Source of the DNA: Anaerolineae bacterium
GTDB lineage: Bacteria; Chloroflexota; Anaerolineae; B4-G1; SLSP01
DNA: 64,000 bases
NCBI GenBank assembly: GCA_034432595.1
Contig: DAOUBT010000004.1
Span: 18,892 to 82,891, forward strand
Direction of reading: 5' to 3'
Shown here: positions 1 through 64,000 of the stretch, one piece after another
How the letters are laid out: each line of letters opens with the position of its first letter
Position numbering within the stretch: the first letter of the stretch is position 1
Made by a program: the position numbers and the translations under genes
Notes under the pieces: generated by a model
What the model was told of the DNA's origin: nothing
Database searches by the model: none
Seen by the model: the letters and a program-made list of their open reading frames with translations, nothing else

Positions 1-1
1 G

Positions 2-3000
2 AACACCATCTTCGCCACCAACACGGCGGGGACATTGGGCGATGCGCTTTACAGCGCCATGGCGTACCAGCCGGACTACAATGCCTTCTTCCCGCAGGCG
101 GGAGCGGTCAACCCGGAGGTGGTGCCGGGGCCGCACACCCTGTACACCGACCCGAAATTCATCAATCCGACGGCGGGCGATTTGCATCTCGCCAACGATT
201 CGCCGCTGTTTGACCGTGGCGACCCGCAGACGGCGCTGGATCACGACTTTGACGGCGACCTGCGCCCGGCGGATCAGGGCTACGACATCGGCGCGGACGA
301 GCGGCGCGGCTGCTGGGCCAAGAACATGCGTACCGGCATCATTTACGCCAACCCGCAGCTTGCGGTGTACGCCAGCCAGACCAACGACGAGATTCGCATC
401 TCGGTGGGTGAGTGCCGGGGCGTGCACCCGCTCACCGTGGGCGGACAGGTGCTGAGCCAGACCCTGCACATCACGCGCAACCTGACCCTGAGCGGTGGGT
501 GGACGCGCGACTTCACGCAGCAATACGCCGGACCGTTTGGCTACCCGGATGCGAGTGAGCGCTCCACCACCCTCCTGCCGCAGGGCCTGGGCCGCGCGCT
601 GCTCATCACCAACACGACGATGATCACCATCGAACGCGTGCAGATGGTGGGTGGTAACGCGGCGGGCCTGGGAGGTGCCGCCCTGCCCAACGCGGGCGGA
701 AACCTGCTCTATGCCAGCGCTAATGGCCTCTTCACCCATGTGGACTTCTACCAGGGCGAGGCCGCTTACGGTGGCGCCCTTTACAAGGTGAGTGGTCGCC
801 TGAACCTGGCGGATAGCTGGAATGGCAACAACACGGCCCTGACCTATGGCGGTGCGCTGTATAATGCCAGCGGTCCGCTTACCGTCACGGTTGTCGGTAC
901 GGGCAATCAGGCCATTGCTGGAACCTGGTACAATGGCAACATGGCCGGGGCACGCGGCGGCGCGATCTACGTCGCGGGCGGCAGCGTCATCCTGGAGGAT
1001 GGCTCCGCCGAGTACAAGCGCAACACAGCGCCTTCGGGCGGCGCTATCTACGTCGCACCGGGCGGCACGTTGACGGTGACCGCGGGCAGCTTCTACACCA
1101 ACACGGCGGCGCAGCTCGGCGGCGCGCTCTACAATGCCGGTCAGGCCATCCTGCATGGCGGCGCGTTCTACGATAACTGGGCCGGGCAGGATGGTGGCGC
1201 GTTCTACAACGCGGGCACGGCCTCGCTCGACCTGGGCAACCGTTTCTACTGGAACCATGCCGAACGCAACGGCGGTGCGATTTACGCAGGCGGCACCTTC
1301 CTCGCCCTGCGAAACAACGTGATTTACATCAACACGGCGCAGCGGGGCGCGGGCATCTACCTCGCCGCGGGCGCGCCTAACATCTGGCACAACACCTTCC
1401 ACCAGAACACGGCCAGTGTGGAAGGGGGTGCGATTTATGTCGGTACGGGCGCGGGCAGCGCGCTGCAAATCAAGAACAACATCTTCAGCGAAAACAATGC
1501 GCCGCAAGGTAAGGCCATCTTCTCCAACCGCGGTCAGTTGGATTACAACGACTACTGGCCTACCGATGCCTCCAATCAGGTGGTCGGCGGTGTCGGCGTG
1601 GGCAGCAACAACCCCAATGCCGATCCGCTCTACGTCAAGCCGGGGGTGACGCAACAGTTCCACGGCGATTTCCACCTGCAGGACAAGTCCACCCTGATTG
1701 ATGCGGGCGTGGAGCTGGGCGTGATACGCGACATGGATGGCGATCCGCGTCCGAGCAACGCGCGGCCCGACATCGGCGCGGACGAGGTCATGAACTGTCT
1801 GGTCAAGAACCCGCGCCTGAACAAGCTTTACGGACGCCTCGTCATGGCGGTGAACGAAGCGCAGGACGGGGATACCCTGCGCATCGCCGAGGGGGTGTGC
1901 TACGAAAATCTCACCCTGAACAAGGCGCTGACCCTGGATGGCTCGTGGGATAAAGTCTTCAGCAGCAAGCTGGAGTATATCGCCACCTTCATTGACGGGC
2001 AAAACGTGGGGCGCGTGGCGCGCGTGACCAGCCCGAACGTCGTGCTGCGCGATTTGGGCCTGCGCAAGGGTTCGACGCAGGATAACGGCGGCGCGGTGCT
2101 CCTCGAAAGCGGCAGTTCACTCAGCCTGAACAACGTCACCATCCGCGAAAGTCAGGCGGCGGGCAATGGTGGCGGGCTGTACGTGAGCGGCGGCGCCACG
2201 CTCGACCTGGTGGATACGGGCTTCTCCGACAACATCGCACAGGGGAACGGTGGTGGCCTCTACCTGGCCGATAACAGCACCGCTGATCTCTACGCCTTAG
2301 CGGCCTACCGCAACACGGCCACCCTCGGCGGCGGCGTGTACATCGCGCCCAATGCACAGGTACAGGGATTCGATTCCGCCGTGTTCGGGCAGAACGTGGC
2401 GACCAGCAACGGCGGCGGTCTGTACAACGCCATGCCCAACCTGGAGCTTATCAACACCCGCTTCTACGAGAACAGCGCGCAGGCCGGCGCTGGCATCTAC
2501 AACACGGGAGCCAGCGCCCGCGTACTGCACGGCACCCTGCACTACAACGTAGCCACCCAACAGGGCGGCGCGCTCTACAACCTCGGCGCGGGCACGGTCG
2601 TGAGCGCGAGCATCGTCGCCTCTAACACGGCCAGCACCGGCGCCGGCATCTACGGCGCCACCAACGTGACCGTGGATTACGTGGTGCGCTTCGCCAACGA
2701 CTTCTATCAGGCCAATGGCGCGCACATCAAAAACGCCGATCCGCGCTTCCTGCCCAACAGCGGCCACCTCCTCTACACGTCGCCCGCCATTGACTACGTT
2801 CCCAGCGCGGCCTCCGAGGTGAACTGGGACTATCAGGGCATCCCGCGTCCGCAAATTTGCGCCAAGGATGCCGGCTACCGTGAGTATTACGTCGCCAAGC
2901 GCCTGCTCACCTGGGTGGATACGCCCAATCCGCCCCTCAACTTCGCCGATCCGGGCGTTCCCGTCACCACGACCTTCAGCCTGCGCAACGACAGCGAATA

Positions 3001-6000
3001 CTGGCTCGATCCCAGCGATTACCGCACCAGTCTGGGCCCGGGCACGGGGTACACCGAGACGATTCAAATCACCCTGGGAAGCCTGCAGCTCGGCTGGAGC
3101 CGCATCGTCAGGGTGGATAACGCGGCCTACGTGAACATCGCTCCCAACGGGCGCAGCGCCGGCTTCCAGGTCGGGCCGGGCAAGACAGCGATCATCTACG
3201 TCGTGACTACGCCGCCGCCGGGCACGTTCGCCAGAATGGAAGACCGCCTTACCCTCGGTGTGAATGCCACGCTGTGCGACCGCGACCCGATGGAGCTGAG
3301 CAGTCCGCAGGCCATCGTGCGCGTGCGCGAAGACGACAGCTTCCTCATTGGGCCGGATAATTTCGGCGCGGCGCTGCCGGGGCAAACCATCACCTACACC
3401 CACCGCATCACCAACACCGGCAACTTCACGCAGAGCTTCCGGCTCTTCCCCAAGGCGGGCTTCTACGGCGTCGGACGCATCATCTCGCCCACCGAAGACC
3501 TGTTGCCGCTCAACCTGGGGCCGGGCCAGAGCTACCCCATCACGTTTGCGGTGACGATTAACCCTGAAGCCGCGGGCGGTCTGGTGGACGTGACGAGCAT
3601 CATCGGCCTGAACCAGAATGCGATGCAACGCGCCGCCGCCAACAACACCACCATCAGCTACACCACCGGCGTGCGCTATGTCAGCCCGTCCGGGACCGAC
3701 TCGCTGGTGAATGAAACCATCGGCAGTCAGGACCCGAACGCGGTAGACCTGCCGGACAACAACTGCACGCAGCCGCAGGTCGCCCCGTGCTACAGCCTCG
3801 CCCACGCGCTGCAACAGGCCGCCGCGGGTGATGAAATCCGCTTAGCTACAGGCGTCTACACGCAGGTGATGACGGCCACCTATCAGGCTCAGGTCATCAC
3901 GCAAACCCTGTATGTCGCCAAATCCGTGACGCTGCGCGGCGGCTACGACGCGAGCAACTGGAACAGCACCGACCTGATCACGCCCACCACCCTGCTCAAC
4001 CCGCAAGGGCAGGGCCGCGCGCTGGTGATCCCGGAGGGCGTTACCGTCCACGTGGACCGCATCGCCTTCACAGGTGGACAGGCGGATGCGGGCGGTGCGC
4101 TTTACAACGCGGGCACACTCAAGCTTACCAACAGCCTCTTCTATGGCAACAGCGCCGCCACCGGCGCAGCGCTCTACACGCGCGGCACGCTTAACGCCTG
4201 GAATAACACTTTCTACAACAACTCTGCTGGCACAGGCTTTGGTGGTGGGATGTACATCCTCGCTGGCGAGGCGAACGTGCGCAACAGCATCTTCGCCGCT
4301 AACACGGCCGGGACGGGCAGCGCCGTGCATCGAGCTGGCGGAACGTTCAACTCCGACTACAACCTGTACTGGCAGAACGTCGTTTCCGGTGCGAGCACCG
4401 GCGCTAACGACAAAGTCAATGTAGACCCGCAGTTTGTGGCCACAGCGACCACGCCGCCCAACCTGCGCCTGCGCTCCACCTCGCCGGCGCGCGATGCGGG
4501 CGATCCGGCCACAGACTTCAGCACCTTCCCGCGCGATCTGGGCAACGCCTCGCGGCGCATGGGGCCGCGCGTGGACATCGGCGCTTACGAATACGTCATC
4601 AACATTGGCGCGCGCCTCACGCCGAACTACACGCGCGTCCTGCCCAAGGGCACGGTCATCACCTACACCCACACCCTCACCAACACCGGCGAGATGACCG
4701 ACACCTTCACCCTGAGCTTCAACTCCAGCCTCGGTTGGGGCCAGTTGCTCACGCCCGGGCCCTTCACACTGCCCAGCGGCGCGACAGCTCAGGTGCAGGT
4801 GCGCGTGACGGTGCCGACGGGGAACGTGGGCGGCTTGCAGGACGTGAGCGTCATCACCGCCACCTCACAGGCCGACCCGACGAAGTTCGCCTCCGCGACG
4901 GATAAGACCACGGCGGAATTCATCCCCGGCGTGACCTTCACCCCGAACCACAACACGCCGAACGCCGCGCCGGGCAGCGTCATCGTGTACGAGCACACGC
5001 TCACCAACACCGGCGACGGGCGTGACACCTTCACCCTGAGCTACGAGAGCACGCAGGGTTGGGCTTCCGCGCCGGTACCCGCCAGCGTCACGCTCAACGC
5101 GGGCATGAGCACGACGGTGCGCATCACGGTCACGGTGCCCGCCGGCGCGCTGCAAGGTATGCAGGATACCACGCGCATCACCGCCACATCCGCCTTCAGC
5201 CCGGCGGTACAGGCCGGTGTGGTGGATGTGACCAGCGTAGGCGGCGCGGCGGGTCTGGAGCTGACGCCGACTTCGTACCAGCGCGTGGTGGCATCCGGAA
5301 CGCCGGTTACCTACACCTTCACCGTGACCAACACCGGCAACGCAGCGGATACCATCTCCTTCTCGGCCATCAGTTCGCTGGGCTGGTCCTACGCCATCAA
5401 TCCGCCGAGCCTGTCGCTGAATGCGGGCGCATCCGGACAGGTACAGCTCGTGCTGACTGTGCCGGCCAACAGCGGCGGACAAACCGATGTGACGACCTTC
5501 ACAGCCAGCTCGACCAACACCCCCGGCCTCACCCGTCAGGCGACGGTGACATCCATGGTGCAACCGCAGGCCGGGGCTGAGCTGACCCCGCCCACTCAGA
5601 GCAAGACGGCGCAGGCGGGGAGCACGGTGACGTACACCTACACCGTGCGCAACACAGGCAACGCCAACGCCGCCATCACGCTCGATAAAGCGAACTCGCA
5701 GGGCTGGAACGTCACGCTGAATCCGACGGTGATTGCGAGCCTCGCGCCCGGAGCGAGTCAGACCGTGGTGCTGACAGTGAACGTCCCCGCCACAGCGGAA
5801 CAGGGCGCGACCACCGTCATCACGGCCACAGCGAGCGTGCCCAACGCGCCGAGCGCACGCGCCACCGCCACCGCGCTCACCACCATCCCCCTGCCCGGCG
5901 GCCCCTTGCTGGAGCCTGACCACCCCAACGGACAGGCGACGCCCGGCAGCGTGGTGACGTATGAGCACACGCTCACGAACACCGGCAGCGTGACGGATAC

Positions 6001-8704
6001 CTACACCCTGAGCTACCGCAGCAGTCAGGGCTGGGTGGTGACCTTCGATCCGGCAGGGCCGATTACCCTGGGCGCGGGGGCGAGCCGTACCGTGCTCGCC
6101 ACGCTGAACGTGCCCTCGAACGCGACGCCCGGCACGGTGGACACGACCGTCATCACCGCCACGGCGCAGAGCGACGCGCAACGCTTTGACACGGCGACGA
6201 ATGTGACCACGATTCTCAGCAGCGTTGCGCCGGTGCTCGATCCGGATTACGCGCGCAGCCTCAAGCGCGGAGAGAGCACCGTCTACACGCACACGCTCAC
6301 CAACCCCGGTACCGCTGCCCAAACTTACGCCATCACGATCAGCAGCACGCGCGCCTGGGCGACGTTGCTCACGCCCGCACAGGTGAGCGTGCCGGCGGGC
6401 GGCAGCACACCGGTTGCGGTGCGCGTCACCGTCCCAAGCACGGGCGTCACGCCGGGGATGCAGGACGTGACGACCGTCAGGGCTACGGTGCAGGGCGCGC
6501 CGACGCTTTACGCGCAGGCGGTGGATACGACCACCGTCGCACCGAGCGCCGGGGTGCGCTTCACACCCAACCGCAGTGCCAACGGGGATCCGGAGCAGGT
6601 CATCACGTACACCCACACCATCACCAACACGGGTGATGTGGCGGATACCTTCAGCTTCAGCTACGTCAACAGTACCGCCTGCGCCACCTGGACGGTGAAC
6701 GTACCCGCGCCGGTCACCTTAGCGCCGAACGCGGCACAGGAGGTACAGGTCACGGTGACGATTCCGCCTCTGGCGCCCGCCAACCTGGTGTGCGAAACCA
6801 CGGTCACTGCGGCCTCGCAGCTCGACCCGACCGTGCGCGCCAGCGTGAAGGACACGACCACGGTGAACACGTACCGTGACTTTGTGCTTTACCCGCTGAG
6901 TAAGGAGCGCAGCGCACGGCCCGGTCACATCATGACGCAGACGCTGGTGCTCACCAACACCGGCAATATCCCGGATACATACCTGCTCAACGTGGCGGAT
7001 ACTCCCAACGGCTGGGCCACCTTGACACCAGCCACATCCGTTAGCCTGCAGCCAGGTCAGGTAGCAACCCTCACGCTCACAGTGCAGGTGCCGGCGAGCG
7101 CCCAGAACGGCGCCACACATACCAGCTCGGTGATGGTGACCTCTCAGAGCGATACTACCATGACAGCGACGGCCATCATCACCACCTACATCGTCGAACC
7201 GCCGGGCGTGGCGCTTACTCCTGACCGCACGAACCGACGCGCAGCCGGAGAGACGGTGAATTATATCCACACCATCACGAACACCGGCGCGGCCCGCGAC
7301 GTGTTCAACATCAGCGCGGTCAGTGCCCACGGTTGGCCGGTACAGGCGCCGCAGAGTGTCGTGCTCGCTGCAGGGGAAAGGAAGTCGCTTATCATCGCGC
7401 TCACCATCCCCATGGATGTGATCAGCGACACGGTGGACGTGATCACGCTTACGGCCAGTTCGGATGCGGATGCCAGCGTCTCAGCAACGGTATACGACAC
7501 GACGACGGTGGCGATGCGCGCGGCGATGAGCTTCACGCCAGCTTTCCAACAGGGCGAAACCTGGCCTTCGCAGCCCATCCTCTACACCTTCGTGCTCACC
7601 AACACCGGCAACTATACCGATACCTTTGACCTGAGCAACAGTGTCGCACCCACGGGATGGACGGTCACGGTGGTGCCAAACGTTGCCACGCTGGGCATGA
7701 ATCAGGCGGTGCCGGTTAAGGTGACGGTCACACCGCCGGCAGGCTCAGGCGGCCTACACCATACGGTTACCGTCACTGCGACCTCACGCGCGAGTCTGCC
7801 GGGTGGTCCTGCGTTGATCAAGACTGCCCCTGTGGCCGTTCAGGCGGAGACGTGGGTGAAATTCACGCCGGGCGTGCAACTCAGTCCGGGCGTCCACTCC
7901 ATCGCCACACAGGGAGAGGTGGTCACCTACACCCATACGATCACCAACACCGGCACAGGTGTGGATACCTTCGACCTGAGCGTGGTCTCGTCCCATAACT
8001 GGCCTATCCTGTACCGTCCGCCAGAGCAAATCACCCTGGCCGCGGGTGAGGCGCACGCCTTCAGCGTGGTGCTGAAAGTGCCACAGACAGCTTACAGTGG
8101 GACGTTGGACATCCTTACCATTACCGCACGCTCGACGAGTTTCACCTCCACGGTGGCCACGGCGGAAGACCGTACCCTTGTCCAGGGCACGCCGAGCTTC
8201 CGGCTGTACCTGCCTGTCATCTACCGCGGTTATCCGCCTGACGGCGTGAACTTGATTGTGACGGGCATCCAGATTGGCCCGTTGGACACTCAAGGGACGG
8301 CGGTCATCACCGTGACCACGATGAACATCGGCAATCAACCGGTGGCCTACGGCAACAATTTCTACGTGGACCTGTACATTTTCTATGAGGACCCCTACAT
8401 GCCACCGCCACTGACGGCGGGGAACCGGTACTGGGGCGTGCAGGGCCACTGGTATCAGCCGGGAGCATCGGTCGTCCTGACCACAACCTACTCCTTCCCT
8501 GTGGGCGCCAACTGGACTTTCTACGCTCAGGTGGACACCGATAAACACGTGGTTGAATGGAACGAAAACGATAATGTTTACGGTCCATTGACGCGCTATC
8601 TGGCGCCGCCCGGCGCGGGTATCAACAACCTGAACATGATTCCGCAGATGCCGCGTCCGGTGCCGTTGACCCAGCCGCGTCCGGTGCCGCCGCTCCAGCC
8701 ATAG
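2..8704 (+). CDS. Giant surface/adhesin-like protein, 5'-partial (longer than 2889 aa): right-handed beta-helix Pmp-like repeats (FYxN...GGA[ILV]Y), about 22 DUF11-type repeats (TYTHTLTNTG...DTFTLS), a C-terminal CARDB-like domain and a Pro-rich tail
   Basis: The reading frame is open from position 2, with no stop upstream of the first Met at 35. Dozens of GGALYN/GGAIYV repeats fill the N-terminal 1400 aa. There are then about 22 tandem units of roughly 100 aa with the conserved pattern TYTHTLTNTG-x-DTF-LS...GW...VTVTVP...DVT-ITATS. The C-terminus reads PVPLTQPRPVPPLQP. Confidence 0.85.
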   Translation, partial: NTIFATNTAGTLGDALYSAMAYQPDYNAFFPQAGAVNPEVVPGPHTLYTDPKFINPTAGDLHLANDSPLFDRGDPQTALDHDFDGDLRPADQGYDIGADERRGCWAKNMRTGIIYANPQLAVYASQTNDEIRISVGECRGVHPLTVGGQVLSQTLHITRNLTLSGGWTRDFTQQYAGPFGYPDASERSTTLLPQGLGRALLITNTTMITIERVQMVGGNAAGLGGAALPNAGGNLLYASANGLFTHVDFYQGEAAYGGALYKVSGRLNLADSWNGNNTALTYGGALYNASGPLTVTVVGTGNQAIAGTWYNGNMAGARGGAIYVAGGSVILEDGSAEYKRNTAPSGGAIYVAPGGTLTVTAGSFYTNTAAQLGGALYNAGQAILHGGAFYDNWAGQDGGAFYNAGTASLDLGNRFYWNHAERNGGAIYAGGTFLALRNNVIYINTAQRGAGIYLAAGAPNIWHNTFHQNTASVEGGAIYVGTGAGSALQIKNNIFSENNAPQGKAIFSNRGQLDYNDYWPTDASNQVVGGVGVGSNNPNADPLYVKPGVTQQFHGDFHLQDKSTLIDAGVELGVIRDMDGDPRPSNARPDIGADEVMNCLVKNPRLNKLYGRLVMAVNEAQDGDTLRIAEGVCYENLTLNKALTLDGSWDKVFSSKLEYIATFIDGQNVGRVARVTSPNVVLRDLGLRKGSTQDNGGAVLLESGSSLSLNNVTIRESQAAGNGGGLYVSGGATLDLVDTGFSDNIAQGNGGGLYLADNSTADLYALAAYRNTATLGGGVYIAPNAQVQGFDSAVFGQNVATSNGGGLYNAMPNLELINTRFYENSAQAGAGIYNTGASARVLHGTLHYNVATQQGGALYNLGAGTVVSASIVASNTASTGAGIYGATNVTVDYVVRFANDFYQANGAHIKNADPRFLPNSGHLLYTSPAIDYVPSAASEVNWDYQGIPRPQICAKDAGYREYYVAKRLLTWVDTPNPPLNFADPGVPVTTTFSLRNDSEYWLDPSDYRTSLGPGTGYTETIQITLGSLQLGWSRIVRVDNAAYVNIAPNGRSAGFQVGPGKTAIIYVVTTPPPGTFARMEDRLTLGVNATLCDRDPMELSSPQAIVRVREDDSFLIGPDNFGAALPGQTITYTHRITNTGNFTQSFRLFPKAGFYGVGRIISPTEDLLPLNLGPGQSYPITFAVTINPEAAGGLVDVTSIIGLNQNAMQRAAANNTTISYTTGVRYVSPSGTDSLVNETIGSQDPNAVDLPDNNCTQPQVAPCYSLAHALQQAAAGDEIRLATGVYTQVMTATYQAQVITQTLYVAKSVTLRGGYDASNWNSTDLITPTTLLNPQGQGRALVIPEGVTVHVDRIAFTGGQADAGGALYNAGTLKLTNSLFYGNSAATGAALYTRGTLNAWNNTFYNNSAGTGFGGGMYILAGEANVRNSIFAANTAGTGSAVHRAGGTFNSDYNLYWQNVVSGASTGANDKVNVDPQFVATATTPPNLRLRSTSPARDAGDPATDFSTFPRDLGNASRRMGPRVDIGAYEYVINIGARLTPNYTRVLPKGTVITYTHTLTNTGEMTDTFTLSFNSSLGWGQLLTPGPFTLPSGATAQVQVRVTVPTGNVGGLQDVSVITATSQADPTKFASATDKTTAEFIPGVTFTPNHNTPNAAPGSVIVYEHTLTNTGDGRDTFTLSYESTQGWASAPVPASVTLNAGMSTTVRITVTVPAGALQGMQDTTRITATSAFSPAVQAGVVDVTSVGGAAGLELTPTSYQRVVASGTPVTYTFTVTNTGNAADTISFSAISSLGWSYAINPPSLSLNAGASGQVQLVLTVPANSGGQTDVTTFTASSTNTPGLTRQATVTSMVQPQAGAELTPPTQSKTAQAGSTVTYTYTVRNTGNANAAITLDKANSQGWNVTLNPTVIASLAPGASQTVVLTVNVPATAEQGATTVITATASVPNAPSARATATALTTIPLPGGPLLEPDHPNGQATPGSVVTYEHTLTNTGSVTDTYTLSYRSSQGWVVTFDPAGPITLGAGASRTVLATLNVPSNATPGTVDTTVITATAQSDAQRFDTATNVTTILSSVAPVLDPDYARSLKRGESTVYTHTLTNPGTAAQTYAITISSTRAWATLLTPAQVSVPAGGSTPVAVRVTVPSTGVTPGMQDVTTVRATVQGAPTLYAQAVDTTTVAPSAGVRFTPNRSANGDPEQVITYTHTITNTGDVADTFSFSYVNSTACATWTVNVPAPVTLAPNAAQEVQVTVTIPPLAPANLVCETTVTAASQLDPTVRASVKDTTTVNTYRDFVLYPLSKERSARPGHIMTQTLVLTNTGNIPDTYLLNVADTPNGWATLTPATSVSLQPGQVATLTLTVQVPASAQNGATHTSSVMVTSQSDTTMTATAIITTYIVEPPGVALTPDRTNRRAAGETVNYIHTITNTGAARDVFNISAVSAHGWPVQAPQSVVLAAGERKSLIIALTIPMDVISDTVDVITLTASSDADASVSATVYDTTTVAMRAAMSFTPAFQQGETWPSQPILYTFVLTNTGNYTDTFDLSNSVAPTGWTVTVVPNVATLGMNQAVPVKVTVTPPAGSGGLHHTVTVTATSRASLPGGPALIKTAPVAVQAETWVKFTPGVQLSPGVHSIATQGEVVTYTHTITNTGTGVDTFDLSVVSSHNWPILYRPPEQITLAAGEAHAFSVVLKVPQTAYSGTLDILTITARSTSFTSTVATAEDRTLVQGTPSFRLYLPVIYRGYPPDGVNLIVTGIQIGPLDTQGTAVITVTTMNIGNQPVAYGNNFYVDLYIFYEDPYMPPPLTAGNRYWGVQGHWYQPGASVVLTTTYSFPVGANWTFYAQVDTDKHVVEWNENDNVYGPLTRYLAPPGAGINNLNMIPQMPRPVPLTQPRPVPPLQP

Positions 8705-8727
8705 CGCGCGGCGAGGCAAGTCAGGCA

Positions 8728-8764
8728 GGCCAGTCTGTTGGGATAACACCCAACAGGCTGGCCG
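8728..8764 (+). terminator. 15-bp stem-loop directly after the giant CDS; no U-tract, so a transcript-stabilising or weak terminator hairpin
   Basis: ggccagtctgttggg-ataacac-cccaacaggctggcc, with one G-U pair in the stem. Confidence 0.3.
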
Positions 8765-9036
8765 CCCGATATCGAGTCGCCCCATGCGGGTTCAGACATC
8801 AGTAAGGGACCGCGCTCCCACCCGGAGCAGCGCCGGGCATCGCTCCGCCGGGTTTTCAACCGACGATCCTTAACCTTGCGGGCATCCACAAGCTGATCAG
8901 ACGTGGCGGGCGTTGATGAGCACTTGACTATTTAGCCATTTCGGATACTTTTAAGAGGGATGGGTCAACGTCAGCGCGACGTTAACCAGACCTGAAATTG
9001 TACCATGATGGTATCCAACCAATCAAAGGGGGATTT

Positions 9037-9498
9037 ATGCGCAAACTCTTAACCTGGATCGCCTTATCCCTTTTGCTGTTACTGGCGCTTCCGTCCATGT
9101 TGGAGGCCCATCCAGTCTACCAGATCACGCCAACCGGCACACCGCGAGATACGCCCACGCCCATCGGCACACCCACCACGCCGCCGCCGTCGCCGACCAC
9201 GCCGCCACCGACTACGCCGCCGCCGTCGCCGACCACGCCGTCGCCGACCACGCCGCCACCGACCACGCCAACGACGGCGTCGCCCAGTCCGACGAATACG
9301 TCCACCAACACGCCCACTCGCACGCCGACCAAAACGCCGGGTTCATTGCCCTGGACTGGCCTGAGCCTGAACGGTGGCCTTTCCTGGCTGACGGCGGGCC
9401 TTTCCGCCGTGCTGCTGGTGACGCTGCTGATTTCGGTGCGCGTGTTGCGTCATCGTTATTCCCGAAACCCGGAGGAAACCCAAACGGATAAGGATTAG
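9037..9498 (+). CDS. Small secreted PT-rich protein with a C-terminal LPXTG-type sorting signal (LPWTG, then a hydrophobic helix, then RVLRHRYSR)
   Basis: GGGGG ribosome-binding site 5 nt upstream of the ATG at 9037. N-terminal signal peptide MRKLLTWIALSLLLLLALPSMLEA. Pro/Thr-rich linker (PTTPPPSPTTPPP...). C-terminus carries LPWTG, a transmembrane helix and a positively charged tail. Confidence 0.7.
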   Translation: MRKLLTWIALSLLLLLALPSMLEAHPVYQITPTGTPRDTPTPIGTPTTPPPSPTTPPPTTPPPSPTTPSPTTPPPTTPTTASPSPTNTSTNTPTRTPTKTPGSLPWTGLSLNGGLSWLTAGLSAVLLVTLLISVRVLRHRYSRNPEETQTDKD

Positions 9499-9504
9499 TC
9501 ACTT

Positions 9505-10653
9505 ATGCCGACTCAGGACCTGCGCTCTCTCTACCTCCTCCGCCCCGACGTGATCTTTCTCAATCACGGGTCCTTTGGTGCCTGTCCGCGTCCGGTCTTT
9601 GAAGCTTACCAGGCCTGGCAACTGGAGCTGGAACGTCAGCCGGTTGAGTTTCTGGGGCGTCGGCATGATGAGCTGTTAGCCGAAGCGCGCCGCGCCTTAG
9701 GTGCCTACGTCAACGCCGACCCTGACGACCTGGTGTTTGTGCCGAATGCAACGACTGGCCTGAATATTATCGCGCGCTCCATTCCCATCGGCCCAAATGA
9801 TGAGGTGTTGGCCACCGATCAGGAATACGGCGCTATGGATCGTATGTGGCGTTTCACCTGCCTGCAAAGCGGTGGACGCTACGTCCGACAGGCGGTTCCG
9901 CTGCCCATTCAGGATGGAACGGATATTCTGGAGGCGGTATGGAACGGCGTGAACCGCAACACGCACATCCTGTTCATCAGTCACATCACGTCCAGCACGG
10001 CCATCATCAACCCGCTCAAATCCTTGCTGGCCTGCGCACGGGATTTGGGCATCATCACCATTGTGGATGGCGCTCATGCGCCGGGGCAGATCCCGCTCAA
10101 TTTGCGGGAATTGGGCGCGGATTTTTACGTGGGCAATTGTCACAAATGGATGATGGCCCCCAAGGGCGCGGCTTTCCTGTATGCCCGCAAGGAAATGCAA
10201 CCTTTGCTCGATCCGCTGGTGGTGAGCTGGGGTTGGGAGCCGGAAAAGCCCGGCCCATCGCGTTTCATAGACCTGCATCAGTATCAGGGCACGCGCGACA
10301 TCTCGGCTTACCTGAGCGTGCCGGAAGCCATCCGCTTCATGCAGGAGCACAACTGGCCGCAGGTCCAACAGGAGTGCCATCTTTTGCTGCGCTATGCACG
10401 GGAGCGTATCACCGCCCTGACGGGGTTGCCCCCGTTGACGCCCGACACACCGGATTACTACGCGCAAATGGCGGCTTTCCCGCTCCCACCCTGCAACGCT
10501 GAGACGCTGAAGCAACGCCTTTACGACGATTACCGGATTGAGGTACCCATCATCAAATGGAATGGACAGACGTTGCTGCGCGTTTCCGTGCAGGCCTACA
10601 ACACGCAGGCGGATATAGATGCGCTCATTGACGCGCTAACGGTCCTGTTGTAG
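9505..10653 (+). CDS. Aminotransferase class V family PLP enzyme (isopenicillin-N epimerase / cysteine desulfurase-like)
   Basis: 382 aa. N-terminal LNHGSFG motif; PLP-lysine context ...GNCHKWMMAPKGAAFLY; matches the class V fold overall. Confidence 0.75.
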   Translation: MPTQDLRSLYLLRPDVIFLNHGSFGACPRPVFEAYQAWQLELERQPVEFLGRRHDELLAEARRALGAYVNADPDDLVFVPNATTGLNIIARSIPIGPNDEVLATDQEYGAMDRMWRFTCLQSGGRYVRQAVPLPIQDGTDILEAVWNGVNRNTHILFISHITSSTAIINPLKSLLACARDLGIITIVDGAHAPGQIPLNLRELGADFYVGNCHKWMMAPKGAAFLYARKEMQPLLDPLVVSWGWEPEKPGPSRFIDLHQYQGTRDISAYLSVPEAIRFMQEHNWPQVQQECHLLLRYARERITALTGLPPLTPDTPDYYAQMAAFPLPPCNAETLKQRLYDDYRIEVPIIKWNGQTLLRVSVQAYNTQADIDALIDALTVLL

Positions 10654-10688
10654 ATTCGCTGGAACCTACCAAATTCAAGGGGTGAACC

Positions 10689-10892
10689 GTGTATATTGTA
10701 GCCGAACTCAAAGATGATCAGAACAGGCCCTTAGGCCTGCTGGCTGCCATGCCTAAAGAATTCCGAACCGGCTCAAAAGGCTTTTTTGCCAGCGGCAAAA
10801 TTGTCATCGAGGGAAAACGCTATCAGGTACAGGTGCAACTGGTCGAAATCGGCAGCAAAGCGACAACGGAAAGTACACCTTCGGAAACATGA
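10689..10892 (+). CDS. Small hypothetical protein (67 aa), GTG start
   Basis: AGGGGTGAAC upstream; its stop overlaps the next gene's start as ATGA, which suggests translational coupling. No recognisable domain. Confidence 0.4.
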   Translation: MYIVAELKDDQNRPLGLLAAMPKEFRTGSKGFFASGKIVIEGKRYQVQVQLVEIGSKATTESTPSET

Positions 10893-11257
10893 TGGAGCTG
10901 ACCGGTAGCATCATCTTTTTGCCAACCCGCGACCTGAACGCGACACATCAATTTTACGCCAACCTTTTGCAACTTCCCCTGATCCGGGACCAGGGAGATT
11001 GTCGCATTTACCGGCTCAGCGATGCCGCGTATGTGGGTTTTTGTCAACGCGCCACCTTACCTCAACCACCGGAAAGCGTCATCCTGACCCTTCTGGTGGA
11101 AGACGTGGATGAACTATACGCCATCTTGACCGCACAAGGAGCGGTCAGCGAGCGTACCCCACAGCTCAACGCGACCTACCGCATCTATCACGCCTTCCTC
11201 CGCGATCCCAACGGCTATCGTCTTGAAATTCAACGCTTCCTTGAGCCACTAAGTTAA
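10889..11257 (+). CDS. VOC/glyoxalase-bleomycin-resistance family protein
   Basis: 122 aa. MMELTGSIIFLPTRDLNATHQFYANLLQLPL is a typical VOC N-terminal beta-alpha-beta-beta-beta module. Confidence 0.6.
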   Translation: MMELTGSIIFLPTRDLNATHQFYANLLQLPLIRDQGDCRIYRLSDAAYVGFCQRATLPQPPESVILTLLVEDVDELYAILTAQGAVSERTPQLNATYRIYHAFLRDPNGYRLEIQRFLEPLS

Positions 11258-11268
11258 AGGAGGGCGCA

Positions 11269-12540
11269 GTGGAAGCTATCCAACAGCAGATGCAACACCT
11301 CCAGAAGCGACTGGCTGAACTGGAGCGCGAAAAGCAGCACCTGGAAAAGCTGGTACGCATCAGCCGGATGCTGAGCGCCACGCTGGACTTGAATCAACTG
11401 CTGCAAATTATCCTGGATACGGCATCAGAAACCTTAGGGGCAGAATCCACCTCTATCTTACTTGAAGATGCACGCACAGGTGAACTTTACTTCGCCGCCG
11501 CCACCGGTACCCCGGTCGAAGAACTGCGCAAAATTAAAGTACCCATGGAAGGGAGCATCGCCGGGACGATTTACCGCACAGGTGAACCGCAAATCGTCAA
11601 CGACTTCCAGAAGGACCCGCGCCACTTCAAAGGAGTGGATGAGAAAATTGAACACGTCACCCATTCCCTTATCGGGGTGCCGATGGTGGTGCGGCAGCGC
11701 TGTATTGGGGTGCTGGAGGTGGTGAACAAACAAGAGGGGCTTTTTACCGAAGAGGACGTGAGAATCCTCAGCGATCTGGCCGCACAGGCCGCTTTAGCCA
11801 TCGAGAATGCGCGTCTGGTCGCCCGCCTGCGCGAGGCCAATCTGCGCTTGGCCGAACTGGATAAGCTCAAGTCGGATTTTATCAGTATTGCCTCCCATGA
11901 GCTGCGCACCCCTCTAGGCCTCATCCTGGGATATGCCAGCTTTTTACAAGAGCAGGTCTCGGCAGATATGAGCGCACAGGTCGAAATGGTGCTGCGCGCT
12001 GCCACGCAATTGCAAAGCCTCATCGAAACCATGACCAACCTGCAATATCTGGAAAGCGGCGCTTTTCAGCTTAAACGTGAGGAACTGGTGTTGCAGGATA
12101 TCGCCGCCGAGGTGGTGCTGGAGTGGCGCCCCATGGCCGATAACAAACGGCAAACCCTGCGTGAGCGCTACCCCTACAAACCTGTCCGCGTCTTTGCCGA
12201 CCGCTCGATGCTCAACACCATTATCGCTAACCTTTTGCATAACGCGATCAAGTTTACCCCCACAGGCGGCACTATCGAGGTGGCGATTCAAGTGCAAACT
12301 TCGACCGTAGCTGTCAGCGTTACCGATACCGGTCCTGGCATCCCCAAAGAAGACCTGGAACGCATTTTCGAGCCGTTCTATCAGGCGGAAGATCACCTGA
12401 CGCGCCACCATGATGGCCTGGGACTGGGGTTATCGGTTGCCAGGGGGATGGTGGAAAGCCACGGCGGACGCATCTGGGCCGAAAGTGTGCCTGGACGCGG
12501 AAGCCGCTTTGTCTTCACGCTGCCGTTGAAGCCCGGATAA
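11269..12540 (+). CDS. GAF-domain sensor histidine kinase (coiled coil, GAF, HisKA, HATPase_c)
   Basis: GTG start with an AAGGAGGG ribosome-binding site. H-box IASHELRTPL. G-boxes GLGLGLSVARGMVESHGGRIWAES. Confidence 0.85.
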   Translation: MEAIQQQMQHLQKRLAELEREKQHLEKLVRISRMLSATLDLNQLLQIILDTASETLGAESTSILLEDARTGELYFAAATGTPVEELRKIKVPMEGSIAGTIYRTGEPQIVNDFQKDPRHFKGVDEKIEHVTHSLIGVPMVVRQRCIGVLEVVNKQEGLFTEEDVRILSDLAAQAALAIENARLVARLREANLRLAELDKLKSDFISIASHELRTPLGLILGYASFLQEQVSADMSAQVEMVLRAATQLQSLIETMTNLQYLESGAFQLKREELVLQDIAAEVVLEWRPMADNKRQTLRERYPYKPVRVFADRSMLNTIIANLLHNAIKFTPTGGTIEVAIQVQTSTVAVSVTDTGPGIPKEDLERIFEPFYQAEDHLTRHHDGLGLGLSVARGMVESHGGRIWAESVPGRGSRFVFTLPLKPG

Positions 12541-12759
12541 GTAGAACCGTGGGAGTTTCTAAGTATGGTCCGGCTTTTAGCATCGCTCCCCCACCCTGTC
12601 TCAAAAAGCCCTGGTATTTTCCAGTGTCTTCTGCAGTGTGCGGGTTTATTCGACTAAACTCTGACCAACAAGAAACCGTTTTAGCCCAACACGGTGACAC
12701 CCCGATACCCATACCCGAAGCGCCCTGCCTGCGCTCCGTTTGTCTGTAAGGAGGTGGTC

Positions 12760-15096
12760 ATGCGCAAAGTCAGGCTTATCCTGTTCGCCCTGATACTCCT
12801 GCTTTGGATGGAAGGGTTCTCCATCCCGGCACGCGCACAGGCTGATGATGACGCGGCGCTGCTGGAGCGCTATGCCCCGGTCTTCTATTTCCATCCAGAT
12901 GAGTACTTCCGCCCCCAACCCGTGGAGGTGATGCTGCCCGAAGCGCGCCTGCGCCGCAGCTCCCCCTTCTGGTTCGATGTGAACGTCCTGGCTTCGCTCA
13001 ACCTGCGCGATTTCTTAAACCTGCCACCGGAAAAGAGCTTCTTCCTCGACGTGTGGTATGGGAGCGAGGGGAGCGCCGCCACCGATTACACGGCCCACCG
13101 CAGTTATTACCGCGCGCTCCTCAGCCCGGAGGCGGGCGGACCTGAGCCTGCGGTGTACGGACGGGTCCACCGCGACGCGCAGGGCCACATCACCGTGCAG
13201 TATTGGGCGTTCTATTTCTACAACGACTGGTTCAACAAACACGAAGGCGACTGGGAAATGCTACAGGTCATGCTGGACCCCGACGGCACGCCGCGCTGGG
13301 TGGTGTACAGTCAGCATCACGGTGGAACGCGCCGCGCCTGGGAGGATACGCCGCGCTACGCACAGACTCATCCCATGGTGTACGTGGCGAAGGGATCGCA
13401 CGCTAATTATTTCGCCGGCGATGAGAGTTATCCCAACGGCATGACGATTGGCAAGACGCGCGTGGAGCTGCTCGACCGCACCGGTAGCGTGGAGCAACTG
13501 CGTCCGCGCGTCATCCGCCTGCCGGAGCGCGCGGAAGTGGTCGCCAATCCGGCAGCCTGGCCGGGCGCCGAATGGCTGCCTTACCGCGGGCGTTGGGGGG
13601 AAAACGCGCCTCAGGGCGATTTCAGCGGTCCCTATGGGCCAGCGGATAAGGGCACGCAATGGGACGATCCCTACGCCTGGGGCATGGCTCAACCGCTGGA
13701 TGTGGAGGTGTGGTACGCGCACCGCCTGCGCGTGTTCGCCTCTGTGCCAATCAGCGCCACGCTCAATACCGCGCCCGGCGCTTCCCTCGCCGGCGTCGAG
13801 ACGCTCAGCCACGGTCTCATCCTGCACAGCGACCCGCCGGAAGAGGGCGTTGTCATCACCTTACAGGCCGCGCCTGATACCGAGATGGATGTTAGCGCGA
13901 CCTGGCCCGAACGCAGCGCGGCGCGCGTCACGCACTGGAGGTTCGCCAACGTGCGCTTTGATGCCACCGGCACGGCCCTGCTCTTCCTGGGGCCCACATC
14001 CCCCAAAATTGTAGTAGGGCAGATGAGCTACCTGCCCACCACGAGCAGCAGTAACAGCGCCACGTGGGATACTCCCGACCTGGTGTGGATGGGAAGCCTG
14101 CTTACCGCGCAAGAGGTGGCGGTGGGCTTCGGTTGGATTCTCGTCGGCAGCATCCTGCCCGCCCTGGTGCTGCTGGGACTGGTGTATAACCTGGATTATT
14201 ACGAACGCGAACCGAAGCGGCTGGTGTTCTTTACGTTCGTGTGGGGCGCTGTGCCCGCGGTGCTGGTGCTCGTAGGGGCGGCTATCTTCTTCCGCCTGCC
14301 CACCTCGCCCCTGACACGCGAAGCGCATATCGCGTTACGCGCCGGGTTGCTCAGCGCAGCAGCGCAGGAGCTGATCAAGGGCGCAGCGGTGTTTTTCATT
14401 TTCTGGCGCTACCGGCGCGAGTTCGACGGGGTGTTCGACGGCATCGTTTACGGTGCGACGGTGGGGTTCGGCTTCGCCATGATGAGTCAGTTGCTCCGTC
14501 AGCTCAGCGATTTTGTGCTGTGGGGCTTTTCCAGCATGACGTTGGAGACGTGGGCGCAGGGGGTGCTCTTTGCCCTGCATCAGGCCATGTACAGCGCGTT
14601 TTTCGGCGCGTCGCTGGGTTGGGCACGGCTTTCTAATGACCGCAAGGCGCGGGTTTACGTGCCGGTTTTGGGGATGGTGGCCGCCATCGGCGCGCACGGG
14701 TTGCATTTGCGCTGGCTGAACAGCCTGCAAGGGCTGACGCCGGCTTTCGTCGTGCTTTCGCTGGCAGGGCTGTTGTTCACGGTGGGGGTAGGGATATGGG
14801 CTTTGTATCGTCAGCGCGTCTGGCTGGAGGCCATGCTCCCCCAATGGGAGAGCCTGGGGGTGAGCGCAAGTTTGTTGAAGCCGGGACGACGCTGGTGGTA
14901 TGAGACGCGCGCGCTCTTCCGCCATGGGCCGCGCGCCTGGCGCGCGCTGCGGCGCTTCCATAGCTTGCTGATGGAGTGGGCTTTCAAGGCGGAACAGGCA
15001 CGACTCCGCCCCGATGAGGCCGCGCTGGCGCAGGAGGCAGAACAGCTACAGGCGCGCCTGCTCGCTTTGTGGCCGCGCGTCAAGGGATACTTGTAG
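12760..15096 (+). CDS. Fusion protein: N-terminal secreted domain of unknown function (about 400 aa, HEGDWE motif) plus a C-terminal PrsW-like multi-pass membrane protease domain
   Basis: GGAGG 7 nt upstream of the ATG at 12760. Signal/TM sequence MRKVRLILFALILLLWM. C-terminal half has at least 7 transmembrane helices with PrsW-type motifs: QELIKG (EExxK-like), FALHQAMYSAF (FxxxH) and HGLHLRWLN (HxxxN). Confidence 0.65.
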   Translation: MRKVRLILFALILLLWMEGFSIPARAQADDDAALLERYAPVFYFHPDEYFRPQPVEVMLPEARLRRSSPFWFDVNVLASLNLRDFLNLPPEKSFFLDVWYGSEGSAATDYTAHRSYYRALLSPEAGGPEPAVYGRVHRDAQGHITVQYWAFYFYNDWFNKHEGDWEMLQVMLDPDGTPRWVVYSQHHGGTRRAWEDTPRYAQTHPMVYVAKGSHANYFAGDESYPNGMTIGKTRVELLDRTGSVEQLRPRVIRLPERAEVVANPAAWPGAEWLPYRGRWGENAPQGDFSGPYGPADKGTQWDDPYAWGMAQPLDVEVWYAHRLRVFASVPISATLNTAPGASLAGVETLSHGLILHSDPPEEGVVITLQAAPDTEMDVSATWPERSAARVTHWRFANVRFDATGTALLFLGPTSPKIVVGQMSYLPTTSSSNSATWDTPDLVWMGSLLTAQEVAVGFGWILVGSILPALVLLGLVYNLDYYEREPKRLVFFTFVWGAVPAVLVLVGAAIFFRLPTSPLTREAHIALRAGLLSAAAQELIKGAAVFFIFWRYRREFDGVFDGIVYGATVGFGFAMMSQLLRQLSDFVLWGFSSMTLETWAQGVLFALHQAMYSAFFGASLGWARLSNDRKARVYVPVLGMVAAIGAHGLHLRWLNSLQGLTPAFVVLSLAGLLFTVGVGIWALYRQRVWLEAMLPQWESLGVSASLLKPGRRWWYETRALFRHGPRAWRALRRFHSLLMEWAFKAEQARLRPDEAALAQEAEQLQARLLALWPRVKGYL

Positions 15097-15198
15097 ATGG
15101 GGAACTGAACTGCGGCGAGAGTCGTCATAGTACAAATTCAGGGCCTTTTGTAACGTCAGGCACAAGATCAGAGCAAAGGGCTGGAAGCGGGAGGAGAT

Positions 15199-15756
15199 AT
15201 GCGTCAGGTGTGGAAATGGCTGCTTTTGAGTGTGCTCTTGGGAGCGGGAATGGGTTTGCTGGTCAAAACGCCGGTCAAGGCCTGTTCCTGTATGCCGCCG
15301 GGCGATCCGAAAATAGAGTTGGAACAGGCCACGGCAGTTTTCAGCGGGCGCGTGTACAGCATGGAGGCTTCGGGCGGGGCGCTGTGGGTGCATTTTGAGG
15401 TCTCCGAAGTGTGGAAGGGGCCTTATCAATCCCTGATCACCGTGCGCACGGCAACCGATAGCGCCGCCTGCGGCTACACATTCGCAGAAGGCGTGGAGTA
15501 TCTTGTGTATGCCAACGGGGATACCAATGATTTACAGGTGAACTTGTGCAGCCGCACCCGTCCGCGCATGGACGCCGCCGAGGATATAGGAATCCTTGGA
15601 CCGGGGACACCTGTCAGTCAAATGGAAGGAAGCCCGGCGAAGAACACTTTTGATCCCAACCGGGTGTTGGCGCCGGTGGTGGGGATCCTCAGCGGGGCGA
15701 TTGTGGTGGGCATTTTGCTCGGCGGGTTATTGGATTTCCGGCCCGTGGTACGGTAA
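15199..15756 (+). CDS. TIMP/NTR-like (tissue-inhibitor-of-metalloproteinase-like OB-fold) secreted protein with a C-terminal membrane anchor
   Basis: GGAGG ribosome-binding site. Signal peptide ending VKA|CSCMPP, giving a Cys-x-Cys N-terminus as in TIMPs. TIMP N-domain landmarks: VFSGRV, VWKGP, AACGY, EYLVYANGD, LQVNLCS. C-terminal hydrophobic helix. Confidence 0.7.
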   Translation: MRQVWKWLLLSVLLGAGMGLLVKTPVKACSCMPPGDPKIELEQATAVFSGRVYSMEASGGALWVHFEVSEVWKGPYQSLITVRTATDSAACGYTFAEGVEYLVYANGDTNDLQVNLCSRTRPRMDAAEDIGILGPGTPVSQMEGSPAKNTFDPNRVLAPVVGILSGAIVVGILLGGLLDFRPVVR

Positions 15757-15849
15757 AGCGGTTCGGATTCCAGGTCAACGCGGACCGTATCCACACCAAA
15801 CGGCGCGGGGAAGGGTATCCCCGCGCCGTTGGTGCAGGATAGGGAAACG

Positions 15850-16083
15850 TCAGGCAGGCTTATGGTTGGCTTCGCTGGCTGCCACAGCAGCCAACAGGGC
15901 TTTGGCTAACCTGCGCGCCTGCTCCGGTGTGATAAAGATGTTACTCTCATCGCCGATGAAGAGTTTTTCGTCTTTAGGGCAGTCTTCAAGGATAGAGATG
16001 CAGATGTTATCTTCGTAGCCCCTGTCTTCTTCGCTGTAGTAGATCGTTACCCGCAAAGAACCATCCAACAACGTAATGGTCAT
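15850..16083 (-). CDS. Small hypothetical protein (77 aa) in a local lower-GC patch
   Basis: ATG with GGAGG 6 nt upstream (minus strand). Codon usage is AT-richer than the neighbours. No domain recognised. Confidence 0.35.
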   Translation of the reverse strand: MTITLLDGSLRVTIYYSEEDRGYEDNICISILEDCPKDEKLFIGDESNIFITPEQARRLAKALLAAVAASEANHKPA

Positions 16084-16231
16084 CGCTACCTCCTTTGGAT
16101 TCCATGTGTAGCGGCAGGAAAGCTCTGACCGCGGTGCTTTGATTGTAATCCGTTACCCAAAACGCGCAAGTCGGCAGTCTGAGGACAATTCTGAATAGAA
16201 TCGGCGTGGCTGACAAAGGGAAAGCGCGGCT

Positions 16232-16267
16232 GCAAAATTGGACTCCGCGGCTTTTCGCCTTATAATA
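16232..16267 (+). promoter_or_regulatory. Candidate sigma70-type promoter (TTGGAC, 16 nt spacer, TATAAT) for the AAA+ ATPase gene
   Basis: Perfect -10 TATAAT at 16261-16267, about 25 nt upstream of the ATG at 16293. A -35-like TTGGAC lies 16 nt upstream of the -10. Confidence 0.4.
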
Positions 16268-16292
16268 TTTTCATCCATCTCAGGGGGTGCGT

Positions 16293-17822
16293 ATGACGTT
16301 TGAAGAACAGTTAGACCTGTACTTGCGGGCGCGGGTCACGCTCATCGTGCTCAACACCATCGAGGAAGAGCGGGCTTTGCAGGCTATCAAGGCGGTGTGC
16401 GAGAAGCAGAAGCGGCCCTGCCTCACCTGGGATGTGGCGGATGGGTTTCAGCTCCTCAGTGGAAATGCCGCACCCCCCGCTTCCGTGCGCGATCCACTGG
16501 GCGCGCTGGAGCAGATTGAGAATGCCGCCGATCCGCCCCTGTTCGTGCTCAAGGACTTCCACGAGTTGTGGAACAATCCGCAGGTGAAACGCAAGTTGCG
16601 CTCGGCAGCGCAAAGGCTGCGCTACAGCAAGAAATCGCTGCTGGTGCTCACGCCAAACGGCAAAGTCCCGCCCGAATTGAGAGATGATGCGGTCATCACC
16701 GAGCTTCCCCCACCCTCCGCCGCCGAGCTGGATGCTGTGCTGGAGCAGCTTCTCAAAACGCCCGGCGTGCGCAACGACCTCACCCCGCTGGGACGCGAAA
16801 AGCTGGTGCAGGCCGCGCTGGGATTGACGCTGGCACAGGCGCAACGGGTCTTTGCGCGCTGCGTGGTGCGCAACGGAACCCTGGATGAGCGCGACATTGA
16901 TGAGGTGACGGAGGAGAAAAAGCAAATTATCCGCGAAAGCGAGGCGCTGGAATTTTACAGTGCCTCCGAGACGCCGGATGATGTGGGCGGCCTGGACGTA
17001 CTCAAACAGTGGTTACGTCTGCGCGAACGCGCCTTTACGCAGGAGGCACGCGCCTACGGGCTGCCCGCGCCCAAAGGTATCGCTCTCCTTGGCATTCCGG
17101 GCACCGGCAAGAGCCTCACGGCTAAAATGATTGGGGGGATGTGGCATCTGCCTCTGCTGCGCCTCGATGTCGGGGCGTTGTTCGGCAGTCTGGTGGGGGA
17201 ATCGGAGGAACGCGCGCGCCGCGCTTTGCGCCTGGCGGAGACGGTGGCCCCCTGTGTGGTTTGGATTGACGAGATGGAGAAAGCGCTTTCGCACGGCGGC
17301 CTGGATAGCGGCACGAGCACGCGCGTCTTTGGCACCATTCTCACCTGGATGCAGGAAAAGACCGCGCCGTGTTTTGTGGTGGCAACGGCGAACGACATCA
17401 GCAGCCTGCCACCCGAATTGTTGCGCAAAGGGCGCTTTGATGAGATTTTCTTCCTGGATTTGCCCACGCAAGAGGAACGCGAAGCTATCTTTGCTGTGCA
17501 TTTGCGCAAACGTAAACGCCTGCCACAGGATTTCGACCTCCACCTGCTGGCCCAACAGTCCGCGGGCTACGTGGGCGCCGAAATCGAACAGGCGATTATT
17601 GACGCGATGTACGTAGGGTTCGATGCCGGACGCGATATTACCACGCAAGACATTCTGGAAGCGCTCAAGCGACAGGTGCCGCTCTCCGTCTCACAGCGCG
17701 AACGCATCGAAGCCCTGCGCGCGTGGCTGATGGAGGGACGCGCGCGCTCGGCCTCCTTCCGCGAATCGCGCGAGGCGCAGCAGCGTTTTGTGCCCATTCA
17801 GCTTGAGGCTTCTGAGGTTTGA
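16293..17822 (+). CDS. Ycf46-like AAA+ ATPase (N-terminal domain plus C-terminal AAA module)
   Basis: Walker A GIPGTGKSLTAKMIGG. Walker B VVWIDEMEKAL. Sensor/Arg-finger region VVATANDISSLPPELLRKGRFDEIFFLDLP. Overall pattern matches cyanobacterial Ycf46-family ATPases. Confidence 0.85.
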   Translation: MTFEEQLDLYLRARVTLIVLNTIEEERALQAIKAVCEKQKRPCLTWDVADGFQLLSGNAAPPASVRDPLGALEQIENAADPPLFVLKDFHELWNNPQVKRKLRSAAQRLRYSKKSLLVLTPNGKVPPELRDDAVITELPPPSAAELDAVLEQLLKTPGVRNDLTPLGREKLVQAALGLTLAQAQRVFARCVVRNGTLDERDIDEVTEEKKQIIRESEALEFYSASETPDDVGGLDVLKQWLRLRERAFTQEARAYGLPAPKGIALLGIPGTGKSLTAKMIGGMWHLPLLRLDVGALFGSLVGESEERARRALRLAETVAPCVVWIDEMEKALSHGGLDSGTSTRVFGTILTWMQEKTAPCFVVATANDISSLPPELLRKGRFDEIFFLDLPTQEEREAIFAVHLRKRKRLPQDFDLHLLAQQSAGYVGAEIEQAIIDAMYVGFDAGRDITTQDILEALKRQVPLSVSQRERIEALRAWLMEGRARSASFRESREAQQRFVPIQLEASEV

Positions 17823-18041
17823 GCATGGGGGAACAAGCTCTGCTCTCCCTGCCTCGCCCCTCGCGGTCAGAGCGCCAAGAGAGGCACGGGCGTTCAAGCC
17901 ATGTTCCGATTGCATCCACCTGAGGCGCGCCGACGAGGTGCGGATGACGATGAGAGTGGCGTTGCACATGGGCGGGCGTTCCGATGGGCTATTCTTTAAC
18001 CCTGCGCGCTTTGCGGCTCAACCGGTGTAAGTGGAGCTACC

Positions 18042-20138
18042 ATGTCCTTGCTTGAAAGCATCCTTTTTGACACCCCCTCACGTTCGCTGCCATGGCGTCT
18101 GTTGCAGCGGCTCCTTGTGCGCTGGGTGGCGCTGAATCCAAAGCCGGTTGAGCTTGAGTTGCTGACGCGCGCCCTTCATCACCCTGATGCGGAGGTGCAA
18201 CGCATCGCCGAACGCGGCCTGCGTCAGCTCAAGCGAGATTACCTCAAAACGCTGGTCTGCCTGATTTGGGCGCGCACGCGCGATCCACGCCTGGAGACGC
18301 TGCTGAGCGAGTTGGGCTGGATAGCCGAAAGGCCACCGGAGGTGCGCGTCCTGACGTTGTTGCTGCAGGGAACGCCGGAGGAGGTGGGAGCGCGCATCGG
18401 CAGCACGATGGTCGAGCCTTTGCTGAAGGCCTGTGAGGATGCGGACCCGCGCCTGGCGGAACGGGCGCGCGCTGCGCTCCTGGCCCTGCGCCGTAAGGAT
18501 GCCCGCGCCGCTCTGTGGACCATCGTCCGCGAGAACGGCCATCCCCTGGCCCTGAAAGCGCTGGCGCAGAGCGGAGAACCGCCCCGAGACGAAAACGAGC
18601 GCGCGTTGTTCTGGTTCTTGCTGGGCCAATGGCAGGAGTATGAGGCGCTGGATTTCGACCGCCGGCGCTTGCGCGCAGTGTACGCCACCGCTTCGGCTGA
18701 GCTGCGCGCGCGCATCCGCGAGCAGTTGCGCGCCGCCGGACGCCCGGACTTCTTAACGGTGCTCACCGGCGGGGAGACGCGCCTGCAGGCCGAGGCGCTC
18801 TCGCCCGCCGAGACGCGCACCGTGCTGGAACTGCTGGTGGGGATGGGCGCATGGCGTGAGGTGTGGGACCTGGCGCTTAAGGTGCAGGTAGCCTGGGGAG
18901 CCTGGGCGGTGGAACGATTGGTCGCCGCCGGCTGGGAGCCTGAGGACGCCGAAGAGCAGGCCCTGTTGCGCACCTTGCACGGCCTGACGCAGGCCGGATT
19001 GCTGGCCGTGCCGGATGAAATCCGGCGGCGGCAGGGTTTGCTCGATTCGCACACGCTCGTCCGCGTGCCGGGACGGGTGAACGATGTGGTCTTCGCGCCA
19101 CGTTCACCCTGGATCGCTGTGGCGACCGGCACACGCCACGCGGTCATCTGGGATTACACGCAGGGCAAGCGCAAGATGTTGCTGGGGAATCATTTCGACC
19201 ACGCGATAGGGAGCGTGGCCTTCACGCCCGATGAGCGGGTGCTGCTGGGGGAACGCACCAATCAAAAAGAGCCGGTGGATTTGTTCCTGTACACCATGCC
19301 CCCGGATAACACCATGCGCCGCCTGGGATCCCATGAGATGATGATAGCGCTGGCCGTCCCCAATGACCGCTGGGCACTTTCGGCGGGACGCGAGGGTCTC
19401 CTGCGCCTGTGGGATTTGGAAGATGGTCGTCTGCTGCAACAGCATGAGACGCAAGGCGACTGGACTCGTCAATTGTGCGTGGTGGACGAAGCGCATGTGC
19501 TCTATCTGGGCCGGCTGATGCGCCTGATAAGCCTGCCGGATTTGAAAGAGCAGAAATGGCGCTTCACCGAGGGGCGCATCACCGCGGCAACGGTGTGCGG
19601 TAAGGATGTGCTGCTGGGACGATTCAGCGGCGAGGTGATCGCCCTCGATCTGAGCGATATGGGCCGTGCGCCGAAGCGCGTCATCAGCAGCTATGAGAAG
19701 GCGGTGGTGGGCCTGGCAACGCTCGCGCGCTATGGATTGGTGTTGAGCGTGGATGGCTCCGGCTTGTTGCGCGTCCTCGATACAGAGACGTATGAGGTGC
19801 GCCACGAACAGCGTATTGGGAAAGGCCGCGCCACCTCGTTACACCTTTCGCCGGATGAGGCTTTCATGGTCCTGGGATTGAGCGAAACGGCCTTCGCGCT
19901 GTTGGATTTGCGCTTCCTGGCCCTGCCGTGGCTCTTTGCCCAACCGTTAGCCCGGCTCGGTCCCGACGAGACGGCGCGCATCCGCTGGCTGGCCGGGCAG
20001 ACCCATCTGCTCCCCGATGTGCAGCGAGCCTTGCAATTTGCGGCGCATATCCTACACTATCGCTGGCGTTACGAAATCGAGCTGGAGCAGGCGCCGGAGC
20101 TGGTCGCAGGAGAGTTCGATATCGAGATTGAGGGGTAA
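18042..20138 (+). CDS. HEAT-repeat plus WD40/beta-propeller repeat protein
   Basis: N-terminal HEAT-like repeats (HHPDAEVQRIAERGL; ACEDADPRLAERARAAL). C-terminal WD-like blades (AVIWDY; LLRLWDLEDGRLL; LLRVLDTETYEV). Ribosome-binding site GGAG. Confidence 0.7.
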   Translation: MSLLESILFDTPSRSLPWRLLQRLLVRWVALNPKPVELELLTRALHHPDAEVQRIAERGLRQLKRDYLKTLVCLIWARTRDPRLETLLSELGWIAERPPEVRVLTLLLQGTPEEVGARIGSTMVEPLLKACEDADPRLAERARAALLALRRKDARAALWTIVRENGHPLALKALAQSGEPPRDENERALFWFLLGQWQEYEALDFDRRRLRAVYATASAELRARIREQLRAAGRPDFLTVLTGGETRLQAEALSPAETRTVLELLVGMGAWREVWDLALKVQVAWGAWAVERLVAAGWEPEDAEEQALLRTLHGLTQAGLLAVPDEIRRRQGLLDSHTLVRVPGRVNDVVFAPRSPWIAVATGTRHAVIWDYTQGKRKMLLGNHFDHAIGSVAFTPDERVLLGERTNQKEPVDLFLYTMPPDNTMRRLGSHEMMIALAVPNDRWALSAGREGLLRLWDLEDGRLLQQHETQGDWTRQLCVVDEAHVLYLGRLMRLISLPDLKEQKWRFTEGRITAATVCGKDVLLGRFSGEVIALDLSDMGRAPKRVISSYEKAVVGLATLARYGLVLSVDGSGLLRVLDTETYEVRHEQRIGKGRATSLHLSPDEAFMVLGLSETAFALLDLRFLALPWLFAQPLARLGPDETARIRWLAGQTHLLPDVQRALQFAAHILHYRWRYEIELEQAPELVAGEFDIEIEG

Positions 20139-20164
20139 CTCCAGAGGAAACCGGGAGGGTTATC

Positions 20165-20662
20165 ATGCCATTCTGGTCACGCCGGAAAAAAGAGGGGGCG
20201 CCCGCGGAGGCGCGTATGTTGCAGCTCGAAGCGGAGTTACAGGCCTTGCGCCTGACGTTGGAAGAGCGTGAGGCGGAACTGCGCAGGTTACGCGCTCAGT
20301 GGGAACAGGAACGCGCGCGCAGCACGGCACAAGTGGAAGCGCAGGTGCAGGCGCAGATGGCGGCGCTGATGGAAGCCGCGGCCCCGCCTGTGGCGCAGGT
20401 GCTATTGCAGGGGTCGCTCATCGAAGCGGGGCAAGAGGTGCGGGCGCGGGACGTGTGGCTGGTGGTGCAGCGTCTGGTGCGCGTCCTGGAGGCGCACGGC
20501 CTGGAGGTGAGCACGCCCATCGGCACAGAGGTGGCCTTCGATCCGGACCGGCATCAGCCCCTGAGCGGGAGTTGCCCTGCAGGGACGCGCGCGCGCGTGC
20601 GGCTGCCGGGCCTGAGTTACCGCGGACGGCTCATCCACAAGGCGGGCGTCGTTCAGGAGTGA
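20165..20662 (+). CDS. grpE: GrpE-like nucleotide exchange factor (short, 165 aa)
   Basis: GGAGGG ribosome-binding site. N-terminal coiled coil (LQLEAELQALRLTLEEREAELRRLRAQ). C-terminal beta-domain motifs FDPDRHQPLS and YRGRLIHKAGVVQE. Confidence 0.7.
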   Translation: MPFWSRRKKEGAPAEARMLQLEAELQALRLTLEEREAELRRLRAQWEQERARSTAQVEAQVQAQMAALMEAAAPPVAQVLLQGSLIEAGQEVRARDVWLVVQRLVRVLEAHGLEVSTPIGTEVAFDPDRHQPLSGSCPAGTRARVRLPGLSYRGRLIHKAGVVQE

Positions 20663-20716
20663 AGGGGCGTGGCAACACCCTTTAAGGTCAAAACGCTCAG
20701 GCAGGGATAAAAGGCC

Positions 20717-22303
20717 ATGGCAGGACGTTTGGGGATTGATTTTGGCACGTCGAATACGGTGGTCGCGCAGTGGGATGCCCTGGCGAAGGAGGGAAAGCCG
20801 CTGCTCATCCCGGAATACAGCCATTTCTACATGCAGGGCGGAGAATCCATCGCCGTCGTGCCCTCGCTCATCCACTATACAACGGACGGGCGGCGCTGGA
20901 TTGGCGAGCAGGTGCGACAGCAGCAATTGCTGCAAGCGCCGGGCACATTCCGCTGGATGAAGCGCTACATCACGCAGCGCAGCCCCTATCGCGTGCGCGT
21001 GGGCGAGCGCGACATCACCCCCTTCGAGGCAGCGCAGGATTTCCTGACAGCGGTGTTGCTCTTCGCTGGTCAGGAGGTGGCGTTGGAAGATGAGGAAGTG
21101 GCCTTCAGCGTGCCGGTGGAGGCCTTTGAGGACTACGAGGATTGGCTGACGGGCGTGGCACAGCAGGCCGGGATGCCGCGCTTCCGCCTGATTGACGAGC
21201 CATCAGCGGCGGCGCTGGGCTACGGCGCCCCCATCCGCCCCGGCGACGTGTACCTCATTTTCGATTTTGGCGGTGGGACGGTGCACGCGGCGATGGTGCT
21301 CATCGAAGAGGCGGAACATGCAGATAGCGGCCGCCGTTGCCGCGTGTTGGGCAAGGCCGGCGCGGATTTGGGCGGTGCGGTGGTGGATCAGTGGCTCTTC
21401 ATGGATATTCTGCGCCAACAGGGCCGCTCCGAAGGGGATGAGGTGGTGCGGCGCGTGAGCAATCTGCTGCTGGTGGAATGCGAGCGCGCCAAGATTCAGC
21501 TTTCCACACAGGAGCGGGCGTCCATCAGCGTGGTGGATCCGCAAAGTGGGGCGGCTTTAGGGGCGGATTACAGCCGCGCGCAATTCGAGAGCCTGCTGGA
21601 AGCGAACGGCGCCTTCACCACCATCGAGCGGACGGTGCGCCGCGCGCTGCACGAAGCCTACGAGCGCGGTTACGACGAGGATCGCATCAAGGCGGTGTTG
21701 ATGGTGGGCGGCAGCAGTCAAATTCCGGCCATCCAGAGCCTTTTGCAGCGCAGTTTCGGACGCGAGCGGGTCATGCTCAACCGCCCCTTAGATGCTATCG
21801 CCCGTGGCGCAGCCGCTTTCGTTGCCGGCACGGATTTCTACGACCACATTCAGCACAGCTACGCCATCCGCTACCTGAACCGCGAGAAAAACGAGCACGA
21901 TTATTGGACGATTGTCGAACGCGGCACACCCTATCCGGCAGCGCAGGTGGCGCGCCTGACGGTCAAGGCGTCGTATGATCAGCAGACGCATCTGGGTGTG
22001 GCGATTTTCGAAGTGAGCGAGACACGTCAAAGCGCCGCGGGCGCGTTCGAGCTGGTGTTCGATCCGAGCGGCGCGGCGCGGTTGGCCCCCGTCAGTGCCG
22101 AGGCCACGTATCGCCGCCAATATTTCTGGATGAACGAAAAGCAGCCCACCTTCCTGGTGGCCGATCCGCCCGCGCAACAAGGGGAAAAATGTTTTGAAAT
22201 CGTGTTCAGCATAGATGCCAACAAGCGTTTGCTGCTCACCGCGCGGGATTTGCGCACAGGTAAGCTGGCCTACAAGGATTATCCGGTGGTGAAACTGACA
22301 TAA
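20717..22303 (+). CDS. Hsp70-family protein with a complete actin-like ATPase domain but a truncated substrate-binding region (528 aa)
   Basis: IDFGTSNTVVA (phosphate-1), DEPSAAALGYG (connect-1), IFDFGGGTV (phosphate-2), VLMVGGSSQIPAIQ (adenosine motif). Only about 140 aa follow the nucleotide-binding domain. Confidence 0.85.
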   Translation: MAGRLGIDFGTSNTVVAQWDALAKEGKPLLIPEYSHFYMQGGESIAVVPSLIHYTTDGRRWIGEQVRQQQLLQAPGTFRWMKRYITQRSPYRVRVGERDITPFEAAQDFLTAVLLFAGQEVALEDEEVAFSVPVEAFEDYEDWLTGVAQQAGMPRFRLIDEPSAAALGYGAPIRPGDVYLIFDFGGGTVHAAMVLIEEAEHADSGRRCRVLGKAGADLGGAVVDQWLFMDILRQQGRSEGDEVVRRVSNLLLVECERAKIQLSTQERASISVVDPQSGAALGADYSRAQFESLLEANGAFTTIERTVRRALHEAYERGYDEDRIKAVLMVGGSSQIPAIQSLLQRSFGRERVMLNRPLDAIARGAAAFVAGTDFYDHIQHSYAIRYLNREKNEHDYWTIVERGTPYPAAQVARLTVKASYDQQTHLGVAIFEVSETRQSAAGAFELVFDPSGAARLAPVSAEATYRRQYFWMNEKQPTFLVADPPAQQGEKCFEIVFSIDANKRLLLTARDLRTGKLAYKDYPVVKLT

Positions 22304-22496
22304 CAAGAACCCACGGTCAGGGTTCGCCAGGGCCTGGACTTGCAAGGCCCATCGGGGAAGGCAAGGACTTGCGCGGCTGGATGCCAGCCTGCTACTCCAA
22401 GCAGGCAGCTTAAAGCTGTACCTGAGCGGCAACAGGCCCGGAGCCAGTCGGGGTTAAGACAGCGCCCCGGCCCCTTAATCAGCACAAGGAGGTAAC

Positions 22497-22880
22497 ATGT
22501 CCCATTTTACTCGCGTTAGAACGCGCCTGAAGGAAAAGGCCTACATCATAGCTGCGCTGCAACAGATGGGATACCAGGTCCACGATCAACGGGGAAGCGT
22601 GCGCGGCTTTGGAAACAAACAGGTCGAGGTCGAGTTTAGCGTTCGCCCCCGTCCGATGAGCTACGCCATCGGTTTCCGCAAGACGGGAGAAGGGTACGAC
22701 ATCATCGCGGACTGGTGGGGCGTGCGTGGGGTCAGGCAAGCCGAGTTCACGCGCAAACTGACGCAACTTTACGCCTATCAAGCCGCAAAGCAAAACCTCG
22801 AAGCGCAGGGCTTCACGTTAGCGGAAGAGCAGGTAGACGCGGAGGGGCGCATCCATCTTCTCCTGCGCCGCATGGTTTGA
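22497..22880 (+). CDS. DUF1257 (Ycf35-like) protein
   Basis: GGAGG ribosome-binding site. N-terminal MSHFTRVRTRL... and overall length and pattern typical of the Ycf35/DUF1257 family. Confidence 0.75.
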   Translation: MSHFTRVRTRLKEKAYIIAALQQMGYQVHDQRGSVRGFGNKQVEVEFSVRPRPMSYAIGFRKTGEGYDIIADWWGVRGVRQAEFTRKLTQLYAYQAAKQNLEAQGFTLAEEQVDAEGRIHLLLRRMV

Positions 22881-22891
22881 GGAGGGATGCC

Positions 22892-23095
22892 ATGAAGTAT
22901 CAAGAGATTGAGGTCATCATCACCCCCAAAGGGGAAGTGGAAATTCGTGTAGCCGGGGTCAAGGGCATGGGCTGTGTGGAGCTGACGCGCGCCCTCGAAG
23001 AAGCCCTCGGCGAAGTGCTCGCGCGCGAGTTGCAACCCGCGGCTTACGAGAGCGAGCAGGAGGAGCAGAATCAGGCATGGCTGAAGACGAGCTAA
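22892..23095 (+). CDS. DUF2997-family small protein (67 aa)
   Basis: GGAGGG ribosome-binding site. MKYQEIEVIITPKGEVEIRVAGVKGMGCVELTRALEEALG matches the DUF2997 signature (IE-x-xIxPDG-V...GxxGxxC...LExxLG). A 12-nt gap separates it from the preceding DUF1257 gene. Confidence 0.7.
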   Translation: MKYQEIEVIITPKGEVEIRVAGVKGMGCVELTRALEEALGEVLARELQPAAYESEQEEQNQAWLKTS

Positions 23096-23661
23096 CGCTC
23101 CATGCTTTCTGGCCGCGCAGCGCCGCCAACGGGCCGGGTCTGCGCGCCGTGATCTGGGTGCAGGGCTGCACACTGCATTGCCCCGGCTGCTACAATCCCC
23201 AGACGCACGATCCGCAGGGCGGGACGCGCATCACCGTGGCGGAGCTGTTGGCGCAGCTCCTGCGCCTGCCGGACATCGAGGGGGTGACCATCAGCGGCGG
23301 CGAGCCGTTGCAGCAGATGCACCCGCTCCGGCAGCTTTTGCAGGGCGTGCGCAGCGCCTCGTCGCTATCCGTCATCCTCTTTACCGGCTACACCTGGGAG
23401 GAAATTCAGACGCTGCCGGAGCACAGCGCGCTGCTGGCCTGTGTGGACGTGCTCATCAGTGGACGGTACGTGGCCGCGCAGCGCCTGGCGCGCGACTTGC
23501 GCGGCTCGGCCAACAAAGAGGTGCGCTTTCTCACGTCGCGCTACACCCCCGCGGATTTGAGCGCCGTCCCGGAAGCCGAGGTTATCATCACGCCCGATGG
23601 GGATGTGGTGTTAAGCGGCATTCATCCTTTGCGTTGGGCGGCCAGTCCGAGGGAAAGCTGA
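23077..23661 (+). CDS. Radical-SAM activase of the NrdG/PflA-like 4Fe-4S single-cluster family
   Basis: CTLHCPGC (Cx3Cx2C) followed by YN. SAM motif ISGGEPL. 194 aa. Overlaps the DUF2997 stop by 19 nt. Confidence 0.75.
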   Translation: MAEDELTLHAFWPRSAANGPGLRAVIWVQGCTLHCPGCYNPQTHDPQGGTRITVAELLAQLLRLPDIEGVTISGGEPLQQMHPLRQLLQGVRSASSLSVILFTGYTWEEIQTLPEHSALLACVDVLISGRYVAAQRLARDLRGSANKEVRFLTSRYTPADLSAVPEAEVIITPDGDVVLSGIHPLRWAASPRES

Positions 23662-23767
23662 GGGGGAAATGGGATGGGCAACAGCCATGCCGCCGTCCAG
23701 CCGATTGTAATGCTCTCGCCAGCCAGGCAGATTTGATGAGCTATTCGCTTCTTGCGCTCCACGCCCC

Positions 23768-24292
23768 TTACCAGTTGACCGGTACGCGGCGCAGACGGTA
23801 TCGCTTGTCATAGAACTCCACATAGTGGTAGGTTCGCCCGAACTCGTACAGGCGGCGCGTGACATGGACATCCTGCTCACAGTAACGGAACAGCTCCTCG
23901 ATGCGTCCGGCGCGCCACCAGCGCACCGCCTGCAAGCCATCCGCGCTTTTCTTTTCGCCCAGCGTCGCCGCGGCCAGAGCGTCCAGGCTCACGCGGAAGC
24001 CTAATTGCCGCGCAATCACCGCCAGCATATCCACCGTGCGCAAGGCGTACAGGTTCACTGGCGTGTAAGCCTTGAGAACAAGGTAGTCAAAATCCAGCAG
24101 ATTGAAACCCACCACCACATCCGCCTGCTGTAATTCGGCAATGAGCGCCTCCACATTGGCCTCGGTGAAGCGCCCCCAACGATCGGTCCGATCGTCATAC
24201 GTGACCGCGACGGAAAGCTTGAGCTGCTCCGGAAAGCGGCCCCCTACTTCGTCAAAGGTGTTTTGCGTTTCCAGGTCGAAAAAGACGGGCAT
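23768..24292 (-). CDS. DEDD-family 3'-5' exonuclease domain protein (174 aa)
   Basis: Exo I motif VFFDLETQN. Exo III-like YCEQDVHVT. The start overlaps the stop of the upstream cyclase gene. Confidence 0.65.
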   Translation of the reverse strand: MPVFFDLETQNTFDEVGGRFPEQLKLSVAVTYDDRTDRWGRFTEANVEALIAELQQADVVVGFNLLDFDYLVLKAYTPVNLYALRTVDMLAVIARQLGFRVSLDALAAATLGEKKSADGLQAVRWWRAGRIEELFRYCEQDVHVTRRLYEFGRTYHYVEFYDKRYRLRRVPVNW

Positions 24293-24296
24293 GGTT

Positions 24297-25826
24297 CTAC
24301 TCCACCAGACTTTCCACTTCGTAAACCGGTTCCGGATGCTGCTGCCCCTTAATCCAGACCGGTGGCAATTCACGAACACGCACTTTTTCCCGCACCAAAT
24401 CGTAAGTGCGCTGACAGATAAGCACTTTCCACGCCGCAGCCAACTCTTGCAGCGCGTGGGCCTTGTTAACCGTGACCCCGATCGCCGTAAAGTTAACCAG
24501 GTTAGACGTGCCGAGGTTGCCCACCACCGCTTCACCCGTGCTGATGCCGATCCCCATCGGCAGGCGGTACTGGATAGGCAACTCGGTATGCAAGGACGCA
24601 ATGCGCTGCAAAATAGTCATAGCAGCGCGCACCGCACGCAGCGCATAATCCGCTTGCGGCAGGGGCGCATTGAAGAAAGCCATCATCCCATCCCCCAAAA
24701 ACTTATCGAGCGTGCCTTCTTGCTCCAAAATCACCGATGCCGCGCATCCCAAATGCTGATTGAGCACCCCCATCAAGACTTCGGGCGTGGTCTGCGAGCT
24801 GAAAGCCGTGAAGCCGCGAATATCGGCGAAGAGCACGCTGATGCTCTGGCGCTGTCCGCCGGGTTGCACGTCCTGCGGGTGGCGCAGGATGCGCTCCACC
24901 ACCTGCGGGGCCACGTAATGTTCAAACAGGGCGCGCAACTCGCGCTTTTCCCGTTCCCGGCGCTCCTCCACTTCGTTGAGCAGCCGCACATTCTCGATAG
25001 CAATGGCCGCGTAGTCGCCCAACATCTTCAGAAGCAAACGATCGTGCGTGGAAAAGGGCTGACGGTTGGCTTTGTTGCTCAGGGTCAGGGCGCCGAGCAC
25101 CTGTCCGCGCGATTGCAGGGGAACGCTGACCATCAAGTCAGTATCGTGCAGCATCAGAGCACGGCTTTCCAGGGAGCGATACTCATTGTTGGCATAGAGG
25201 CGGTGAGTCGCCACGTGAGGCTCGCCCGTCTGCGGATCGAGGAGCACAAGCAACCCTTCCAACGCGCCGGTAATGTAAAGCGCGGCATCCACAATGCGCT
25301 CCATAAGCTTCTCGCGCTCGTACAACATCGTCACAGACTTGCTCACGTGATACAGAGTATCCAGTTCCTTCAAGCGCTGTGCCAGGTCTTGATTGGTGAC
25401 CTTGAGCTGTTGCATCAACTGATCGCGTTCACGCTCCAGACGTGCCTGATACAACACGCGCTCCATGGCGCTAAACAACTCATCCGCGGTGAAAGGCTTG
25501 GGCACGTAATCGCGCACCCCAAGCCGAAATACCTCCACCGCCACGGATTCAGAGCCATACGAGGTGATGAGGATAACAGGAGCAAAAAATTCATGCTCTT
25601 TGAGCTTGCGCAGGACTTCGATGCCGTTCAGGCGCGGCATTTCGTAATCCAGGAGAATCAAATCAGGTTGCAGTTCCAGAGCCTTCTCAACACCATCCTG
25701 ACCATCCACCGCCACACTGACGCGATACCCCTGCGGTTCGAGAAGCGAATCCTTGATGAACTCGCGAATGTTGGGATTGTCATCCACAACCAGCACATGG
25801 ACCGGCCCTGCAAGATTGTTAGCCAT
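24297..25826 (-). CDS. Response-regulator receiver, GAF, class III adenylate/guanylate cyclase
   Basis: REC domain: VLVVDDNPNI...LILLDYEMPRLNG. Cyclase homology domain: ISVLFADIRGFTAFS...MGIGISTGEAVVGNLG. Confidence 0.85.
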   Translation of the reverse strand: MANNLAGPVHVLVVDDNPNIREFIKDSLLEPQGYRVSVAVDGQDGVEKALELQPDLILLDYEMPRLNGIEVLRKLKEHEFFAPVILITSYGSESVAVEVFRLGVRDYVPKPFTADELFSAMERVLYQARLERERDQLMQQLKVTNQDLAQRLKELDTLYHVSKSVTMLYEREKLMERIVDAALYITGALEGLLVLLDPQTGEPHVATHRLYANNEYRSLESRALMLHDTDLMVSVPLQSRGQVLGALTLSNKANRQPFSTHDRLLLKMLGDYAAIAIENVRLLNEVEERREREKRELRALFEHYVAPQVVERILRHPQDVQPGGQRQSISVLFADIRGFTAFSSQTTPEVLMGVLNQHLGCAASVILEQEGTLDKFLGDGMMAFFNAPLPQADYALRAVRAAMTILQRIASLHTELPIQYRLPMGIGISTGEAVVGNLGTSNLVNFTAIGVTVNKAHALQELAAAWKVLICQRTYDLVREKVRVRELPPVWIKGQQHPEPVYEVESLVE

Positions 25827-25914
25827 AAGACCCCAATAACTCCCAGAATGATGGGATTATTATACCGATTTTAAGCGAAGAGACAAAACTATCAAAAGAG
25901 ACAAGGTCGAACGG

Positions 25915-26098
25915 GTATCCCAGGCTCTGCCTGGGGAGCTGGCCAGCCAAACACAAGTTGCGTCCCCCCAGGCTTTGCCTGGGGACTCGCCAGCCAGAGG
26001 CTGGCAGTACGCCGTGTACCCCCAGGCTCTGCCTGGGGACAGCCAAAGGCTGGCGGTACGCCGTGTACCCCCAGGCTCTGCCTGGGGACGGCGCCACA
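25915..26098. repeat. Array of hairpin-forming tandem repeats (units CCCAGGCTCTGCCTGGGG and GCCAGCCAGAGGCTGGC), inverted relative to the 30146-30748 array
   Basis: The repeats are visible directly in the sequence. Their reverse complement aligns with the units of the second array (CCCCAGGCAAAGCCTGGGGGTGACGGTGTACCGCCAGCCTCTGGCTGGCG). Confidence 0.8.
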
Positions 26099-26171
26099 AA
26101 AAAGATACCTACCCCCAACAACAAAAGGCGCGGCTCACGCCGCGCCTTTGCGCACGTTTCCCTACTTCGCG

Positions 26172-26624
26172 TCAGCCCTCAATCTCGTGGATAACGTCTT
26201 CAGGCGATGCGTCGGTGTAGATTACCTTCATCAACCCCGGCAGGTAGCGGTCCATGGTGCGCACGTTGATGTAGATGAGATTCCGCAACATGGTGAAAGT
26301 AGCTTCGCCACCTTCAACGTCCAGCGCCGTCTTGTAGCGCACCTCGCCATCCGAGTAGTCAAACTCGAAGTTGCCGATAATCATGCCGTAGTTGGCGCGC
26401 GTGATAAACTCGACCACGGCTCCGCGCTTCTCGACCGGTGCCTTAATTGGCGCAAGCGAGTAGAAGACAAATTGCTCCATATCCTCACGCGCCTGTGCAA
26501 AGCAGGTCCACTCCCCGTTTTTGCCCGCAAAACCGGTGCGAATGACCGGACGCCCCTCAATCTCCTGATAGGGCCAGTCATCCTGCTTGAAGAAGCTGAT
26601 AAACCCATCGTAAATCCGTCCCAT
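26172..26624 (-). CDS. Small cytoplasmic protein, possibly YbjN-like (putative sensory-transduction regulator / chaperone-like fold)
   Basis: 150 aa. AAAGGATGG ribosome-binding site. The YbjN-like call rests on weak pattern similarity only. Confidence 0.45.
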   Translation of the reverse strand: MGRIYDGFISFFKQDDWPYQEIEGRPVIRTGFAGKNGEWTCFAQAREDMEQFVFYSLAPIKAPVEKRGAVVEFITRANYGMIIGNFEFDYSDGEVRYKTALDVEGGEATFTMLRNLIYINVRTMDRYLPGLMKVIYTDASPEDVIHEIEG

Positions 26625-26659
26625 GGTGATTCCATCCTTTCTACGACTACAAAGTGAAA

Positions 26660-29600
26660 TTACGGCAGAGGAAGTGTGAACAAGAAACGACTGCCCTGCC
26701 CCAGTCGGCTCTCAACCCAAATCGTCCCGTGATGATGCTGCATAATCTCGCGGCAAATGGCGAGGCCCAAACCACTGCCACCGCGCTGCCCCCCACCCTG
26801 CTGAAAACGTTGAAACAAACGCGCCATTTCACCCTCACGGATACCGGGACCGCTATCCGTAACACTGACCAGCACCACGGGATAGGGCGCGGGCAGACCA
26901 GTCTCGGCGCCAGGTTGACGGACCCCATACGGCGCCACCTCTGTTCCCGGTGGGAGCACCTCCGCTGCGATGACGATATCCCCATGATCGGTGAACTTGA
27001 GCGCATTGCCCAACAGATTTGTAAGTACCTGTATCATGCGATCCGCATCCCCCACCAACACCGGTAAGTCGGGCGCGATTTGCGTTCGCACCGGCACGCG
27101 CTTTTCTAAAATTAACGAGCGCAGCGCCGCTAATGTGGACGTAATCACATCCTGCAGCGTGAAGGGATCGGATTTCCACTCCAGCCGCCCGGCTTCCATC
27201 TTGGCCAGATCGAGCACGTCATTCACCAGACGGGTGAGGCGCGCGCCCTCCTGCGCTATGATGGACAGGTTGTCCGTGATACGCGCCGCGGCTTTCTGGA
27301 CTTCTGCATCATCCGCGGGTAGTTTGGGCAAGATGTGGCGCGTGAACTGCCGCCCGATAAGCTGACTGAAGCCCAGGATGGAGGTCATGGGAGTGCGCAG
27401 CTCGTGCGACACGGTGGACACAAAATCGTCCTTCATGCGCGCCATCTCCACATCCGCCGTGATGTCGTGCATCACGGTCACGACGCTTCCGCTCCAGGCA
27501 TCCTGCCCGCCGAAAGCCACCGAAGTGCTGCGGTAGATGCGTGGCGAATGGGTGTATTCCACACTCGCGCTGGTATCCGGCGTTTGTTGTGCCAGCGTCA
27601 ACGCCTCCAGCAAAGGCGGATAGGGTAACACCTCCTGTAAAGGCAACCCAATCAGGCGCGCTGCTTCATGTCCTACCATAGCACAAAAAGCGGGATTGAC
27701 AAGTTCGATGCGCCCCGCCGCATCGGTTACCACCAGGCCATCCGTGATATGGCGCAGAATGGCATCCAGCCGCGCGTGTTGTGCGCTCACAGTCTGATAG
27801 GCACGCTCCAGCTCCTGCGTGCGCGCCTGCACCTGTGCCTCCAGGGAGCGACTGTAGCGCTCCAGCTCTTGCGCCTGCTCCCTCACCCGATCCAACAATT
27901 GCAAGCGGCGTACCACCGCGCCTAACTGATGCCCCACCGTCTCGGCCAGCGCGATTTCCTCATCGCTCCAGAAGCGCGGCTGCGCATCGCCTACCAGCAT
28001 CCCGCCAATGGTTTCCCCTTGATTTTTGATGGGGATGGTGAGGGAAGAGCGGAATCCCAAACGCATCAAGAATGGACCGGTCCGGGTACGCAGTCCGTCC
28101 AGCGGCGTTGTCGTCCAATCTTGTACCGCCATCGGCACGCGCAGATCCAGTTGGGAAGCATACTCACGCGCCTCGTCAAAAACGCGCACAAAATCGGGCA
28201 GGCCACGCACGGCATACTGAGCGCCAATCCAGATGCCCCCCAGGGTGGTTTGCAGCGTTCCCATCACCAGATCCAGCACCTGCTCCAACAACCCGGCCAG
28301 GTCGTTTGCTACCGTCGCCGCCGCGATGATGGCATTCTGGGTCTCCAGGTAAGCGGCGCGACGCTGCGTCTGCTGCAGCAGGCGTGCATTCTCGATGGCA
28401 ATCGCGGCCTGAGCTGCCAGCATCTCCAGCAACACAATGTCATCCGCGCTGTAGGCGTTGGGCTGATAGCACTGGGCCGAAAGCACGCCGAAAATGCGTT
28501 GTTCCAGGCGCATGGGGACGAAGAGCAGCGAACGCACCGGCGTCGCGCCTACCTGAATCGCCTGTGCGCCGATAGCGTCCAGGCTCTGCTCCCCTATCAG
28601 CAAGGCCTGACCGGTGGTAACGACGTGCCAGCTCAGGCCCTGCCCGCGTGGTGCCCGCACGCCGGTGTACACCTGACCACGGTCCACGGCATAAACAACC
28701 TCTATGGCCTCGCCATCCTCCGTCACCACGCCCAGCAAGAAAGCATCGCAGGGCATCAACTGCTGTGCGGCGCGATGGATGGCCGCATACAGCGAGGGCA
28801 AATCGCGCACGGCGCTGATAACTTCCTGTCCCACCGCGTGGAGCACCGCGCGCCGCTGTCCGGCTTCCAGCGCGGTCTGATACAGCCGCGCGTTCTCCAA
28901 CGCAACGGCCATCTGCGGTGCCAACAGATGGAGGCGTTCAGTATAAGCCTCCTCATACAGGCCCGGCGCCCAACGCACATCCAGCACGCCCACGACGCGC
29001 GCGCCCAGCAGCAGGGGTAACACACAGCGCACGGCGGCGCGGTCCTCCTCCGGCGTGTGCCAGGGACGGCCCTCGCGCAACGCAGCGCGCACCACTTCGT
29101 CGTGGCCCTCATCAACCTGAAGATAAAGAAAAACCTCTTGTGCCTGCACCAGCCCACGCACGGCCTGCGTGATGGTCTGCAACAGCGGTTCCAGTTCGAG
29201 TTCCGCCGCCACCAGGAGATTGAAGCGCTGGATGGTTTCCAGTTCCTCGCGGCGATGCAATTCCTCGCGGTAGAGACGGTTGTTCTCCAGGGTCAGCGCC
29301 ACCTGCTCGGCGAAGAGCGCCGCCACCTGCACGTGATCAGGCGTGAGGGTGCGCGGGGTAAGCTGCTCCAAACAGAGGACGCCCCATACTTCATCGCGCA
29401 CCAGCAGGGGAACACCCATCCACGCCACCGGTTGTTCGGCGGAAGCCAGAGGGCACATGGAAGGCACGCGTTCCAGAAGCACAGGGCGACGCGCTTCCAG
29501 GACCTGCGCCAGATGTTGCTGTGGCAATTCGGCATCGGCGCAGGGCGCGTTAGCTCCTTCCGCGTTGCGCCAGCTCAAGCAATGCCAGTTCCCGGCGCGA

Positions 29601-30145
29601 CGCTCGAACAGGGCCGCCCAGCTATAAGGGACAAGGCGCTGCAAGTGTTCCAGCAGACGCGGCCACAGCGCAGCTTCATCGCGAACCACAGCGATATCGG
29701 CGCTCACGGAACACAGAATATCCGCCAGACGCCGCTGCCATTGTTCAGCCTGCAGCTCCTGTAACTGTGCCATAAGCGGCGCGAGCAGCGCGCACAGAAC
29801 GCGCGCATCGTCGGCCACGTCCGCGGAGAGGGTGTGTGCAACGTCCGGGTCCAGCGCCAGCCAGGCCAGGATGCGCCCGTCGCTGGTTATGGGCAGGGTC
29901 AGCGGTGTACCGGCGGGGGTTAGATCGGGGTTGATGTGGTACACGACATGAGCAGGGCGTTCCGTATGCCAGGCGTGCAAGACCAGCGTTACTCTGGCGA
30001 CGGGGCGCCAGGTACACAGATGTTGGGCCACCGCTTCCCCCAGGGTCAAAAGCGAGGTGGACATCAGGGCCGCGCGGAAGGCCGCCCAAACGCGCGGGCT
30101 GGGCGGATCAGCGGTTAGAGCGGCGGTTTCTGAGATGATGTCCAT
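26660..30145 (-). CDS. Multi-GAF/PAS sensor histidine kinase (1161 aa)
   Basis: At least 4 GAF-like segments. PAS domain (HITDGLVVTDAAGRIELVNPAF). H-box VSHELRTPMTSILGF. HATPase GSGLGLAICREIMQHHHGTIWVESRLGQGSRFLFTLPLP. Confidence 0.85.
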   Translation of the reverse strand: MDIISETAALTADPPSPRVWAAFRAALMSTSLLTLGEAVAQHLCTWRPVARVTLVLHAWHTERPAHVVYHINPDLTPAGTPLTLPITSDGRILAWLALDPDVAHTLSADVADDARVLCALLAPLMAQLQELQAEQWQRRLADILCSVSADIAVVRDEAALWPRLLEHLQRLVPYSWAALFERRAGNWHCLSWRNAEGANAPCADAELPQQHLAQVLEARRPVLLERVPSMCPLASAEQPVAWMGVPLLVRDEVWGVLCLEQLTPRTLTPDHVQVAALFAEQVALTLENNRLYREELHRREELETIQRFNLLVAAELELEPLLQTITQAVRGLVQAQEVFLYLQVDEGHDEVVRAALREGRPWHTPEEDRAAVRCVLPLLLGARVVGVLDVRWAPGLYEEAYTERLHLLAPQMAVALENARLYQTALEAGQRRAVLHAVGQEVISAVRDLPSLYAAIHRAAQQLMPCDAFLLGVVTEDGEAIEVVYAVDRGQVYTGVRAPRGQGLSWHVVTTGQALLIGEQSLDAIGAQAIQVGATPVRSLLFVPMRLEQRIFGVLSAQCYQPNAYSADDIVLLEMLAAQAAIAIENARLLQQTQRRAAYLETQNAIIAAATVANDLAGLLEQVLDLVMGTLQTTLGGIWIGAQYAVRGLPDFVRVFDEAREYASQLDLRVPMAVQDWTTTPLDGLRTRTGPFLMRLGFRSSLTIPIKNQGETIGGMLVGDAQPRFWSDEEIALAETVGHQLGAVVRRLQLLDRVREQAQELERYSRSLEAQVQARTQELERAYQTVSAQHARLDAILRHITDGLVVTDAAGRIELVNPAFCAMVGHEAARLIGLPLQEVLPYPPLLEALTLAQQTPDTSASVEYTHSPRIYRSTSVAFGGQDAWSGSVVTVMHDITADVEMARMKDDFVSTVSHELRTPMTSILGFSQLIGRQFTRHILPKLPADDAEVQKAAARITDNLSIIAQEGARLTRLVNDVLDLAKMEAGRLEWKSDPFTLQDVITSTLAALRSLILEKRVPVRTQIAPDLPVLVGDADRMIQVLTNLLGNALKFTDHGDIVIAAEVLPPGTEVAPYGVRQPGAETGLPAPYPVVLVSVTDSGPGIREGEMARLFQRFQQGGGQRGGSGLGLAICREIMQHHHGTIWVESRLGQGSRFLFTLPLP

Positions 30146-30748
30146 AGGTTGGTTCCAGTGAACTTTCTACCGTAAAACTTTTGTAGCGCCAGCCTCCGGC
30201 TGGCGAGTTGCCCAGACGGAGCCTGGGGGTACCGGCGTACCGCCAGCCTCCGGCTGGCGAACGTCCCAGGCGAAGCCTGGGGATACAAGGGCAAATTCCC
30301 CGGGCGGAGCCTGGGGGTGACGGTGTACCGCCAGCCTCTGGCTGGCGAACGTCCCAGGTGGAGCCGGGGGGTACAAGGGCAAATTCCCCAGGCAAAGCCT
30401 GGGGGTGACGGTGTACCGCCAGCCTCTGGCTGGCGAATGTCCCCGGCAGAGCCTGGGGGTACAAGGGCAAATTCCCCAGGCAAAGCCTGGGGATACACAA
30501 GCAGAGCCTGGGGGTACAAGGGCAAATTCCCCAGGCAAAGCCTGGGGGTGACGGTGTACCGCCAGCCTCCGGTTGGCGAGTTGCCCAGGCGGAGCCTGGG
30601 GGTACAAGGGCAAATTCCCCAGGCAAAGCCTGGGGATACGCAGGCGAAGCCTGGGGGTACAAGGGCAAATTCCCCAGGCAAAGCCTGGGGATACGCAGAC
30701 GGAGCCTGGGGGTACGCAGGCAAAGCCTGGGGATACACAGGACAAGGT
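30146..30748. repeat. About 600 bp array of complex tandem repeats (units of roughly 47 and 90 bp) built from two perfect 8-bp-stem hairpins: CGCCAGCCTCCGGCTGGCG and CCCCAGGCAAAGCCTGGGG
   Basis: Fills the entire intergenic gap between two minus-strand genes. The ORFs in this interval (PQALPGEFALVPPG...) are repeat artefacts. Confidence 0.85.
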
Positions 30749-32593
30749 TCATTTCAGGCCCAGCACCTCGTACACGATATCCGGCTCGCTGTGGCCTTTC
30801 ACCAGAATCGGACCGCGCACAGCAACATCAACCCAGGGCTTGACGTTGTTGTAGGCCTGCTCATTGAGGAAGATTTGCCCGGGCCCGGCGTGGGATTGGA
30901 AGCGATAGGCCAGGTTTACGCTATCGCCAATCGCGGTGTAGTTGCGGATTTCGCTGGAGCCGATGTTGCCCACAACGCTGGCACCGGCTGTAATGCCGAT
31001 GCCAAAGCTTAGACGATAGGCCGGGTCGAGTTGTTCGTGCAGGCGACGAATGGATTCGCGGATGGCCAAAGCCGCGCGTACAGCACGCAGCGTGTGATCG
31101 TGCTGATCCAACGGCGCATTGAAGATGGCCATCACCGCATCTCCCATGAACTTATCCAACGTGCCTTCCTCATTCAACACCGCGTCCGCCGCTAAGGTGA
31201 GGTAACGGTTGAGGATTTCCACCAGGCGTTCCGGGTCCGTGCGTTCGCTGAAGGCCGTAAAGCCGCGAATATCGGCAAAAAGCACGGTAATTTCGCGCCG
31301 TACACCGCCCAAACGCACCTGATCCGGGTTGGAAAGGAGCTGTTCCACCACGCTCGGCACGACATACTGTTTGAAGGTCTTTTCAATCAGTTGGACACGC
31401 TTTTCCAGGCGGCGGGTTTCGGTGAGGTCGTCCAACACAATGGCGATACCTGTGCGCTGCGCGTGATTGTCTTTTAACTGACTCAGGTGGAGACGCAAGT
31501 ACACGGGTCCGCGTCCCGGCAATTCCGTGTTCAGTTCTTTCTGCACCACGCGGTCGCTCGATTTCACCTCATCCATCAGCGGCACCAGCAGCGGCCCCAG
31601 GCCGGGGAGCGCACTGCTGCAAGGCTGACCGAGTACCTCCGACTCGCTCACGTTGAGGATTTGCCCTGCCGCGCGGTTCAGGGTGGTAATCGCGTCGTCG
31701 TTATCCGTGGTCATCACGCCGCTGGCGATACTGGCAAAGATGTTATCCATGTAAGTCTTCATGGCGGCGATTTCGTCACGCTGTTGGCGCAAATCGGCGA
31801 AGAGCCGTGCGTTTTCGACAGCGATGGCGGCCTGTGCCGCTAAGGTGGTGAGCAGCTTCTCATCGCCCGCGGTGAAAATGTCACGTCCGCCACAGCGTCC
31901 CAACAGCACCACGCCGAGGATACGCGCGCGGGTTTTGAGCGGAGCGCAGAGCACAGAAGCGATTTGCGTCGGGTCAGGACGGTCGAATTGATCGGCGGTG
32001 ATGATGCGCGGCTTGCCATCCTCCAGAATCGCTTGAATCGAGCTGGCTATCAAACCTAAGGCTTCATCCACCAGCGCTTCGTCGCCGAAACTGGAGCGCA
32101 GGCTGGGATTACGCCGCTGCTCCAGCAACACCACCACGCCAAAATCCGCGCTGATGATGCGCGCCGCTTCATCCCGCACCAGGCCCGGAATCTGCTGCGG
32201 ATCCAGGGAGGTGTTGATGGTCTCGCCGATGTTGTAGAGCAGATTAATTTCGCGATAGCGCTCCAGCGTTTCCTGCGCCAACGAGCGGTTTTCGAGCGCC
32301 GCCACCAGCAAGTTCATCAGACTTTGCTGCGCAAACTGAAGCACCGCAGGATGGGCAAGTGCAGCTTCATCCCCGCGTACCAGGATGTGGCCATAAACGT
32401 ACTCACCATATTGAAGCGGATAACGCTGCACGGAAGCCTGCGGGGCAATAGCGGTGTTCGCTTCCGCCAGGATTCGTCCATCGCAGTCCTCCAGCGCCAC
32501 GTACGTATCGGGTAACGCGGCTGCAAGCGCCCCCAACCATTGTTGCGCGCTCCGCCGATTGATGAGTTTACGTAAAGTCAGAGTGGTTTCCAT
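30749..32593 (-). CDS. GAF/PAS sensor adenylate/guanylate cyclase (class III)
   Basis: GGAGG ribosome-binding site. Cyclase homology domain ITVLFADIRGFTAFSERTDPERL...FGIGITAGASVVGNIGS. A PAS-like segment precedes it. Confidence 0.85.
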   Translation of the reverse strand: METTLTLRKLINRRSAQQWLGALAAALPDTYVALEDCDGRILAEANTAIAPQASVQRYPLQYGEYVYGHILVRGDEAALAHPAVLQFAQQSLMNLLVAALENRSLAQETLERYREINLLYNIGETINTSLDPQQIPGLVRDEAARIISADFGVVVLLEQRRNPSLRSSFGDEALVDEALGLIASSIQAILEDGKPRIITADQFDRPDPTQIASVLCAPLKTRARILGVVLLGRCGGRDIFTAGDEKLLTTLAAQAAIAVENARLFADLRQQRDEIAAMKTYMDNIFASIASGVMTTDNDDAITTLNRAAGQILNVSESEVLGQPCSSALPGLGPLLVPLMDEVKSSDRVVQKELNTELPGRGPVYLRLHLSQLKDNHAQRTGIAIVLDDLTETRRLEKRVQLIEKTFKQYVVPSVVEQLLSNPDQVRLGGVRREITVLFADIRGFTAFSERTDPERLVEILNRYLTLAADAVLNEEGTLDKFMGDAVMAIFNAPLDQHDHTLRAVRAALAIRESIRRLHEQLDPAYRLSFGIGITAGASVVGNIGSSEIRNYTAIGDSVNLAYRFQSHAGPGQIFLNEQAYNNVKPWVDVAVRGPILVKGHSEPDIVYEVLGLK

Positions 32594-32707
32594 CGCTCAA
32601 CCTCCTGTTATGCGCTCGCTCCAAGCGCATCCCGTTTTTCAAAAAACAAGTAAAGATCGTTAAGGGCATAACCATCATCCAAAAGGCGTTCGCCGGATTT
32701 GCCACAG

Positions 32708-35230
32708 CTACCCGTTAACTCGCGCGGATTGGATCACCTGCTCCAGCGTAGCGGCTACAACATTGGAATCCACAGGTTTCTTAAGATAGGCCGCTGCGCC
32801 CAGAGCCATACTCGCCTCGCGTTCGTCGGCGATGGTCAGGACCACCACCGGTATGGAAGCTGTGGTCGCATCCGCCTTGAGCAGACGCAGAACTTCCAGG
32901 CCGGAAATGCCCGGCATCATCAAATCCAGAACAATAGCATCGGGATGATGCAGGCGCACCAGCGTCATGCCTTCCGCTGCATTCTTTGCGCTCAGCACAC
33001 GATAAGCGCGCTGCTCCAGCTCCTGCCGCAACCACTCCAGAATAGCAGGGTCGTCATCCACAGCCACAATGCAAGCTGGTGCGTCGGGGCGTCTCACGTC
33101 AGAGCTGGCGCCGTTACGCTGCTTCTCTTCGGATAAAAACGCAAGGCTCTGTTCCCCCGCCGGCAAGGCAAAGTAGAAAACGGCCCCGCTGGAAGGCTCA
33201 GAACGCACGGCAATATGGCCCTGATAGTGGCGCACAATATCGCGCGAAAGCGCCAATCCCAGGCCTGTACCTTTGGGTTTATCGTGGATGTAGTCCCCGC
33301 CTTGCCAGAAGCGCTCGAAAATATAAGGCTGATACTCCAGCGGAACACCAGGCCCCGTGTCGGCGACGCTGATCAAGAGACCGCCGCTTTCCGGCGTTAT
33401 CCAGTCATCCACTTTCTCGCCCGCCTGCAACGCCCGCGCGCTTACCTTCACCCAGCCCGCAGAAGTGAATTTGATGGCGTTGGAAAGCAGGTTATCCAAA
33501 ACTTGCTGAACACGCAGGGGATCGGCTTTAATCAAGGGGAGCGGGGATGCAAAATCCACCAGGATACGCAATCCTTTCTTTTCCGCCGCCTCACGGAATC
33601 CCGCCACACTTTCTTCGATGATCATCGCCGGCTCGCACATCACATCGTTCCATTCCAGCTTGCCGCTATCCATGGCCGCCAGGTCAAGTACATCGTTAAT
33701 CAGATGCGTCAGGCGCTCACTTTCCTGAATGAGGATATCGAGATTACGACTCAAACGCTCGAAAGCGCGCTTTGCTGGCTCTGGAATCAGCGTGAGCGCG
33801 GCCATGAGCTGCTCCAGAGTGCGGCGCGTGAGCTTAGCAAAGCCCAGGATGGACGTGAGCGGCGTGCGCAGCTCGTGCGAAACCGATGAGATAAAGTTCG
33901 TCTTCATGTGCGCGAGTTCCACATCGCGCGTGATGTCGTGCAACACCAGCACCGCACCCAGCCCCGTATGGGCGGGCAAGGCGCGCGCCAGCACGCGGTA
34001 GACGTGCCGGTCAGGTGCGACGAGTTGCAACTCGTGCGCTCGCTCCGGCACCTGTAGCGCCTGCTGTAACAGTTCGTGTAGACCCGTGTTGGGGAAAAGC
34101 GCTGCCAGATGGGTCGTAGAAGCGTCCGTTGCCAGCGGGAAAACCGTGCGGAAAACTTCGTTGGTGATGACCAGCCGGCCTTCGCGATCGGTCACGACCA
34201 ATCCCTCGGCAATGTTGTCCAGAATGGCAGCCAGCATTTGCTGTTTCTGTTCCAGCTCCGCCACGCGCGCCGCAATGTGCTCTTCCAGCGACTGATTCAA
34301 GTCGTACATGCTCTGCTGCGTGGCAACGACATGACGGGCCATCGTGTAGATGTCCTGCGCCATCACGACAAAGTCCACGTCCGTGCTGCCGGTGACAAAA
34401 TCGGCGCGGCTCTCTTCCATAAGGGAGCGCACCGCCTGCTGAATGTCAACATGGGCCATGCGAATCGTGCTGAGAATGAACAGGGCCAGGGCAAAGGTCA
34501 ACAGGAGTAAGCTGCCCCCCAACAGGATGACAAAGGCGCCATTCCGCGCCAGCTCTGGACGTTGCCCGAACAGAGCCGTGAGCACGATCGTCCCCGTCAG
34601 TACCGGCACGAGCAGACGGGCCATGCGCCTATCAAGACTGCCGGGAGGGTTCAGGGATAGAGGCTGACCGGAAAGGGCTAACCTATGACGCATCCGGCGC
34701 AGCGCGGGTGCCATAGCCAGTTCAGTAATCGTGCTGGCATAGGTCACGTACAGCAGCACGGCCAGCGCGCCGCCCAGGGCATACCAGCCCCAGGCCGCCC
34801 CCCGCAACGCTGCATCGAGCACGGCCAGAATGACCACCAGGCTACTCAGCACGGCGGCGATGCGCGTATAAAGGCCGGGCAAACCCTCAAGGTCTCGCGT
34901 CAGGGTGGGCAAATCTGCGGCGGGAATCTCATCCTGCCGCCAGGCTACGTTAATGCGCCGACAGGCCGGATGCGTTAATGGAGTTTCCAGCCAGCCCCCG
35001 CGCAGCAGATGGATGAGCGTGGCTATGCTCACCAATACGGCCAGCAGCACAAGCACATGCAGCAAGGACGCGCCGCTGAGTCCTGTCACCAATACGATGA
35101 AGAGAAATCCCAGCAGCGCAGCGACCTGCCCACCGAGCACGGCCAGCAAGGCAACCACCACGCTGTAGGCGAAGCGTCGTGTCAGACGAAGCACCAGACG
35201 CTCAGGTAAGCTCATGTCCGTTAGATTCAC
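32708..35230 (-). CDS. Hybrid sensor histidine kinase (multi-TM sensor, PAS, HisKA, HATPase_c, C-terminal receiver)
   Basis: H-box SVSHELRTPLTSILGF. G-box GTGLGLALSRDIVRHYQGHIAV. REC domain CIVAVDDDPAILEW...VLDLMMPGISGLEVL. Confidence 0.85.
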   Translation of the reverse strand: MNLTDMSLPERLVLRLTRRFAYSVVVALLAVLGGQVAALLGFLFIVLVTGLSGASLLHVLVLLAVLVSIATLIHLLRGGWLETPLTHPACRRINVAWRQDEIPAADLPTLTRDLEGLPGLYTRIAAVLSSLVVILAVLDAALRGAAWGWYALGGALAVLLYVTYASTITELAMAPALRRMRHRLALSGQPLSLNPPGSLDRRMARLLVPVLTGTIVLTALFGQRPELARNGAFVILLGGSLLLLTFALALFILSTIRMAHVDIQQAVRSLMEESRADFVTGSTDVDFVVMAQDIYTMARHVVATQQSMYDLNQSLEEHIAARVAELEQKQQMLAAILDNIAEGLVVTDREGRLVITNEVFRTVFPLATDASTTHLAALFPNTGLHELLQQALQVPERAHELQLVAPDRHVYRVLARALPAHTGLGAVLVLHDITRDVELAHMKTNFISSVSHELRTPLTSILGFAKLTRRTLEQLMAALTLIPEPAKRAFERLSRNLDILIQESERLTHLINDVLDLAAMDSGKLEWNDVMCEPAMIIEESVAGFREAAEKKGLRILVDFASPLPLIKADPLRVQQVLDNLLSNAIKFTSAGWVKVSARALQAGEKVDDWITPESGGLLISVADTGPGVPLEYQPYIFERFWQGGDYIHDKPKGTGLGLALSRDIVRHYQGHIAVRSEPSSGAVFYFALPAGEQSLAFLSEEKQRNGASSDVRRPDAPACIVAVDDDPAILEWLRQELEQRAYRVLSAKNAAEGMTLVRLHHPDAIVLDLMMPGISGLEVLRLLKADATTASIPVVVLTIADEREASMALGAAAYLKKPVDSNVVAATLEQVIQSARVNG

Positions 35231-38200
35231 GTTTTTCCCTCATTAAAACAATGACTTCACGCCCATGTACGGGGTGCTTGAGGCGCACCGCCTGCCAGGC
35301 ACTCTCGTCGGGACGTAGCTGGGTCATCAGCCAGCTTTGCAAGGTGACGGTCTGCCCGGTAAGCAGAGCGCTGTGCACGTCATAAGCATCCAGGACCTGA
35401 AAGCCATCGGCGTTCAGGTAGCTCATCATTCCCGCCAAAGGCGTCTCGGCGGGCAGCTCAGTGCTGCTACGATAGAGGCGCAGCAGGGTTTGGGCATGTT
35501 GCAACAGAAGGTCTTCCGCTACCGGCAGGCGCAAGCATAGATCCGCACCTCGCTGTCGGCCCAAGTCCAATTCATGCTGATGCGTAGCCAGCAGGAAGAC
35601 GGGAATGCGCAGGGTTTGCGGGTCGGATTTAAGGATGCGCAGCACGTCAAAGGCGGTGAGGTCGGTGAGGCGCGTGTTCAGTACGATCAGCGCCGGCGCC
35701 TGTTGCCGGGCCAGGGTAATGCCCTCGCTCCCGCTTTGCGCGTGCAGAACGGGATAGCCGAGAGACGGCAAATTGTCGTGCAGGGTCTGCAGGGCCGCAT
35801 CGCGCGGGCCAATCAGCAAGACTGGCGCAGAAACGCTGAGAGGACCAGTGCTACCCCGTGGGCGGCTTTCCGGCACGACGGCGCTCGTCCGCTCTTGCGG
35901 TGCGCCCTGCCAGGGCAAGGCGAAGAAAAAGGTGCTGCCACGACCAGGGGCCGAATCCACCCCAATAAACCCATGGTAGTGGCTGATGATTTCATGGCAA
36001 ATGGAAAGGCCCAGCCCTGTGCCCTGAGGTTTATCCGTGAGACCGTTGGAGGTGAGTTGCTGGAAGCGCTTAAACAGGCGCGCCTGCAATTCGGGGGCAA
36101 TGCCCGGTCCGCGGTCGCTGACGCTGACTAAGAGCGCGCCGCCCTCCGGTACAGGCCAGTCCTCTAACCGCTCGCCCGGCGCAAGCGTTTTTAAGGTGAT
36201 GGTGATACTCTCCCCCGGCGGAGAGAATTTAATGGCGTTGGAGATGAGGTTGAAGAGCACCTGTCGGACGCGCTCCGCGTCGGCGTAGAGGGGCGGAAGG
36301 GACTCCTGCACGCGCCGCCGAATGCTCAACTGCTGCTGTTCGAGCAGGGGACGCAGTTCCTCCAAAACTTGCTCCAGAAGTTGCGGCACGTGGAGCGGCT
36401 GATCGTTCCACGCCATGCGTCCGGCTTCGATGCGGGCGATGTCGAGCACGTCGTTGGCAAGCTGATTCAGACGCTGCGCCTCTTTCTGGATGATGTCGAG
36501 GTTGTTCAACACGCGCTTGAGGGCCTCCTGTACGCGCCCATTGTCCGCCGGCAGATGAGGGATGAGGTCGCGTTCCAGGTGTTTGCGCGTGACGCGGGCA
36601 AAGCCCAGGACCGAGGTAAGCGGCGTGCGCATTTCATGGGAGACAGTGCTGATGAACTCCGTCTTCATGCGGTCGAGTTCTTTTTCGTGCGTGATGTCGC
36701 GCAGCAGGGTGACGACGCCAAGTTCAGCCGCCTCCTCTGCCGCCGCTGCCGAGGCTTTAAAGCTGCGGTGATCTTCTAAGGTGATTTCGGTCATGAAGGT
36801 TGAAGCGGGGTCCCGCATGGCCTCTGTAATCAGACGGTTCAGCTCCTGTTCTGCCGCGCTCGCGCCCAGGGGACGCCCCAATATTTCGTGTGCCGGGCGG
36901 TTCAGAATCGCTTCCGCAGCAGGGTTGACCAGAACAACACTGCCATCCGGCGCCGTGACCAGGAGGCCATCCACCATGGTGCGCAGCGTCACGTCGAGTT
37001 TGCGCTTTTCCTGCGCCAGGGTATCGGCCAGACGGGCCAGTTGACGGGCCTGCTCCGTCACGTTGGCGAAGAGATGGGCATTTTCCAAAGCGACGGTAAT
37101 TTGTTGCCCCAGCGCCATAAACAGGTCCACGTCTTCCGGGGTGAAGGCGTTGACGTGTTGGGTTTCAAGGTTGAACACGCCGATGAGACCTTCGCGCCCC
37201 ATCAGGGGAATGGCCAGCTCCGCACGGATTTCCGGCATACCCGGCACGTAGCGGGGATCGAGGCTGACATCGTTGCACAGCACAGGTTTGCCACTCCGCG
37301 CCGCGGCCACCGTCAGGCCAGGCCCATCCAGAGAGAGGCGCAGATCATAGGTGCTTTCCGGATAGCCAACTTGATAGCCAATGTACAGGACTCGCGCGGC
37401 GGGGTCGAACAGGAAGATGCCCACGTGCGGATAGGTGAAAGCCTTAGCGACAGCTTCTACCACGGCCTGCATCAGCGCGCGCGGATCGAGAATGGAGGTG
37501 ATGGTATGGGAAACCTGTTGCAGAATGCTGAGACGCGCAGCCTGCGTCTGCACGCGCTCGTACAGGCGGGCATTTTGCAAGGCCACAGCAACCTGATTGG
37601 CCAGAGCCGTCAGCAACTGCGTCGCGCGCTCGTCAAAGGCATTGGCCCGGGTGCAGGCCAGATGAAAGACGCCGATAACTTTCTCGCCAGAGAACATGGG
37701 AATGGCCAGTTCCGAGCGCAGGTGAGAAACAGCCACCCCATCCGCCGGATGTTGTCGCCGCTGCGTGGTGCGCGTAGCAGCGGCCTCCGCCACCAGGCTA
37801 TGTTCCGGATTCAGAATCAGAGGGATGGGGTCTAACAGGGAAAGTGTCTCGTTTTGGGAGACATAGGAGAGATCGCCGGTGCGTTCGTCCACAAGATGCA
37901 GCGCCACCACGGGGTAGCCAAAAGTATCGCGCACGAAATGGACAATTTCATGCAACAAACGGCGCACGTCCAACAGGCCGCTGATGTGCTCAGAGGCCTT
38001 GAGCAGCACACCGAGGTCGCGAGCGTGAGCCTGCATCTGCTGATACAAACGGGCGTTGTGAACGGCGGTTGCCAGTTGCGCGGCGAAAAGTGAGGCTTTG
38101 CGCGCATCCTCCGGCGTGTAAAAGTCGGGCTCATGCTTATCCACCGTCAGCAGGCCGATGCCCTCACCCTGCACCGTGAGCGGCGCGCCAATCCAGGAGC

Positions 38201-40262
38201 GGATAGTTTTGACGCCTTCCACATCGGTGCGCTGGTGTCCCCAGGTGGGGTGTTTTTGCACATCGGGGATGACGAGGGTGCGCAGCATGCGCATGGTCTC
38301 GTGGCTGAGGTTGCTCTCTTCAGGGCCAAAGGTCGCGCCCAGCACCGTCTCTGGATGCTCGAAACCCCGACATGCCGCGATGGTGAGTTTGCCATCCGGC
38401 GTGAGGAGCAGGATGGAGGCCGAGTCAAAGGAGATGACCTGCTCCAGTTGCTCCAGGCCGCGATTGAGCACCTCCTCCAGGTCCAGGGTGCTGTTGACCA
38501 TGCGCGCCAGGTCCGCGAGCAGGGTGGCTGTGCGGCGTTCCTGCTCCGTCTGCCGGTAGAGCTGCGCGTTGTGGAGCGCCACGGCGGCCTGATGGGCGAC
38601 GGCGGTGAGCAGGCGCACATCCTCATCGCTGAAGGCATGGCGCTGCTCGCTCTCCACGTTGAACACGCCGATGATGCGCTCGCCAATGCGCAAGGGGATG
38701 GCCAGTTCAGCTTGCGTGGTCGGATCGGTGCGGATGAAATGGGGGGACTGCGTCACATCCTGTGCCAGATATACTTCGCCCGTAGCCGCGGCGTAACCCA
38801 CAATGCCCTTTCCCAAGGGGATGCGTTTTTCACGGACAGCGGGATCGAAATAGTTGGGGCTGGCTGCCACATACAGGGCCTGCTCGTTCTCATCCAATAG
38901 CAAAATTGAGGTATTGCGGAAGCCAAAGGTGGTCTCTACAGCGTTGATGATTTCCTGCAGCACCTGCATAATATCCAGCGTGGAGTTCAGACGCTGGGAA
39001 ATGCTCTGCAGAATGAGCAGCTCTTTGCGCTCGCGGATGATGTGCGCCTGCTGCCGTTTGAGCCGATCTTGCAGGCGGTTGAAGGCGCGTACCAGGTCCC
39101 CTACCTCATCATGAGAAATAATAGGCAGGGGATGCAGCTCAATTTCATCGCCGCGGCTCAGTTCGTGCAGGCGTTGTGTGAGATAGGCCATGTCGCGGGT
39201 GAAATCCACCGCTGCGGAGCGGTTGACCACAAACACAAACACAATCATCAAGCCAGCAAAAGCCCCCAAAATCAACAGGGCACGCCGCATTAACGGGCTG
39301 GCAAAGGGATTGATGCGGTACACAAACCCCACCTTCCAGGGCTCTTCCCCACTGCGATACACCGGTGAGGTCACGGCTGCCCAGGCTGGCGTTTCAATGT
39401 AAGTAGATTCCGTCATCACCCGGGACCAGTCCACCCCCACATCCTGGAAAGCGCGCGGCACCCTCGTTAAAAGTTGCCCCTCATCATCCAACAAAAAACC
39501 ATACCCCTCGATCCCCTGCAGCTCTTCCACAGTAGCCACCCAATCGGTGTTGTAGTGCAAATAGGGGAAGACATGCTGATTGAGGGTCTGTAAGAGCAAC
39601 TGGTATTTGTTGTAGAGCATGATGCGCGAGCTCTGGTAGATAATGGCGTAACCCAAGAGAGCCAGAAAGACCAGGCAGACGCTGATGAGCAGGAGCATGG
39701 TCAGCAATTGCCGGGCCACGAGGGTAAACCGTGGCCGGGTAAGCTCATCCTGGACGGCATGGGTCACCAGCAAAACCGGCATCACAAGCTGACGCAGGCC
39801 CAGGTAAATCAACAGGGACAGCGCACAGGCCACCACCAGAATCAATCCGGAAGAAGGGAGCTGCTCCTGTAGGGTATAGCGCGGATCCAGGGCTGCAGCG
39901 ATAAAATCTGATGCCAGCGTGACCACCAGTGTGATGAGAAGGGGGCGGTAGAAGAAACGGAGAGGAATCGAGAAAGCGGCCTGACGCGCCTGCAACAACG
40001 TGTTCAAAGGCGGCGTCTCGCCCGCTTGCAAGCGCCGCCCCAGCGCTTCGATAGGCTCAAAAGCCCGGTATAGGGCCCACCCCACCAGGAGTGGAACTAA
40101 CGGACCAAACAAGAGAGAATTCCTCAGCCCCAAACGAGCAGAGGTTTCCTCCTGCGCGGTCAGAATCGGGCTGATGAGGGCCAACAATACAACGCCCCCC
40201 GTCGCAATACCAGCGACGAGCAAGACAGCCTTACGGCGCAGCCCGATTAGCTCAGAAGCCAT
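35202..40262 (-). CDS. Giant sensor histidine kinase (1686 aa): TM sensor, HAMP, about 6 GAF domains, PAS, HisKA, HATPase_c, C-terminal degenerate receiver
   Basis: H-box VSHEMRTPLTSVLGF. G-box GTGLGLSICHEIISHYHGFIGV. Repeated GAF signatures. The C-terminal REC-like domain has LIVLNTRL where the phospho-Asp is expected. Confidence 0.85.
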   Translation of the reverse strand: MASELIGLRRKAVLLVAGIATGGVVLLALISPILTAQEETSARLGLRNSLLFGPLVPLLVGWALYRAFEPIEALGRRLQAGETPPLNTLLQARQAAFSIPLRFFYRPLLITLVVTLASDFIAAALDPRYTLQEQLPSSGLILVVACALSLLIYLGLRQLVMPVLLVTHAVQDELTRPRFTLVARQLLTMLLLISVCLVFLALLGYAIIYQSSRIMLYNKYQLLLQTLNQHVFPYLHYNTDWVATVEELQGIEGYGFLLDDEGQLLTRVPRAFQDVGVDWSRVMTESTYIETPAWAAVTSPVYRSGEEPWKVGFVYRINPFASPLMRRALLILGAFAGLMIVFVFVVNRSAAVDFTRDMAYLTQRLHELSRGDEIELHPLPIISHDEVGDLVRAFNRLQDRLKRQQAHIIRERKELLILQSISQRLNSTLDIMQVLQEIINAVETTFGFRNTSILLLDENEQALYVAASPNYFDPAVREKRIPLGKGIVGYAAATGEVYLAQDVTQSPHFIRTDPTTQAELAIPLRIGERIIGVFNVESEQRHAFSDEDVRLLTAVAHQAAVALHNAQLYRQTEQERRTATLLADLARMVNSTLDLEEVLNRGLEQLEQVISFDSASILLLTPDGKLTIAACRGFEHPETVLGATFGPEESNLSHETMRMLRTLVIPDVQKHPTWGHQRTDVEGVKTIRSWIGAPLTVQGEGIGLLTVDKHEPDFYTPEDARKASLFAAQLATAVHNARLYQQMQAHARDLGVLLKASEHISGLLDVRRLLHEIVHFVRDTFGYPVVALHLVDERTGDLSYVSQNETLSLLDPIPLILNPEHSLVAEAAATRTTQRRQHPADGVAVSHLRSELAIPMFSGEKVIGVFHLACTRANAFDERATQLLTALANQVAVALQNARLYERVQTQAARLSILQQVSHTITSILDPRALMQAVVEAVAKAFTYPHVGIFLFDPAARVLYIGYQVGYPESTYDLRLSLDGPGLTVAAARSGKPVLCNDVSLDPRYVPGMPEIRAELAIPLMGREGLIGVFNLETQHVNAFTPEDVDLFMALGQQITVALENAHLFANVTEQARQLARLADTLAQEKRKLDVTLRTMVDGLLVTAPDGSVVLVNPAAEAILNRPAHEILGRPLGASAAEQELNRLITEAMRDPASTFMTEITLEDHRSFKASAAAAEEAAELGVVTLLRDITHEKELDRMKTEFISTVSHEMRTPLTSVLGFARVTRKHLERDLIPHLPADNGRVQEALKRVLNNLDIIQKEAQRLNQLANDVLDIARIEAGRMAWNDQPLHVPQLLEQVLEELRPLLEQQQLSIRRRVQESLPPLYADAERVRQVLFNLISNAIKFSPPGESITITLKTLAPGERLEDWPVPEGGALLVSVSDRGPGIAPELQARLFKRFQQLTSNGLTDKPQGTGLGLSICHEIISHYHGFIGVDSAPGRGSTFFFALPWQGAPQERTSAVVPESRPRGSTGPLSVSAPVLLIGPRDAALQTLHDNLPSLGYPVLHAQSGSEGITLARQQAPALIVLNTRLTDLTAFDVLRILKSDPQTLRIPVFLLATHQHELDLGRQRGADLCLRLPVAEDLLLQHAQTLLRLYRSSTELPAETPLAGMMSYLNADGFQVLDAYDVHSALLTGQTVTLQSWLMTQLRPDESAWQAVRLKHPVHGREVIVLMREKRESNGHELT

Positions 40263-40286
40263 AAGTTATCCCTTACAGGCTACCGA

Positions 40287-40670
40287 TCAGCCCTCCAGGT
40301 GGAGAATGGACACCGCGCGTTCCATAATGAAATCCGGATCGAAAGGCTTGGTGATGTATTCATCAGCTCCGGCGCGATTGCCCTGTTCTTTATCCACAGC
40401 CTGCCCTTTGGCCGTGAGCAAAATCACGTACACCGATGGATGTTGCGCTTTAATCTGCGCGCACACTTCGTACCCGCTTTTCTTGGGCATCATCACATCG
40501 AGGAAAATCAGGTCCGGCACCTCGCTCAACGCCAATTCGAGGGCTTCCTCTCCATCTCCGGCGGTCAAAAGCTCTACATCTTGATCTTCGAGGTCTTCCA
40601 GAGTCTGGGTTAGAAGCGTGCGGATGAAGGCCTCATCGTCAACAATCATAATTTTACGGCTTTGCGTCAT
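40287..40670 (-). CDS. Single-domain CheY-like response regulator (127 aa)
   Basis: AGGAGGAACT ribosome-binding site. IMIVDDEAFIR...LIFLDVMMPKKSGYEV...ILLTAKG...YITKPF. Confidence 0.85.
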   Translation of the reverse strand: MTQSRKIMIVDDEAFIRTLLTQTLEDLEDQDVELLTAGDGEEALELALSEVPDLIFLDVMMPKKSGYEVCAQIKAQHPSVYVILLTAKGQAVDKEQGNRAGADEYITKPFDPDFIMERAVSILHLEG

Positions 40671-40984
40671 AGTTCCTCCTGATTCAACCTGCGGTGCCTG
40701 GATGTATGGGCTACAAAACCTCCGTGCCACAAGGAAACCAGGAAACTTTCCCCGGCCATCTTCGCGGTCAAACGGATTGTGCAGCCTCATCTTTATCTTA
40801 ATACAAAGCAACTTTATCATGCTCTGGAAAGTAGTCAAGTATTTTCCCCAGGCCTTTGCCCTGGCCGATGCGCCATGAGCAAACGGGGGGCATGTATGGC
40901 GTTGAGCAGACACGAGCAGCCCATGCTGGACTGGCATTCGCTATGTTGGAGCCGTGGCTAAGAGCCGTGAGCTATGAGGCAAAG

Positions 40985-41100
40985 AACATTCAGGCGGGGT
41001 GGACGTGAGTGAAGGCCATGCCTGCGCCCACCCCAATCCAGGCTGACGGTGATTTCAATCGCCATCCTGGTGCTGAAAGTAAGCCGTTACGCACAAAAAT
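40985..41100. repeat. Copy of a dispersed intergenic repeat family (core GAAGGCCATGCCTGCGCCCACCCC plus a GATTTCAA...CTGGTGCTGAAAGTAAGCC arm)
   Basis: Shares its core and flanking arms with the copies at 53921-54110, 56330-56450, 59690-59880 and 63765-63845. Confidence 0.6.
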
Positions 41101-41203
41101 TGGTATCTCAGGATTAACCTAACCGTAACTGCCTTGAAACACCCTGAAACCCCCACTTGTGGTATGCTTTGAGCAGTACTTATCCAAGAGATGGTAGGGA
41201 TCT

Positions 41204-42109
41204 ATGCATTGGACTCTGACGACACCGGCGGATTTTTCTCTGGCCAATATGCTGAAACGCTCCTGGCCTTTCTTACTCCGTCCCTTTGAAAAGACGGGGC
41301 ATCCAGAGCGTTTGCATCGCGTGGAGCGCCTGAGCACAGGCACCATCGTGGCACTGACGATAGCGCACGCACCGGGCGGTCTCACCTTAGCCGTCAGCGA
41401 ACGGCTCAGTGGCCCCGAAACCGAAGAACTCAGCCAGAAAATGTGGCGCGCCCTGCGTTTAGGGGAAGACCTGAGCGCCTTCCTGATCCTGCAGCGAGAA
41501 CTGACTCCGGAGATCAACATCAGCGATGCCCCGCGTTTTCTGCGCAGCAGCAGCTTGTTTGAGGACCTCGTCAAGGCCTTCATTATCATCCAATCCCCGC
41601 CGGGATGGTATGACTATCGCATCTCCTGGCTGGTGGATCGCATTGGTGATCCCTTGCCGCGCAATCCCACCCTCCACGCTTTCCCGACGCCCGCGCAGTT
41701 GCTCTGGGAGCAACTCTTACTCAAAGGAATGTTCGGGCCGGAGCTGGCGCGCAACCTGCTCCAACTGGCGGAATTGTTCCAGGCTGAGGGGGAGAGCCTG
41801 GAAAGCCTGCCGCAATCTCCGCTGCCGGAACACGCGCTGAACACCCTCTTCGATCATCTCCCTGACCTGGATCAGGCCACGCTGGATCTCATCATGTTGC
41901 TGACGGGGCATTACGAACACGTCCCGACAACGCTCAATGCCTACCGACGCCTTTTTGGCAAGTTTCAAACCGATGCCCTGCTCCAGAGCCCTCTGGAGAC
42001 CCTGCTCAGGCCCTGGCATCCCTGGGAAACCCTGGCTTACTGGCTGGGTTCCGGACTACCCAAACCTGTGAAAGGGGTGACCGCCCATGCCAACGCCACG
42101 TACCGATAA
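41204..42109 (+). CDS. Hypothetical protein (301 aa); its stop overlaps the downstream GAF histidine kinase start
   Basis: Long ORF with consistent codon usage. 23-nt overlap with the next gene. No confident domain. Confidence 0.5.
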   Translation: MHWTLTTPADFSLANMLKRSWPFLLRPFEKTGHPERLHRVERLSTGTIVALTIAHAPGGLTLAVSERLSGPETEELSQKMWRALRLGEDLSAFLILQRELTPEINISDAPRFLRSSSLFEDLVKAFIIIQSPPGWYDYRISWLVDRIGDPLPRNPTLHAFPTPAQLLWEQLLLKGMFGPELARNLLQLAELFQAEGESLESLPQSPLPEHALNTLFDHLPDLDQATLDLIMLLTGHYEHVPTTLNAYRRLFGKFQTDALLQSPLETLLRPWHPWETLAYWLGSGLPKPVKGVTAHANATYR

Positions 42110-43820
42110 ACCTTCCGCCTGGCGCGAAGAGATTGAATCTCTGCGCAAGGAGCTGCTCCAGGGAGCGCCCTCCGCTACCCTGATGACGCGCCTTGCCAAC
42201 CTGGAAAAGCGCTTACAGGAAGAAGCTCAGCGCAATGCCGAAGCGCAACAGCGCGCGCTGCACATGGTTTACACCCTCGCTCACGATGTGAATGCCAGCC
42301 TGGATTGGATGCAAACTATCGAACCAGCGCTGAAAATTCTGGTCACGATGACGCGGGCCGAACGTGGCTTACTGCTCTTGTTGGATGAAAACGGTCAACC
42401 CCATGTCCGCTCCATCCATTACGCCGCAACGCCATCCCTGCAAGGTACCGATACAAGTTTTAGCCGCAGCATTGTCCAGGAAGCCCTGCAGCGCGCCCAG
42501 CCCATCCTTACCAGCGACGCGCAGCTCGATCCGCGCTTTTCCGGTCAAGATAGCGTCGTGTTACGCGGCCTCCATGCCGTCCTCTGCGTTCCCCTCATTG
42601 CCCTGGGCCGCACCCTGGGGGCCATCTACCTGGAGAACCGCACGTCAGGCAACGCCTTCAGCGATGAGGATGTGGAGTTGCTGGGCATGGCCGCCGAATT
42701 GACGGCGCTCGCCATCACCAACGCGCAAAAGTATCAACTCTTGCAACAACGTTTAAACGCCCGCAACCGCGATGTCAAATTCCTGCAAGAGATGCTCATC
42801 GCGTTAGACGAAGACTACAATTACACCCGCATCATCCATCAAGGCTTGCTGTGGGCGATGCGCGCCGTGGGCGCTGCACGGGGTGCGCTGGGCACCCTGG
42901 AGACCGGTGGCCTGCGCTGGCAGGCGCAACAGGGCGGCGCAGCGCTCAACAACGAGCTGGCGCATCACGTCCTGCAGCAACGACGGGCGCAGATAAGCCA
43001 GCATCAAATGGTCGTTCCGCTGCTCCGCGCCCGGCATCCTCTGGGCGTGCTGGTGCTGGAAAGCGAAACCCTCCCTTTCAGCGACGAACAAAGCGCCGTC
43101 GCCCAACAAGTCGCCAATCTCATGGCGCTTTACCTGGAAAGCGCACGCCTCTACGAGGCGCTGCGCGGAGCGCGTGAGGCGCAATGGCGGCTGGTGGACC
43201 AGATGTTGGAGAGCTTCGCCGTTCCATTGCAGGCCTTAGAGCATGGTGAGGCGCAAGCCCCCTCCCTGCTACGCCGCGCATGGGAGAACCTGCGCCTGTT
43301 TGCCCTGCTGGAGCAAGGCCGCTATCCCCTGGCCCTGCTGCCGGTGAAGCTACGCCCGGCTCTTGAAGCAGCCCTGGAAGCCTGCCGCCCGGCATGGATG
43401 GACAAGGCGTTACAGGTCGAGCTTGACCTGGAGGACAACCTGCCGCCGGTGCTGGCCGATTCGGAAGCCCTGAACACGATTTTCCTCCACTTGCTCGATA
43501 ACGCCATCGCTTACACACCGGCGCAAGGGCGCATCATCCTGCGCATCACCACGGACCCCCATGAAACGGGAACGCTGGTGTGCAGCATCGAAGATAGCGG
43601 ATACGGCATCAACCTCACGGAACAAAGGGAGATTTTCACCCCCTTCTTCCGCTCGCAAGATCCGCGCGTGCAGGCTGTGCCGGGCAGTGGGCTGGGATTG
43701 GCGATAGTCAAGCGGCTGGTGGAAATCCACGGTGGGGTTATGGGCTTCCACAGCGAACCGGGCGTGGGAAGTCGCTTCTTCTTCACGCTCCCCCAAAGCG
43801 ATAACAACGGCCTGCTGTAA
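42087..43820 (+). CDS. Tandem-GAF sensor histidine kinase (cytoplasmic)
   Basis: Two GAF-like regions. HATPase GSGLGLAIVKRLVEIHGGVMGFHSEPGVGSRFFFTLP. Confidence 0.8.
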   Translation: MPTPRTDKPSAWREEIESLRKELLQGAPSATLMTRLANLEKRLQEEAQRNAEAQQRALHMVYTLAHDVNASLDWMQTIEPALKILVTMTRAERGLLLLLDENGQPHVRSIHYAATPSLQGTDTSFSRSIVQEALQRAQPILTSDAQLDPRFSGQDSVVLRGLHAVLCVPLIALGRTLGAIYLENRTSGNAFSDEDVELLGMAAELTALAITNAQKYQLLQQRLNARNRDVKFLQEMLIALDEDYNYTRIIHQGLLWAMRAVGAARGALGTLETGGLRWQAQQGGAALNNELAHHVLQQRRAQISQHQMVVPLLRARHPLGVLVLESETLPFSDEQSAVAQQVANLMALYLESARLYEALRGAREAQWRLVDQMLESFAVPLQALEHGEAQAPSLLRRAWENLRLFALLEQGRYPLALLPVKLRPALEAALEACRPAWMDKALQVELDLEDNLPPVLADSEALNTIFLHLLDNAIAYTPAQGRIILRITTDPHETGTLVCSIEDSGYGINLTEQREIFTPFFRSQDPRVQAVPGSGLGLAIVKRLVEIHGGVMGFHSEPGVGSRFFFTLPQSDNNGLL

Positions 43821-43884
43821 CCACAGAAAACGCGCTAAGGAGACCCTGTCCCCTTAGCGCGTTTCAATCCAGAGACAAGCACCG

Positions 43885-45312
43885 CTATGGTTTCAACCCG
43901 GCCAGCTCCAACGCCGCGTGGAGGACAGGCTGAACCAGCGCCGCGTCCGTCACCTCGCAGTACACCCGCAACAGGGGCTCTGTGCCGGAGAAGCGAATCA
44001 ACACCCACCCATACTCACCCAGATCGTATTTATAGCCATCCACCGTCACCACGTCGTACACCGGCAGGCCGGCGAGCCGTTCCGGACGCTGTTTTTCAAG
44101 GCGGGCGATCACCTGAGGGCGCAGCTCCGCCGGGAAGCGCGTGTCAATCCGGTCGTAGTGATACGTCTGCCCCAGCACATCGAACAGTTCCTGCATCAAA
44201 GCCGCAGGCGATTTTCGCGCGCGCAGCATGAAATCCACAAAATAGAGATTGCCCAGGATGCCATCCCGCTCCGGCACATTGCCCCGGAAGGCGTAGCCGC
44301 CGCTCTCCTCACCACCGATAAGCGCGTCCACTTCCAGGAATTTCGGAGCGATGTACTTAAAGCCCACGCCCGTTTCGTACACCGGCACACCATAACGCTC
44401 GGCCAGGCGGTTCAACATACAACTTGATGAGAGGGTCTTCACGATAGGGCCGCGCTCGCCGCGATATGCCAGCAAGTAATAGGTGAGCAAGGAGAAGACG
44501 CGCAACTGATCGAGAAAGACACCATGCTCGTCCCCGATGCCCATGCGATCCGCGTCGCCGTCATTGATGAGCAGCACATCCGCGCCCACCTCCGTTGTGC
44601 GGCGCAGCGCCACGTCAATGTTAGGGCGGATAGGCTCCGGGCGCTTCATCTCCGGGAAAATGGGATTACGTCCGGCGTGTACTTCGATAATCCGGTTCGA
44701 TCCGCCCCCTAACAGGCGTGGATACCAGCCAGAGGCATTCCCCCACATTGGCTCCACCAGGATGGTCAGCCCCGCCTGCCGCAAGCGTTCCAGGTCCACC
44801 AGCGTTTGCAGATGCGCCTCATAAGCGGGAGCCGGGTCCCAGCGCTGCACCAGCCCGCTGGCTTCGGCGCGTTCCAGCGGTAGACGGCGCACCTCAGCCT
44901 CGCTGGCGGGGATGAGGGCCTCGATCTGTTTCAGGCCCGCCGGAGCAACAGCGCCGCCATGCTCATCACGCACCTTAAAGCCGTTATCCGTGGGCGGATT
45001 GTGGCTCGCGGTGATATTGATGGCCCCGCCCGCGCCGCGTTCCACCACTGCGTAGCTGATGACCGGCGTTGGCGTGGCGCGATCCGTCAACCAGACGGGG
45101 ATGCCGTTGCCCGCCAGCACCTCCGCGGCGGCTGCCGCAAAATACTCCGACTGAAAACGCTGGTCATAGCCGACGACGCACCCGCGTTCAGCCAGGCCCT
45201 GCTGCTGCAGGTAGAGCGCATAGGCCTGCGCCGCCCGGCGCACGTTCGCAAAGGTGTAATCCTCCGCGATGCGCGCGCGCCAGCCATCCGTGCCAAAAAC
45301 GATATCTCCCAT
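43885..45312 (-). CDS. Alpha-D-phosphohexomutase (phosphomannomutase/phosphoglucomutase family)
   Basis: GAGGAGG ribosome-binding site. Active-site loop [16 protein letters not shown]-terminal GTDGWRA. Confidence 0.85.
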
Positions 45313-45445
45313 AAGGCCTCCTCTTCATCCCCGCGGGGAACATTCCTTGATTCCCTTCAGGCCGGCGGTGAAAGCCACGCCTGAAGGGCGCTTCATGTCG
45401 GACAGGCGTACCCCATGCGGGTATGCACGCCCTGCACACCAGCAG

Positions 45446-46621
45446 CTACTTGCGAATCTCCGCCAGGAAACTCGTGCCGATTTCCGGCATGGGCAAGCCA
45501 AAGATTTCGCTGATGGTAGCACCCACATCCGCATAAGTACGGCGCGTGCCGAGATTCACATCTCCCTTGACCGGCTCCCCAAACACGAGCAACGGCACAT
45601 ACTCACGCGAGTGATCCGTGCTTGGCGTGGTCGGATCCACCCCATGATCAGCGGCGATGATCACGATGTCGGTAGGCCGCATCGCGGAAAGGATTTCAGG
45701 GATGCGGTCATCAAAAGCGCGCAGCGCCCCGGCATAGCCTTCCGGGTCATTGCGATGGCCGTAAATCATGTCGTACTCAATCAAGTTGGCGAAAATCATG
45801 CCCTTAAAGCGCTCTGGCATGAATTCCAACAGCGCGTTGATGCTGTCGCGGTTGTTGGTGGTATGCTTATTCAGGGTGATGCCGGTATTGCCAAAGAGGT
45901 CGTCAATCTTGCCCACCGCCGCCACATCGTAGCCCGCCTCGGCCAGGCGCATCATCACCGTGGGACGGGGTGGAAGGAGGGGGAAATCGTGGCGGTGCTC
46001 GGTGCGCCAGAAATGACCTGGCTCGCCCCGGAAGGGCCGCGCAATGACGCGCCCCACCGCGTGTTCGCCGGTGAGCATCTCACGCGCAATGCGGCAAACG
46101 CGGTACAACGCTTCCAGCGGAACGACTTCCTCATGGGCGGCGATCTGGAACACGCTATCCGCAGACGTGTACACAATCAGTTTGCCGGTTTTCACGTGCT
46201 CCTCGCCCAGTTCTTTGATAATCTCCGTCCCGGAAGCGGGTTTGTTGCCGATGACGCCATACCCTGTACGGCGCGTGAATTCGTCCAGCAGTTCCTGTGG
46301 GAAGCCGTGGGGATAGGTCGGCATGGGGCGCTGCGACCAGATGCCCATCAGCTCCCAATGGCCGGTGACGGAGTCCTTGCCCGCGGAGATTTCGGCCATC
46401 TTCCCATACGCACCCTGCGCGGGATGCGCCGGCGGCACGCCAAGAATATCAATGATATTGCCAAAGCCCAGCTTTTGCAGGTAGGGCAAGTCGAGACCGC
46501 CGAGCACGCGCGCCGTATTGCCCACGGAATTGCTGCCCACATCACCGTAATCTGCCGCGTCCGGCAACTCGCCCACCCCCACACCATCCAACACAATCAC
46601 AATGACCCGTTCAATGTCCAT
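45446..46621 (-). CDS. deoB: Phosphopentomutase
   Basis: N-terminal [18 protein letters not shown]. About 391 aa. Fold matches the alkaline-phosphatase-like DeoB family. Confidence 0.8.
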
Positions 46622-46860
46622 ACGTCACTCCTTAACTCAAAAATGTTGCCATAGGTATCATGCAGTTTAAGCGGACCCATCCTTGCCTGTCCGGAGGTTG
46701 GCAACCGCCAGAAAACGTAAAGCCTGATGGGAGTTTCCTTGCATCGTCAAGGCTTAATGTTTTTTGGAATTGAAAACGCTGCAAGCCCACCCGAAACAAT
46801 TTCAATCGCTGCTGATAACAAGTTGGTACTTTGCAACCAACTATGCGAACCCTTCCCGGC

Positions 46861-48853
<1,993 letters not shown>

Positions 48854-49082
48854 ACACTCTCCCCCTTACTACGCTTTCATTATACGAGATTGTGACAAAG
48901 AGGCAAAGAGGCAAAGCCGGTATGCACGCGAAAGCGACACCTTTGGCTCTCGCCGGTCAACAAGCCGCGAGACATGAGCAGAAACAGACGGTCAGACGAG
49001 TGAATGACCTTTTACGGCACGGCATCCCCGAAGGTCAAACGAGCAGGCGAGGCCGTTCCAGCGCTAAAAAGGATGTGTAGCG

Positions 49083-50642
49083 TCAGCGCCAATCCAACGC
49101 GATGATGTTCAGGCCGTCGGTGAGAGGGGCAGCCATGCGACGGGACAAATCCCACAACACCAGATTGCCCTGATAGATCACCATCACGCCTTTGCCATCG
49201 GGACTCCAGCGCCAGACCGGCAGCTCCAGACCGGCCTCATCCAGGGGTGGATAGGGACATGTCGTCTCCGAACCATCCAGATCCGCCACGCAGAGGGTGT
49301 ACGCGCTGAGGTGGCTCTGTTGTGGAAAGCGTGCCTGTCCGAAAGCCAGGCGCGTCCCGTCCGGCGAAAGCTGTGGCGCAGCCCACATGCCGACATCAAG
49401 GGCCACCGTGGCCGTGTAGCCTTCATCCACATTGAGGGCTACCCCATTGAAAACCGGGCTTTCCTCCGGATCAGTGCCGGGCTGCGGCACGTGATTGACG
49501 GTGAAAAGCAGTTGCCCCGTTGGTGACCAGTCCAGGCCGGGATTCCAGGCCCAGGAGCTGTTGGTGCGGTAGGCCGGGAAGCGCAGCAACGTCACGCGCT
49601 GCCCGTTATTCACGGTGACGTAGCCCACCTCATCCGGACGGGAGTAGGCCAGCCGGTCCCCCTGAGGGGACCAGAGGTAGCGTGTCCCCCACCAGCCCCA
49701 CCCGCCGCCGGCCTCGGCTTTGTAGAGACGGCGAGTGGTGCGCAACTGTCCCTGCGTGCTGAGTTCACCCAACCATAAATCGTTTTGCCCACGCCAGCCG
49801 GGGGCCGCTTCAACCACTTCTGCCGTGGTCCAGGCAATGCGTTTGCCCTGCGCGTCCCAATCCGCCCACAGGACGTTGGAGATGTTCAGCGCCACCGGTG
49901 TGGCATCCACGTGGGTGGTGTCCACCAGCCACAGCTCATTCATGCGCTGCGCGTCATGGGTCACGGCACGGCTGTAAAGCAGGCGCGTGCCGTCCGGCGA
50001 AAGGCGAAACACACGCCCATCCAAATCGCCTGTGAAGGTGACCTGCCGCCGGTTGTTGCTCGTGCCCCGCACCATCCAGGCATCCTGTCGGCTGAGAAAA
50101 GCCAGGGTGCGCGTGATGGGAACGCTGCTCAGGACGGCCCGACTGCCCAGGACTTGAATCTCATCCACCGGCGCGAGGGTGACCGTTTCACGCAGCAGGA
50201 CGCGCTCGGTGAGCGCGCCGTTGGTGTAGGTGAGGCGGTAGACGCGCTCGCGCACGCCAGGCTGCCCCACCTGCAACAGGCGCGTCTCACCCTCCGGCAG
50301 GCTCGCATCCCGGATGACGCGCCGCTCAAAGGGGATGGTCTCGGTGAGCACCTCGGTCTGCTGCAGGATGCGCGTCACGCTCACGGTCATACCATCCTGC
50401 AGGCGGGTGGTTTCGGGCGGTTGGACGATGTCCAAATCGTTCAAGGTGATGGCCTGCTCACGCAGCAGGTCCTGCACGGTCAGCGCCTGCGTTTCGACGG
50501 TGCGCGCCGCGCCATCGGCCTGCAAGGTGACGCGCACGAGCGTCGGCGTTGCCGGCGTGACGCACGCCGTGAGGAGCACCATCAGCCACAGCCAAAAGGA
50601 GTTACGCCACCAGCGCACGGACATAGGCCTCTGCCTGTTCAC
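49083..50642 (-). CDS. Secreted lipoprotein: DUF348, G5, TolB-like (PD40) beta-propeller
   Basis: Lipobox LLTAC. DUF348-like segment VRVTLQADGAARTVETQALTVQDLL. G5-like segment. Repeated SPDG/PD40 motifs. Confidence 0.65.
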   Translation of the reverse strand: MNRQRPMSVRWWRNSFWLWLMVLLTACVTPATPTLVRVTLQADGAARTVETQALTVQDLLREQAITLNDLDIVQPPETTRLQDGMTVSVTRILQQTEVLTETIPFERRVIRDASLPEGETRLLQVGQPGVRERVYRLTYTNGALTERVLLRETVTLAPVDEIQVLGSRAVLSSVPITRTLAFLSRQDAWMVRGTSNNRRQVTFTGDLDGRVFRLSPDGTRLLYSRAVTHDAQRMNELWLVDTTHVDATPVALNISNVLWADWDAQGKRIAWTTAEVVEAAPGWRGQNDLWLGELSTQGQLRTTRRLYKAEAGGGWGWWGTRYLWSPQGDRLAYSRPDEVGYVTVNNGQRVTLLRFPAYRTNSSWAWNPGLDWSPTGQLLFTVNHVPQPGTDPEESPVFNGVALNVDEGYTATVALDVGMWAAPQLSPDGTRLAFGQARFPQQSHLSAYTLCVADLDGSETTCPYPPLDEAGLELPVWRWSPDGKGVMVIYQGNLVLWDLSRRMAAPLTDGLNIIALDWR

Positions 50643-52266
50643 GGTTCGTCACCTCGCCCGCGGCCTGCGCTTCACGCAGCGCCGCCAAAAGCTCGCCGAG
50701 ACGCGGCCCGGCGGGAATGCCCATGGCCATGAGATCGTGGCCGTTGAGCAGAGGCGTGGGCGCAACAAGCGCCTCTGCCCGTTCAAAGTACGCCTCACAC
50801 AAGGCGCGCGTCACATCGAGATGGGCCTGCCAGGAAGTCTTGTTGAGATGCGGCCCCCACACGCCCAGGGTATCGGCCAGTGAGAGCAGCACCACGCCCA
50901 TGCCCGCCTCGCCGGTCGTGCGGAAGAAGCGGTAGATGGTGCGCCGCGTCAGCGGCAGATGCCGCTCAAGCTCAATCAGGCGCATGTGATGACGCACCAG
51001 GTCGGCGATGAAGGTCTGTGCGTCCAGCGGGAAACGCAGCGCGCTCAAGCGCAGGCGCGTCAGCTCCGCGCCCTGTTCATCGTGGCCGTAGAAGTGCGTG
51101 CGCCCGGCTGCGTCCACGCTGCGCGTGAGGGCTTTGCCCACGTCGTGGAAGAGGAGGCCCCAGATCACGCCATCGGCGCGCGTCATGTCGCTGCTCAAAC
51201 GCTCCTGCAGGTAGGCGAGCAGCGCCGCCTGATAGGGGGCCAGGGTGCGTTCCAGCGCGCTCCAGGCGGCTTCCGGCACGTCGGCGGGCGGGGAAACGGG
51301 CCGGCCTTCGAGCCAGGCGAGCATCGCCTCCCAGGCCACGAGGACGGCGCGCGTGTGACGCCAGACGGTCGGCTGATAGTGCGGCGCGCTCTGTTGCACG
51401 CTATCCAGCGCCGCTATTTCCGGCAGGATGTAGGTCCAAAGGGTGGAGTCGCGCAGCAAATCCAACCCCGGCAGGACGGGACGGGCGCGTAAGGTACGGA
51501 GGAGCTCCTCCCGCACCCGTTCCGGCGCCGGATGGAGAATCTGCTCCGCGAGCGCGCGCATCTGCGCGGCGGTATCCTCATCCACCTTAAAATGCAGCTC
51601 TGCGACGATGCGCACGGCACGCAACATACGCAGGGGGTCGTCCACAAAACTCTGCGGGGAAACGCGCCGCACAACACCTGCTTGCAGGTCGTCGCGGCCC
51701 CCGTACAGGTCCGTGAAGGTTCCATCCATCGCCAGGGCCATGGCATTGATGGTGAAGTCGCGCAGGGCGAGATCGTCGGCGAGGGTCGCGCCGCGCAACG
51801 TGGCGAAGTCAATGGTGAGGACAGACGAGGCGAAGGCGTGCGTCACGACGCGGGCAATGCCGCGCTCCACGTCCAGCGGGACATAGCTGCCGCCGATGCG
51901 TTCGGCCAGGCTGCGCGCCACCGCACAGCCGTCATCGGCCACGACAAAGTCCCAGTCGTGAAGGGGACGGTTCAGGAGTAGATCGCGCACACAACCGCCC
52001 ACCAGCCACGCGCGTCCGGCGTGAAGGTGCGGCCAGATGTGTTCCATCAGCCAATCCGGCAGCGGCAGGTGCGGTGCGCCCGGCGTGATCCAATCCACGC
52101 GGATGCGCTCTTTGGGACGCAAGGCATGAGCCATGGCGCGCGCCGTCGCAGCGGTCTCCCCCACCCCGACGATGTCGCCACGGTCGTTACGGGCAAGCCA
52201 GCGCCCCGCATAGAGGTTCATGGTTGAATCCATCAATCCGTTTTCCTTTCCACCCTGCCGTGCCAT
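50602..52266 (-). CDS. cca: CCA-adding tRNA nucleotidyltransferase with HD domain (start uncertain; alternative ATG at 52233)
   Basis: Head-domain motif GGCVRDLLL...DWDF. HD motif LLFHDVGK. Confidence 0.8.
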   Translation of the reverse strand: MARQGGKENGLMDSTMNLYAGRWLARNDRGDIVGVGETAATARAMAHALRPKERIRVDWITPGAPHLPLPDWLMEHIWPHLHAGRAWLVGGCVRDLLLNRPLHDWDFVVADDGCAVARSLAERIGGSYVPLDVERGIARVVTHAFASSVLTIDFATLRGATLADDLALRDFTINAMALAMDGTFTDLYGGRDDLQAGVVRRVSPQSFVDDPLRMLRAVRIVAELHFKVDEDTAAQMRALAEQILHPAPERVREELLRTLRARPVLPGLDLLRDSTLWTYILPEIAALDSVQQSAPHYQPTVWRHTRAVLVAWEAMLAWLEGRPVSPPADVPEAAWSALERTLAPYQAALLAYLQERLSSDMTRADGVIWGLLFHDVGKALTRSVDAAGRTHFYGHDEQGAELTRLRLSALRFPLDAQTFIADLVRHHMRLIELERHLPLTRRTIYRFFRTTGEAGMGVVLLSLADTLGVWGPHLNKTSWQAHLDVTRALCEAYFERAEALVAPTPLLNGHDLMAMGIPAGPRLGELLAALREAQAAGEVTNREQAEAYVRALVA

Positions 52267-52280
52267 GCGCCCTATAACAA

Positions 52281-52309
52281 CTGTGCGGCGCGTCCCCCGC
52301 GCCGCACAG
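52281..52309 (-). terminator. Perfect 12-bp-stem hairpin between efp and cca, followed on the minus strand by UUGUUAU
   Basis: ctgtgcggcgcg-tcccc-cgcgccgcacag. Confidence 0.4.
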
Positions 52310-52330
52310 CATAGCGTGAACTAAAGGCGC

Positions 52331-52888
52331 TTAGACGCGGGTGCTGTATTCTCCAGTGCGCGTATCCACGCGGATAACGTTGCCCACTTCCACAAACAGC
52401 GGGACCTGCACGCGCAGGCCGGTCTCGCACGTGACCCATTTGTTGGCGCCGGTCGCGGTATCGCCCGCCACGGCCACCTCGGACTCGACGACTTTCAGTT
52501 CTACGGCCGCCGGCAGTTCGATATCCAGCGGTTCGTTTTCCAGTTTGACCACGTACACTTCCAGCCCCTCTTTGAGGTAACCACCGCGGTCACCGACGAG
52601 GTCCGCACTGACGGCGATTTGTTCGTAAGTCTCGGAATCCATAAAGTAGTAGGCTTCCCCATCCCCGTAGAGGAAGGTGGCCTGCCGCCGTTCGACCGGA
52701 GCTTCCTCGAAGCGTTCGCCGGAAAGGAAGTTGCGCGGGACAATGGCGCCGGTGCGCAGGTTGCGAATCTTGGTGCGGATGATGGCGTTACCACGCCCCG
52801 GCTTATAGTGCTGATATTCCAGAACCTGATAGATTTCTCCATCCAGGATGAAAGTTGTGCCTTTACGCAGATCCGTTGCGTCTAACAT
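52331..52888 (-). CDS. efp: Elongation factor P
   Basis: GAGGAGG ribosome-binding site. MLDATDLRKGTTFILDGEIYQVLEYQHYKPGRGNAIIRTKIRNL. Confidence 0.95.
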   Translation of the reverse strand: MLDATDLRKGTTFILDGEIYQVLEYQHYKPGRGNAIIRTKIRNLRTGAIVPRNFLSGERFEEAPVERRQATFLYGDGEAYYFMDSETYEQIAVSADLVGDRGGYLKEGLEVYVVKLENEPLDIELPAAVELKVVESEVAVAGDTATGANKWVTCETGLRVQVPLFVEVGNVIRVDTRTGEYSTRV

Positions 52889-53240
52889 TCATGCCTCCTC
52901 TTTTTAAATTCGCCGCATTCCACATTATATGCCGGGATGGGCTTTCGTCAAGGCAGAAACGTTGGTGTCCCGGCATCGGCCTGAGTTTCAAGAACGTGGT
53001 TCTCTTTTTGCACATTCTACGCTATACTGAAGGTAATCTTCAGTGTCTCGACGGGAAAGGTTAACCGCACAAGACAAACCGGCCTCTGCCGATTCAAACG
53101 ATAAGCTCAGGCTCGCCGATGGGATTTGCCGGCCACAAACCGGCGCATAGCGGATTGCCAACAAATGCCATCCGCTGCGTTAAAAGTAACTCTGACCAAC
53201 TACGCTCAGGCTCACCGGATTCGTCTTGAAAGGAGAAAGG

Positions 53241-53918
53241 ATGAATAGCAGCGAATTCATCATCTTGTTTATCACCACAGGCATCACCGTGGTGATGGTG
53301 GGAGTCATCGTGTACCTTTTCTATCAGCAGAAGAAGCGCCGCGAAGCCATCCGGGCTTTTGCCGATAGCTCCGGCTATACCTATAGCGAAGAAGAAGACG
53401 CGCTTGCCGAAGCCCTGTCGGCGCGCGGATTCACGCTTTTCCAACACGGACACGGTAAGCACGTCAGCAACGTGGTGCGCGCCAGACTTGAACGCAGCGA
53501 CGTGCTGCTGTTCGATTACCGTTACACTATCGGCGCGGGCAAGAATTCCCACACCTACCATCAAACCGTCCTGGTGTTTACCCATCCGGAAACGGCGCTG
53601 CCGCACTTCAGCCTCCGTCCCGAAAAGTTCTGGGACAAACTCGCCGATGCACTGGGCAGTAAGGATATCAACTTTCCCGAAGCGGAAGTTTTCTCCAAAC
53701 TGTACCGCCTCAACGGAGAGGATGAAGAGGCTGTACGCGCGCTTTTTGATGGGGAAAAACTGGACTACTTCACACAAAACCCCAATCTCTACATCGAGGC
53801 GGCGGGTGATACGTTCCTGTATTACCGGTTGAGCCGTCTGGTCAAAGTGGAAGAACTACCCGCCTTTATCGAGGCCGGGCTTGAGGTCTGGCGCATGTTT
53901 AAACAAGACGTGTGGTAA
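53241..53918 (+). CDS. Hypothetical membrane-anchored protein (single N-terminal TM helix)
   Basis: AAAGGAGAAAGG ribosome-binding site. TM helix FIILFITTGITVVMVGVIVYLF. No domain recognised. Confidence 0.5.
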   Translation: MNSSEFIILFITTGITVVMVGVIVYLFYQQKKRREAIRAFADSSGYTYSEEEDALAEALSARGFTLFQHGHGKHVSNVVRARLERSDVLLFDYRYTIGAGKNSHTYHQTVLVFTHPETALPHFSLRPEKFWDKLADALGSKDINFPEAEVFSKLYRLNGEDEEAVRALFDGEKLDYFTQNPNLYIEAAGDTFLYYRLSRLVKVEELPAFIEAGLEVWRMFKQDVW

Positions 53919-53920
53919 CG

Positions 53921-54110
53921 GCTCACCCTGTCTGGGTTACGATGCAATAGGCCCTTCAGGCGGGGGTGGGCTAAGGCAATACCTTCGCCCACCCCAGGCA
54001 TCCAAAAGGTGTTGAAAGCATCGGATACCCTATCCGGGCTGGCGGTTAGAATCGCGCCGGCACGATTTCAAGCGCTGTTCTGGTGCTGAAGGTAAGCACG
54101 ACGGTGGTAA
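53921..54110. repeat. Best-preserved copy of the dispersed intergenic repeat family (core CTAAGGCAATACCTTCGCCCACCCCAGGC)
   Basis: See the dispersed-repeat finding. Confidence 0.65.
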
Positions 54111-54113
54111 CTC

Positions 54114-54166
54114 AAAAGAAAAACAGCGCGCCGCGCCTCAAGCCTGCTTGAGGCGCGGTTTTTTTA
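54114..54166. terminator. Bidirectional intrinsic terminator (A-tract, 12-bp perfect stem, T7 tract)
   Basis: aaaagaaaaacagcgcg-CCGCGCCTCAAG-cctg-CTTGAGGCGCGG-ttttttt. Sits between convergent genes ending at 53918 (+) and 54217 (-). Confidence 0.8.
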
Positions 54167-54216
54167 TCTTTCCCCCTTGACGGATGTCCCGTAAGAAGCA
54201 AACACCTTCAGCTACG

Positions 54217-55323
54217 TCACGGCTGTTGCGCCCGTGCGTATACGCGATCGAACTCCGCCTTGTAAAGGGCAGCGACTTCCGGGCTGTGGATGATGACCAG
54301 ATTCTCGTCGTTGTTTTTAGCCGCGCCGCCGGTAAAGTTGAACGAGCCGGTGATAACAATCGCTTCATCAATGATGATGACCTTGTGATGCATCACATAA
54401 GGATTGCCGTCAGGCAGAATGTCAATACCGGCCTTTTGCAGGACCTCAAACTCGGAGCCGGAACCGGTGGCGTTACGCGCCTCCATCAGGCCGCGCACGG
54501 TTACGCCTTTACGGTGGCGTTTCACCATGGCTTGCGCGATGTCATCATCCGTAAAGGAGAAGGCCATAAAATACACGCTCTTTTGGGCGCCGCTCACCAG
54601 CTCCACGATGCGCGGGATAATGGCTTTATCCTCCGAGGCGAAGTAATTTTCTACTTTGATTCCACCTACCGTTACCTCTGGATATTTGACATTTTCGGGC
54701 GAGGTCGGACCGAATTTGCCATCCACGAACATTTCTTCAAATTCGGCGGTATAGTTAGCGGCCAATTGCGGGGAATCGAACACTACCGCATTGTTGTTGT
54801 TGCGGAACGTGCAGTTATTGGTATAGTTCCACGATCCCATCCACACTTGCTTACCGTCAATCACGGTAAATTTATTGTGCATGAACGGTTCACGCTCATC
54901 AAACACCACGGGCACACCAGCCTTTTGCAACTCGACCGGGCCATACTCCTCGGCGTAATCCGAATCCGTCACCACGCGCACGCGCACCCCCCGCTGATGG
55001 GCGCGGATAAGCGCCTTCGTCACGGATTCGAGATCGAGTTCAAACGCAGCCATATCCACCGACTTCTGCGCTCCGTCAATCGCCTCAACCAGGAAGCGGT
55101 CAATGGCCGGCGGGCGGTCTTCGGGATTATCGGGATAGCGCGGCTCGGTAAAGTAAACCCGCAACGCATTCCCTACCCCCGTCCCTGCGGGGGCCGTGAC
55201 GGGGGGCGCCTCCGTCGGCTCCTCCCCACCGCCCAGGAACTGCTGCGCCAGGAAACCCAGCACCAGCACCACCAGCACAATAATCACATCCCGTGTGGAA
55301 TACCGATAACGTTTTTGGCTCAT
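54217..55323 (-). CDS. Phospholipase D-family protein with two HKD motifs and an N-terminal TM anchor
   Basis: GAGGAG ribosome-binding site. HKD-1 HNKFTVIDGKQVWMGSWNYT. HKD-2 HHKVIIIDEAIVITGSFNFT. Confidence 0.8.
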   Translation of the reverse strand: MSQKRYRYSTRDVIIVLVVLVLGFLAQQFLGGGEEPTEAPPVTAPAGTGVGNALRVYFTEPRYPDNPEDRPPAIDRFLVEAIDGAQKSVDMAAFELDLESVTKALIRAHQRGVRVRVVTDSDYAEEYGPVELQKAGVPVVFDEREPFMHNKFTVIDGKQVWMGSWNYTNNCTFRNNNNAVVFDSPQLAANYTAEFEEMFVDGKFGPTSPENVKYPEVTVGGIKVENYFASEDKAIIPRIVELVSGAQKSVYFMAFSFTDDDIAQAMVKRHRKGVTVRGLMEARNATGSGSEFEVLQKAGIDILPDGNPYVMHHKVIIIDEAIVITGSFNFTGGAAKNNDENLVIIHSPEVAALYKAEFDRVYARAQQP

Positions 55324-55326
55324 AGG

Positions 55327-56202
55327 TCACTCCTCATATGATGGGGGAATCAACAAAGAGGGCAGTACCGCCTGCGGATCGGCAGCCTCGGCTGCGGTGC
55401 GCGCGATACGGCGCAGATGGCGACGCAGGGTCGCCCAACGTTTTTCCGCCCAGGCTTGCGGATCGGCCTGCGCGGGGAGAAGCGCGTCCCAACGCGCGAT
55501 TTCCGCCTCAGCCCAACGCAAGAGCTGCATAGCGGCCACATCCGTCAGGTCAGCCGTCAGGCCCTCGTCCTCGCTCAGACGCATCTGTAGCTCGCGCAAG
55601 ATTGGATGCATGGCTCTCACCTCCTGTGCCAGCGCCTGTAAAGCCGCCATCTGCGGCGGCGTGATGCGGATGAATGGGCGCACACGCCGGATTGTCGCCA
55701 GAGCCTCATCCAGCGTCATGCCCTGCTCCACCATGAGATAAGCCGCGGCCATCGTCGGTGCGCGCCCCACCCCACTCGCACAATGGATGTACACCCCGCG
55801 TCCCTGCTGCCGCTGCGCCGCGATAAAGGCGGCCCCACGGCGAAAATCCTCCGGCGTGGGGGGCGCGTCATCCGTTACGGGAAGATGCAAATAAGCGTCC
55901 AACGCCACACCCCGCGCCGCATCGTCGGCCTCGCGGCGCAGGTTGACGACGGCCGCAAGTCCCAGGGCGCGCATCCGTTTGAGACCGCGCTTGAAATGCT
56001 GCCCGCCGACGTACAGCCCCGGCTGCACTTCGGCGATACGCTGCGGCGAAAAGCCGTAGAGCTGCCGCCCGATCTTATCCCCAAGCCACAGGGCCGTCGT
56101 GCGCAGGCCCTGCGTGCGCAGGCGCGTCACGATGATGTACGCCAGTTTGATGGGCGGAACACGATTCAGGCGCGTTTGTATCGCAAAAGTCTGTTCGTCC
56201 AA
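55327..56202 (-). CDS. Dual-specificity / tyrosine protein phosphatase (CX5R) with a C-terminal extension of about 130 aa; TTG start
   Basis: GGGAGG ribosome-binding site 5 nt upstream of TTG. P-loop HCASGVGRAPTM. 4-nt gap to the PLD gene. Confidence 0.7.
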   Translation of the reverse strand: MDEQTFAIQTRLNRVPPIKLAYIIVTRLRTQGLRTTALWLGDKIGRQLYGFSPQRIAEVQPGLYVGGQHFKRGLKRMRALGLAAVVNLRREADDAARGVALDAYLHLPVTDDAPPTPEDFRRGAAFIAAQRQQGRGVYIHCASGVGRAPTMAAAYLMVEQGMTLDEALATIRRVRPFIRITPPQMAALQALAQEVRAMHPILRELQMRLSEDEGLTADLTDVAAMQLLRWAEAEIARWDALLPAQADPQAWAEKRWATLRRHLRRIARTAAEAADPQAVLPSLLIPPSYEE

Positions 56203-56329
56203 CCCTACCTCCCATGATAAGCCAACTTAAGGTGGAACGGCTTATCGGCAGCACCACAACAGAGATTGAAATCGCCGCCAAGGCCTTTTCCTCAGGTCGC
56301 GATCGTGCCATGCGTAGATACCTGCAGGG

Positions 56330-56450
56330 TACCAGCCCGGATAGGGTATCCGAAGATTTCAACCCTCATGGGGTAGGCAAAGGCAATACCTTCGCCCTCC
56401 CCACCCCGCCTGAATGTTCTATTGCACTGTAACCCAGGCAAACTGAGCCG
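56330..56450. repeat. Copy of the dispersed intergenic repeat family (core GGCAAAGGCAATACCTTCGCCCTCCCCACCCC), with arms in the opposite orientation to copy 53921-54110
   Basis: See the dispersed-repeat finding. Confidence 0.6.
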
Positions 56451-56559
56451 TTACCTTAAGTTGATAAAGTCACTCAACTCCAGAGAACGCAAAATCTGCA
56501 GGGCAGAAACTTGAGCGATCACCTCCTCCGCTCGTCTCACGCCCCCACCCTATCCCACG

Positions 56560-58203
56560 TCAATCTTCCCCGTACAGCAAAGCGGCCGCATCCTGCGCAG
56601 CGCGTTGCGCGCTCTCCAGCATTCCGTAAAGCGAAGCATAATCGCGGGTGCGAATCACCACGGGCATCGGCACAGCGTGTCCCAGAATCAACGCCTGCTG
56701 CTTTGTATCCAGGCTGGCCAGCACCTCACGCAAAGCCGCGGCCCCGGCCACGCCGGTGAAGACGGCGCGGATGTCGTTCTCCTCATCCAGCAGGGCGGTG
56801 ATGCGCGTCCCAATCTGACTCATCACCTCCGGATCAATGCCGCTGGGACGCTGATCCACGATGAGCAGGGTCACGTTGTACTTGCGCATCTCGCGCGCAA
56901 TGGTGCCGAAAATCGTGTAGCGGGCGATGGCCGGGTCAAGGAACTTGTGCGCCTCCTCGATGGTGATGACCAATGGCTTGGGTTCCTGCCCGCGGTCGCC
57001 CAGGGCCGCCTCCTTGCGCTCCACGTAATTCCGATGGATGCGGCGCGTGATGTAATTGGCCACCAGGATGTAGGCTTCCAGCGCGTTGCCGTAGCGTCCA
57101 AATTCCAGCACCACGTTTTTGCCGCTGTTCAGGTAGTCCAGAATGCGCGCCACCGGATCGGTGCGGTTTTGTTCTACCAGGAAGTCAAAACGCCGCAGCA
57201 GAGAGAGCTTACGCTGCATGGCGCCCAACGTACCTTCGTGAATCTTATCCTCACTCACCAGCGTCTGAAGGGTCTCATCCGCGTTATCCTCGTCGAGCAG
57301 ACGCAGCAACCACTCGCGCCCCAGCTTCCGCTGCAACATGTAGAGCGCGTTGGTCTGCACATCCGTGAAGCCCAGCAGGGGCGCGAGCATCTCCACATCT
57401 TCCGGCTCGATCTGATCGAAACCGATGCGCACCTCGAAATCCACCTTGCTGTTGCGCCGCCGCGACGATTGCGGATCAAGCGTGAACACGCTGACACGCC
57501 CATCATGGAAGAGCTGCCGCAGGCCCTTGACCTCCTGCCGCGTCGTCTCCTCCTGACTCTTCCAGCCGTACTCGTTATGCATGTCGAAAACCAGATTCAC
57601 CGCCACCTGCTGCTGAATGATGCCGGCGAGCACCATGCGCGTGAGGAAGGTCTTGCCCGTACCGCTCTTGCCGAAAATGCCGCTTGAGCGCTCGACCAGG
57701 CGGCGCAAATCCAGGCTAACGCGCGTATCGGGCATTTCCAGGGGCGTGCCGATAAAGAAATGGCCAGGTTCTCTTTCATCGCCGAAGATTTGGGCCACTT
57801 CTTCCGGGGTAGCATCGAAAACCTGCGTGAAGTGCGCGGGCACGGTGCGGGCGGGACGGGCCACGCCGCCTTCCAGGACCAGCAGCGGTGTCACATGCAA
57901 GCGCGCATAAGTGAGCGTCCCATTGTAAGCGCGCGCCGCAAAACTATCCGGAGTTGCGGGAGGCATGTGCAGCACATCGGGATTGCGCGCCTCCAGCGCA
58001 ATATCGGTAATCATCCCGAAGAAACGCAAGTCTGTCTGCCCGCGGATGACAACGTAGCGCCCCACCGCCAGCCCCTCGACCAGACGATCCGGGGAAAGGC
58101 GCACCTCCAGCCCCTTGCTGAGGCTTCCTGCTACCACCACGCCTAACGGAGTTGTCTCATAGTGTGTCCGTGGAAACCAGGCGTCCAGTTCCGATTCAGC
58201 CAT
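56560..58203 (-). CDS. HerA/FtsK-like DUF87 ATPase (start taken at the ATG at 58203 with its GAGGAG ribosome-binding site; the ORF extends to a TTG at 58245)
   Basis: Walker A GIFGKSGTGKTFLT. Walker B VITIEEAHKF. Downstream segment TLLIVDQRPSGID. Confidence 0.75.
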   Translation of the reverse strand: MAESELDAWFPRTHYETTPLGVVVAGSLSKGLEVRLSPDRLVEGLAVGRYVVIRGQTDLRFFGMITDIALEARNPDVLHMPPATPDSFAARAYNGTLTYARLHVTPLLVLEGGVARPARTVPAHFTQVFDATPEEVAQIFGDEREPGHFFIGTPLEMPDTRVSLDLRRLVERSSGIFGKSGTGKTFLTRMVLAGIIQQQVAVNLVFDMHNEYGWKSQEETTRQEVKGLRQLFHDGRVSVFTLDPQSSRRRNSKVDFEVRIGFDQIEPEDVEMLAPLLGFTDVQTNALYMLQRKLGREWLLRLLDEDNADETLQTLVSEDKIHEGTLGAMQRKLSLLRRFDFLVEQNRTDPVARILDYLNSGKNVVLEFGRYGNALEAYILVANYITRRIHRNYVERKEAALGDRGQEPKPLVITIEEAHKFLDPAIARYTIFGTIAREMRKYNVTLLIVDQRPSGIDPEVMSQIGTRITALLDEENDIRAVFTGVAGAAALREVLASLDTKQQALILGHAVPMPVVIRTRDYASLYGMLESAQRAAQDAAALLYGED

Positions 58204-58223
58204 AAGCTCCTCTTCATGATTCA

Positions 58224-58607
58224 CTACAACAAGCGTGCCAGCCAATCCAGCACAAAGGCGAGCAAAAGCAACGCGGCAATCCCCACTAATGCGACCAGCA
58301 AAAACGTCCAGCCCTGCCGCAGCGCGGAATGCGTCTCGAAGCGCAACTCGGAGCGGAAACGCGCGCTGCGCATATCGCGCAAAAAATAAGTCAGCTCGCG
58401 CAACTTGGGGCTATCCCGATAGCCTGCGTCCCAATCCTCCAGCGCTGCCACGGTCATAGGCAGCGCTTCCAGGGCTTCCACGATAAGATGCGCCACGTCG
58501 CGATTGGATGTCCAGGCCAGGACCACCTCCTCCCCACCGTGACGTTCGCAGACCAGCCATTGCTCGTCCTCGGTCTCCCGCACAAGGTAACGTCCCCGGT
58601 ACTTCAT
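58224..58607 (-). CDS. Small protein with a C-terminal TM helix (127 aa); its ATG overlaps the upstream histidine kinase stop as ATGA
   Basis: GGGGGTGGAG ribosome-binding site. C-terminal WTFLLVALVGIAALLLLAFVL. Confidence 0.55.
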   Translation of the reverse strand: MKYRGRYLVRETEDEQWLVCERHGGEEVVLAWTSNRDVAHLIVEALEALPMTVAALEDWDAGYRDSPKLRELTYFLRDMRSARFRSELRFETHSALRQGWTFLLVALVGIAALLLLAFVLDWLARLL

Positions 58608-59656
58608 GCTCCACCCCCACTCTGTTGGGGCGCAGCGGGCAGGGAAAAGACCACGGTCGTTCCCCGTCCCACTTCACTTTCTACATGGATGTCGCCCTTC
58701 TGCGCCAGGACCGCCGCCCGGCAAAACGTGAGGCCCAGCCCGCTGCCGGTAGCCTGACCGGAGCGCCGCGCCTCCACCTGATAGAAGCGGTCGAACACGC
58801 GCGCCACCAGATGCGGCGGAATGCCCACCCCCTGATCCCGCACCTCGAAGCGGACCTTATCCGCCAAAGCCTGAACGCGCACCGTTACCGCGGTCTCTGG
58901 ACGACTGTATTTGATGGCATTCCCTACCAGGTTCAGCAGGATGCGGTTCAACAGGAATGCATCCGCCAGCACATAAACAGGCGCGTTCACCGGCTCCATC
59001 ACCAGGGTGATGTGCGACTGCTCCGCCCATAAACCCATTTGTTCGGTGATGCTGTGCAGCACGTCCGCCACCGCCAAAACCTGTGGCTCCACCTTGAGTT
59101 GTCCACTTTCCAGTTTGGCCAGGTCCAGCATGGAATTGGAAAGATGGACAAGGCGTTGCGCCGAGGTCTGACTCATCTCCACCAGACGACGCAACGCGGG
59201 GTCTTGCTGCACAGCCGGCTGCTCATGGAGAATATCCAGGCCAATCAGAATGTTGCCCAAAGGGGTGCGAAAGTCGTGCGCCACGAACTGAATCAACTCC
59301 TCGCGCATGGCCTGAGTCGTGCGCAGGTAGGTCAGCCCGTAAGCGACCAGTAATTCAACCCCAAGGTACAGGAAAGCTTTGTAGTAAGCCAACGGGGTGG
59401 CTTCACCCACACCCAACGTAAAACCCAGTCCCACCACATTGGCCCATATAGCCACCAACACCCCGGCCCAGAAATCGCATTTCAGAGTCGCCAGGGCCAC
59501 GGGCAGGAGGTACAACACCGACACATCAAGGCGCGTGTTGCTCAGATAGCCAAGCCCACCGATGAGCATCACCAACATCAGGCTCAAAGCCACCACGCGA
59601 TACTGTACATGAAACCGCGAAAACCATGCTTGCATTGATTTCATGGCATCACTCAC
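58604..59656 (-). CDS. Membrane sensor histidine kinase (small, multi-TM sensor)
   Basis: H-box VAHDFRTPLGNILIG. G-box GSGLGLTFCRAAVLAQKGDIHVESEVGRGT. Confidence 0.85.
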   Translation of the reverse strand: MSDAMKSMQAWFSRFHVQYRVVALSLMLVMLIGGLGYLSNTRLDVSVLYLLPVALATLKCDFWAGVLVAIWANVVGLGFTLGVGEATPLAYYKAFLYLGVELLVAYGLTYLRTTQAMREELIQFVAHDFRTPLGNILIGLDILHEQPAVQQDPALRRLVEMSQTSAQRLVHLSNSMLDLAKLESGQLKVEPQVLAVADVLHSITEQMGLWAEQSHITLVMEPVNAPVYVLADAFLLNRILLNLVGNAIKYSRPETAVTVRVQALADKVRFEVRDQGVGIPPHLVARVFDRFYQVEARRSGQATGSGLGLTFCRAAVLAQKGDIHVESEVGRGTTVVFSLPAAPQQSGGGA

Positions 59657-59689
59657 CTGTGGTTCATTATACCCGAAGTCCTATAATGG

Positions 59690-59880
59690 GGTAGCCCTTG
59701 AGGCCGCCAACGTTAAGGTGCCGATTCAAAAGGCGTCAACATGCGGTAGGCGCTGGCAAGGTCGGATACCTGTGCAGGCCAAAAGGGTGGGAGAAAGCAA
59801 TGCCTTCTCCCACCCCACAATGCTTTCGCCCGCCCCAATGCCCTCGCCCACCCGCATTGACAGGCTTTTGCAGTCGCGTC
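59690..59880. repeat. Copy of the dispersed intergenic repeat family, with two tandem core variants (GAGAAAGCAATGCCTTCTCCCACCCC and CAATGCCCTCGCCCACCC)
   Basis: See the dispersed-repeat finding. Confidence 0.6.
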
Positions 59881-59919
59881 ATTTCGTGCTAAACTGTAAG
59901 TATCTGAATTAAACGGAGG

Positions 59920-60906
59920 ATGTGTTCCGTGCGGCGTCATCATGGCTCGGTCTTCTTCCCGCTCCTGCTCATCAGCGCAGGATGTGTGGGGCTGCTGATC
60001 AATGTGGGCTTGCTGCCTTTAGCCAACCTTACAGCCCTGGCTTATCTGTGGCCGCTGCTCCTGGTCTTTCTGGGCCTGGATATCATGATAGGTTACCGCT
60101 CGCGCTGGCTGAGCGCCCTCATCTGGCTTAGCGCAATGGGGTTGATGCTGGCCCTGCTCCTCTACGGTCCCAGCACGGGCATCTTGCCACAGGCCGAAGT
60201 CAAACGTGAGGTGCTGCGCGAACCTCTCGGCAATACCCGCACCGCTGACGTGTACCTCGACTTGCCCGGCAACCCCGTAACCGTGAGCGCACTTTCCACC
60301 GCCGACCTGCTCTTTGAAGCGTCCATCAGCTACATTGGCGACTACGTGTACGACGTATACACCTCCTCCGCGAACGAAACGTCCATTCATTTGGGCAGTC
60401 GTGGTCTGTGGTCCATTTTTTACGTCCCTTCAGCCACTCCGGAAGCTGACCGCTGGCAGATTAGCCTTTCTCCCCACGTTCCGCTCAAACTGGAGGTGGA
60501 CGGACACACCGGCGCCGCGGATCTCGACCTGCGCCGCCTGACGCTGCGCACCTTAGAGGTAAATGCGGGGAGCGGTGCGCTCACCCTGATCCTGCCAGAA
60601 GGAGGCCCCCAGCTTAAGGGGACGCTGAACGCCAGTCAGGGTCCCTTCACACTCATCATCCCGGCCAACGCCAGCGCCGAACTACGCCTCGAAGGTGGAT
60701 CAGGGCCTTTGCGTCTGGAATGCGAAGAGGGGGCTGCGCTGCGCCTGATCGTCGAAGAACGTGGCAGCGGGGCGCTTACCCTGCCCTCGTGGATGACACC
60801 AGTCCCGAACCTTACCGACACCTGGGAAACGGCTCAGTATGCCACGGCCAGCCGGCGCGTGACCATCACGCTCATCCAGGACTCGGGCCACCTTGAAGTG
60901 CGCTGA
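59920..60906 (+). CDS. LiaF/YvlB-like membrane protein (N-terminal TM domain plus C-terminal toastrack/DUF4097-like beta domain); the true start is probably the GTG at 59929
   Basis: N-terminal helices FFPLLLISAGCVGLLINVGLLPL...LWPLLLVFLGLDIM. C-terminal repeated beta-strand pattern (LKLEVDGHTGAADLDL...LEVNAGSGALTLILP...AELRLEGGSGPLRLE). Confidence 0.6.
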   Translation: MCSVRRHHGSVFFPLLLISAGCVGLLINVGLLPLANLTALAYLWPLLLVFLGLDIMIGYRSRWLSALIWLSAMGLMLALLLYGPSTGILPQAEVKREVLREPLGNTRTADVYLDLPGNPVTVSALSTADLLFEASISYIGDYVYDVYTSSANETSIHLGSRGLWSIFYVPSATPEADRWQISLSPHVPLKLEVDGHTGAADLDLRRLTLRTLEVNAGSGALTLILPEGGPQLKGTLNASQGPFTLIIPANASAELRLEGGSGPLRLECEEGAALRLIVEERGSGALTLPSWMTPVPNLTDTWETAQYATASRRVTITLIQDSGHLEVR

Positions 60907-61105
60907 AATGTCCCGCTCCGGACGGTAACGTTTCACGGGGCCAGAGCTTTCGACAGGTTCGCAAACGCGAAGGAGCAGCAGGGATGAGCGGCCCAGGCAC
61001 AGCTCGTCCCAGGCCGGGATATCCCATATCCCAGCAACACTTGCATATTTTCAAAAATCATCTACTATCAAGGCGGCGGAAAACTTAGTACGGGAAACTT
61101 AAAGC

Positions 61106-63628
61106 ATGAGCATCGCACCGGATCTGAGCCAGGATATTCCCGACCCGACGAAGGGCCGGGGGTCTGTCCTGCAATCCACCCGCCATGATCAGCTCAACAT
61201 CTTAACCATCGCTATTCTGGTTGGGCTGTTCCTCAGCGTGGCGTGGGCTTTTACCGCGCGCACCTCGCAAGAAATCGGCTCCCGCCTCAGCCTTATTTTC
61301 TTGCCTGGGATTCTTTTATTGGTCACCGTCCGGGCCACGCGACAAGCCTTAAACGAAGAAAAAGAAGAACGCGCGGCCTGGATTTTTGTTATCGGCACAG
61401 CTTTAGCCCTCATCCTCCTCATCGCCAAAGGGAAGACCACAGGTGACGTCGCCGTGTTCGGCTTGCCCTTGCTCGTGATCATCGCCGGCATTATGCTCCC
61501 GCGCTGGACACCGTGGGCGTTGCTGGGTACCTTCACCGTGGTGACGCTGCTCTTCTCATCCATAGAAGCGGGGCGTTTAAGCCTGCCGCTGTTGCGCTTT
61601 TGGGGGTTGTTGGTCGCCGCAGCGTCCGCGGGTGTGATTCACAGCATCGCGGGACAAGTCTTCATGTTCGCGGCCTGGTACGCTTCGAGCTACGAAAAAT
61701 ATCACCAGTGGGCACTGGAACTCCACGAAAGCCGGGAGACGCTCAAAAAATTGCTACAAATCCGCGACCGGCTGAATGCTGAGCTACAATCCGCAAACGA
61801 GCAACTTTCGCGCCGCGCCCTGCAGCTTGCTCTGAGCAATGAAGTCGGTCAGCAAATTACCTCAGTCCTGGAACAACAAGACCTCCTCACCCTGCTGGTG
61901 CGCCTCATCCGAGACCGTTTTGGCTACTATTTCGTCGGTGTGTGGTTTGTCAATCCCGAACAGGAAAACGTTGAACTGCGTGCCTACGCCGGGCCAGAAA
62001 GTATGCAGGCCTTGCAGGGCACCATCACAATCCCCCTGAGCCGGGATAGCCTGGTGACGGGGACCTGCAAGACTGCACGCGTCCGCGTTGAAGACGATGT
62101 GACCTTAACCAGTGACTACCTGCCCCTGGCGGAACTGCCCGCGACCCGATCCGAGTGCGTGTTCCCGTTGCAGATTGGCGATAAGCTCTTCGGCGCGTTG
62201 GATATCCAGAGCGAAAAAGTTGCCGCCTTCCGCAGCGACGACATCATGGTATTGCAGACCCTGGCCAACCAGATTGCCATCGCCATCCGCAATGCGCAGC
62301 TCTACCGCTCCGAAAAGCAGCGCCGCCAACTGGCCGAAACCCTGGTGGAAGTGGCCCGCATCCTGAGCAGCAGCCTGGATATGCGTGAGGTGCCGCAGCG
62401 CATCCTCAAGCAACTCGGCGCCGTTGTCCCCTACGAGCGCGGGTCTATCTGGCTGCAGCAAGACAACGTCCTGCAGATGGTGGCCAGTCAAGGCTATCCG
62501 GAAGGGTATCAGGCTCCAGCGATGCCCATCCGGGAAGGGGATGTCTATCACCGCATCGCCAGCACGCAAGAACCCATCATCGTGAGCGACGTGACGGCGG
62601 AACCGGGCTGGCAACAGGTGGAGGGGCTGCCCGTGGACCATTCCTGGATGGGGGTGCCCCTCATCGCGCGCGACAAGGTCATCGGCATGATTTCCCTCAC
62701 CCGCAGCGAGGTTGGGCAATTTACGCAAGATGACAAAACCGCGGTGCAGGCTTTTGCCGGTCAGGCGGCCATCGCGCTGGAAAATGCCCGCCTCTACGCG
62801 GAAATCCTGGACTTCAACGAGCATCTTGAGCAGATGGTGCAGGAGCGTACTGAAGCGCTCAATCAGGCCAACCTGCGCCTTGAACAACTTTACAAGAGCA
62901 AGACCAAATTCATCGAGGTGGCGGCCCACGAGCTGCGCACGCCGCTCACCGTCATTCAGGGCAACACGCAGGTTCTGCCGCACATTGCCCAGATTCAGGA
63001 ATCCCACCCCGCTTATCAATTCCTGCTCGGCATCCGCAACGGGACAGAACGCTTGCTGGAAATCGTCAACAGCATGTTGGATGTGGCCCGCATTGAAAAC
63101 GAGGCGCTCGAAGCTGCGCGCAAGCCCGTGAAACTGGTGCACATCATTAACAGCGCTGCCAAACCTTACCTCACGGCGCTCAAAGAACGCAACCTCACCC
63201 TTATTCAGGACCCTTCGCTGGAAGAGTTGCCCATCATCCATGGGGACTTCAACCTGCTGATCAAGGTCTTCTACCAGCTTATTGGCAATGCCATCAAGTA
63301 CACACCGGATGGTGGGAAAATCACCATCGAGGGGCGTACGGTCACCGATCACGGCACGGCCATGGTCGAGGTGGTGGTCTCCGATACGGGCATTGGCATT
63401 GACGCGGAATATCTGGAGCTGATTTTCGAGCCGGCCTATCAGATTGGCGAGGTGGAATTCCACTCTTCGGGGCGCACCAAGTTCAAAGGCGGCGGACCGG
63501 GCCTTGGCCTGGCTATCGCGCGCGGGATTGTGCTCGCCCATGGCGGGCGCATTTGGGCTGAAAGCCCCGGCCACGACGAAGTCAACTTCCCCGGCAGCAA
63601 ATTCTACGTCCGCTTGCCGATTGACTGA
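61106..63628 (+). CDS. Multi-TM, tandem-GAF sensor histidine kinase (840 aa)
   Basis: About 6 N-terminal TM helices. H-box AAHELRTPLTVIQGN. G-box GPGLGLAIARGIVLAHGGRIWAES. Confidence 0.85.
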   Translation: MSIAPDLSQDIPDPTKGRGSVLQSTRHDQLNILTIAILVGLFLSVAWAFTARTSQEIGSRLSLIFLPGILLLVTVRATRQALNEEKEERAAWIFVIGTALALILLIAKGKTTGDVAVFGLPLLVIIAGIMLPRWTPWALLGTFTVVTLLFSSIEAGRLSLPLLRFWGLLVAAASAGVIHSIAGQVFMFAAWYASSYEKYHQWALELHESRETLKKLLQIRDRLNAELQSANEQLSRRALQLALSNEVGQQITSVLEQQDLLTLLVRLIRDRFGYYFVGVWFVNPEQENVELRAYAGPESMQALQGTITIPLSRDSLVTGTCKTARVRVEDDVTLTSDYLPLAELPATRSECVFPLQIGDKLFGALDIQSEKVAAFRSDDIMVLQTLANQIAIAIRNAQLYRSEKQRRQLAETLVEVARILSSSLDMREVPQRILKQLGAVVPYERGSIWLQQDNVLQMVASQGYPEGYQAPAMPIREGDVYHRIASTQEPIIVSDVTAEPGWQQVEGLPVDHSWMGVPLIARDKVIGMISLTRSEVGQFTQDDKTAVQAFAGQAAIALENARLYAEILDFNEHLEQMVQERTEALNQANLRLEQLYKSKTKFIEVAAHELRTPLTVIQGNTQVLPHIAQIQESHPAYQFLLGIRNGTERLLEIVNSMLDVARIENEALEAARKPVKLVHIINSAAKPYLTALKERNLTLIQDPSLEELPIIHGDFNLLIKVFYQLIGNAIKYTPDGGKITIEGRTVTDHGTAMVEVVVSDTGIGIDAEYLELIFEPAYQIGEVEFHSSGRTKFKGGGPGLGLAIARGIVLAHGGRIWAESPGHDEVNFPGSKFYVRLPID

Positions 63629-63764
63629 ACAGGTCTGAACCCCATGTGAACAACAAGGGCGAACCAGCCGGCGCCGGTCCGCTCCTATTTCCCAACTTCT
63701 GAAATACCCGCTCCCTATGGCACAGAGCTGCCCCTTATGCTGTTTTATGCCGCTTCGTACCGGC

Positions 63765-63845
63765 TCACTCTATCTGGGTTACGGTGCGAGGCGGGGTAAG
63801 GGTGAGCGACGGCAATGCCTTCGCCCACCCAGGCCCCCCATTGAT
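63765..63845. repeat. Copy of the dispersed intergenic repeat family (CTGGGTTACGGTGC...GACGGCAATGCCTTCGCCCACCCAGGC)
   Basis: See the dispersed-repeat finding. Confidence 0.6.
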
Positions 63846-63895
63846 CTTGTGCCATGGTTCTTCATGGCCCGGTCAGGTTGAGCAGCTACGCCAGC

Positions 63896-64000
63896 TCAAC
63901 GAATAAAAGCTTCCCGCGCCGGCCCCACGCCGATAAAGATAATCGGCACGCCGACCAGCTCTTCGATACGCGCAAGGTAATGTTGCGCCGCTGCGGGCAA
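63896..64000 (-). CDS. purA: Adenylosuccinate synthetase, C-terminal end (3'-partial in this window)
   Basis: Minus-strand translation ...[34 protein letters not shown] matches the conserved PurA C-terminus (YL.RIEEL.GVP...GP.RE..I). Confidence 0.7.

Follow-up and report, generated by a model that had tools for sequence, protein, structure and literature searches.

A small Pro/Thr-rich protein with an LPXTG-like C-terminal signal encoded next to a giant surface protein in Anaerolineae

The 64-kb stretch of DNA analyzed here (the window) carries a short reading frame between the 3' end of a gene for a giant repeat protein and an aminotransferase gene. Its predicted product ends in LPWTG, a hydrophobic helix, and a run of basic residues, and a first-pass annotation had taken this ending for a sortase substrate signal. 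The locus raises the questions of whether the frame is a gene, whether its product could be the substrate of a sortase-type enzyme, and how that product relates to the giant protein encoded beside it.

Evidence for the small gene and the parts of its product

The reading frame (positions 9037 to 9498, + strand, stop codon included) encodes 153 amino acids, and its exact translation agrees with the order of parts in the first-pass annotation: signal peptide, Pro/Thr (PT)-rich stalk, LPWTG, helix, and RVLRHRYSR. Hydropathy analysis gives two hydrophobic peaks, at residues 2 to 24 and 114 to 139. The first corresponds to a signal peptide (residues 1 to 24, MRKLLTWIALSLLLLLALPSMLEA; 9037 to 9108, +), judged by pattern and hydropathy, with a putative cleavage site after LEA (LEA|H) that is followed by HPVYQ; the N-terminal pattern MRKL..W...LPS.L[EQ]A is kept across orthologues. 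The PT-rich spacer (residues 30 to 101; 9124 to 9339, +) has a conserved TPRDTPTP near its start and consists of 28 Thr and 27 Pro among 72 residues (76% Pro plus Thr). The stalk claimed earlier is present, then, at 72 residues rather than about 90, or 79 if counted from the predicted cut to LPWTG. LPWTG itself (residues 104 to 108; 9346 to 9360, +) lies within TPGSLPWTG (residues 100 to 108), of which GSLPWTG is residues 102 to 108, and is followed by a 9-residue linker, LSLNGGLSW, and by a predicted 17-residue transmembrane (TM) helix of conserved hydrophobicity (residues 118 to 134, LTAGLSAVLLVTLLISV; 9388 to 9438, +) within the second Kyte-Doolittle peak. The predicted cytoplasmic tail (residues 135 to 153; 9439 to 9495, +) reads RVLRHRYSR and then NPEETQTDKD. 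We found no folded domain in the small protein, as Pfam and NCBIfam scans gave no domain matches in its ectodomain.

An orthologous frame was recovered on the + strand of every related locus; the resulting set of seven comprises the window, a 99%-identical strain (L089), L087 (GCA_900175155.1), L088 (GCA_053494975.1), L001/L002, L003 (partial, from a GTDB Anaerolineae MAG), and L090 (a JGI metagenome). Their overall identity with the window protein drops to 53 to 69%, and neither the length nor the sequence of the PT stretch is fixed; in L089, it is expanded in frame by 27 nt. The first-pass annotation had made its reading depend on conservation of the motif in orthologues, and we found TPGSLPWTG unchanged in 7/7, with GSLPWTG showing synonymous changes between orthologues in its codons for S, L, T, and G. 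Toward both ends of the protein, where the sequence is conserved, substitutions favor the third codon position (for example, 13:3:20). Conservation also extends past LPWTG into the linker and helix, with the residues G..SW.T.G kept among the close orthologues; in the tail, R135 and R138 are invariant and the sequence is otherwise variable.

We also found that most assemblies do not report this gene. In four independent assemblies (five loci: L083/L084, L087, L088, and L089), it is skipped and an antisense open reading frame (ORF) of 64 to 104 amino acids is annotated instead, as would be expected if GC- and repeat-rich sequence had left the frame open fortuitously and the antisense ORF were the true gene. 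The comparative data refute this explanation, to which we assign virtually no probability. The third-position bias, the synonymous changes inside an invariant motif, and the conservation of the signal peptide and TM helix all speak against it, as do the in-frame indel between strains, an invariant ribosome-binding site and start codon, and a conserved promoter-like box (described below). Moreover, the NCBI record (P0001) and the Logan L001 assembly (P0002) do call the frame, the only two to do so among identical and close-relative contigs, and counterparts of the same architecture in two more distant loci (L092 and L094) were called by annotation. The comparative evidence indicates that 9037 to 9498 (+) is a real gene and that its product's signal peptide and PT stalk, together with the LPXTG-like motif, TM helix, and basic tail, are under purifying selection. 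The family forms one strong cluster among 1.84 billion representative proteins and two clusters in a set of 5.8 billion sequences, and a full-length-alignment search of species-representative genome contigs with N-terminal patterns gave no match. This near-absence from protein databases is an annotation artifact, since gene callers skip the frame.

The gap between the giant gene and the small gene measures 332 nt, close to the 330 bp given earlier, and contains several candidate transcription signals. A strong, terminator-like hairpin without a U tract is predicted by folding just past the stop codon of the giant gene (8724 to 8766, +); the segment from 8705 to 8790 has a minimum free energy of -51.9 kcal/mol (z = -6.6), none of 200 shuffles folds as well, and GC-rich hairpins occur at the same place in L088 and L090. 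Farther downstream is a conserved promoter-like box of putative function, TTGACT-N16-TACTTT (8924 to 8951, +). Five orthologous loci share the block CTTGACTATTTA.C..TTTCG..TA..TT without change, amid intergenic DNA that is unconserved, and the box has the consensus TTGACT-N16-TA(C/A)(T/C)TT across loci. A ribosome-binding site, AAAGGGGGA (9025 to 9033, +), ends 3 nt before the ATG; both A[AG]GGGGGA, in five loci, and the ATG of the small gene are invariant. Downstream, a class V aminotransferase gene (Pfam Aminotran_5; 9505 to 10653, +) begins 6 nt after the small gene, and this spacing is 3 to 11 nt in all close orthologous loci. Since the hairpin is followed by the small gene's own promoter-like box and by its tight coupling to the aminotransferase gene, these signals indicate that the small gene and the giant gene are separate transcription units. 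An origin of the small gene as a detached 3' end of the giant gene was also considered; the signal peptide, promoter-like box, and ribosome-binding site that the small gene has for itself speak against it. The aminotransferase gene is probably cotranscribed with the small gene and is not counted here as part of the surface module described below; its orthologues at 65 to 67% identity have no small gene upstream.

The giant protein and the conserved gene neighborhood

The window contains the C-terminal 2,889 amino acids of the giant surface protein (1 to 8704, +; ending in MPRPVPLTQPRPVPPLQP), and the full protein (P0053) has 4,872 amino acids and an N-terminal signal/anchor. Dozens of Ig-like repeats accompany its Pel9A-like beta-helix and DUF5123, and the window part has Pfam matches to Beta_helix, DUF5123, FixG_C, NPCBM_assoc, Ig_VWA7, DUF7507, and CARDB. 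The first-pass annotation had said that the giant carries no LPXTG-type signal, and this was confirmed on the full 4,872-residue protein; likewise, an LPXTG/TM end is found in 0 of 120 giant homologues. Of these homologues, 59 have a Pro-rich motif of the PR.TPT type near the C terminus, 19 end in [IV]YLPLVLR, the NCBIfam "YLP-box putative sorting motif," and some are named "choice-of-anchor Q domain-containing" by NCBI. Homology searches upheld the description of the genome as Chloroflexota-like: the best matches of the aminotransferase are Anaerolineae MAGs (86% identity, then 65 to 67% in Anaerolineales and Caldilineaceae), and the named homologues of the giant belong to Anaerolineae, Anaerolineales, or Chloroflexi.

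Among close relatives, every locus assembled on the giant's side (the window, L083/L084, L087 to L089, and L090) has the small gene between the giant and aminotransferase genes; the contigs of L001/L002 and L003 stop short of the giant. A small gene is also present in the giant's cluster in L092 and L094, where the giants are only 35 to 40% identical to that of the window, and a more distant giant (29% identity, L093) is without a small partner. In L087 to L089, L092, and L094, in each of which that side of the locus is visible, the giant gene is directly preceded by a gene for an Flp/Fap-type pilin-like protein of 133 to 156 amino acids (KGQG|LVEYALILVLIAIV). The parts of the proposed module are an Flp-type pilin-like protein with a Gly/Ser/Cys-rich extension, a giant with a Pro-rich PRPxPxxP tail, and a tiny PT-rich protein with PRxTPTP in its predicted mature N-terminal part. 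The conserved gene order supports a functional link between the small protein and the giant and does not specify a mechanism. As for the "sortase-dependent surface display system" proposed for this pair, the pairing holds for giants as divergent as 35 to 40% identity; the sortase dependence finds no counterpart in a sortase gene in the window or the related loci.

A shared sequence motif may also bear on this link. All of the small proteins contain PR[DNP][TS]PTP 10 to 15 residues after the predicted signal peptide cut, with PR.[TS]PT kept in every lineage, and the motif resembles the C-terminal tail of the giant encoded in the same cluster: TPRDTPTP versus MPRPVPLTQPRPVPPLQP in the window, QPLTQPRPSPTP versus GPRPTPTSLP in L092, and TPRPTPT versus VPRPTPTPIP in L094.

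The C-terminal signal in distant counterparts and against curated models

The counterparts in the two more divergent clusters allowed the C-terminal signal to be compared across lineages. In L092 (GCA_963992675.1), the next gene after the giant encodes a 201-residue protein in which a signal peptide and a PT-rich region are followed by YTLPRTG, LFDSFLPW, a helix, and RFVRWRSENVHFINIWRNDSKD. In L094 (JGI metagenome), a 189-residue protein of the same build, encoded two genes upstream of the giant, has SIPSTG, FGVGGW, a helix, and RRLRLGKKGRTERSDLYGGPGKHRHP. All three lineages have [LI]PxTG, then 6 to 9 residues of which the last is Trp, then a helix and an Arg cluster; the flanks differ. Since LPRTG in L092 and IPSTG in L094 occur in proteins of the same build and in the same gene cluster, the comparison indicates that [LI]PxTG is the constrained element. 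A chance occurrence of LPWTG is untenable given that the motif is kept, with a free X position and differing flanks, in three lineages, and this pattern of conservation looks like that expected of a sortase recognition motif.

A six-frame scan of about 1.4 Mb of fetched loci, using the pattern [LIV..]P.[TSA]G followed by a hydrophobic run and a basic tail, matched the small-protein family, its two distant counterparts, and one SdrD_B-domain protein. The last is encoded in a Chloroflexota MAG (L093) and ends in LPDSG, a helix, and HWRQHRA. The scan also returned a few evidently spurious or nonsecreted ORFs. In a JGI metagenome scan, no other protein carried the extended motif, and a profile search with the C terminus only, against the collection of 5.8 billion proteins, gave 88 candidates of which none scored; that search also missed the family's own members, so its negative result counts for little.

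Curated models for LPXTG proteins did not recognize the window protein. Neither TIGR01167 nor PF00746 matched it, even at an E value of ≤10; it scored 16.4 bits against NF053819 (the EF2685/EF0750 small sortase-dependent family), for which the cutoff is 47, and the L092 counterpart scored 13.6 bits against TIGR01167 (LPXTG_anchor), for which the cutoff is 15.9. In an exhaustive profile search, the weak matches were mostly small proteins with a signal peptide, a PT-rich region, and LPQTG, LPLTG, LPRTG, VPTTG, or LAPTG tails. Among these matches, P0003 hits NF053819 and NF058583 weakly (cutoffs of 47 and 65 bits, respectively). P0028, known from a 941-nt contig, has the tail closest to that of the window protein (TPGSLPQTG...ARVMRRRNHSDDEE), yet it also falls below the LPXTG models. 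For controls, the 402-residue P0018 passes both TIGR01167 and PF00746, and P0007 passes TIGR01167. The failure of the models lowers the claim of the window protein to LPXTG membership and is not decisive, since the curated models overlook some small PT-rich proteins of this class. Models for other C-terminal sorting systems gave no alternative assignment: the window protein matched no exosortase-, archaeosortase-, or rhombosortase-type C-terminal model (NCBIfam, E ≤ 10), the L092 and L094 counterparts matched no PEP-CTERM, PGF-CTERM, GlyGly-CTERM, IPTL-CTERM, YLP-box, or similar model (NCBIfam, E ≤ 1), and Pfam/NCBIfam scans of the ORFs within the window found no EpsH/exosortase or rhomboid family member.

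The signal also has unusual dimensions. Textbook LPXTG signals have tails of about 5 to 10 residues; the tail of the window protein has 19, with a net charge near neutral, as the basic RVLRHRYSR is followed by ten polar or acidic residues, and tails across the orthologues have 19 to 26 residues with a polar or acidic end. The distance from LPWTG to the C terminus is exactly 50 residues in the window protein and 52 to 57 in its orthologues, which places the window motif at the edge of the rule that LPXTG motifs lie within the last 50 amino acids (PMC12617251). Thus, of the "classic tripartite sortase substrate signal" described in the first-pass annotation, the motif, the helix, and the Arg-rich start of the tail stand; with its polar/acidic extension and near-neutral charge, the signal is less classic than that description implied.

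Candidate functions of the small protein and related systems

We searched for an enzyme that could act on this signal. No sortase (PF04203) was found by Pfam or NCBIfam among the approximately 45 ORFs that cover the 64-kb window, and no ORF with a TLxTC active site was found in six frames of the window and the fetched loci (about 1.4 Mb, including 6 to 10 kb on each side of the related modules). Housekeeping sortases are usually unlinked to their substrates, so the lack of a sortase near the small gene is weak negative evidence. The literature that we searched contained no experimental demonstration of sortase anchoring in Anaerolineae and nothing on Anaerolineae sortases; for Chloroflexus, one sortase-like protein was mentioned in a 2006 remark (PMC1586193).

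The gene neighborhood also bears on the cell wall of these organisms. In the window's own strain and the two relatives nearest to it (L087 to L089), murB, a gene of peptidoglycan synthesis, is found immediately upstream of the module, so these organisms probably make peptidoglycan. Together with the LPDSG protein of L093, murB indirectly favors a sortase-type pathway in the group. A PrsW-family membrane protease is encoded in synteny 3 kb downstream in all close relatives. This protease and a nearby prepilin peptidase (L001) were considered as possible processing enzymes and rejected as a primary idea, since the synteny is found in close relatives and in neither L092 nor L094.

Taking these data together, we consider it moderately probable that the small protein is a sortase-type, wall-anchored Pro/Thr-rich stalk within a conserved surface module. 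According to this model, the precursor would be exported via Sec, and signal peptidase would cut after Ala24, leaving an extended PT-rich spacer of about 79 residues exposed outside the cell and probably O-glycosylated. Fully extended as polyproline II (an estimated 0.31 nm per residue), the spacer would reach about 25 nm. In the membrane, the protein would be held by its C-terminal helix and Arg-rich stop-transfer segment until a sortase-type transpeptidase cleaves the Thr107-Gly108 bond and attaches Thr107 to peptidoglycan, yielding a short wall-bound PT stalk. This stalk could then serve as a docking or spacing element for the giant, in a module with a beta-helix/Ig protein of about 4,400 to 4,900 amino acids and an Flp-type pilin-like protein. 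Signal peptide cleavage, glycosylation, sortase cleavage, wall linkage, and contact with the giant are all inferred steps in this scheme.

A different explanation, which we regard as possible and rather doubtful, is that the small protein is a stable, single-pass type I membrane protein that displays its PT spacer and keeps its polar tail in the cytoplasm, with no involvement of a sortase. The juxtamembrane [LI]PxTG...W block would then serve for partner binding, as a glycosylation cue, or as the site of another protease, for which the PrsW-family protein syntenic in all close relatives would be a candidate. This explanation would account for the lack of a sortase in the window and the approximately 1.4 Mb of fetched loci, for the failure of the window protein to satisfy the LPXTG profile models, and for the long tail of 19 to 26 residues. 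It would also account for the conservation of the linker and helix past the motif, which would be unneeded in a cleaved-off remnant. Against it, the only element that the three lineages share in this region is exactly the sortase consensus [LI]PxTG, separated by 6 to 9 residues from the TM helix and Arg cluster that follow, and we know of no other function for this arrangement. In addition, the tail beyond R..R is unconserved, and the PrsW synteny does not extend to L092 and L094.

The presence of an LPXTG-like signal in a gene that adjoins both a large adhesin-like protein and a pilin-like gene would also fit a sortase-assembled pilin or basal subunit, polymerized or covalently joined to the giant, and the first-pass annotation had suggested a minor pilin-like subunit. 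We consider this very improbable. The small protein has no folded CnaB/Ig-like domain, YPKN-type pilin motif, or E-box, and the single Lys near the motif, Lys99 (TKTPG), is His or Asn in orthologues; these two observations, the lack of a folded domain and the unconserved Lys, tell against the earlier suggestion as well. There is also no adjacent class C sortase, the neighboring pilin-like gene is of the Flp/type IV kind that is processed by prepilin peptidase rather than sortase, and the giant has no LPXTG motif. Since it has none, the giant cannot be a sortase acyl donor, and the small protein would not tether it through the usual chemistry; any anchoring of the giant via the small protein would have to be noncovalent or use other chemistry. 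A more specific proposal is that the three genes form a previously undescribed surface module of Anaerolineae-type Chloroflexota in which the small protein is a dedicated wall or membrane tether of the giant, with the anchor signal carried on a separate adaptor gene and the Pro-rich motifs acting in docking or receiving a shared modification; this we judge to be unlikely.

We also compared the small protein with known systems. In form, it amounts to a Gram-positive LPXTG substrate pared down to spacer and anchor. Like the Gram-positive LPXTG proteins (TIGR01167/PF00746; substrates of class A, E, and F sortases), it has a signal peptide, [LI]PxTG, a helix, and an Arg-rich segment, as well as a low-complexity, Pro-rich spacer of the wall-spanning kind and a motif that is kept as X and the flanks vary. 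Unlike them, the window protein falls below both models, and its family has the motif 50 to 57 residues from the end, an acidic/polar tail of 19 to 26 residues, no passenger domain, and an Anaerolineae host. The NF058583 "LAXTG motif-containing small protein" and NF053819 families are similar in that their members have fewer than about 200 residues and combine a signal peptide and low-complexity sequence with a sortase signal; the small protein differs in scoring far below their cutoffs, in having LPWTG and not LAXTG, and in coming from another taxon. To our knowledge, linkage to a giant beta-helix/Ig protein and an Flp-like gene is not a feature of either family. Finally, homologues of the giant share features with the choice-of-anchor Q and YLP-box proteins of Chloroflexota (NF050076/NF053834), whereas the small protein has neither feature, and in the module the anchor-like signal lies on a separate small gene and not on the large protein.

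The small protein represents a new, mostly unannotated family whose signal is of a known type yet unvalidated for this phylum; what could turn out to be novel is the conserved three-gene module. A specialist would probably find this plausible rather than surprising. With one protein, one motif, and one predicted cleavage site, the small protein offers a testable handle on sortase-style anchoring in the poorly understood envelope of Chloroflexota, especially that of the filamentous Anaerolineae. The small gene also exposes a systematic gap in gene calling: because the antisense ORF is called in its place in most assemblies, surveys of LPXTG proteins in Chloroflexota undercount this family.

Motifs of the giant protein and its small partners

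In 59 of 120 homologues of the giant beta-helix/Ig-repeat surface protein, we found a proline-rich PRx(T/S/V)P(T/L) motif at the extreme C terminus, and this motif is also present in every small partner protein, 10 to 15 residues past the predicted signal-peptide cut. Within the window, it is seen at the C terminus of the giant (MPRPVPLTQPRPVPPLQP, 8650-8701) and, as TPRDTPTP, in the small PT-rich LPWTG protein (9139-9162), and it recurs in the small counterparts from the distant lineages at L092 (20481-21086) and L094 (4354-4923). No NCBIfam model matching this motif was found. Another 19 of the 120 homologues (P0065, P0066, P0068, P0085, P0126, P0127, P0131, P0134, P0135, P0140, P0153, P0171, P0172, and others) end in [IV]YLPLVLR(xx), which matches the "YLP-box putative sorting motif" of NCBIfam (NF050076 and NF053834); the two sequences scored with the ultrashort YLP-box model reached 11.8 and 12.7 bits, above its cutoff of 10. 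The YLP box is an already catalogued C-terminal signal, "putative" by its NCBIfam label, and it never occurred together with a PR.TPT-type tail in any one of the 120 homologues.

An LPXTG-like tail is also found on a different type of protein in a related organism. At L093, the locus of a more distant giant in a Chloroflexi MAG (GCA_016716065.1, JADJXA010000007.1), a 214-aa SdrD_B-domain protein (22047-22691, minus strand) ends in LPDSG, a transmembrane helix, and HWRQHRA.

Annotation and assembly of the small gene

Public gene calls for five loci (L084 among them) in four independent assemblies miss the true plus-strand small gene and place an antisense open reading frame of 64 to 104 aa inside its PT-coding repeat. 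These minus-strand calls lie at 9117-9332 in the window, 1613-1807 in L083, 22879-23115 in L087, 20860-21174 in L088, and 25032-25253 in L089, the last being from a 99%-identical strain. Small PT-rich genes look to be systematically under-called in GC-rich Chloroflexota. The repeat also differs in length between strains, by an in-frame 27 nt (window 9190-9300 versus L089 25100-25240), in sequences that are otherwise 99 to 100% identical, and the small gene, or a point just upstream of it, is where three independent assemblies (L001/L002 and L003) stop.

Elements and genes around the giant-small pair

Beyond the stop codon of the giant gene lies a very stable hairpin (8724-8766; the segment 8705-8790 folds at -51.9 kcal/mol, z = -6.6). 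A promoter-like TTGACT-N16-TACTTT box (8924-8951) lies 5' of the small gene and is invariant in five loci; in L001, a tandem array of five to six TTGAC(G/T)A-like repeats precedes it. Directly 5' of the giant gene, all lineages examined have a Flp/Fap-type prepilin-like gene (L089 9408-9839, L087 7405-7833, L088 5535-5969, L092 5178-5648, and L094 5133-5534), which in the source genome falls just 5' of the window start. Its product has a G|LVEYALIL processing-site signature followed by a Gly/Ser/Cys-rich extension of ~100 aa, and L001 encodes a prepilin peptidase (Peptidase_A24) ~8 kb downstream.

The combination of G5 and DUF348 (G5-linked ubiquitin-like) domains is typical of peptidoglycan-associated proteins in Gram-positive bacteria. 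Because the window encodes such a protein (49083-50642, minus strand) and murB lies nearby in L087 to L089, a Gram-positive-like wall is hinted at.

A gene that is syntenic across all close relatives (12694-15096, plus strand) encodes a protein of 800 aa, in which an N-terminal ectodomain of ~500 aa, faintly similar to Vps62, is combined with an intramembrane protease domain of the PrsW family at the C terminus. The next gene (15199-15756) encodes a conserved protein of 185 aa that matches no family. A dense signaling block (24297-43820) contains multi-GAF/PAS histidine kinases of 1,161, 840, and 1,686 aa, two GAF-adenylate/guanylate cyclases, and response regulators.

Follow-up and report, generated by a model that had tools for sequence, protein, structure and literature searches.

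A conserved Anaerolineae envelope protein that joins a predicted NLP-like, Vps62/DUF946-type ectodomain to a PrsW-family membrane domain, and its TIMP-like neighbour

Genes at the locus

The window, meaning the whole stretch of 64,000 nucleotides that was analysed, carries on its forward strand a fusion gene within an ORF at 12694-15096, whose product, counted from the ATG at 12760, is 778 amino acids long; this start is preferred over the GTG at 12694 because AAGGAGG stands 5 nt before the ATG. From N- to C-terminus the protein is made up of a Sec signal peptide, an NLP-type beta-sandwich, an Ig-like spacer, a seven-helix PrsW domain and a cytoplasmic tail (Table 1), and none of its 778 residues is a cysteine. 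The signal peptide reads MRKVRLILFALILLLWMEGFSIPARA, with probable cleavage before the following Q, and its position is kept across the homologues of the fusion protein. A TIMP-like ORF begins 102 bp 3' of the fusion gene on the same strand, and no terminator-like site is present in the 102-bp gap. The initial annotation had proposed a 778-aa protein with a secreted N-terminal domain containing HEGDWE and, 100 bp downstream on the same strand, a TIMP-like gene, and the signal peptide, the occurrence of HEGDWE at residues 161-166, the 102-bp distance and the neighbour's own ribosome-binding site all agree with this description. As a whole its observations stood in part, namely for the ORF, the architecture, QELIK and the neighbour, and failed for the FxxxH and HxxxN motifs.

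Table 1. Coordinates of the fusion gene's parts and of the neighbouring gene within the window.
Feature	Positions	Strand	Remarks
Ribosome-binding site AAGGAGG	12748..12754	+	Sequence read; 5 nt 5' of ATG 12760
Signal peptide, residues 1-26 (...IPARA / QADDD)	12760..12837	+	Hydrophobic residues 6-24, A-x-A site
Extracytoplasmic NLP-fold / Vps62-DUF946-type beta-sandwich (predicted), residues ~27-322	12838..13725	+	
HEGDWE, residues 161-166	13240..13257	+	Invariant in 67/67 homologues; putative counterpart of NLP GHRHDWE
Second ectodomain, Ig-like beta-sandwich, residues ~323-435	13726..14064	+	All-beta model, pLDDT 90-97
Seven-TM PrsW-family membrane domain, residues ~450-699	14107..14856	+	
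QELIKG, residues 536-541	14365..14382	+	Putative counterpart of PrsW EExxK; E537, K540 invariant in 67/67
H646-G-L-H649-L650	14695..14709	+	Counterpart of PrsW HxxxD; family consensus HALHN
Cytoplasmic Arg/Trp-rich helical tail, residues ~700-778	14857..15093	+	Helices H710-722, H724-749, H754-775, pLDDT >90
Membrane-anchored N-TIMP-like protein, 185 aa	15199..15756	+	Own RBS (GGGAGGAG)

The TIMP-like protein consists of a signal peptide that ends in VKA directly before C29-S-C31, an OB-type domain and a C-terminal TM helix at residues ~155-178, and Cys29 is probably the first mature residue. Four cysteines, C29, C31, C91 and C117, are invariant in 47/47 members of its family and align with C1, C3, C72 and C101 of TIMP-2, and disulfide pairs of the C1-C70 / C3-C99 type are likely to be present. 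The family profile matches TIMP-2 with E = 1e-7, from Cys1 and over chain residues 1-101, and Pfam PF00965 is matched by 26 of the 47 members at E <= 0.01 (best 8e-10), while the window's own protein, at 16 bits, stays under the cutoff of 23.1. Like vertebrate TIMP-1 to TIMP-4 (PF00965), the family keeps C1 and C3 together with their partner cysteines; unlike them, it has no C-terminal TIMP domain and carries a TM or LPXTG anchor instead. At least 966 prokaryotic proteins, mostly surface-anchored, make up this N-TIMP-like family, and the gene in the window belongs to this separate and widespread group of surface-anchored proteins.

TIMPs inhibit metzincins by way of Cys1, which blocks the zinc site. 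The TIMP-like gene has no metzincin gene beside it, and a search for a zinc metalloprotease as the target found no ORF with HExxH within ~20 kb of it; among large ORFs, HExxH occurs solely as the HEIVH of a 1,686-aa protein encoded ~20 kb away, at 35202-40262 on the reverse strand. The TIMP-like proteins of the window's clade share a conserved tail, FDPN[RK]-TM-LDFRPxxR. CPBP-type myxosortases process C-terminal sorting signals, and such a sortase-like role was considered for the PrsW-like domain; it was dropped because the FDPN-TM tail occurs on just one protein in the window, where the other anchored protein has an ordinary LPWTG signal.

Ectodomain and membrane domain of the fusion protein

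The predicted structure of the ectodomain (pLDDT 78) has the NLP fold, with a central beta-sandwich and flanking helices. HEGDWE and ~60 further ectodomain residues are invariant among the fusion-protein homologues; the fusion protein reads KHEGDWE, whose H, D, W and E stay the same in 67/67 homologues. The spacing H-x-x-D-W-E is the same in this motif and in the NLP heptapeptide, to which HEGDWE may be equivalent residue by residue in structure. Taken together, the model and the motif suggest that the ectodomain is related to NLPs. In these proteins the heptapeptide GHRHDWE is crucial for toxicity, and NLPPya is characterized by cation-dependent glycolipid headgroup binding and cytolysis, with Mg2+ indirectly involved in the binding of the sugar headgroup and directly coordinated by Asp104 and Glu106 in one crystal form (PMC6743777). 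A reading of HEGDWE as a zincin motif was ruled out, since it is not HExxH and has Trp at +4.

Comparison with the Nep1-like proteins or NLP cytolysins (NPP1, PF05630; PDB 3GNZ, 5NNW, 3ST1 and 9WSC) revealed several differences. The ectodomain has no detectable sequence-profile similarity to them: Pfam NPP1 (PF05630) did not match the fusion protein at E <= 0.1, the fusion-family profile retrieved no NLP chain from the PDB at E <= 10, and the single-sequence PDB search with the fusion protein returned nothing at E <= 10. For the Ig-like domain, the family profile gave weak V-set Ig matches alone (E 0.15-0.45) among PDB sequences. As these PDB searches were empty or weak, the evidence on folds was taken from the predicted models. 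Unlike type-1 NLPs, the fusion protein, being without cysteines, has no NLP-type disulfide; unlike NLPs, which are secreted, its ectodomain is covalently attached to a polytopic membrane domain of the cell that makes it; and unlike the toxins of plant pathogens it is hosted by a non-pathogenic Chloroflexota lineage. Lytic activity is not implied.

A second relationship links the ectodomain to the C-terminal 'HxGDWE' half of Vps62/DUF946 (PF06101), to which the initial annotation had pointed. The fusion protein's own Pfam match is marginal and covers residues 29-57 only (22.8 bits, cutoff 22.1), and transitive support for the Vps62 type comes from ectodomain relatives that match profile positions 239-486 at 23.6-44.4 bits. 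Unlike Vps62, the fusion protein is without the beta-tripod part of the Pfam model (PMC7613979, PMC8624791) and possesses a PrsW domain, which eukaryotic Vps62 members do not have. The likeness of the Vps62 motif HVGDWEH to the NLP heptapeptide has already been noted in one paper (PMC13159263). The ectodomain module is present in 3,722 clusters, with PrsW as its partner in just a handful, and Actinomycetota, as well as archaea of the Thermoplasmatales and Bathyarchaeia, carry it on polytopic membrane domains of other kinds; this occurrence on varied membrane domains across phyla fits a module working at the membrane surface.

The C-terminal half is assigned to the PrsW / CPBP / APH-1 superfamily; a Glu-x-x-Lys is invariant in it and a His nearly so. 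At least seven TM helices had been claimed for it, and seven long helices (H450-478 to H661-699, pLDDT 80-95) are found in the full-length AlphaFold model, though by a hydropathy scan five distinct TM segments can be told apart within residues 447-682. The proposed PrsW membership was upheld by the Pfam PrsW-protease profile (PF13367), which matches residues 484-649 over profile positions 1-170 of 196 with 82 bits against a cutoff of 23.5 (E = 5.4e-23). A PrsW-type sequence with a score of 322.7 bits on the NCBIfam model NF033739 aligned with the fusion protein in BLASTP at E = 3e-11 and 29% identity over 190 aa; the fusion protein reaches 53.9 bits on this model, under the 225-bit equivalog cutoff. 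PrsW is classified by NCBIfam as a glutamic-type protease.

PrsW (B. subtilis YpdC), a protein of ~218 aa, is the site-1 protease of the anti-sigma factor RsiW. Its membrane domain is homologous to that of the fusion protein, with D-x-Y-E-x-EP, xE-x-x-K, DGIVYGA-x-VGFGFA and a His in the penultimate helix in common. Unlike PrsW, the fusion protein adds a two-domain ectodomain of 420 aa and a cytoplasmic tail of 80 aa to reach its 778 aa, and has Gln for the first Glu, Gln for the TMH5 His and Leu for the HxxxD Asp. The closest solved membrane folds, at sequence identities of 10-14%, are those of APH-1 (APH-1B), a gamma-secretase subunit, and TMEM147, which are non-catalytic scaffolds in eukaryotic complexes. 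Unlike these two, the fusion family has an invariant E537-x-x-K540, which follows the EExxK predicted as the PrsW active site (PMC4602095). The PrsW motif set comprises EExxK in TMH3, His in TMH5 and HxxxD in TMH6, and the predicted active-site residues, EExxK included, lie on transmembrane helices (Ovchinnikov et al. 2015, PMC4602095).

The claim that QELIKG is EExxK-like is compatible with QELIK at 536-540 and with the conservation of its Glu and Lys; at position 536 itself the 67 homologues have Q (42), E (24) or T (1). Here the register of the E-x-x-K motif was used as a judgement call, a BLASTP gap placing the EESLK of PrsW four residues off QELIK. The His of LLHGSYD in PrsW is paired by BLASTP with H646, a position that holds H in 60/67 homologues, as does 649 in 66/67, and position 650 is N in 34, S in 13, G in 6, L in 5 and D in 3. 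The TMH5 His of PrsW aligns in BLASTP with Q608, beside which the fusion protein has H607, and across the family position 608 is H in 39, Q in 16, S in 9 and N in 3. The FxxxH and HxxxN motifs claimed earlier are not there: a regex search across all 778 residues turned up no F...H, H...N, H...D, EE..K or HE..H, and the corresponding stretches read F604-A-L-H607-Q608 and H646-G-L-H649-L650. The fusion protein therefore departs from the PrsW motif set at 3/5 positions (Q536, Q608 and L650), and, as the TMH5 His is also variable family-wide, catalytic competence is not assured. E537, K540, E554, D556 and D560 do not vary among the 67 homologues, and H649 hardly does. The cytoplasmic tail contains a conserved AELAFKKMQ-like segment, in which A741 is invariant and E739, F742 and K743 are nearly invariant.

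Distribution and gene neighbourhood

The family numbers at least 312 full-length homologues of ~780 aa; wherever a taxon label is given, it is Anaerolineae/Chloroflexota. The fusion gene is present in many Anaerolineae MAGs, at 44-76% identity. All-against-all clustering of the ORFs at 56 loci, in search of a conserved partner, showed that the fusion gene and ORFs in frames overlapping it are alone shared. An upstream histidine kinase recurs in only 9 of the 56 loci, and no sigma or anti-sigma gene is conserved beside the fusion gene. With no neighbour conserved family-wide, the fusion gene appears to act alone.

This applies to the TIMP-like gene as well. Fusion genes with a TIMP-like copy inside 6 kb, as detected by a TIMP-family HMM, are limited to four relatives (L001, L081, L082/L083 and L084) that are 72-76% identical and collinear over the whole six-gene block, so that the adjacency, confined to five collinear genomes including that of the window, carries no information. 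At E <= 1 within 6 kb the same HMM found nothing in 37/37 more distant fusion loci, these being the ones with at least 700 bp of downstream sequence, and three other TIMP-like genes stand in unrelated surroundings that lack a PrsW gene. The adjacency of the two genes is a lineage-specific gene order and not a conserved partnership. The suggestion that a protease and its TIMP-like inhibitor are encoded as a pair accordingly fails the synteny test, and of the initial interpretation the fusion of a PrsW domain to a Vps62/DUF946-type secreted domain is retained, the inhibitor or regulator pairing is not.

Interpretation of the fusion protein

It is proposed, with a confidence about evenly divided between acceptance and rejection, that this stand-alone, five-part envelope protein, conserved across the class Anaerolineae, is a ligand-gated PrsW-type protease. 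The ectodomain would bind a ligand at the membrane surface, which, by analogy with NLPs, could be a sugar or glycolipid headgroup held via a divalent cation; binding would gate or position the membrane-embedded glutamic-type endopeptidase, and this enzyme would then cut a single-pass membrane protein, as PrsW does with RsiW. The architecture, the folds, the conserved residues and the taxonomic range are results of the analysis; the ligand, the catalysis, the link between the two domains and the substrate are inferred from them. Against this proposal, an enzyme in place of a sensor could also account for the ectodomain's very dense set of invariant His/Asp/Glu/Arg residues, and no substrate candidate for the PrsW-like domain was identified. 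A more far-reaching version, in which the HxGDWE ectodomain is an unrecognised prokaryotic NLP-fold, cation-dependent surface sensor, the fusion proteins form a new Anaerolineae class of ligand-gated intramembrane proteases and one clade has recruited a TIMP-like substrate or modulator, appears distinctly unlikely; if the sensor reading were true, the NLP cytolysins would have branched off, as secreted proteins, from a much larger, mostly membrane-tethered module family (3,722 clusters).

A PrsW domain permanently fused to a large conserved ectodomain with a putative ligand pocket would represent a tractable model for the signal input of such proteases. Moreover, the predicted NLP fold ties the large Vps62/DUF946-type family, which is found in bacteria, archaea, fungi and plants, to toxins with a defined cation/sugar-headgroup pocket, and thereby provides a testable biochemical hypothesis for this domain. 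The significance of the fusion, of the ectodomain fold and of the N-TIMP-like family is independent of the proposed protease-inhibitor pairing, for which the data give no support.

On the other hand, the seven-TM domain could be an inactive anchor or scaffold and the ectodomain the functional part, for example a cation-dependent binder of, or enzyme on, membrane or cell-wall glycoconjugates. This is unlikely, yet several observations speak for it: the best solved matches of the membrane domain, APH-1B and TMEM147, are non-catalytic, the TMH5 His and the HxxxD Asp/Asn lack conservation, 42/67 homologues have Q for the first Glu, invariant polar residues are far more numerous in the ectodomain than in the membrane domain, and the same ectodomain stands on unrelated membrane domains in other phyla, with PrsW in only a handful of its 3,722 clusters. 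However, the invariance of E537, K540, E554, D556 and D560 and the near-invariance of H649 are hard to explain for an anchor, and the Pfam PrsW match is strong. Since export and cleavage have been proposed for toxin domains fused to a PrsW-like peptidase (PMC3239186), and the ectodomain has the fold of NLP cytolysins in its model, it could also be imagined as a cytolytic toxin which, after export, would be set free through self-cleavage by the fused PrsW-like domain. This is exceedingly improbable, because the published toxins lie C-terminal to the PrsW domain, the reverse of the order seen here, the type-1 NLP disulfide is missing from a protein without Cys, no immunity-like neighbour is conserved, and the spread over many Anaerolineae MAGs at 44-76% identity with dozens of invariant ectodomain residues is the opposite of what patchy, fast-evolving toxins display.

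To our knowledge, Mtz-Tim of Listeria monocytogenes is the only described case in which a bacterial protease gene adjoins a gene for a membrane-anchored TIMP-like protein. It combines a metzincin with an adjacent membrane-anchored TIMP-like lipoprotein gene (PMC8235301). That the TIMP-like protein of the window would bind and inhibit the fusion protein encoded just upstream is very improbable: the genes lie on one strand, 102 bp apart without a terminator-like site, four relatives retain the adjacency (26-87 bp between the genes), the two proteins lie exposed on the outer face of the membrane, and the TIMP-like protein retains a predicted free N-terminal Cys and both predicted N-TIMP disulfide pairs, but the 37 distant fusion loci have no TIMP-like copy within 6 kb, the four carrier loci are too close and collinear to be informative, other TIMP-like genes adjoin unrelated genes, the fusion protein has neither HExxH nor another zinc-protease site, its ectodomain has, in the model, the NLP fold and not a protease fold, and the predicted PrsW active site sits on transmembrane helices (PMC4602095). 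It is quite improbable, too, that in this clade alone the C-terminally anchored TIMP-like protein is a substrate shed from the membrane by the PrsW-like protease. Single-pass membrane proteins are cut by PrsW-type proteases (RsiW; PMC4602095), in Listeria the neighbouring protease cleaves the anchored protein and sets it free (PMC8235301), the window's TIMP-like protein has a single C-terminal TM helix, the clade's proteins share the FDPN[RK]-TM-LDFRPxxR tail, and co-transcription of both genes is plausible. However, the Listeria protease is a secreted metzincin and not an intramembrane enzyme, and the pairing is missing from the rest of the fusion family, so that shedding cannot be an ancestral or general function. 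The two loci differ further in that Mtz-Tim, a phage/mobile-element pair, contains a secreted zinc protease whereas the window has an adjacent, predicted non-zinc intramembrane protease in one clade only, and Listeria Tim is TIMP-like by predicted structure only and N-terminally lipid-anchored, whereas the window's protein is a sequence homologue of N-TIMP and is anchored at its C-terminus.

Layout of the fusion protein

An AAGGAGG sequence is read 5 nt upstream of the ATG at 12760, and the homologues start at the Met aligned with this codon, which together confirm the 778-aa product proposed in the initial annotation. A signal peptide and the HEGDWE motif, as described there for the secreted N-terminal domain, are present. 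Its suggestion of at least seven TM helices agrees with the full-length AlphaFold model, in which seven long membrane helices are followed by a confident cytoplasmic helical tail, whereas the hydropathy scan resolved five distinct segments over the same region (residues 447-682). Three PrsW motifs had also been claimed, of which QELIK was recovered but the other two were not, as regex searches of the window protein returned no F...H, H...N, H...D, EE..K or HE..H; its 778 residues likewise include no cysteine.

Features of the fusion gene, its product and the adjacent TIMP-like gene
Feature	Position	Strand	Basis
Fusion ORF	12694-15096	+	ORF call
Predicted signal peptide	residues 1-26, …IPARA/QADDD	+	sequence
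HEGDWE motif	residues 161-166	+	regex search
QELIK motif	residues 536-540	+	regex search
TIMP-like ORF, 185 aa	15199-15756	+	ORF call; 102 bp downstream of fusion gene

Family membership and distribution of the two halves

As the initial annotation had anticipated, the C-terminal half matches the Pfam PrsW-protease profile (PF13367; residues 484-649, E = 5.4e-23, 82 bits against a cutoff of 23.5), while the NCBIfam PrsW equivalog model scores it at only 53.9 bits, short of its cutoff of 225, so that the protein is a PrsW family member and not a PrsW orthologue. Residues were compared with a reference PrsW sequence (322.7 bits over the whole NF033739 model), to which the window protein aligns by BLASTP at E = 3e-11, with 190 residues at 29% identity. 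The active site predicted for PrsW comprises EExxK in TMH3, a His conserved in TMH5, and HxxxD in TMH6 (Ovchinnikov et al. 2015, PMC4602095). In an alignment of 67 homologues E537 and K540 never vary, His occupies position 646 in 60 of them and position 649 in 66, and thus the core Glu and one His are retained. Q outnumbers E at position 536 (42 to 24); the TMH5 position 608 is H in 39, Q in 16, S in 9 and N in 3 (Q608 in the window protein, adjoined by H607); and position 650 is N in 34, S in 13, G in 6, L in 5 and D in 3, with L in the window protein. Since the latter departs from the PrsW motif at three of five positions, catalysis by this domain is plausible but not assured.

The initial annotation had also suggested a profile comparison with Vps62/DUF946-type families. 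The direct match to Pfam Vps62 (PF06101) is marginal, at 22.8 against 22.1 bits and over residues 29-57 only, and when 1.84 billion cluster representatives were searched by phmmer with residues 25-322, the yield was 3,722 related clusters at E <= 1e-3 (1,533 at E <= 1e-10). Six of ten sampled relatives of other architecture match Vps62 profile positions 239-486 above threshold (best 44 bits), which places the ectodomain, as judged from these profiles, in the 'HxGDWE' half of Vps62/DUF946. In the heptapeptide of the cytolysin NLPPya, Asp104 and Glu106 can directly coordinate Mg2+, an ion that contributes indirectly to how the glycolipid receptor's sugar headgroup is bound (PMC6743777); the window K-H161-E-G-D164-W165-E166 keeps H, D, W and E at identical spacing, a resemblance already noted for fungal Vps62-domain proteins (PMC13159263). 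None of these four residues varies among the 67 homologues, and many further ectodomain His, Asp, Glu and Arg are likewise invariant. The motif may correspond to the NLP heptapeptide residue by residue; neither a Pfam scan of the window protein nor a family-profile search of the PDB returned NLP similarity at the sequence-profile level.

At least 312 full-length homologues of about 780 aa were found, all of the taxon-labelled ones from Anaerolineae/Chloroflexota, and in one-genome-per-species contigs 43 loci match into the C-terminal part (query residue >=700). The gene family is already known to databases, many members being auto-annotated as 'PrsW family intramembrane protease' and the Pfam Vps62 co-hit being precomputed. 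Searches of the accessible literature returned no description of an NLP fold for the HEGDWE ectodomain or of its conserved fusion to a PrsW-type domain. Only a handful of the 3,722 ectodomain clusters carry this fusion. In Actinomycetota (Gaiellales, Acidimicrobiales and others) the ectodomain is instead joined to polytopic membrane domains other than PrsW, which give a weak match to the GPDPase membrane domain; archaeal versions (Thermoplasmatales, Bathyarchaeia) carry other TM domains, and in Chloroflexota the ectodomain also lies within large secreted fn3/PD40 proteins. Pairing of the HEGDWE ectodomain with a non-PrsW membrane domain (loci L054, L056-L070 and L072-L079 of other genomes, e.g. 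L056, L059 and L060) is recurrent and undescribed; a Pfam scan of the Thermoplasmatales protein L059 also revealed a C-terminal zinc ribbon.

The TIMP-like neighbour

The gene following about 100 bp downstream on the same strand, as initially described, has its own RBS, and the gap contains no terminator-like site. Its product alone scores 16 bits against a Pfam TIMP cutoff of 23.1, yet its family comprises at least 966 prokaryotic proteins, labelled among others as Chloroflexota, Ureibacillus (Bacillota) and an unclassified archaeon, and 26/47 sampled members match PF00965. The family profile aligns with the TIMP-2 N-domain from Cys1 to residue 101 (E = 1e-7), and four Cys, two of them in an N-terminal CxC, are invariant (window 15199-15756, P0121-P0240), C29, C31, C91 and C117 corresponding to TIMP-2 C1, C3, C72 and C101. 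Because the signal peptide ends A-x-A/C, cleavage should leave a free Cys at the N-terminus, as in TIMPs, and these agreements justify the TIMP-like label. The C-terminus is a TM helix, replaced by LPXTG in some relatives. Within the close clade (window 15649-15756, L001, L081, L082, L084) the tail reads FDPN[RK]-TM-LDFRPxxR, which may serve this clade alone as a signal for sorting or anchoring; other family members end in a plain TM anchor or LPXTG.

The initial annotation interpreted the two genes as a protease with its inhibitor or regulator, a reading that is not supported. Using tblastn and the TIMP-like family HMM, a TIMP-like gene was found within 6 kb of a fusion gene only in L001, L081, L082/L083 and L084, whose fusion proteins are 72-76% identical to the window protein. 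Three of these relatives are collinear with the window (aminotransferase, small ORF, glyoxalase, GAF histidine kinase, fusion gene, TIMP-like gene; no glyoxalase is called in L084), the short L001 contig being compared around the last two genes only, and therefore the adjacency is uninformative beyond close kinship. Forty-two distant loci reach the C-terminal part, 37 of them with >=700 bp of downstream sequence, and in these 37 neither flank yields a TIMP-family ORF at E <= 1; synteny is thus not kept outside the close relatives. Downstream genes vary by clade, ORF clustering across loci gave no conserved neighbour, and three TIMP-like genes on long contigs have unrelated neighbours, with no PrsW or metalloprotease nearby. 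Moreover, a TIMP would have no mechanistic target here, since regex searches found no zinc-protease motif in the fusion protein, PrsW is classed by NCBIfam as glutamic-type, and the active-site residues predicted for it sit on transmembrane helices (PMC4602095). Within the clade, the TIMP-like protein as a substrate of the PrsW-type protease would be slightly more attractive than inhibition, by analogy with Listeria Mtz-Tim, the only described bacterial protease/TIMP-like pair, in which a secreted metzincin releases its substrate, an anchored TIMP-like protein (PMC8235301).

Possible mode of action and other genes of the window

The best-supported reading is that of a self-contained envelope protein, documented here in its architecture, modelled folds, conservation and distribution, for which we infer ligand binding, catalysis, domain coupling and a substrate. 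Held above the membrane by the Ig-like spacer, the NLP-type cation-pocket domain would bind a surface ligand and, once bound, could gate or feed the PrsW-type glutamic endopeptidase, while the conserved cytoplasmic tail may hold a substrate or partner. The main rival holds that the seven-TM domain is a non-catalytic anchor resembling the scaffolds APH-1 and TMEM147 and that the ectodomain does the work. Both the degeneracy of the PrsW motif and the varied membrane domains to which the ectodomain is fused elsewhere speak for this rival. Release of the ectodomain as a toxin (PMC3239186) is unlikely given its strong conservation across many Anaerolineae genomes.

A soluble GAF-HisKA-HATPase histidine kinase (11269-12540, +) ends 220 bp upstream of the fusion gene and is collinear in L081, L082 and L084, where the Pfam-annotated called genes include no adjoining response regulator. 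Zincin-like motifs in the window's large ORFs are limited to HEIVH at residue 771 of a 1,686-aa ORF (35202-40262, -), about 20 kb from the TIMP-like gene, and HEQRH in a 461-aa ORF (45269-46654). An ORF of at least 2,889 aa (35-8704, +) runs off the window start and probably encodes a huge surface protein; its orthologues in L081 and L084 (~4,860 aa) combine a Pel9A-like beta-helix with Ig-type repeats. The C-terminus of a 166-aa secreted Pro/Thr-rich protein (8998-9498, +) consists of LPWTG, a TM helix and a basic tail, a cell-wall anchor signal of the sortase type, here in a Chloroflexota genome. At 16287-20138 (+) the gene for an AAA+ ATPase (511 aa) precedes that for a WD40 beta-propeller protein (698 aa); the pair recurs downstream in L081, there followed by a second WD40 protein, and may represent a conserved ATPase/WD40 module.

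Follow-up and report, generated by a model that had tools for sequence, protein, structure and literature searches.

A membrane-anchored bacterial protein related to the TIMP metalloprotease inhibitors of animals in an Anaerolineae genome, and the large prokaryotic family to which it belongs

Tissue inhibitors of metalloproteinases, or TIMPs (MEROPS I35, Pfam PF00965), have been described in reviews and phylogenomic studies as a family of Metazoa whose evolution accompanied that of the extracellular matrix (PMC4860685, PMC9409782, PMC10755359). The single-domain invertebrate TIMPs and netrin-like (NTR) proteins, such as hookworm AceES-2 and the cnidarian single-domain TIMPs, are eukaryotic and secreted, and the CxC motif is missing from several of them (PMC4860685). 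In bacteria, work published in 2021 on a TIMP-like lipoprotein of Listeria found bacterial TIMP-like proteins to be without a literature record (PMC8235301). This lipoprotein, Listeria monocytogenes Tim (LMRG_00714), possesses a lipobox and a predicted TIMP-like fold, and is paired genetically with the secreted metzincin Mtz. It has no sequence similarity to TIMPs, the resemblance coming from a Phyre2 prediction only, and is TIMP-like only once Mtz removes ~50 N-terminal residues (PMC8235301). Zinc peptidases of bacteria are inhibited by APRin/Inh of Pseudomonas and Serratia and by potempin A of Tannerella, which are small and either secreted or anchored in the membrane; they share no sequence relationship with the family described here, differ from it in fold details and are, as far as known, always operon-linked to their target, whereas the present family, for which inhibition is putative, mostly stands alone. 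The N-terminal residue of APRin approaches the catalytic zinc. Potempin A (PotA) is built on an OB-fold scaffold (PMC9890683).

The gene under study lies in a 64,000-nucleotide stretch of an Anaerolineae contig, the whole of which is referred to as the window and has a G+C content of 60.8%. The start codon of the ORF is the earliest one available behind an in-frame stop (Table 1), and the nearest named homologues of its product are found in MAGs of Anaerolineales, Ardenticatenales and Herpetosiphonaceae. The protein N-terminus reads MRQVWKWLLLSVLLGAGMGLLVKTPVKA/CSCMPPGDP, the slash marking the predicted cleavage, and displays the features of a classical signal peptide: a basic n-region, a hydrophobic core, and Pro, Val and Ala at positions -5, -3 and -1. 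The sequence motifs that a first-pass annotation had singled out (VFSGRV, KGP, CGY, EYLVYANGD and LxxNLC) are all present with the spacing that it had given, and the C-terminal membrane tether that it had proposed is borne out by the predicted helix at residues 153-178. This linker and C-terminal transmembrane architecture is encountered in 152 of 203 family members. The region of residues 122-152 differs between members of the family in both length and composition. The cytoplasmic tail comprises ~7 residues.

Table 1. Location of the features discussed; positions refer to the window, except in the last row, where they refer to locus L025 of a Blastocatellia genome.
Feature	Position	Strand	Basis
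Complete gene, 185-aa TIMP/NTR-like membrane-anchored protein, stop codon included	15199..15756	+	ORF list; identical protein on other assemblies
Ribosome-binding region GGAGG, 5' of ATG	15182..15198	+	Direct sequence reading
Signal peptide (residues 1-28, the last three V-K-A), SPase I cleavage predicted in front of Cys29	15199..15282	+	n/h/c-region layout; family -3/-1 statistics; no lipobox
TIMP-like OB-fold domain, residues 29-121 (~95 residues), invariant C29, C31, C91, C117	15283..15561	+	
Residues 122-152: linker modelled with low confidence, with a short helix (127-133)	15562..15654	+	pLDDT 60-72 at residues 141-160
C-terminal transmembrane helix (~153-178) and short Arg-containing tail DFRPVVR	15655..15753	+	Predicted helix; C-terminal hydrophobic segment in 152/203 members, usually R/K next
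Upstream neighbour, 800-aa PrsW-family intramembrane protease, large N-terminal ectodomain	12694..15096	+	Pfam PF13367 E 5.7e-23; NCBIfam intramemb_PrsW; context only
M60 peptidase and TIMP-like gene pair	L025:4205-5975 (M60 4205-5530; TIMP-like 5535-5975)		

Taken alone, the window protein returns a Pfam TIMP match (E 0.011, 16 bits) below the gathering cut-off of 23.1, covering residues 27-121 and model positions 1-111 of 183, and a single-sequence phmmer search of PDB sequences ranks antibody Fab chains above TIMP-2 (E ~0.1). A first homologue search gave 966 hits, and 50 sequences of the family were aligned (alignment A1). Searched against the PDB, the A1 profile picks up N-TIMP-2 (E 1.8e-6) in an alignment that begins with residue 1 of the mature protein and ends at Cys101 of TIMP-2, and hhalign comparison of the family with N-TIMP-2 yields a probability of 97% (E 9.3e-11). 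When searched singly, 26 of the 50 relatives match Pfam TIMP at E≤0.01 (best 8e-10), and two members, P0116 and one from Methanosarcinales, are just over the cut-off (23.8 and 24.2 bits). The predicted structure is an NTR/TIMP OB-fold, a five-stranded barrel with flanking helices, that can be superposed on N-TIMP, the PCOLCE NTR domain and C345C. PDB profile searches and structure comparison return no bacterial homologue among their matches, and the best sequence and structure matches among solved structures are TIMPs. Homology and modelled fold thus confirm the proposal that this bacterial protein is a true relative of the metalloprotease-inhibiting TIMPs of animals, the profile, hhalign and structure comparisons all pointing to TIMPs.

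Sequence identity to the animal proteins, especially to the N-domains of TIMP-2, TIMP-3 and TIMP-1, is ~20-26%. The CSC-x-P, [FW]KGP, TA-x-SSA-x-CG connector, EYL strand and LC motifs align column for column with N-TIMP-2, and the residues invariant in the 50 sequences of A1 are C29, C31, P37, V47, F48, G50, W72, G74, C91, G92, F95, Y101, Y104, C117 and R119. Cysteines 29, 31, 91 and 117 align with C1, C3, C72 and C101 of TIMP-2. In TIMP-2, the C1-C72 and C3-C101 disulfides fix the inhibitory N-terminal segment, and by homology the window protein would form the C29-C91 and C31-C117 bonds. In contrast to the animal TIMPs, the present family is prokaryotic and retains the cysteines for two of the three N-domain disulfides: the TIMP-2 Cys13 position is not a cysteine, so that the Cys13-Cys124/126 bond is absent, and exactly four domain cysteines are found in 189 of 203 members. 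The C-terminal domain of two-domain TIMPs (~60 residues, three disulfides) is also absent, since only the short helix, the linker and the transmembrane helix follow residue 121. The window protein is therefore no strict member of Pfam TIMP or MEROPS I35 on three counts: its sub-threshold Pfam score, the lack of a third disulfide and the lack of a C-terminal domain. Other differences from animal TIMPs are an invariant Arg after the last Cys (C-S-R-T) and the appended parts, which are a linker and transmembrane anchor in the window protein and, in relatives, modules of the LysM, dockerin or transthyretin-like type. In the window clade, the A-B hairpin, which contributes to target selectivity in TIMPs, is short: a ~10-residue loop containing SSADP, present in most of the family, is absent from the window protein and its close relatives (residues 53-64, 15355-15390).

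The position of the first cysteine was analyzed in the 203 members in which the CxC motif could be located. The preceding residue (-1) is Ala in 195 of them, and position -3 is A, V, S, G or T in 193. Bulky residues (Y, F or L) predominate at position -2, which is Lys in the window protein, and Ser (177) or Thr (10) occupies position +2. This family-wide conservation fits the predicted signal peptidase I cleavage directly before Cys29, and the VKA/CSC site put forward in the first-pass annotation stands as a prediction. The lipoprotein alternative was rejected, the window protein having V-K-A-C with Lys at -2 and the lipobox [LVI][ASTVI][GAS]C fitting only 9 of the 203 members. Sortase anchoring was likewise rejected, as the window protein contains no LPXTG motif and has no NCBIfam sorting-signal match; elsewhere in the family, LPXTG, LAVTG or GVDTG models are matched by single members only. 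A domain HMM places Cys1 at a median residue of 28, at most 75 residues from the N-terminus in 367 of 372 members, and CxC at model positions 1-3 in 359 of 360. This placement is also kept in members with C-terminal LysM, CarboxypepD_reg repeats, dockerin and YHYH, or fasciclin domains. The family thus keeps CxC almost always, unlike several single-domain invertebrate TIMP/NTR proteins. Compared with Listeria Tim, which is also bacterial, membrane-associated and predicted to be TIMP-like in fold, it differs by a recognizable TIMP sequence homology and by its SPase I-type N-terminus.

Extra internal copies of the domain are present in 6 of 372 members. In the rare members P0129, P0136, P0149, P0234 and P0140 the TIMP-like domain is repeated in tandem, two or three times in all, and the N-terminal copy keeps A/CSC after the signal peptide. 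Internal copies of P0129, P0136, P0149 and P0234 begin with CxxC (CPRC, CPPC) and would have no free N-terminus unless processed, and the second copy of P0140 has lost its cysteines entirely.

Our main reading, to which we give a probability of roughly one half, is that the protein is a membrane-tethered, single-domain, two-disulfide N-TIMP homologue that would inhibit an extracytoplasmic zinc metallopeptidase through a free N-terminal Cys-Ser-Cys-x-Pro ridge. It would be a type I protein of the cytoplasmic membrane, with one N-TIMP-like domain exposed on the outer face. After export by Sec, signal peptidase I would cut behind Val-Lys-Ala28 and leave a mature chain starting at Cys29 with a free alpha-amino group. 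The domain is predicted with high confidence to fold as the five-stranded OB barrel of TIMP/NTR proteins, in which the two disulfides expected from homology would lock the N-terminal segment in place against the C-D and E-F connectors, and sequence and model suggest that the ~30-residue linker and the transmembrane helix hold it at the cell surface. By analogy with TIMPs, the Cys29-Ser30-Cys31-x-Pro ridge would enter the primed side of the active-site cleft, where the amine and carbonyl of Cys29 would act as zinc chelators and the side chain of Ser30 would point into S1', resulting in tight-binding inhibition.

The same fold may instead serve as a non-inhibitory NTR binding module, for which agrin NtA, netrin C-domains and PCOLCE provide models: the protein would be a surface-displayed ligand or a cell-wall or matrix-binding unit, and its cysteines purely structural. 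We consider this rather unlikely in view of the TIMPs being the best matches among solved structures, of CxC coinciding precisely with the predicted start of the mature chain in almost every member, Ser or Thr being the second residue, and of the conserved, TIMP-2-like SSA-x-CG connector. We know of no non-inhibitory NTR module that combines such an N-terminus with such a connector. The near-universal placement of the motif right after the SPase I site is a requirement of the TIMP-type mechanism and is not a known trait of such modules. The four invariant cysteines (CxC and two others), which cluster in the fold, could also be metal ligands or a redox-active center in an extracytoplasmic metal-binding or thiol-redox protein; many family hosts are anaerobes or archaea, in which extracytoplasmic disulfides are less certain. 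However, the same four positions are, to our knowledge, structural disulfides in every solved TIMP, alignment A1 reveals no further conserved His, Met or Cys ligand, and no metal-transport or redox gene recurs nearby at 106 loci, which makes this alternative very improbable.

The gene directly upstream, on the same strand, encodes the PrsW-family protease (Table 1). Its ~450-residue N-terminal extracytoplasmic region includes a short Vps62-like stretch and makes the protein far exceed the 210-position NCBIfam PrsW model. The gap between the two genes measures 102 bp in the window, with no sigma-70-like promoter and no terminator found in it, and 87 and 26 bp in two relatives (59-68% identity). 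If PrsW and the TIMP-like protein were functionally coupled, the latter may be a substrate, regulator or partner of PrsW, its TIMP-like domain being released by clipping near the membrane or its presence modulating PrsW signaling. ECF sigma factor genes adjoining two more distant homologues agree with this, and Listeria Tim offers a precedent for a released membrane-anchored TIMP-like protein (PMC8235301). However, the adjacency is kept only in the close relatives, within a block that is fully syntenic from an aminotransferase to an AAA ATPase gene, and therefore carries little information. No PrsW-like neighbour was found at 106 other loci, which are 8-kb stretches not centered on the family gene, nor next to the homologues P0008, P0009 and P0053. 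The cytoplasmic tail is too short for an anti-sigma domain. In addition, NCBIfam files PrsW as a glutamic-type intramembrane protease, to which zinc chelation would not apply. A PrsW-linked role thus appears improbable, and the suggestion that the neighbouring protease is the target is unlikely to hold.

Other genes of the window may be noted. Just 3' of the TIMP-like gene, on the opposite strand, lies a 77-aa ORF (15850-16083, -) that has no Pfam match and whose counterpart (77-81 aa) is called as a gene at the same place in the relatives L001, L124 and L125. A run of genes on one strand comes next (16287-23650, +), with an AAA ATPase, a WD40 protein of 698 aa, proteins resembling GrpE and Hsp70/MreB, DUF1257 and DUF2997 proteins and a small radical-SAM protein as its products. 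At least part of this run is conserved in L124, and it has the look of a chaperone-associated module that is as yet uncharacterised. At the start of the window (2-8701, +), a giant secreted protein is represented by its C-terminal 2,900 residues; it measures 4,872 aa on the longer contig L001 and has weak matches to a beta-helix (Pel9A-like) and to Ig-like/NPCBM-associated repeats. At 26663-40265 (-), three sensor histidine kinases of very large size (1,168, 843 and 1,687 aa) are encoded one after the other, all with multiple GAF and PAS domains and two with receiver domains.

Regarding the zinc metallopeptidase that inhibition would call for, none is encoded in the 64-kb window, the two ORFs with an HExxH motif being a GAF/PAS histidine kinase and a protein without Pfam match. 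Comparison by BLAST of the 929 neighbour ORFs at 106 loci, each with all the others, reveals no partner conserved across phyla; the recurring neighbours comprise within-genus synteny and generic families only (response regulators, kinases, SDRs and ABC ATPases). In five Blastocatellia (Acidobacteriota) genomes (L025, L074, L079, L107 and L119), the TIMP-like gene is located 4-9 bp 3' of a gene for a secreted, enhancin-like Peptidase_M60 with an HExxH motif (Pfam E 3.9e-44), on the same strand. The TIMP-like members of these pairs are soluble proteins of 146-162 aa with a Lys-rich tail. Identities within the set are 59-72% and 58-88% for the two components of the pairs. The arrangement resembles that of typical bacterial protease-inhibitor operons and is analogous to the Tim/Mtz pair, which makes these genes a candidate operon of this kind and a directly testable set of enzyme and inhibitor candidates. 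The link is limited to one related clade with some wider synteny. M60 peptidases are gluzincins, and the known TIMP targets are metzincins. In Marinimicrobia, one member (L086) lies 99 bp from a dockerin protein with an HExxH motif. Several of these observations count against zinc-peptidase inhibition: the sub-threshold Pfam score, the window devoid of a zinc metallopeptidase, the lack of a cross-phyla neighbour, the missing third disulfide and C-terminal domain, the internal CxxC copies devoid of a free N-terminus, and an M60 link that comes from a single clade and concerns a gluzincin.

The family as a whole is very large and uncharacterised, and the window locus is one ordinary member of it. 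An exhaustive profile search of 1.84 billion cluster representatives (50% identity) reports at least 22,813 clusters at E≤1e-3, 12,911 at ≤1e-10 and 2,186 at ≤1e-30, across bacteria and archaea, which overturns the earlier view of bacterial TIMP-like proteins as rare. A degenerate DNA pattern for EY[x][IV]YA-11 residues-CSRT, searched in data with one genome per species, returns at least 119 loci. As read from the record titles, the matches listed include ~45 loci from Bacillota (Sutcliffiella, Lysinibacillus, Paenibacillus, Thermoactinomyces and others), ~22 from Chloroflexota, ~15 from Acidobacteriota, 10 from Flavobacterium, 7 from CPR/Patescibacteria, 6 from Myxococcota and other "delta" lineages, 5 from archaea (Methanosarcinales, Nitrosarchaeum and Woesearchaeota), and a few each from Gemmatimonadota, Cyanobacteria, Marinimicrobia and others. 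NCBIfam has no model for the family, and the searchable literature yielded no paper on it. The Ureibacillus member A0A0A3I590 bears the automatic UniRef name "Tissue inhibitor of metalloproteinase", indicating that the resemblance was already latent in databases. What is new here is that the TIMP homology is recognizable from sequence, that the putative inhibitory ridge is conserved and that the family is huge and taxonomically broad. Together with the silence of the literature, this breadth and conservation make it a good experimental lead.

A wider reading, by analogy, is that the members are true TIMP-mechanism inhibitors, mostly membrane-tethered and chelating the zinc of extracytoplasmic metallopeptidases with a free N-terminal Cys, and that this prokaryotic family is ancestral to the N-domain of animal TIMPs or has a common origin with it, so that this domain would not be a metazoan invention tied to the extracellular matrix. 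We advance it tentatively and consider it doubtful at present. If zinc-peptidase inhibition is true, the family would represent a major unrecognised class of prokaryotic cell-surface protease regulators, the account of TIMP origin would be revised, and thousands of small two-disulfide N-TIMP scaffolds would become available for metalloprotease-inhibitor engineering. As a separate observation, the TIMP-like gene of one archaeal MAG (P0111/P0126/P0127, locus L024) is directly followed by a gene for a YdjM-family membrane hydrolase, and in another MAG the TIMP-like and YdjM parts are annotated as a single 372-aa fusion protein.

Follow-up and report, generated by a model that had tools for sequence, protein, structure and literature searches.

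Seven consecutive plus-strand genes at positions 16293-23661 of the window (the whole 64,000-nucleotide stretch of Anaerolineae DNA that was analysed) form one conserved, horizontally mobile multi-gene module, and this module is a strong candidate for a new molecular machine. The genes encode an AAA+ ATPase, a WD40 repeat protein, a GrpE-like exchange factor, an Hsp70 without a lid, two small proteins of the DUF1257 and DUF2997 families and an NrdG-like radical SAM enzyme (rSAM). Together they may, with about an even chance in our judgement, make up a self-contained two-ATPase protein-remodelling machine in which a DUF1257·DUF2997 adaptor would provide the coupling to a [4Fe-4S] enzyme. No description of the module was found in the searchable literature, in agreement with the initial annotation, which had held that the arrangement was not described as a defined system.

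Locus layout and distribution of the gene set

The proteins were compared with the profile libraries Pfam, NCBIfam, PHROGs and PADLOC, and fold relatives were sought in the PDB. All seven ORFs were found where the initial annotation had placed them, and gene calling done independently on four further assemblies of this organism gave the same seven genes; the ORFs, the Pfam matches and these gene calls bear out its claim of seven co-oriented genes with the domains listed above. The features are as follows.

16239-16266, plus strand: candidate operon promoter, sigma-70-like TGGACT-16-TATAAT (consensus match, 10/12 positions)
16293-17822, plus strand: AAA+ ATPase, 509 aa (an alternative upstream GTG start is possible at 16287)
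18042-20138, plus strand: repeat protein (weak-HEAT/WD40), 698 aa
20067-20135, plus strand: signature C-terminal tail of the repeat protein, RYEIELEQAPELVAGEFDIEIEG
20165-20662, plus strand: GrpE-like exchange factor, 165 aa
20717-22303, plus strand: lidless Hsp70, 528 aa
22497-22880, plus strand: DUF1257 (Ycf35-type) protein, 127 aa
22892-23095, plus strand: DUF2997 protein, 67 aa
23077-23661, plus strand: NrdG-like radical SAM enzyme, 194 aa, in 19-nt overlap with the DUF2997 gene
23524-23658, plus strand: C-terminal extension of rSAM, ...VPEAEVIITPDGDVVLSGIHPLRW, reaching past the NrdG model

The intergenic gaps are 219, 26, 54, 193 and 11 nt in gene order, followed by the overlap of the last pair. 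This overlap was as first reported, but the 12 nt given for DUF1257/DUF2997 proved to be a coordinate difference with 11 bases lying between. The ORFs overlap or nearly abut in the window cluster and in phage copies as well. The predicted promoter, a sigma-70 consensus match only, sits just upstream of the AAA+ gene, the first of the seven, and no plus-strand terminator-like site was found between the seven genes, the one weak match lying within the Hsp70 ORF.

The special Hsp70 was found in about 207 species genomes. Its neighbours were counted in the 44 loci having enough flank, where they comprised the repeat protein (41), DUF1257 (38), DUF2997 (38), AAA+ (34), rSAM (28) and GrpE (26). The gene set spans at least ten phyla, and is retained despite circular permutations or other orders (L044, L049, L077, L078, L087, L088); flanks are unrelated between lineages and one copy is carried by plasmid pPg_01 of the cyanobacterium Pseudanabaena galeata. 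Conservation of the gene order and set, which the initial annotation had named as a test of its reading, was thus borne out in Chloroflexota, Cyanobacteria and at least eight further phyla, with the order sometimes permuted. Chance is far from sufficient to explain the arrangement, given how the set recurs across dozens of unrelated genomes whose flanks differ.

The same recurrence, in many phyla and in permuted orders, largely refutes the reading of the cluster as housekeeping genes that are neighbours by chance, with a grpE-dnaK stress operon next to an NrdG whose anaerobic ribonucleotide reductase is encoded at another site. The generic family names would fit such a reading and the PHROG label of the rSAM family is anaerobic RNR small subunit, but the lidless Hsp70 is a separate family (listed relatives at least 61% identical, far below DnaK/HscA cut-offs), the GrpE is divergent and the rSAM has a subfamily-specific tail with no recurrent NrdD neighbour; we give this reading next to no probability.

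A reduced core of AAA+/DUF1257/DUF2997, with or without rSAM, is widespread in phages, where its members fall in PHROG families of unknown function. Many phage contigs, and also Rhizobium phage L338C (gp050-053), have the core but no Hsp70, GrpE or WD40 proteins, which supports the earlier proposal that the core brackets an added chaperone module. As the phage versions lack Hsp70, GrpE and WD40 proteins, the core must work without the clients proposed below.

This distribution also bears on the main rival to the remodelling machine, a conflict system that bacteria would use against phages, and phages for counter-defence or host take-over. The variable WD40/HEAT paralogues would sense molecules of the invader, the two ATPases would set a threshold or relay the signal, and rSAM would either act as effector itself or synthesise a toxic or signalling product. 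Such a role is consistent with the patchy, horizontally transferred spread over at least ten phyla plus a plasmid, with the variable number of repeat-protein paralogues (one to five per cluster in other genomes), with the insertion of TA, RM or OLD/PtuA-like genes inside the cluster in three lineages, with the common occurrence of the core in phages and with the presence of the AAA+ in a Streptococcus phage satellite. The module is also enriched in filamentous or multicellular lineages and shares this, together with a dedicated Hsp70/GrpE and repeat-protein partners, with the GTPase-centric NTPase conflict systems (Kaur, Burroughs, Iyer and Aravind 2020, PMC7159879), whose accessory clusters sometimes have an Hsp70 without the peptide-binding domain. 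However, those systems are defined by GAP1-N2/DO-type GTPases, tubulin homologues and FNIII/DnaJ, none of which occurs here; Pfam and NCBIfam placed no GTPase domain in the seven proteins, and the loci showed no recurrent GTPase neighbour. NrdG and Cdc48 are not mentioned in that account, and its only radical SAM enzyme is part of an unrelated FtsH ternary system (PMC7159879). The AAA module resembles IetA of the IetAS anti-phage system, but the match (66.9 bits against a cut-off of 510 in NCBIfam; 71 bits in PADLOC) is to the generic AAA module only and the cluster has no IetS protease. Against a conflict role there are further the lack of a recognisable effector (nuclease, protease, TIR or pore-former) and of any PADLOC model matching the cluster beyond the generic AAA domain, the mostly housekeeping genes in the flanks, ATPases that are unusually conserved for defence genes, and the near-universal, housekeeping-like occurrence of DUF1257 and DUF2997 in cyanobacteria and plastids (PMC4284462; bioRxiv 10.1101/2025.10.13.678797). 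Overall, we regard the conflict reading as somewhat unlikely.

The two ATPases and the repeat protein

The AAA+ protein consists of a family-specific N-terminal domain (about residues 1-225), for which neither a Pfam nor a PDB match was found, followed by one classical Cdc48/FtsH-type AAA module (PF00004, 96 bits; AAA_lid_3, 28.8 bits). Its best PDB matches, p97/Cdc48/VAT, are confined to residues 227-462, whereas phrog_8638 matches over the full length with 518 bits. Walker A, Walker B, sensor 1 and arginine fingers are intact, with GIPGTGKS, WIDEMEK, ATAN and LLRKGRFD conserved, and 13 bacterial cluster copies from several phyla are 58-75% identical. The pore loop, read by eye, is SLVG; as it has Leu-Val in place of an aromatic residue, threading of a substrate is not assured. 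The size and layout of the protein, an N-domain of ~225 aa plus one AAA module, resemble those of Ycf46.

The Hsp70 comprises a nucleotide-binding domain, an unusual DFYDHIQH linker and a beta substrate-binding domain, with no helical lid. PF00012 (HSP70) matches with 118 bits over residues 5-367 only, and the phosphate-binding motifs DFGTSN, DEPSAAA and DFGGGT are invariant in 21 homologues. In the PDB, the C-terminal 156 aa have no matches other than substrate-binding domains of Hsp70s; the segment LVADPPAQQGEKCFEIVFSIDANKRLLLTARDLRTGK aligns to DnaK residues 433-469 (E 0.0014), and the stop codon falls ~10 residues past the last matched SBD-beta strand, leaving no alpha-helical lid (SBD-alpha). 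The initial annotation had described a truncated substrate-binding domain, and this was right for the missing lid but not for the beta domain, which is retained. The best 120 listed relatives are 61-100% identical, all about 530 aa and drawn from several phyla, and identity across bacterial phyla is 54-66%. The scores are far below the DnaK and HscA equivalog cut-offs (TIGR02350, 119 vs 822; TIGR01991, 109 vs 708; PRK05183, 114 vs 620 bits). The two ATPases are judged competent because of their intact motifs, their identity across phyla and the retained beta substrate-binding domain of the Hsp70.

The GrpE-like protein is short and divergent, with a marginal match to Pfam PF01025 (28.8 bits vs 25.8, model positions 6-161 of 165) and 30.9 bits against a cut-off of 137 for the best NCBIfam GrpE equivalog. 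A J-domain-like pattern run over the ORFs of 80 loci detected no J-domain co-chaperone in or near the clusters, its sole loose match being a chance one without HPD in a locus-edge ORF of L022, and the window genes had no DnaJ match in Pfam. The missing J-domain partner counts against the reading as an Hsp70 machine, since it leaves the trigger of the Hsp70 unaccounted for.

The repeat protein has an N-terminal helical region that is weakly HEAT-like, a WD40 beta-propeller, a C-terminal helix and a tail. Pfam gave WD40-type propeller matches, which uphold the WD40 part of the original HEAT/WD40 label, while its HEAT part is weakly backed (HEAT_2, 17 bits vs a cut-off of 27.7). In the tail, a strand motif of the form [FY][DE]I[ED][ILV] occurs twice, right at the C-terminal end of the protein. 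In almost all of the ~84 tail-bearing repeat proteins of related loci, R[FY]DIE[VI]-x6-10-GEFDIE[IL] (in shorthand RFDIEVE...GEFDIEIE) lies 0-20 residues from the stop. The J-domain tripeptide HPD occurs in just 14 of 84 repeat proteins. This acidic tail is atypical as a DnaK-type substrate. As it is shared by the WD40 paralogues, it may nevertheless be a client handle.

The small-protein pair, the radical SAM enzyme and the proposed machine

The assignments of the two small proteins hold in Pfam, with 80.2 bits vs 22.2 for DUF1257 (PF06868, model positions 1-102 of 103) and 58.1 bits vs 24.1 for DUF2997 (PF11211, positions 1-47 of 47; 1061 family representatives at E<=1e-3). DUF1257 has a near-invariant N-terminal MSHF and a platform fold typical of heterodimerising domains. 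Fold searches yielded no hint of function, which counts against the machine proposed below. DUF2997 has a beta-hairpin followed by a G-x-x-G-x-x-C loop, a helix and a variable tail rich in Q and E, with G14, G25 and C28 invariant in 81 sequences; its AF2 model (pLDDT 72) is a hairpin plus helix that looks incomplete alone. DUF2997 accompanies DUF1257 in 38/38 full loci. A physical link between the two is suggested by the natural DUF1257-DUF2997 fusion protein P0310, by the platform fold of DUF1257 and by the incomplete look of DUF2997.

The rSAM has a CX3CX2C motif (GCTLHCPGCYN, with CTLHCPGC as its core) that is conserved in all cluster copies, and matches Fer4_12 (121 bits) and Radical_SAM in Pfam. 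Its C-terminal extension is a subfamily-specific hairpin resembling the N-terminal hairpin of DUF2997 (hhalign probability 76%, E 2e-5, 16 columns), which is kept in all bacterial cluster copies and in phage copies. On account of this hairpin, rSAM is a true, tightly coupled member of the module; it is absent from cyanobacterial copies.

The core of the module is the AAA+ of phrog_8638 type with DUF1257 and DUF2997, usually joined by the NrdG-derived rSAM. Bacterial versions have in addition their own lidless Hsp70, in most cases a GrpE-like factor as well, and between one and five helical-repeat/WD40 proteins with the double FDIE[IV]E tail. In the proposed machine, the WD40 proteins would be dedicated clients or substrate adaptors, their tail serving as a handle for the beta substrate-binding domain of the Hsp70 or for the AAA+ ring, and Hsp70/GrpE together with the AAA+ hexamer might assemble or disassemble WD40 scaffolds, by analogy to Hsc70 on the clathrin tail and ClpB-DnaK on aggregates. 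DUF1257 and DUF2997 would pair as a heterodimeric adaptor that docks a [4Fe-4S] protein, here rSAM through its DUF2997-like hairpin and in cyanobacteria the ferredoxin Fed7. Such docking could let the machine respond to oxygen, iron or the redox state; alternatively, rSAM may modify a component.

A radical-based system would place the rSAM at the centre, with the enzyme installing a glycyl or thiyl radical or another modification and so creating an oxygen-labile switch. Its target would be either the DUF2997 G-x-x-G-x-x-C loop, with its invariant Gly and Cys, or, in the WD40 proteins, the Gly that precedes EFDIEIE, where glycyl-radical cleavage would free the tail. Loading, repair or removal of the protein that bears the radical would fall to the chaperones and AAA+. 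The rSAM is indeed closest to the activases of glycyl-radical enzymes (known pairs are NrdD-NrdG and PflB-PflA, with GrcA/YfiD as a spare part), being small, with CX3CX2C, and having NrdG (TIGR02491, 117.3 bits, narrowly under the cut-off of 126.1) as its nearest NCBIfam model and PflA as its only PDB relative. Its gene adjoins or overlaps that of DUF2997 or DUF1257 in both bacteria and phages, its hairpin offers a putative docking element, and it is missing from the copies of the oxygenic cyanobacteria. The tail Gly is retained in 57/60 tails of rSAM-containing loci vs 17/24 in other loci, a correlation that is incomplete and confounded by phylogeny. The extra hairpin sets rSAM apart from glycyl-radical activases. 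Against the radical reading, none of DUF1257, DUF2997 and the WD40 tails shows conservation of the canonical RVxG[FWY] glycine loop. Moreover, clusters without rSAM keep the same DUF2997 motif, and a 67-residue glycyl-radical carrier would be without precedent. In line with the orphan rSAM of the initial annotation, no glycyl-radical enzyme or NrdD was present among the nine large window ORFs outside the cluster and the three flanking ORFs scanned, and 80 loci showed no recurrent NrdD/PFL-like neighbour family; a cognate enzyme may be encoded elsewhere in the genome. We consider the radical-based system unlikely, more so than a conflict role.

The invariant Cys of DUF2997 could instead be a ligand in Fe-S delivery or repair of the HscA-HscB-IscU kind, in which the Hsp70 would free a cluster from a DUF2997/DUF1257 scaffold to rSAM or Fed7. 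Like that system, where the Hsp70 recognises one short motif on its dedicated client, the module has a dedicated Hsp70 and an Fe-S link, its neighbours being Fe-S proteins (rSAM here, Fed7 in cyanobacteria), and the nucleotide-binding domain scores about equally against HscA and DnaK models. In addition, plastids lose ycf35 and ycf46 along with pbsA and with ycf34, of which the last is Fe-S-related (PMC5940233). Yet all HscA models remain far under cut-off (109-114 bits vs 620-708), small proteins with one Cys each would be poorly suited as a cluster scaffold, and there is no IscU, cysteine desulfurase, HscB or other J-type co-chaperone, while nothing in Fe-S assembly corresponds to the AAA+ and WD40 proteins and rSAM is a further addition. 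Fe-S delivery appears very unlikely.

Relation to known systems

In ClpB-DnaK-GrpE, the bi-chaperone disaggregase, an AAA+ machine is likewise found together with an Hsp70 and its exchange factor. The present AAA+ differs from ClpB in its single AAA module, its unrelated N-domain and the lack of an M-domain. The Hsp70 here is lidless, a J-protein is absent, and the components belong to this cluster alone, which further contains dedicated WD40 proteins, two DUFs and rSAM.

The closest parallel for the small-protein pair is the cyanobacterial duf2997-ycf35(DUF1257)-fed7 cluster (Cassier-Chauvat and Chauvat 2014, PMC4284462), itself a trio of unknown function, in which the pair likewise stands beside a [4Fe-4S] protein with a tie to the Hsp70 system: the DnaJ-like Sll1384 is bound by Fed7, and fusions of DnaJ with Fed7 occur in algae (PMC4284462). 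This independent link favours the proposed machine, as do cyanophages in which the DUF2997-DUF1257 pair adjoins hsp20 and the finding that loss of ycf35 from red-algal plastids tends to go along with loss of ycf46 (PMC5940233). In the present cluster, by contrast, the Fe-S partner is an NrdG-like rSAM and not a ferredoxin, the order is DUF1257 followed by DUF2997, and the Hsp70, GrpE, AAA+ and WD40 proteins are encoded alongside. Ycf46 is stress-induced, with a mode of action still unexplained, and its canonical operon differs from the module in having three genes, with no Hsp70 or rSAM mentioned (bioRxiv 10.1101/2025.07.21.665879).

We suggest, tentatively and at somewhat less than an even chance, that AAA+/DUF1257/DUF2997, with or without the NrdG-like rSAM, may be the core of a widespread but unrecognised machine common to bacteria, many phages, and cyanobacteria and plastids, where the three would be Ycf46, Ycf35 and DUF2997. 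In this machine an rSAM or a ferredoxin would gate an ATP-driven remodeller through a two-protein adaptor, and the window cluster, with its own lidless Hsp70 and its WD40 clients marked by the tail, would be the most complete form. If true, this would give a first mechanistic handle on three long-standing 'ycf'/DUF orphans and might show glycyl-radical-type chemistry put to a new use, that of a protein switch.

Composition and architecture of the cluster

The initial annotation placed seven plus-strand genes at 16293-23661 of the window, which was borne out by ORF listing and translation, and the same seven genes were called in four independent assemblies of the same organism. They encode an AAA+ ATPase, a WD40 repeat protein, a GrpE-like protein, a lidless Hsp70, DUF1257, DUF2997 and an NrdG-like radical SAM enzyme (rSAM), with gaps in gene order of 219, 26, 54, 193 and 11 nt; the last two genes, DUF2997 and rSAM, overlap by 19 nt. 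Inside the cluster no Rfam match was found and no internal terminator was convincing, terminator-like sites being no commoner than in shuffled sequence. One promoter-like site was located:

16239-16266: promoter-like site

The family assignments made from the sequence held for the AAA+ ATPase (Pfam AAA and AAA_lid_3), DUF1257 and DUF2997 (Pfam, 80 and 58 bits), GrpE (Pfam, 28.8 bits against a cut-off of 25.8) and the radical SAM protein (Fer4_12/Radical_SAM). The AAA module of the ATPase belongs to the p97/VAT/FtsH type, and its catalytic motifs are intact. The first 225 residues of the ATPase had no match in Pfam or PDB, and comparison of this N-domain with a degenerate AAA fold gave an hhalign probability of 2%, so that such a fold finds no support in the sequence. 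We call the protein Ycf46-type on what we take to be a likeness in size and layout.

The substrate-binding domain of the Hsp70 had been read as truncated, which is correct for the missing helical lid and not for the beta domain, which is present. The HSP70 Pfam match is confined to residues 5-367, and the C-terminal 156 residues align with the final strands of the beta substrate-binding domain in DnaK, the chain ending about 10 residues on, so the protein is lidless rather than devoid of this domain. Its family is tight, with 61-100% identity and a length of about 530 aa among the 120 best relatives listed, and the protein failed the membership tests for both DnaK and HscA. No J-domain protein was found in the clusters; one hidden in the repeat protein was rejected, as the 'HHPD' of the window is not conserved (14/84).

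The proposed HEAT/WD40 scaffold retained its WD40-type propellers, the HEAT part being weak (HEAT_2, only 17 bits). Clusters carry one to five WD40 copies, sometimes with a second WD40 gene after rSAM. Of about 84 tail-bearing repeat proteins in related loci, nearly all terminate in a double FDIE-type strand motif, a system-specific mark shared by all the WD40 paralogues:

Tail signature: helix, R[FY]DIE[VI], 6-10 residues, GEFDIE[IL], then 0-20 residues
Tail signature in the window repeat protein: RYEIELEQAPELVAGEFDIEIEG

Fusion of GrpE to the longer WD40 proteins of loci lacking grpE was rejected because the C-terminal tails are intact and leave no room for it; it is also countered by WD40 proteins of equal length in GrpE-containing loci. 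grpE is an optional member of the cluster.

The description of the rSAM as NrdG-like is upheld, the nearest NCBIfam model being NrdG (TIGR02491); the score of 117.3 bits narrowly misses the cut-off of 126.1 for NrdG itself. Past the NrdG model it carries a 45-residue C-terminal extension (VPxAEVIITPxGEVxLSGIDPLxW) conserved in every copy, which was likened to the DUF2997 hairpin over 16 columns (hhalign probability 76%, E 2e-5). DUF2997 itself is laid out as a beta-hairpin, a loop with an invariant G-x-x-G-x-x-C, one helix and a variable Q/E-rich tail. A HMMER representative search among 1.84 billion proteins returned 1061 cluster representatives of this family, one of which (P0310) is a natural DUF1257-DUF2997 fusion.

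A glycyl-radical enzyme was reported as absent from the window, in agreement with the ORFs scanned there, and the rSAM failed the membership test for a glycyl-radical enzyme/activase pairing. A rival reading, in which DUF2997 or the tail glycine would carry a radical switch, we consider improbable. A glycyl-radical motif was rejected as stated on DUF2997, where the window has IRVAGV against a family consensus of V[RH]G[VA]KG, and on DUF1257, where 'VRGFG' is degenerate in many rSAM-containing loci; both proteins have identical motifs in rSAM-less clusters, which counts against this reading. The tail glycine correlates with rSAM presence partially, in a manner confounded by phylogeny. A non-canonical rSAM target on the small proteins is possible.

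Several further features of the small proteins were observed. The DUF1257 N-terminus Met-Ser-His-(Phe) (window 22497-22508) is near-invariant from bacteria to phages, and its conserved His3, at position 2 after Met removal, could form a metal-binding or catalytic N-terminus. Three DUF2997 homologues (P0339, P0378 and P0389) have N-terminal extensions of about 35-40 residues resembling organelle transit peptides and are possibly nuclear-encoded algal copies. In three distant genomes the AAA+ gene is followed directly by a second DUF1257 paralogue that is divergent and has ISEYD in place of ADWWG:

L020 2523-2930: divergent DUF1257 paralogue
L032 5729-6142: divergent DUF1257 paralogue
L078 5856-6263: divergent DUF1257 paralogue

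Recurrence of the gene set across bacteria

Scanning one genome per species with family-specific Hsp70 patterns, we found relatives of the Hsp70 in about 207 genomes of 185,579 species. The best 80 loci, hand-counted from record titles, comprised Chloroflexota (about 48), Cyanobacteriota (11), Verrucomicrobiota (5), Planctomycetota (4) and Ca. Moduliflexus (3), along with single contigs of Armatimonadota, Bacteroidota, Desulfobacterota, Acidobacteriota, Actinomycetota, Bacillota and Pseudomonadota, whose phylum assignments need caution because most of the genomes are MAGs. Neighbours were then identified by scanning every ORF with HMMs built from the window proteins and first-round matches. 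At the 44 loci where the Hsp70 gene has 6 kb or more of upstream and 3 kb or more of downstream sequence, the repeat protein was present in 41, DUF1257 and DUF2997 in 38 each, AAA+ in 34, rSAM in 28 and GrpE in 26. The DUF2997 count includes three copies first masked by an overlap filter (L051, L065 and L066; 35 before), and two more masked copies (L030 and L031) sit in partial loci. The rSAM is optional and is missing from all cyanobacterial copies whose downstream flank is covered.

Conservation of the gene set and order in related genomes, a check set by the initial annotation, was thus observed across phyla, with some orders permuted. The commonest order is AAA+, WD40 (one to five), GrpE, Hsp70, DUF1257, DUF2997 and rSAM, sometimes followed by a second WD40. 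Circular permutations occur at L044, L049, L077 and L078, and variants include AAA-GrpE-DUF1257-DUF2997-Hsp70 on a metagenome contig and rSAM-AAA-GrpE-DUF1257 on a Sumerlaeota contig (L087, JAFGFK010000304.1). On the latter, a gene with an FGE-sulfatase domain (10768-11112), cut by the contig end, occupies the place expected for WD40 and may encode an alternative sensor or client.

The cluster is also carried by a 225-kb plasmid, pPg_01, in Pseudanabaena galeata CCNP1313, a cyanobacterium in culture. Cluster flanks vary from lineage to lineage. The varied flanks, the recurrent set and the plasmid copy together indicate that the gene set is a unit under selection that moves horizontally. It almost certainly forms one functional module, and an adjacency of housekeeping genes by chance has a negligible probability. 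MFS transporter, GlmS and rhodanese genes, the sole recurrent neighbours, were rejected as extra module genes because they are syntenic within Anaerolineae.

Insertions were seen at three loci. In the plasmid copy (L089, NZ_CP112875.1, 1130-19613), RelE/ParE and PIN toxin-antitoxin genes break up the cluster, and an 'ATP-binding protein' gene and a hypothetical gene separate its DUF1257 from DUF2997. A restriction-modification unit with EcoO109I-like and TdeIII-like endonucleases and a methylase lies inside the cluster at L063 (4981-7868), and DUF559/HTH/Gp49-type genes lie between cluster genes at L005 (8461-9768).

The core module in phages

An alignment search retrieved relatives of the AAA+ ATPase in 197 IMG/VR contigs, the best 80 being near full-length with 35-44% identity. 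Within about 6 kb, these 80 contained DUF2997 (37), DUF1257 (32), NrdG-like rSAM (20) and a lidless Hsp70 (1); these counts, obtained with the bacterial HMMs, are likely underestimates. Common orders are AAA, (RecA-like), DUF2997, rSAM and DUF1257 with overlapping ORFs, and rSAM, x, AAA, x, DUF1257 and DUF2997. Phage rSAMs keep the C-terminal hairpin and phage DUF2997 proteins keep G-x-x-G-x-x-C. The PHROG counterparts are phrog_8638 (AAA+, 518 bits, full length), phrog_20456 (DUF1257) and phrog_23133 (DUF2997), all functionally unannotated. Querying IMG/VR with the Hsp70 retrieved no cluster-type Hsp70. The earlier proposal that a chaperone module (Hsp70, GrpE, WD40) was added to an AAA+/DUF1257/DUF2997 core fits these data, as the core is found in phages.

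The ATPase was present in 57 cultured-phage records, including cluster-O mycobacteriophages (Corndog gp96 is the ATPase alone) and Rhizobium, Pseudomonas, Rhodobacter and Aeromonas phages. Rhizobium phage vB_RleS_L338C (L283, KF614509.1, 4947-8266) encodes AAA+ (gp050), gp051, DUF1257 (gp052) and DUF2997 (gp053), all annotated as hypothetical, and offers a tractable model for the core. That the core is found both in about 200 viral contigs and in cultured phages points to a role in phage-host interplay, one that is open to genetic study.

Individual viral loci showed further arrangements. A viral contig (L205, IMGVR_UViG_3300008954_000005, 5986-9592) has overlapping ORFs for AAA+ (phrog_8638 type), a RecA/KaiC-like ATPase, DUF2997, NrdG-like rSAM and DUF1257, with a ThiF/E1-like gene about 3 kb upstream; the same gene set is on the large phage contigs L203, L208, L211, L214, L217, L218 and L222. 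Another (L230, IMGVR_UViG_3300028603_002755, 3524-7727) reads DUF1257-rSAM-Hsp70-AAA-DUF2997 with a lidless Hsp70 of 508 aa; GrpE and WD40 were undetected within about 6 kb, and a putative NAD-dependent DNA ligase gene, judged by eye, adjoins the core. On T4-like cyanophage contigs (L096 7841-8881; L100 6287-7330), DUF2997-DUF1257 lies immediately upstream of hsp20, a further link of these DUFs to proteostasis, amid putative clamp-loader and methylase genes judged by eye. Streptococcus satellite phage Javan368 (L284, MK448457.1, 3604-8187) carries the same AAA+ family at the end of its 14-kb genome, where the partners differ: a 573-aa protein judged coiled-coil-like by eye and two others of 154 and 160 aa; DUF1257, DUF2997 and PADLOC matches were undetected at this locus.

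The patchy and mobile distribution, the toxin-antitoxin and restriction-modification insertions in three lineages, the occurrence in phages and a phage satellite and the potential of the repeat proteins as variable sensors would suit a conflict system for defence or counter-defence. Against it, an effector and PADLOC matches are lacking and the flanks are mostly housekeeping. We regard this explanation as unlikely. PADLOC on all cluster components and phage partners gave only generic IetA and TRIP13 AAA similarity, and Pfam and PADLOC on 116 flanking or inserted ORFs yielded mostly housekeeping genes with few defence or mobile ones, a weak defence-island signal. The cluster failed membership tests for IetAS and GTPase-centred conflict systems; those with Hsp70/GrpE described by Kaur et al. 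2020 centre on GTPases, and no defining component is the same as in this cluster.

Proposed function and genomic surroundings

Cyanobacteria and algal plastids conserve Ycf35 (DUF1257), DUF2997 and Ycf46-type ATPases, all of which have lacked a mechanism for decades; DUF1257 and DUF2997 were labelled functionally unknown as late as 2026. Ycf46 is an AAA ATPase under stress and (p)ppGpp control that interacts with KaiC by an unknown mechanism (bioRxiv 10.1101/2025.07.21.665879), and losses of ycf35 and ycf46 tend to coincide in red-algal plastids (PMC5940233). A duf2997-ycf35-fed7 cluster is conserved in cyanobacteria; Fed7, a [4Fe-4S] ferredoxin, binds the DnaJ-like protein Sll1384, and in algae DnaJ and Fed7 are found fused in one protein (PMC4284462). 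A system for Fe-S delivery is very unlikely.

We take as established the co-inherited set, the tight ORF coupling, the intact motifs of both ATPases, the lidless Hsp70 with its beta substrate-binding domain, the system-specific tail on all WD40 paralogues, the DUF1257-DUF2997 fusion and the standing of the rSAM as a subfamily with an additional hairpin. In the composite reading, on which belief and doubt are evenly balanced, the Hsp70/GrpE pair and the AAA+ ring would form a private remodelling machine with the tail-tagged WD40 proteins as clients or adaptors, the tail peptide APELVAGEFDIEIEG being a candidate ligand of the Hsp70 beta substrate-binding domain. DUF1257·DUF2997 would be a heterodimeric adaptor for docking a [4Fe-4S] partner, either rSAM, whose DUF2997-like hairpin would make the contact, or, in cyanobacteria, Fed7. 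Docking may make the machine respond to redox state, oxygen or iron, or may guide a radical modification. Our confidence in any specific mechanism is moderate to low. We have high confidence that the cluster is real, its parts coming from known families and the whole being a new kind of system for which no matching system was found; a full-text literature search likewise found no account of it, as the initial annotation had supposed.

Cyanophages and other phages likewise encode DUF1257/DUF2997 pairs and members of the AAA+ family. The cluster unites these families in an operon-like manner with interpretable partners, namely an Hsp70 cycle, WD40 proteins tagged by the tail and a radical SAM enzyme of activase type. 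Three long-standing orphan families are thereby tied to testable partners, phages included, and the partners, the natural fusion and the gene-order variants open them to testable binary interactions and biochemical assays. If a dedicated lidless Hsp70 does act together with an AAA+ ring and a radical SAM enzyme, they would constitute a chaperone system of a new kind.

The remaining window is ordinary chromosome with many GAF/PAS sensor kinases. Around the cluster, GAF/PAS histidine kinases, response-regulator hybrids and GAF-linked nucleotide cyclases reach an unusual density, one kinase having 1686 aa and four GAF domains:

11269-12540: kinase, hybrid or cyclase gene(s)
24297-25826 (-): kinase, hybrid or cyclase gene(s)
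26660-40262 (-): kinase, hybrid or cyclase gene(s)
42087-43820: kinase, hybrid or cyclase gene(s)
61106-63628: kinase, hybrid or cyclase gene(s)

The genes upstream of the cluster are not conserved in other loci. Immediately upstream of it is a gene (12694-15096, plus strand) for an 800-aa fusion protein with a large N-terminal region, weakly matching Vps62, and an intramembrane protease domain of the PrsW family; this gene is not conserved along with the cluster. A giant ORF of 2889 aa (35-8704, plus strand), with a right-handed beta-helix region and many Ig-like/FixG_C/NPCBM_assoc repeats, probably encodes a surface or adhesin-type protein.
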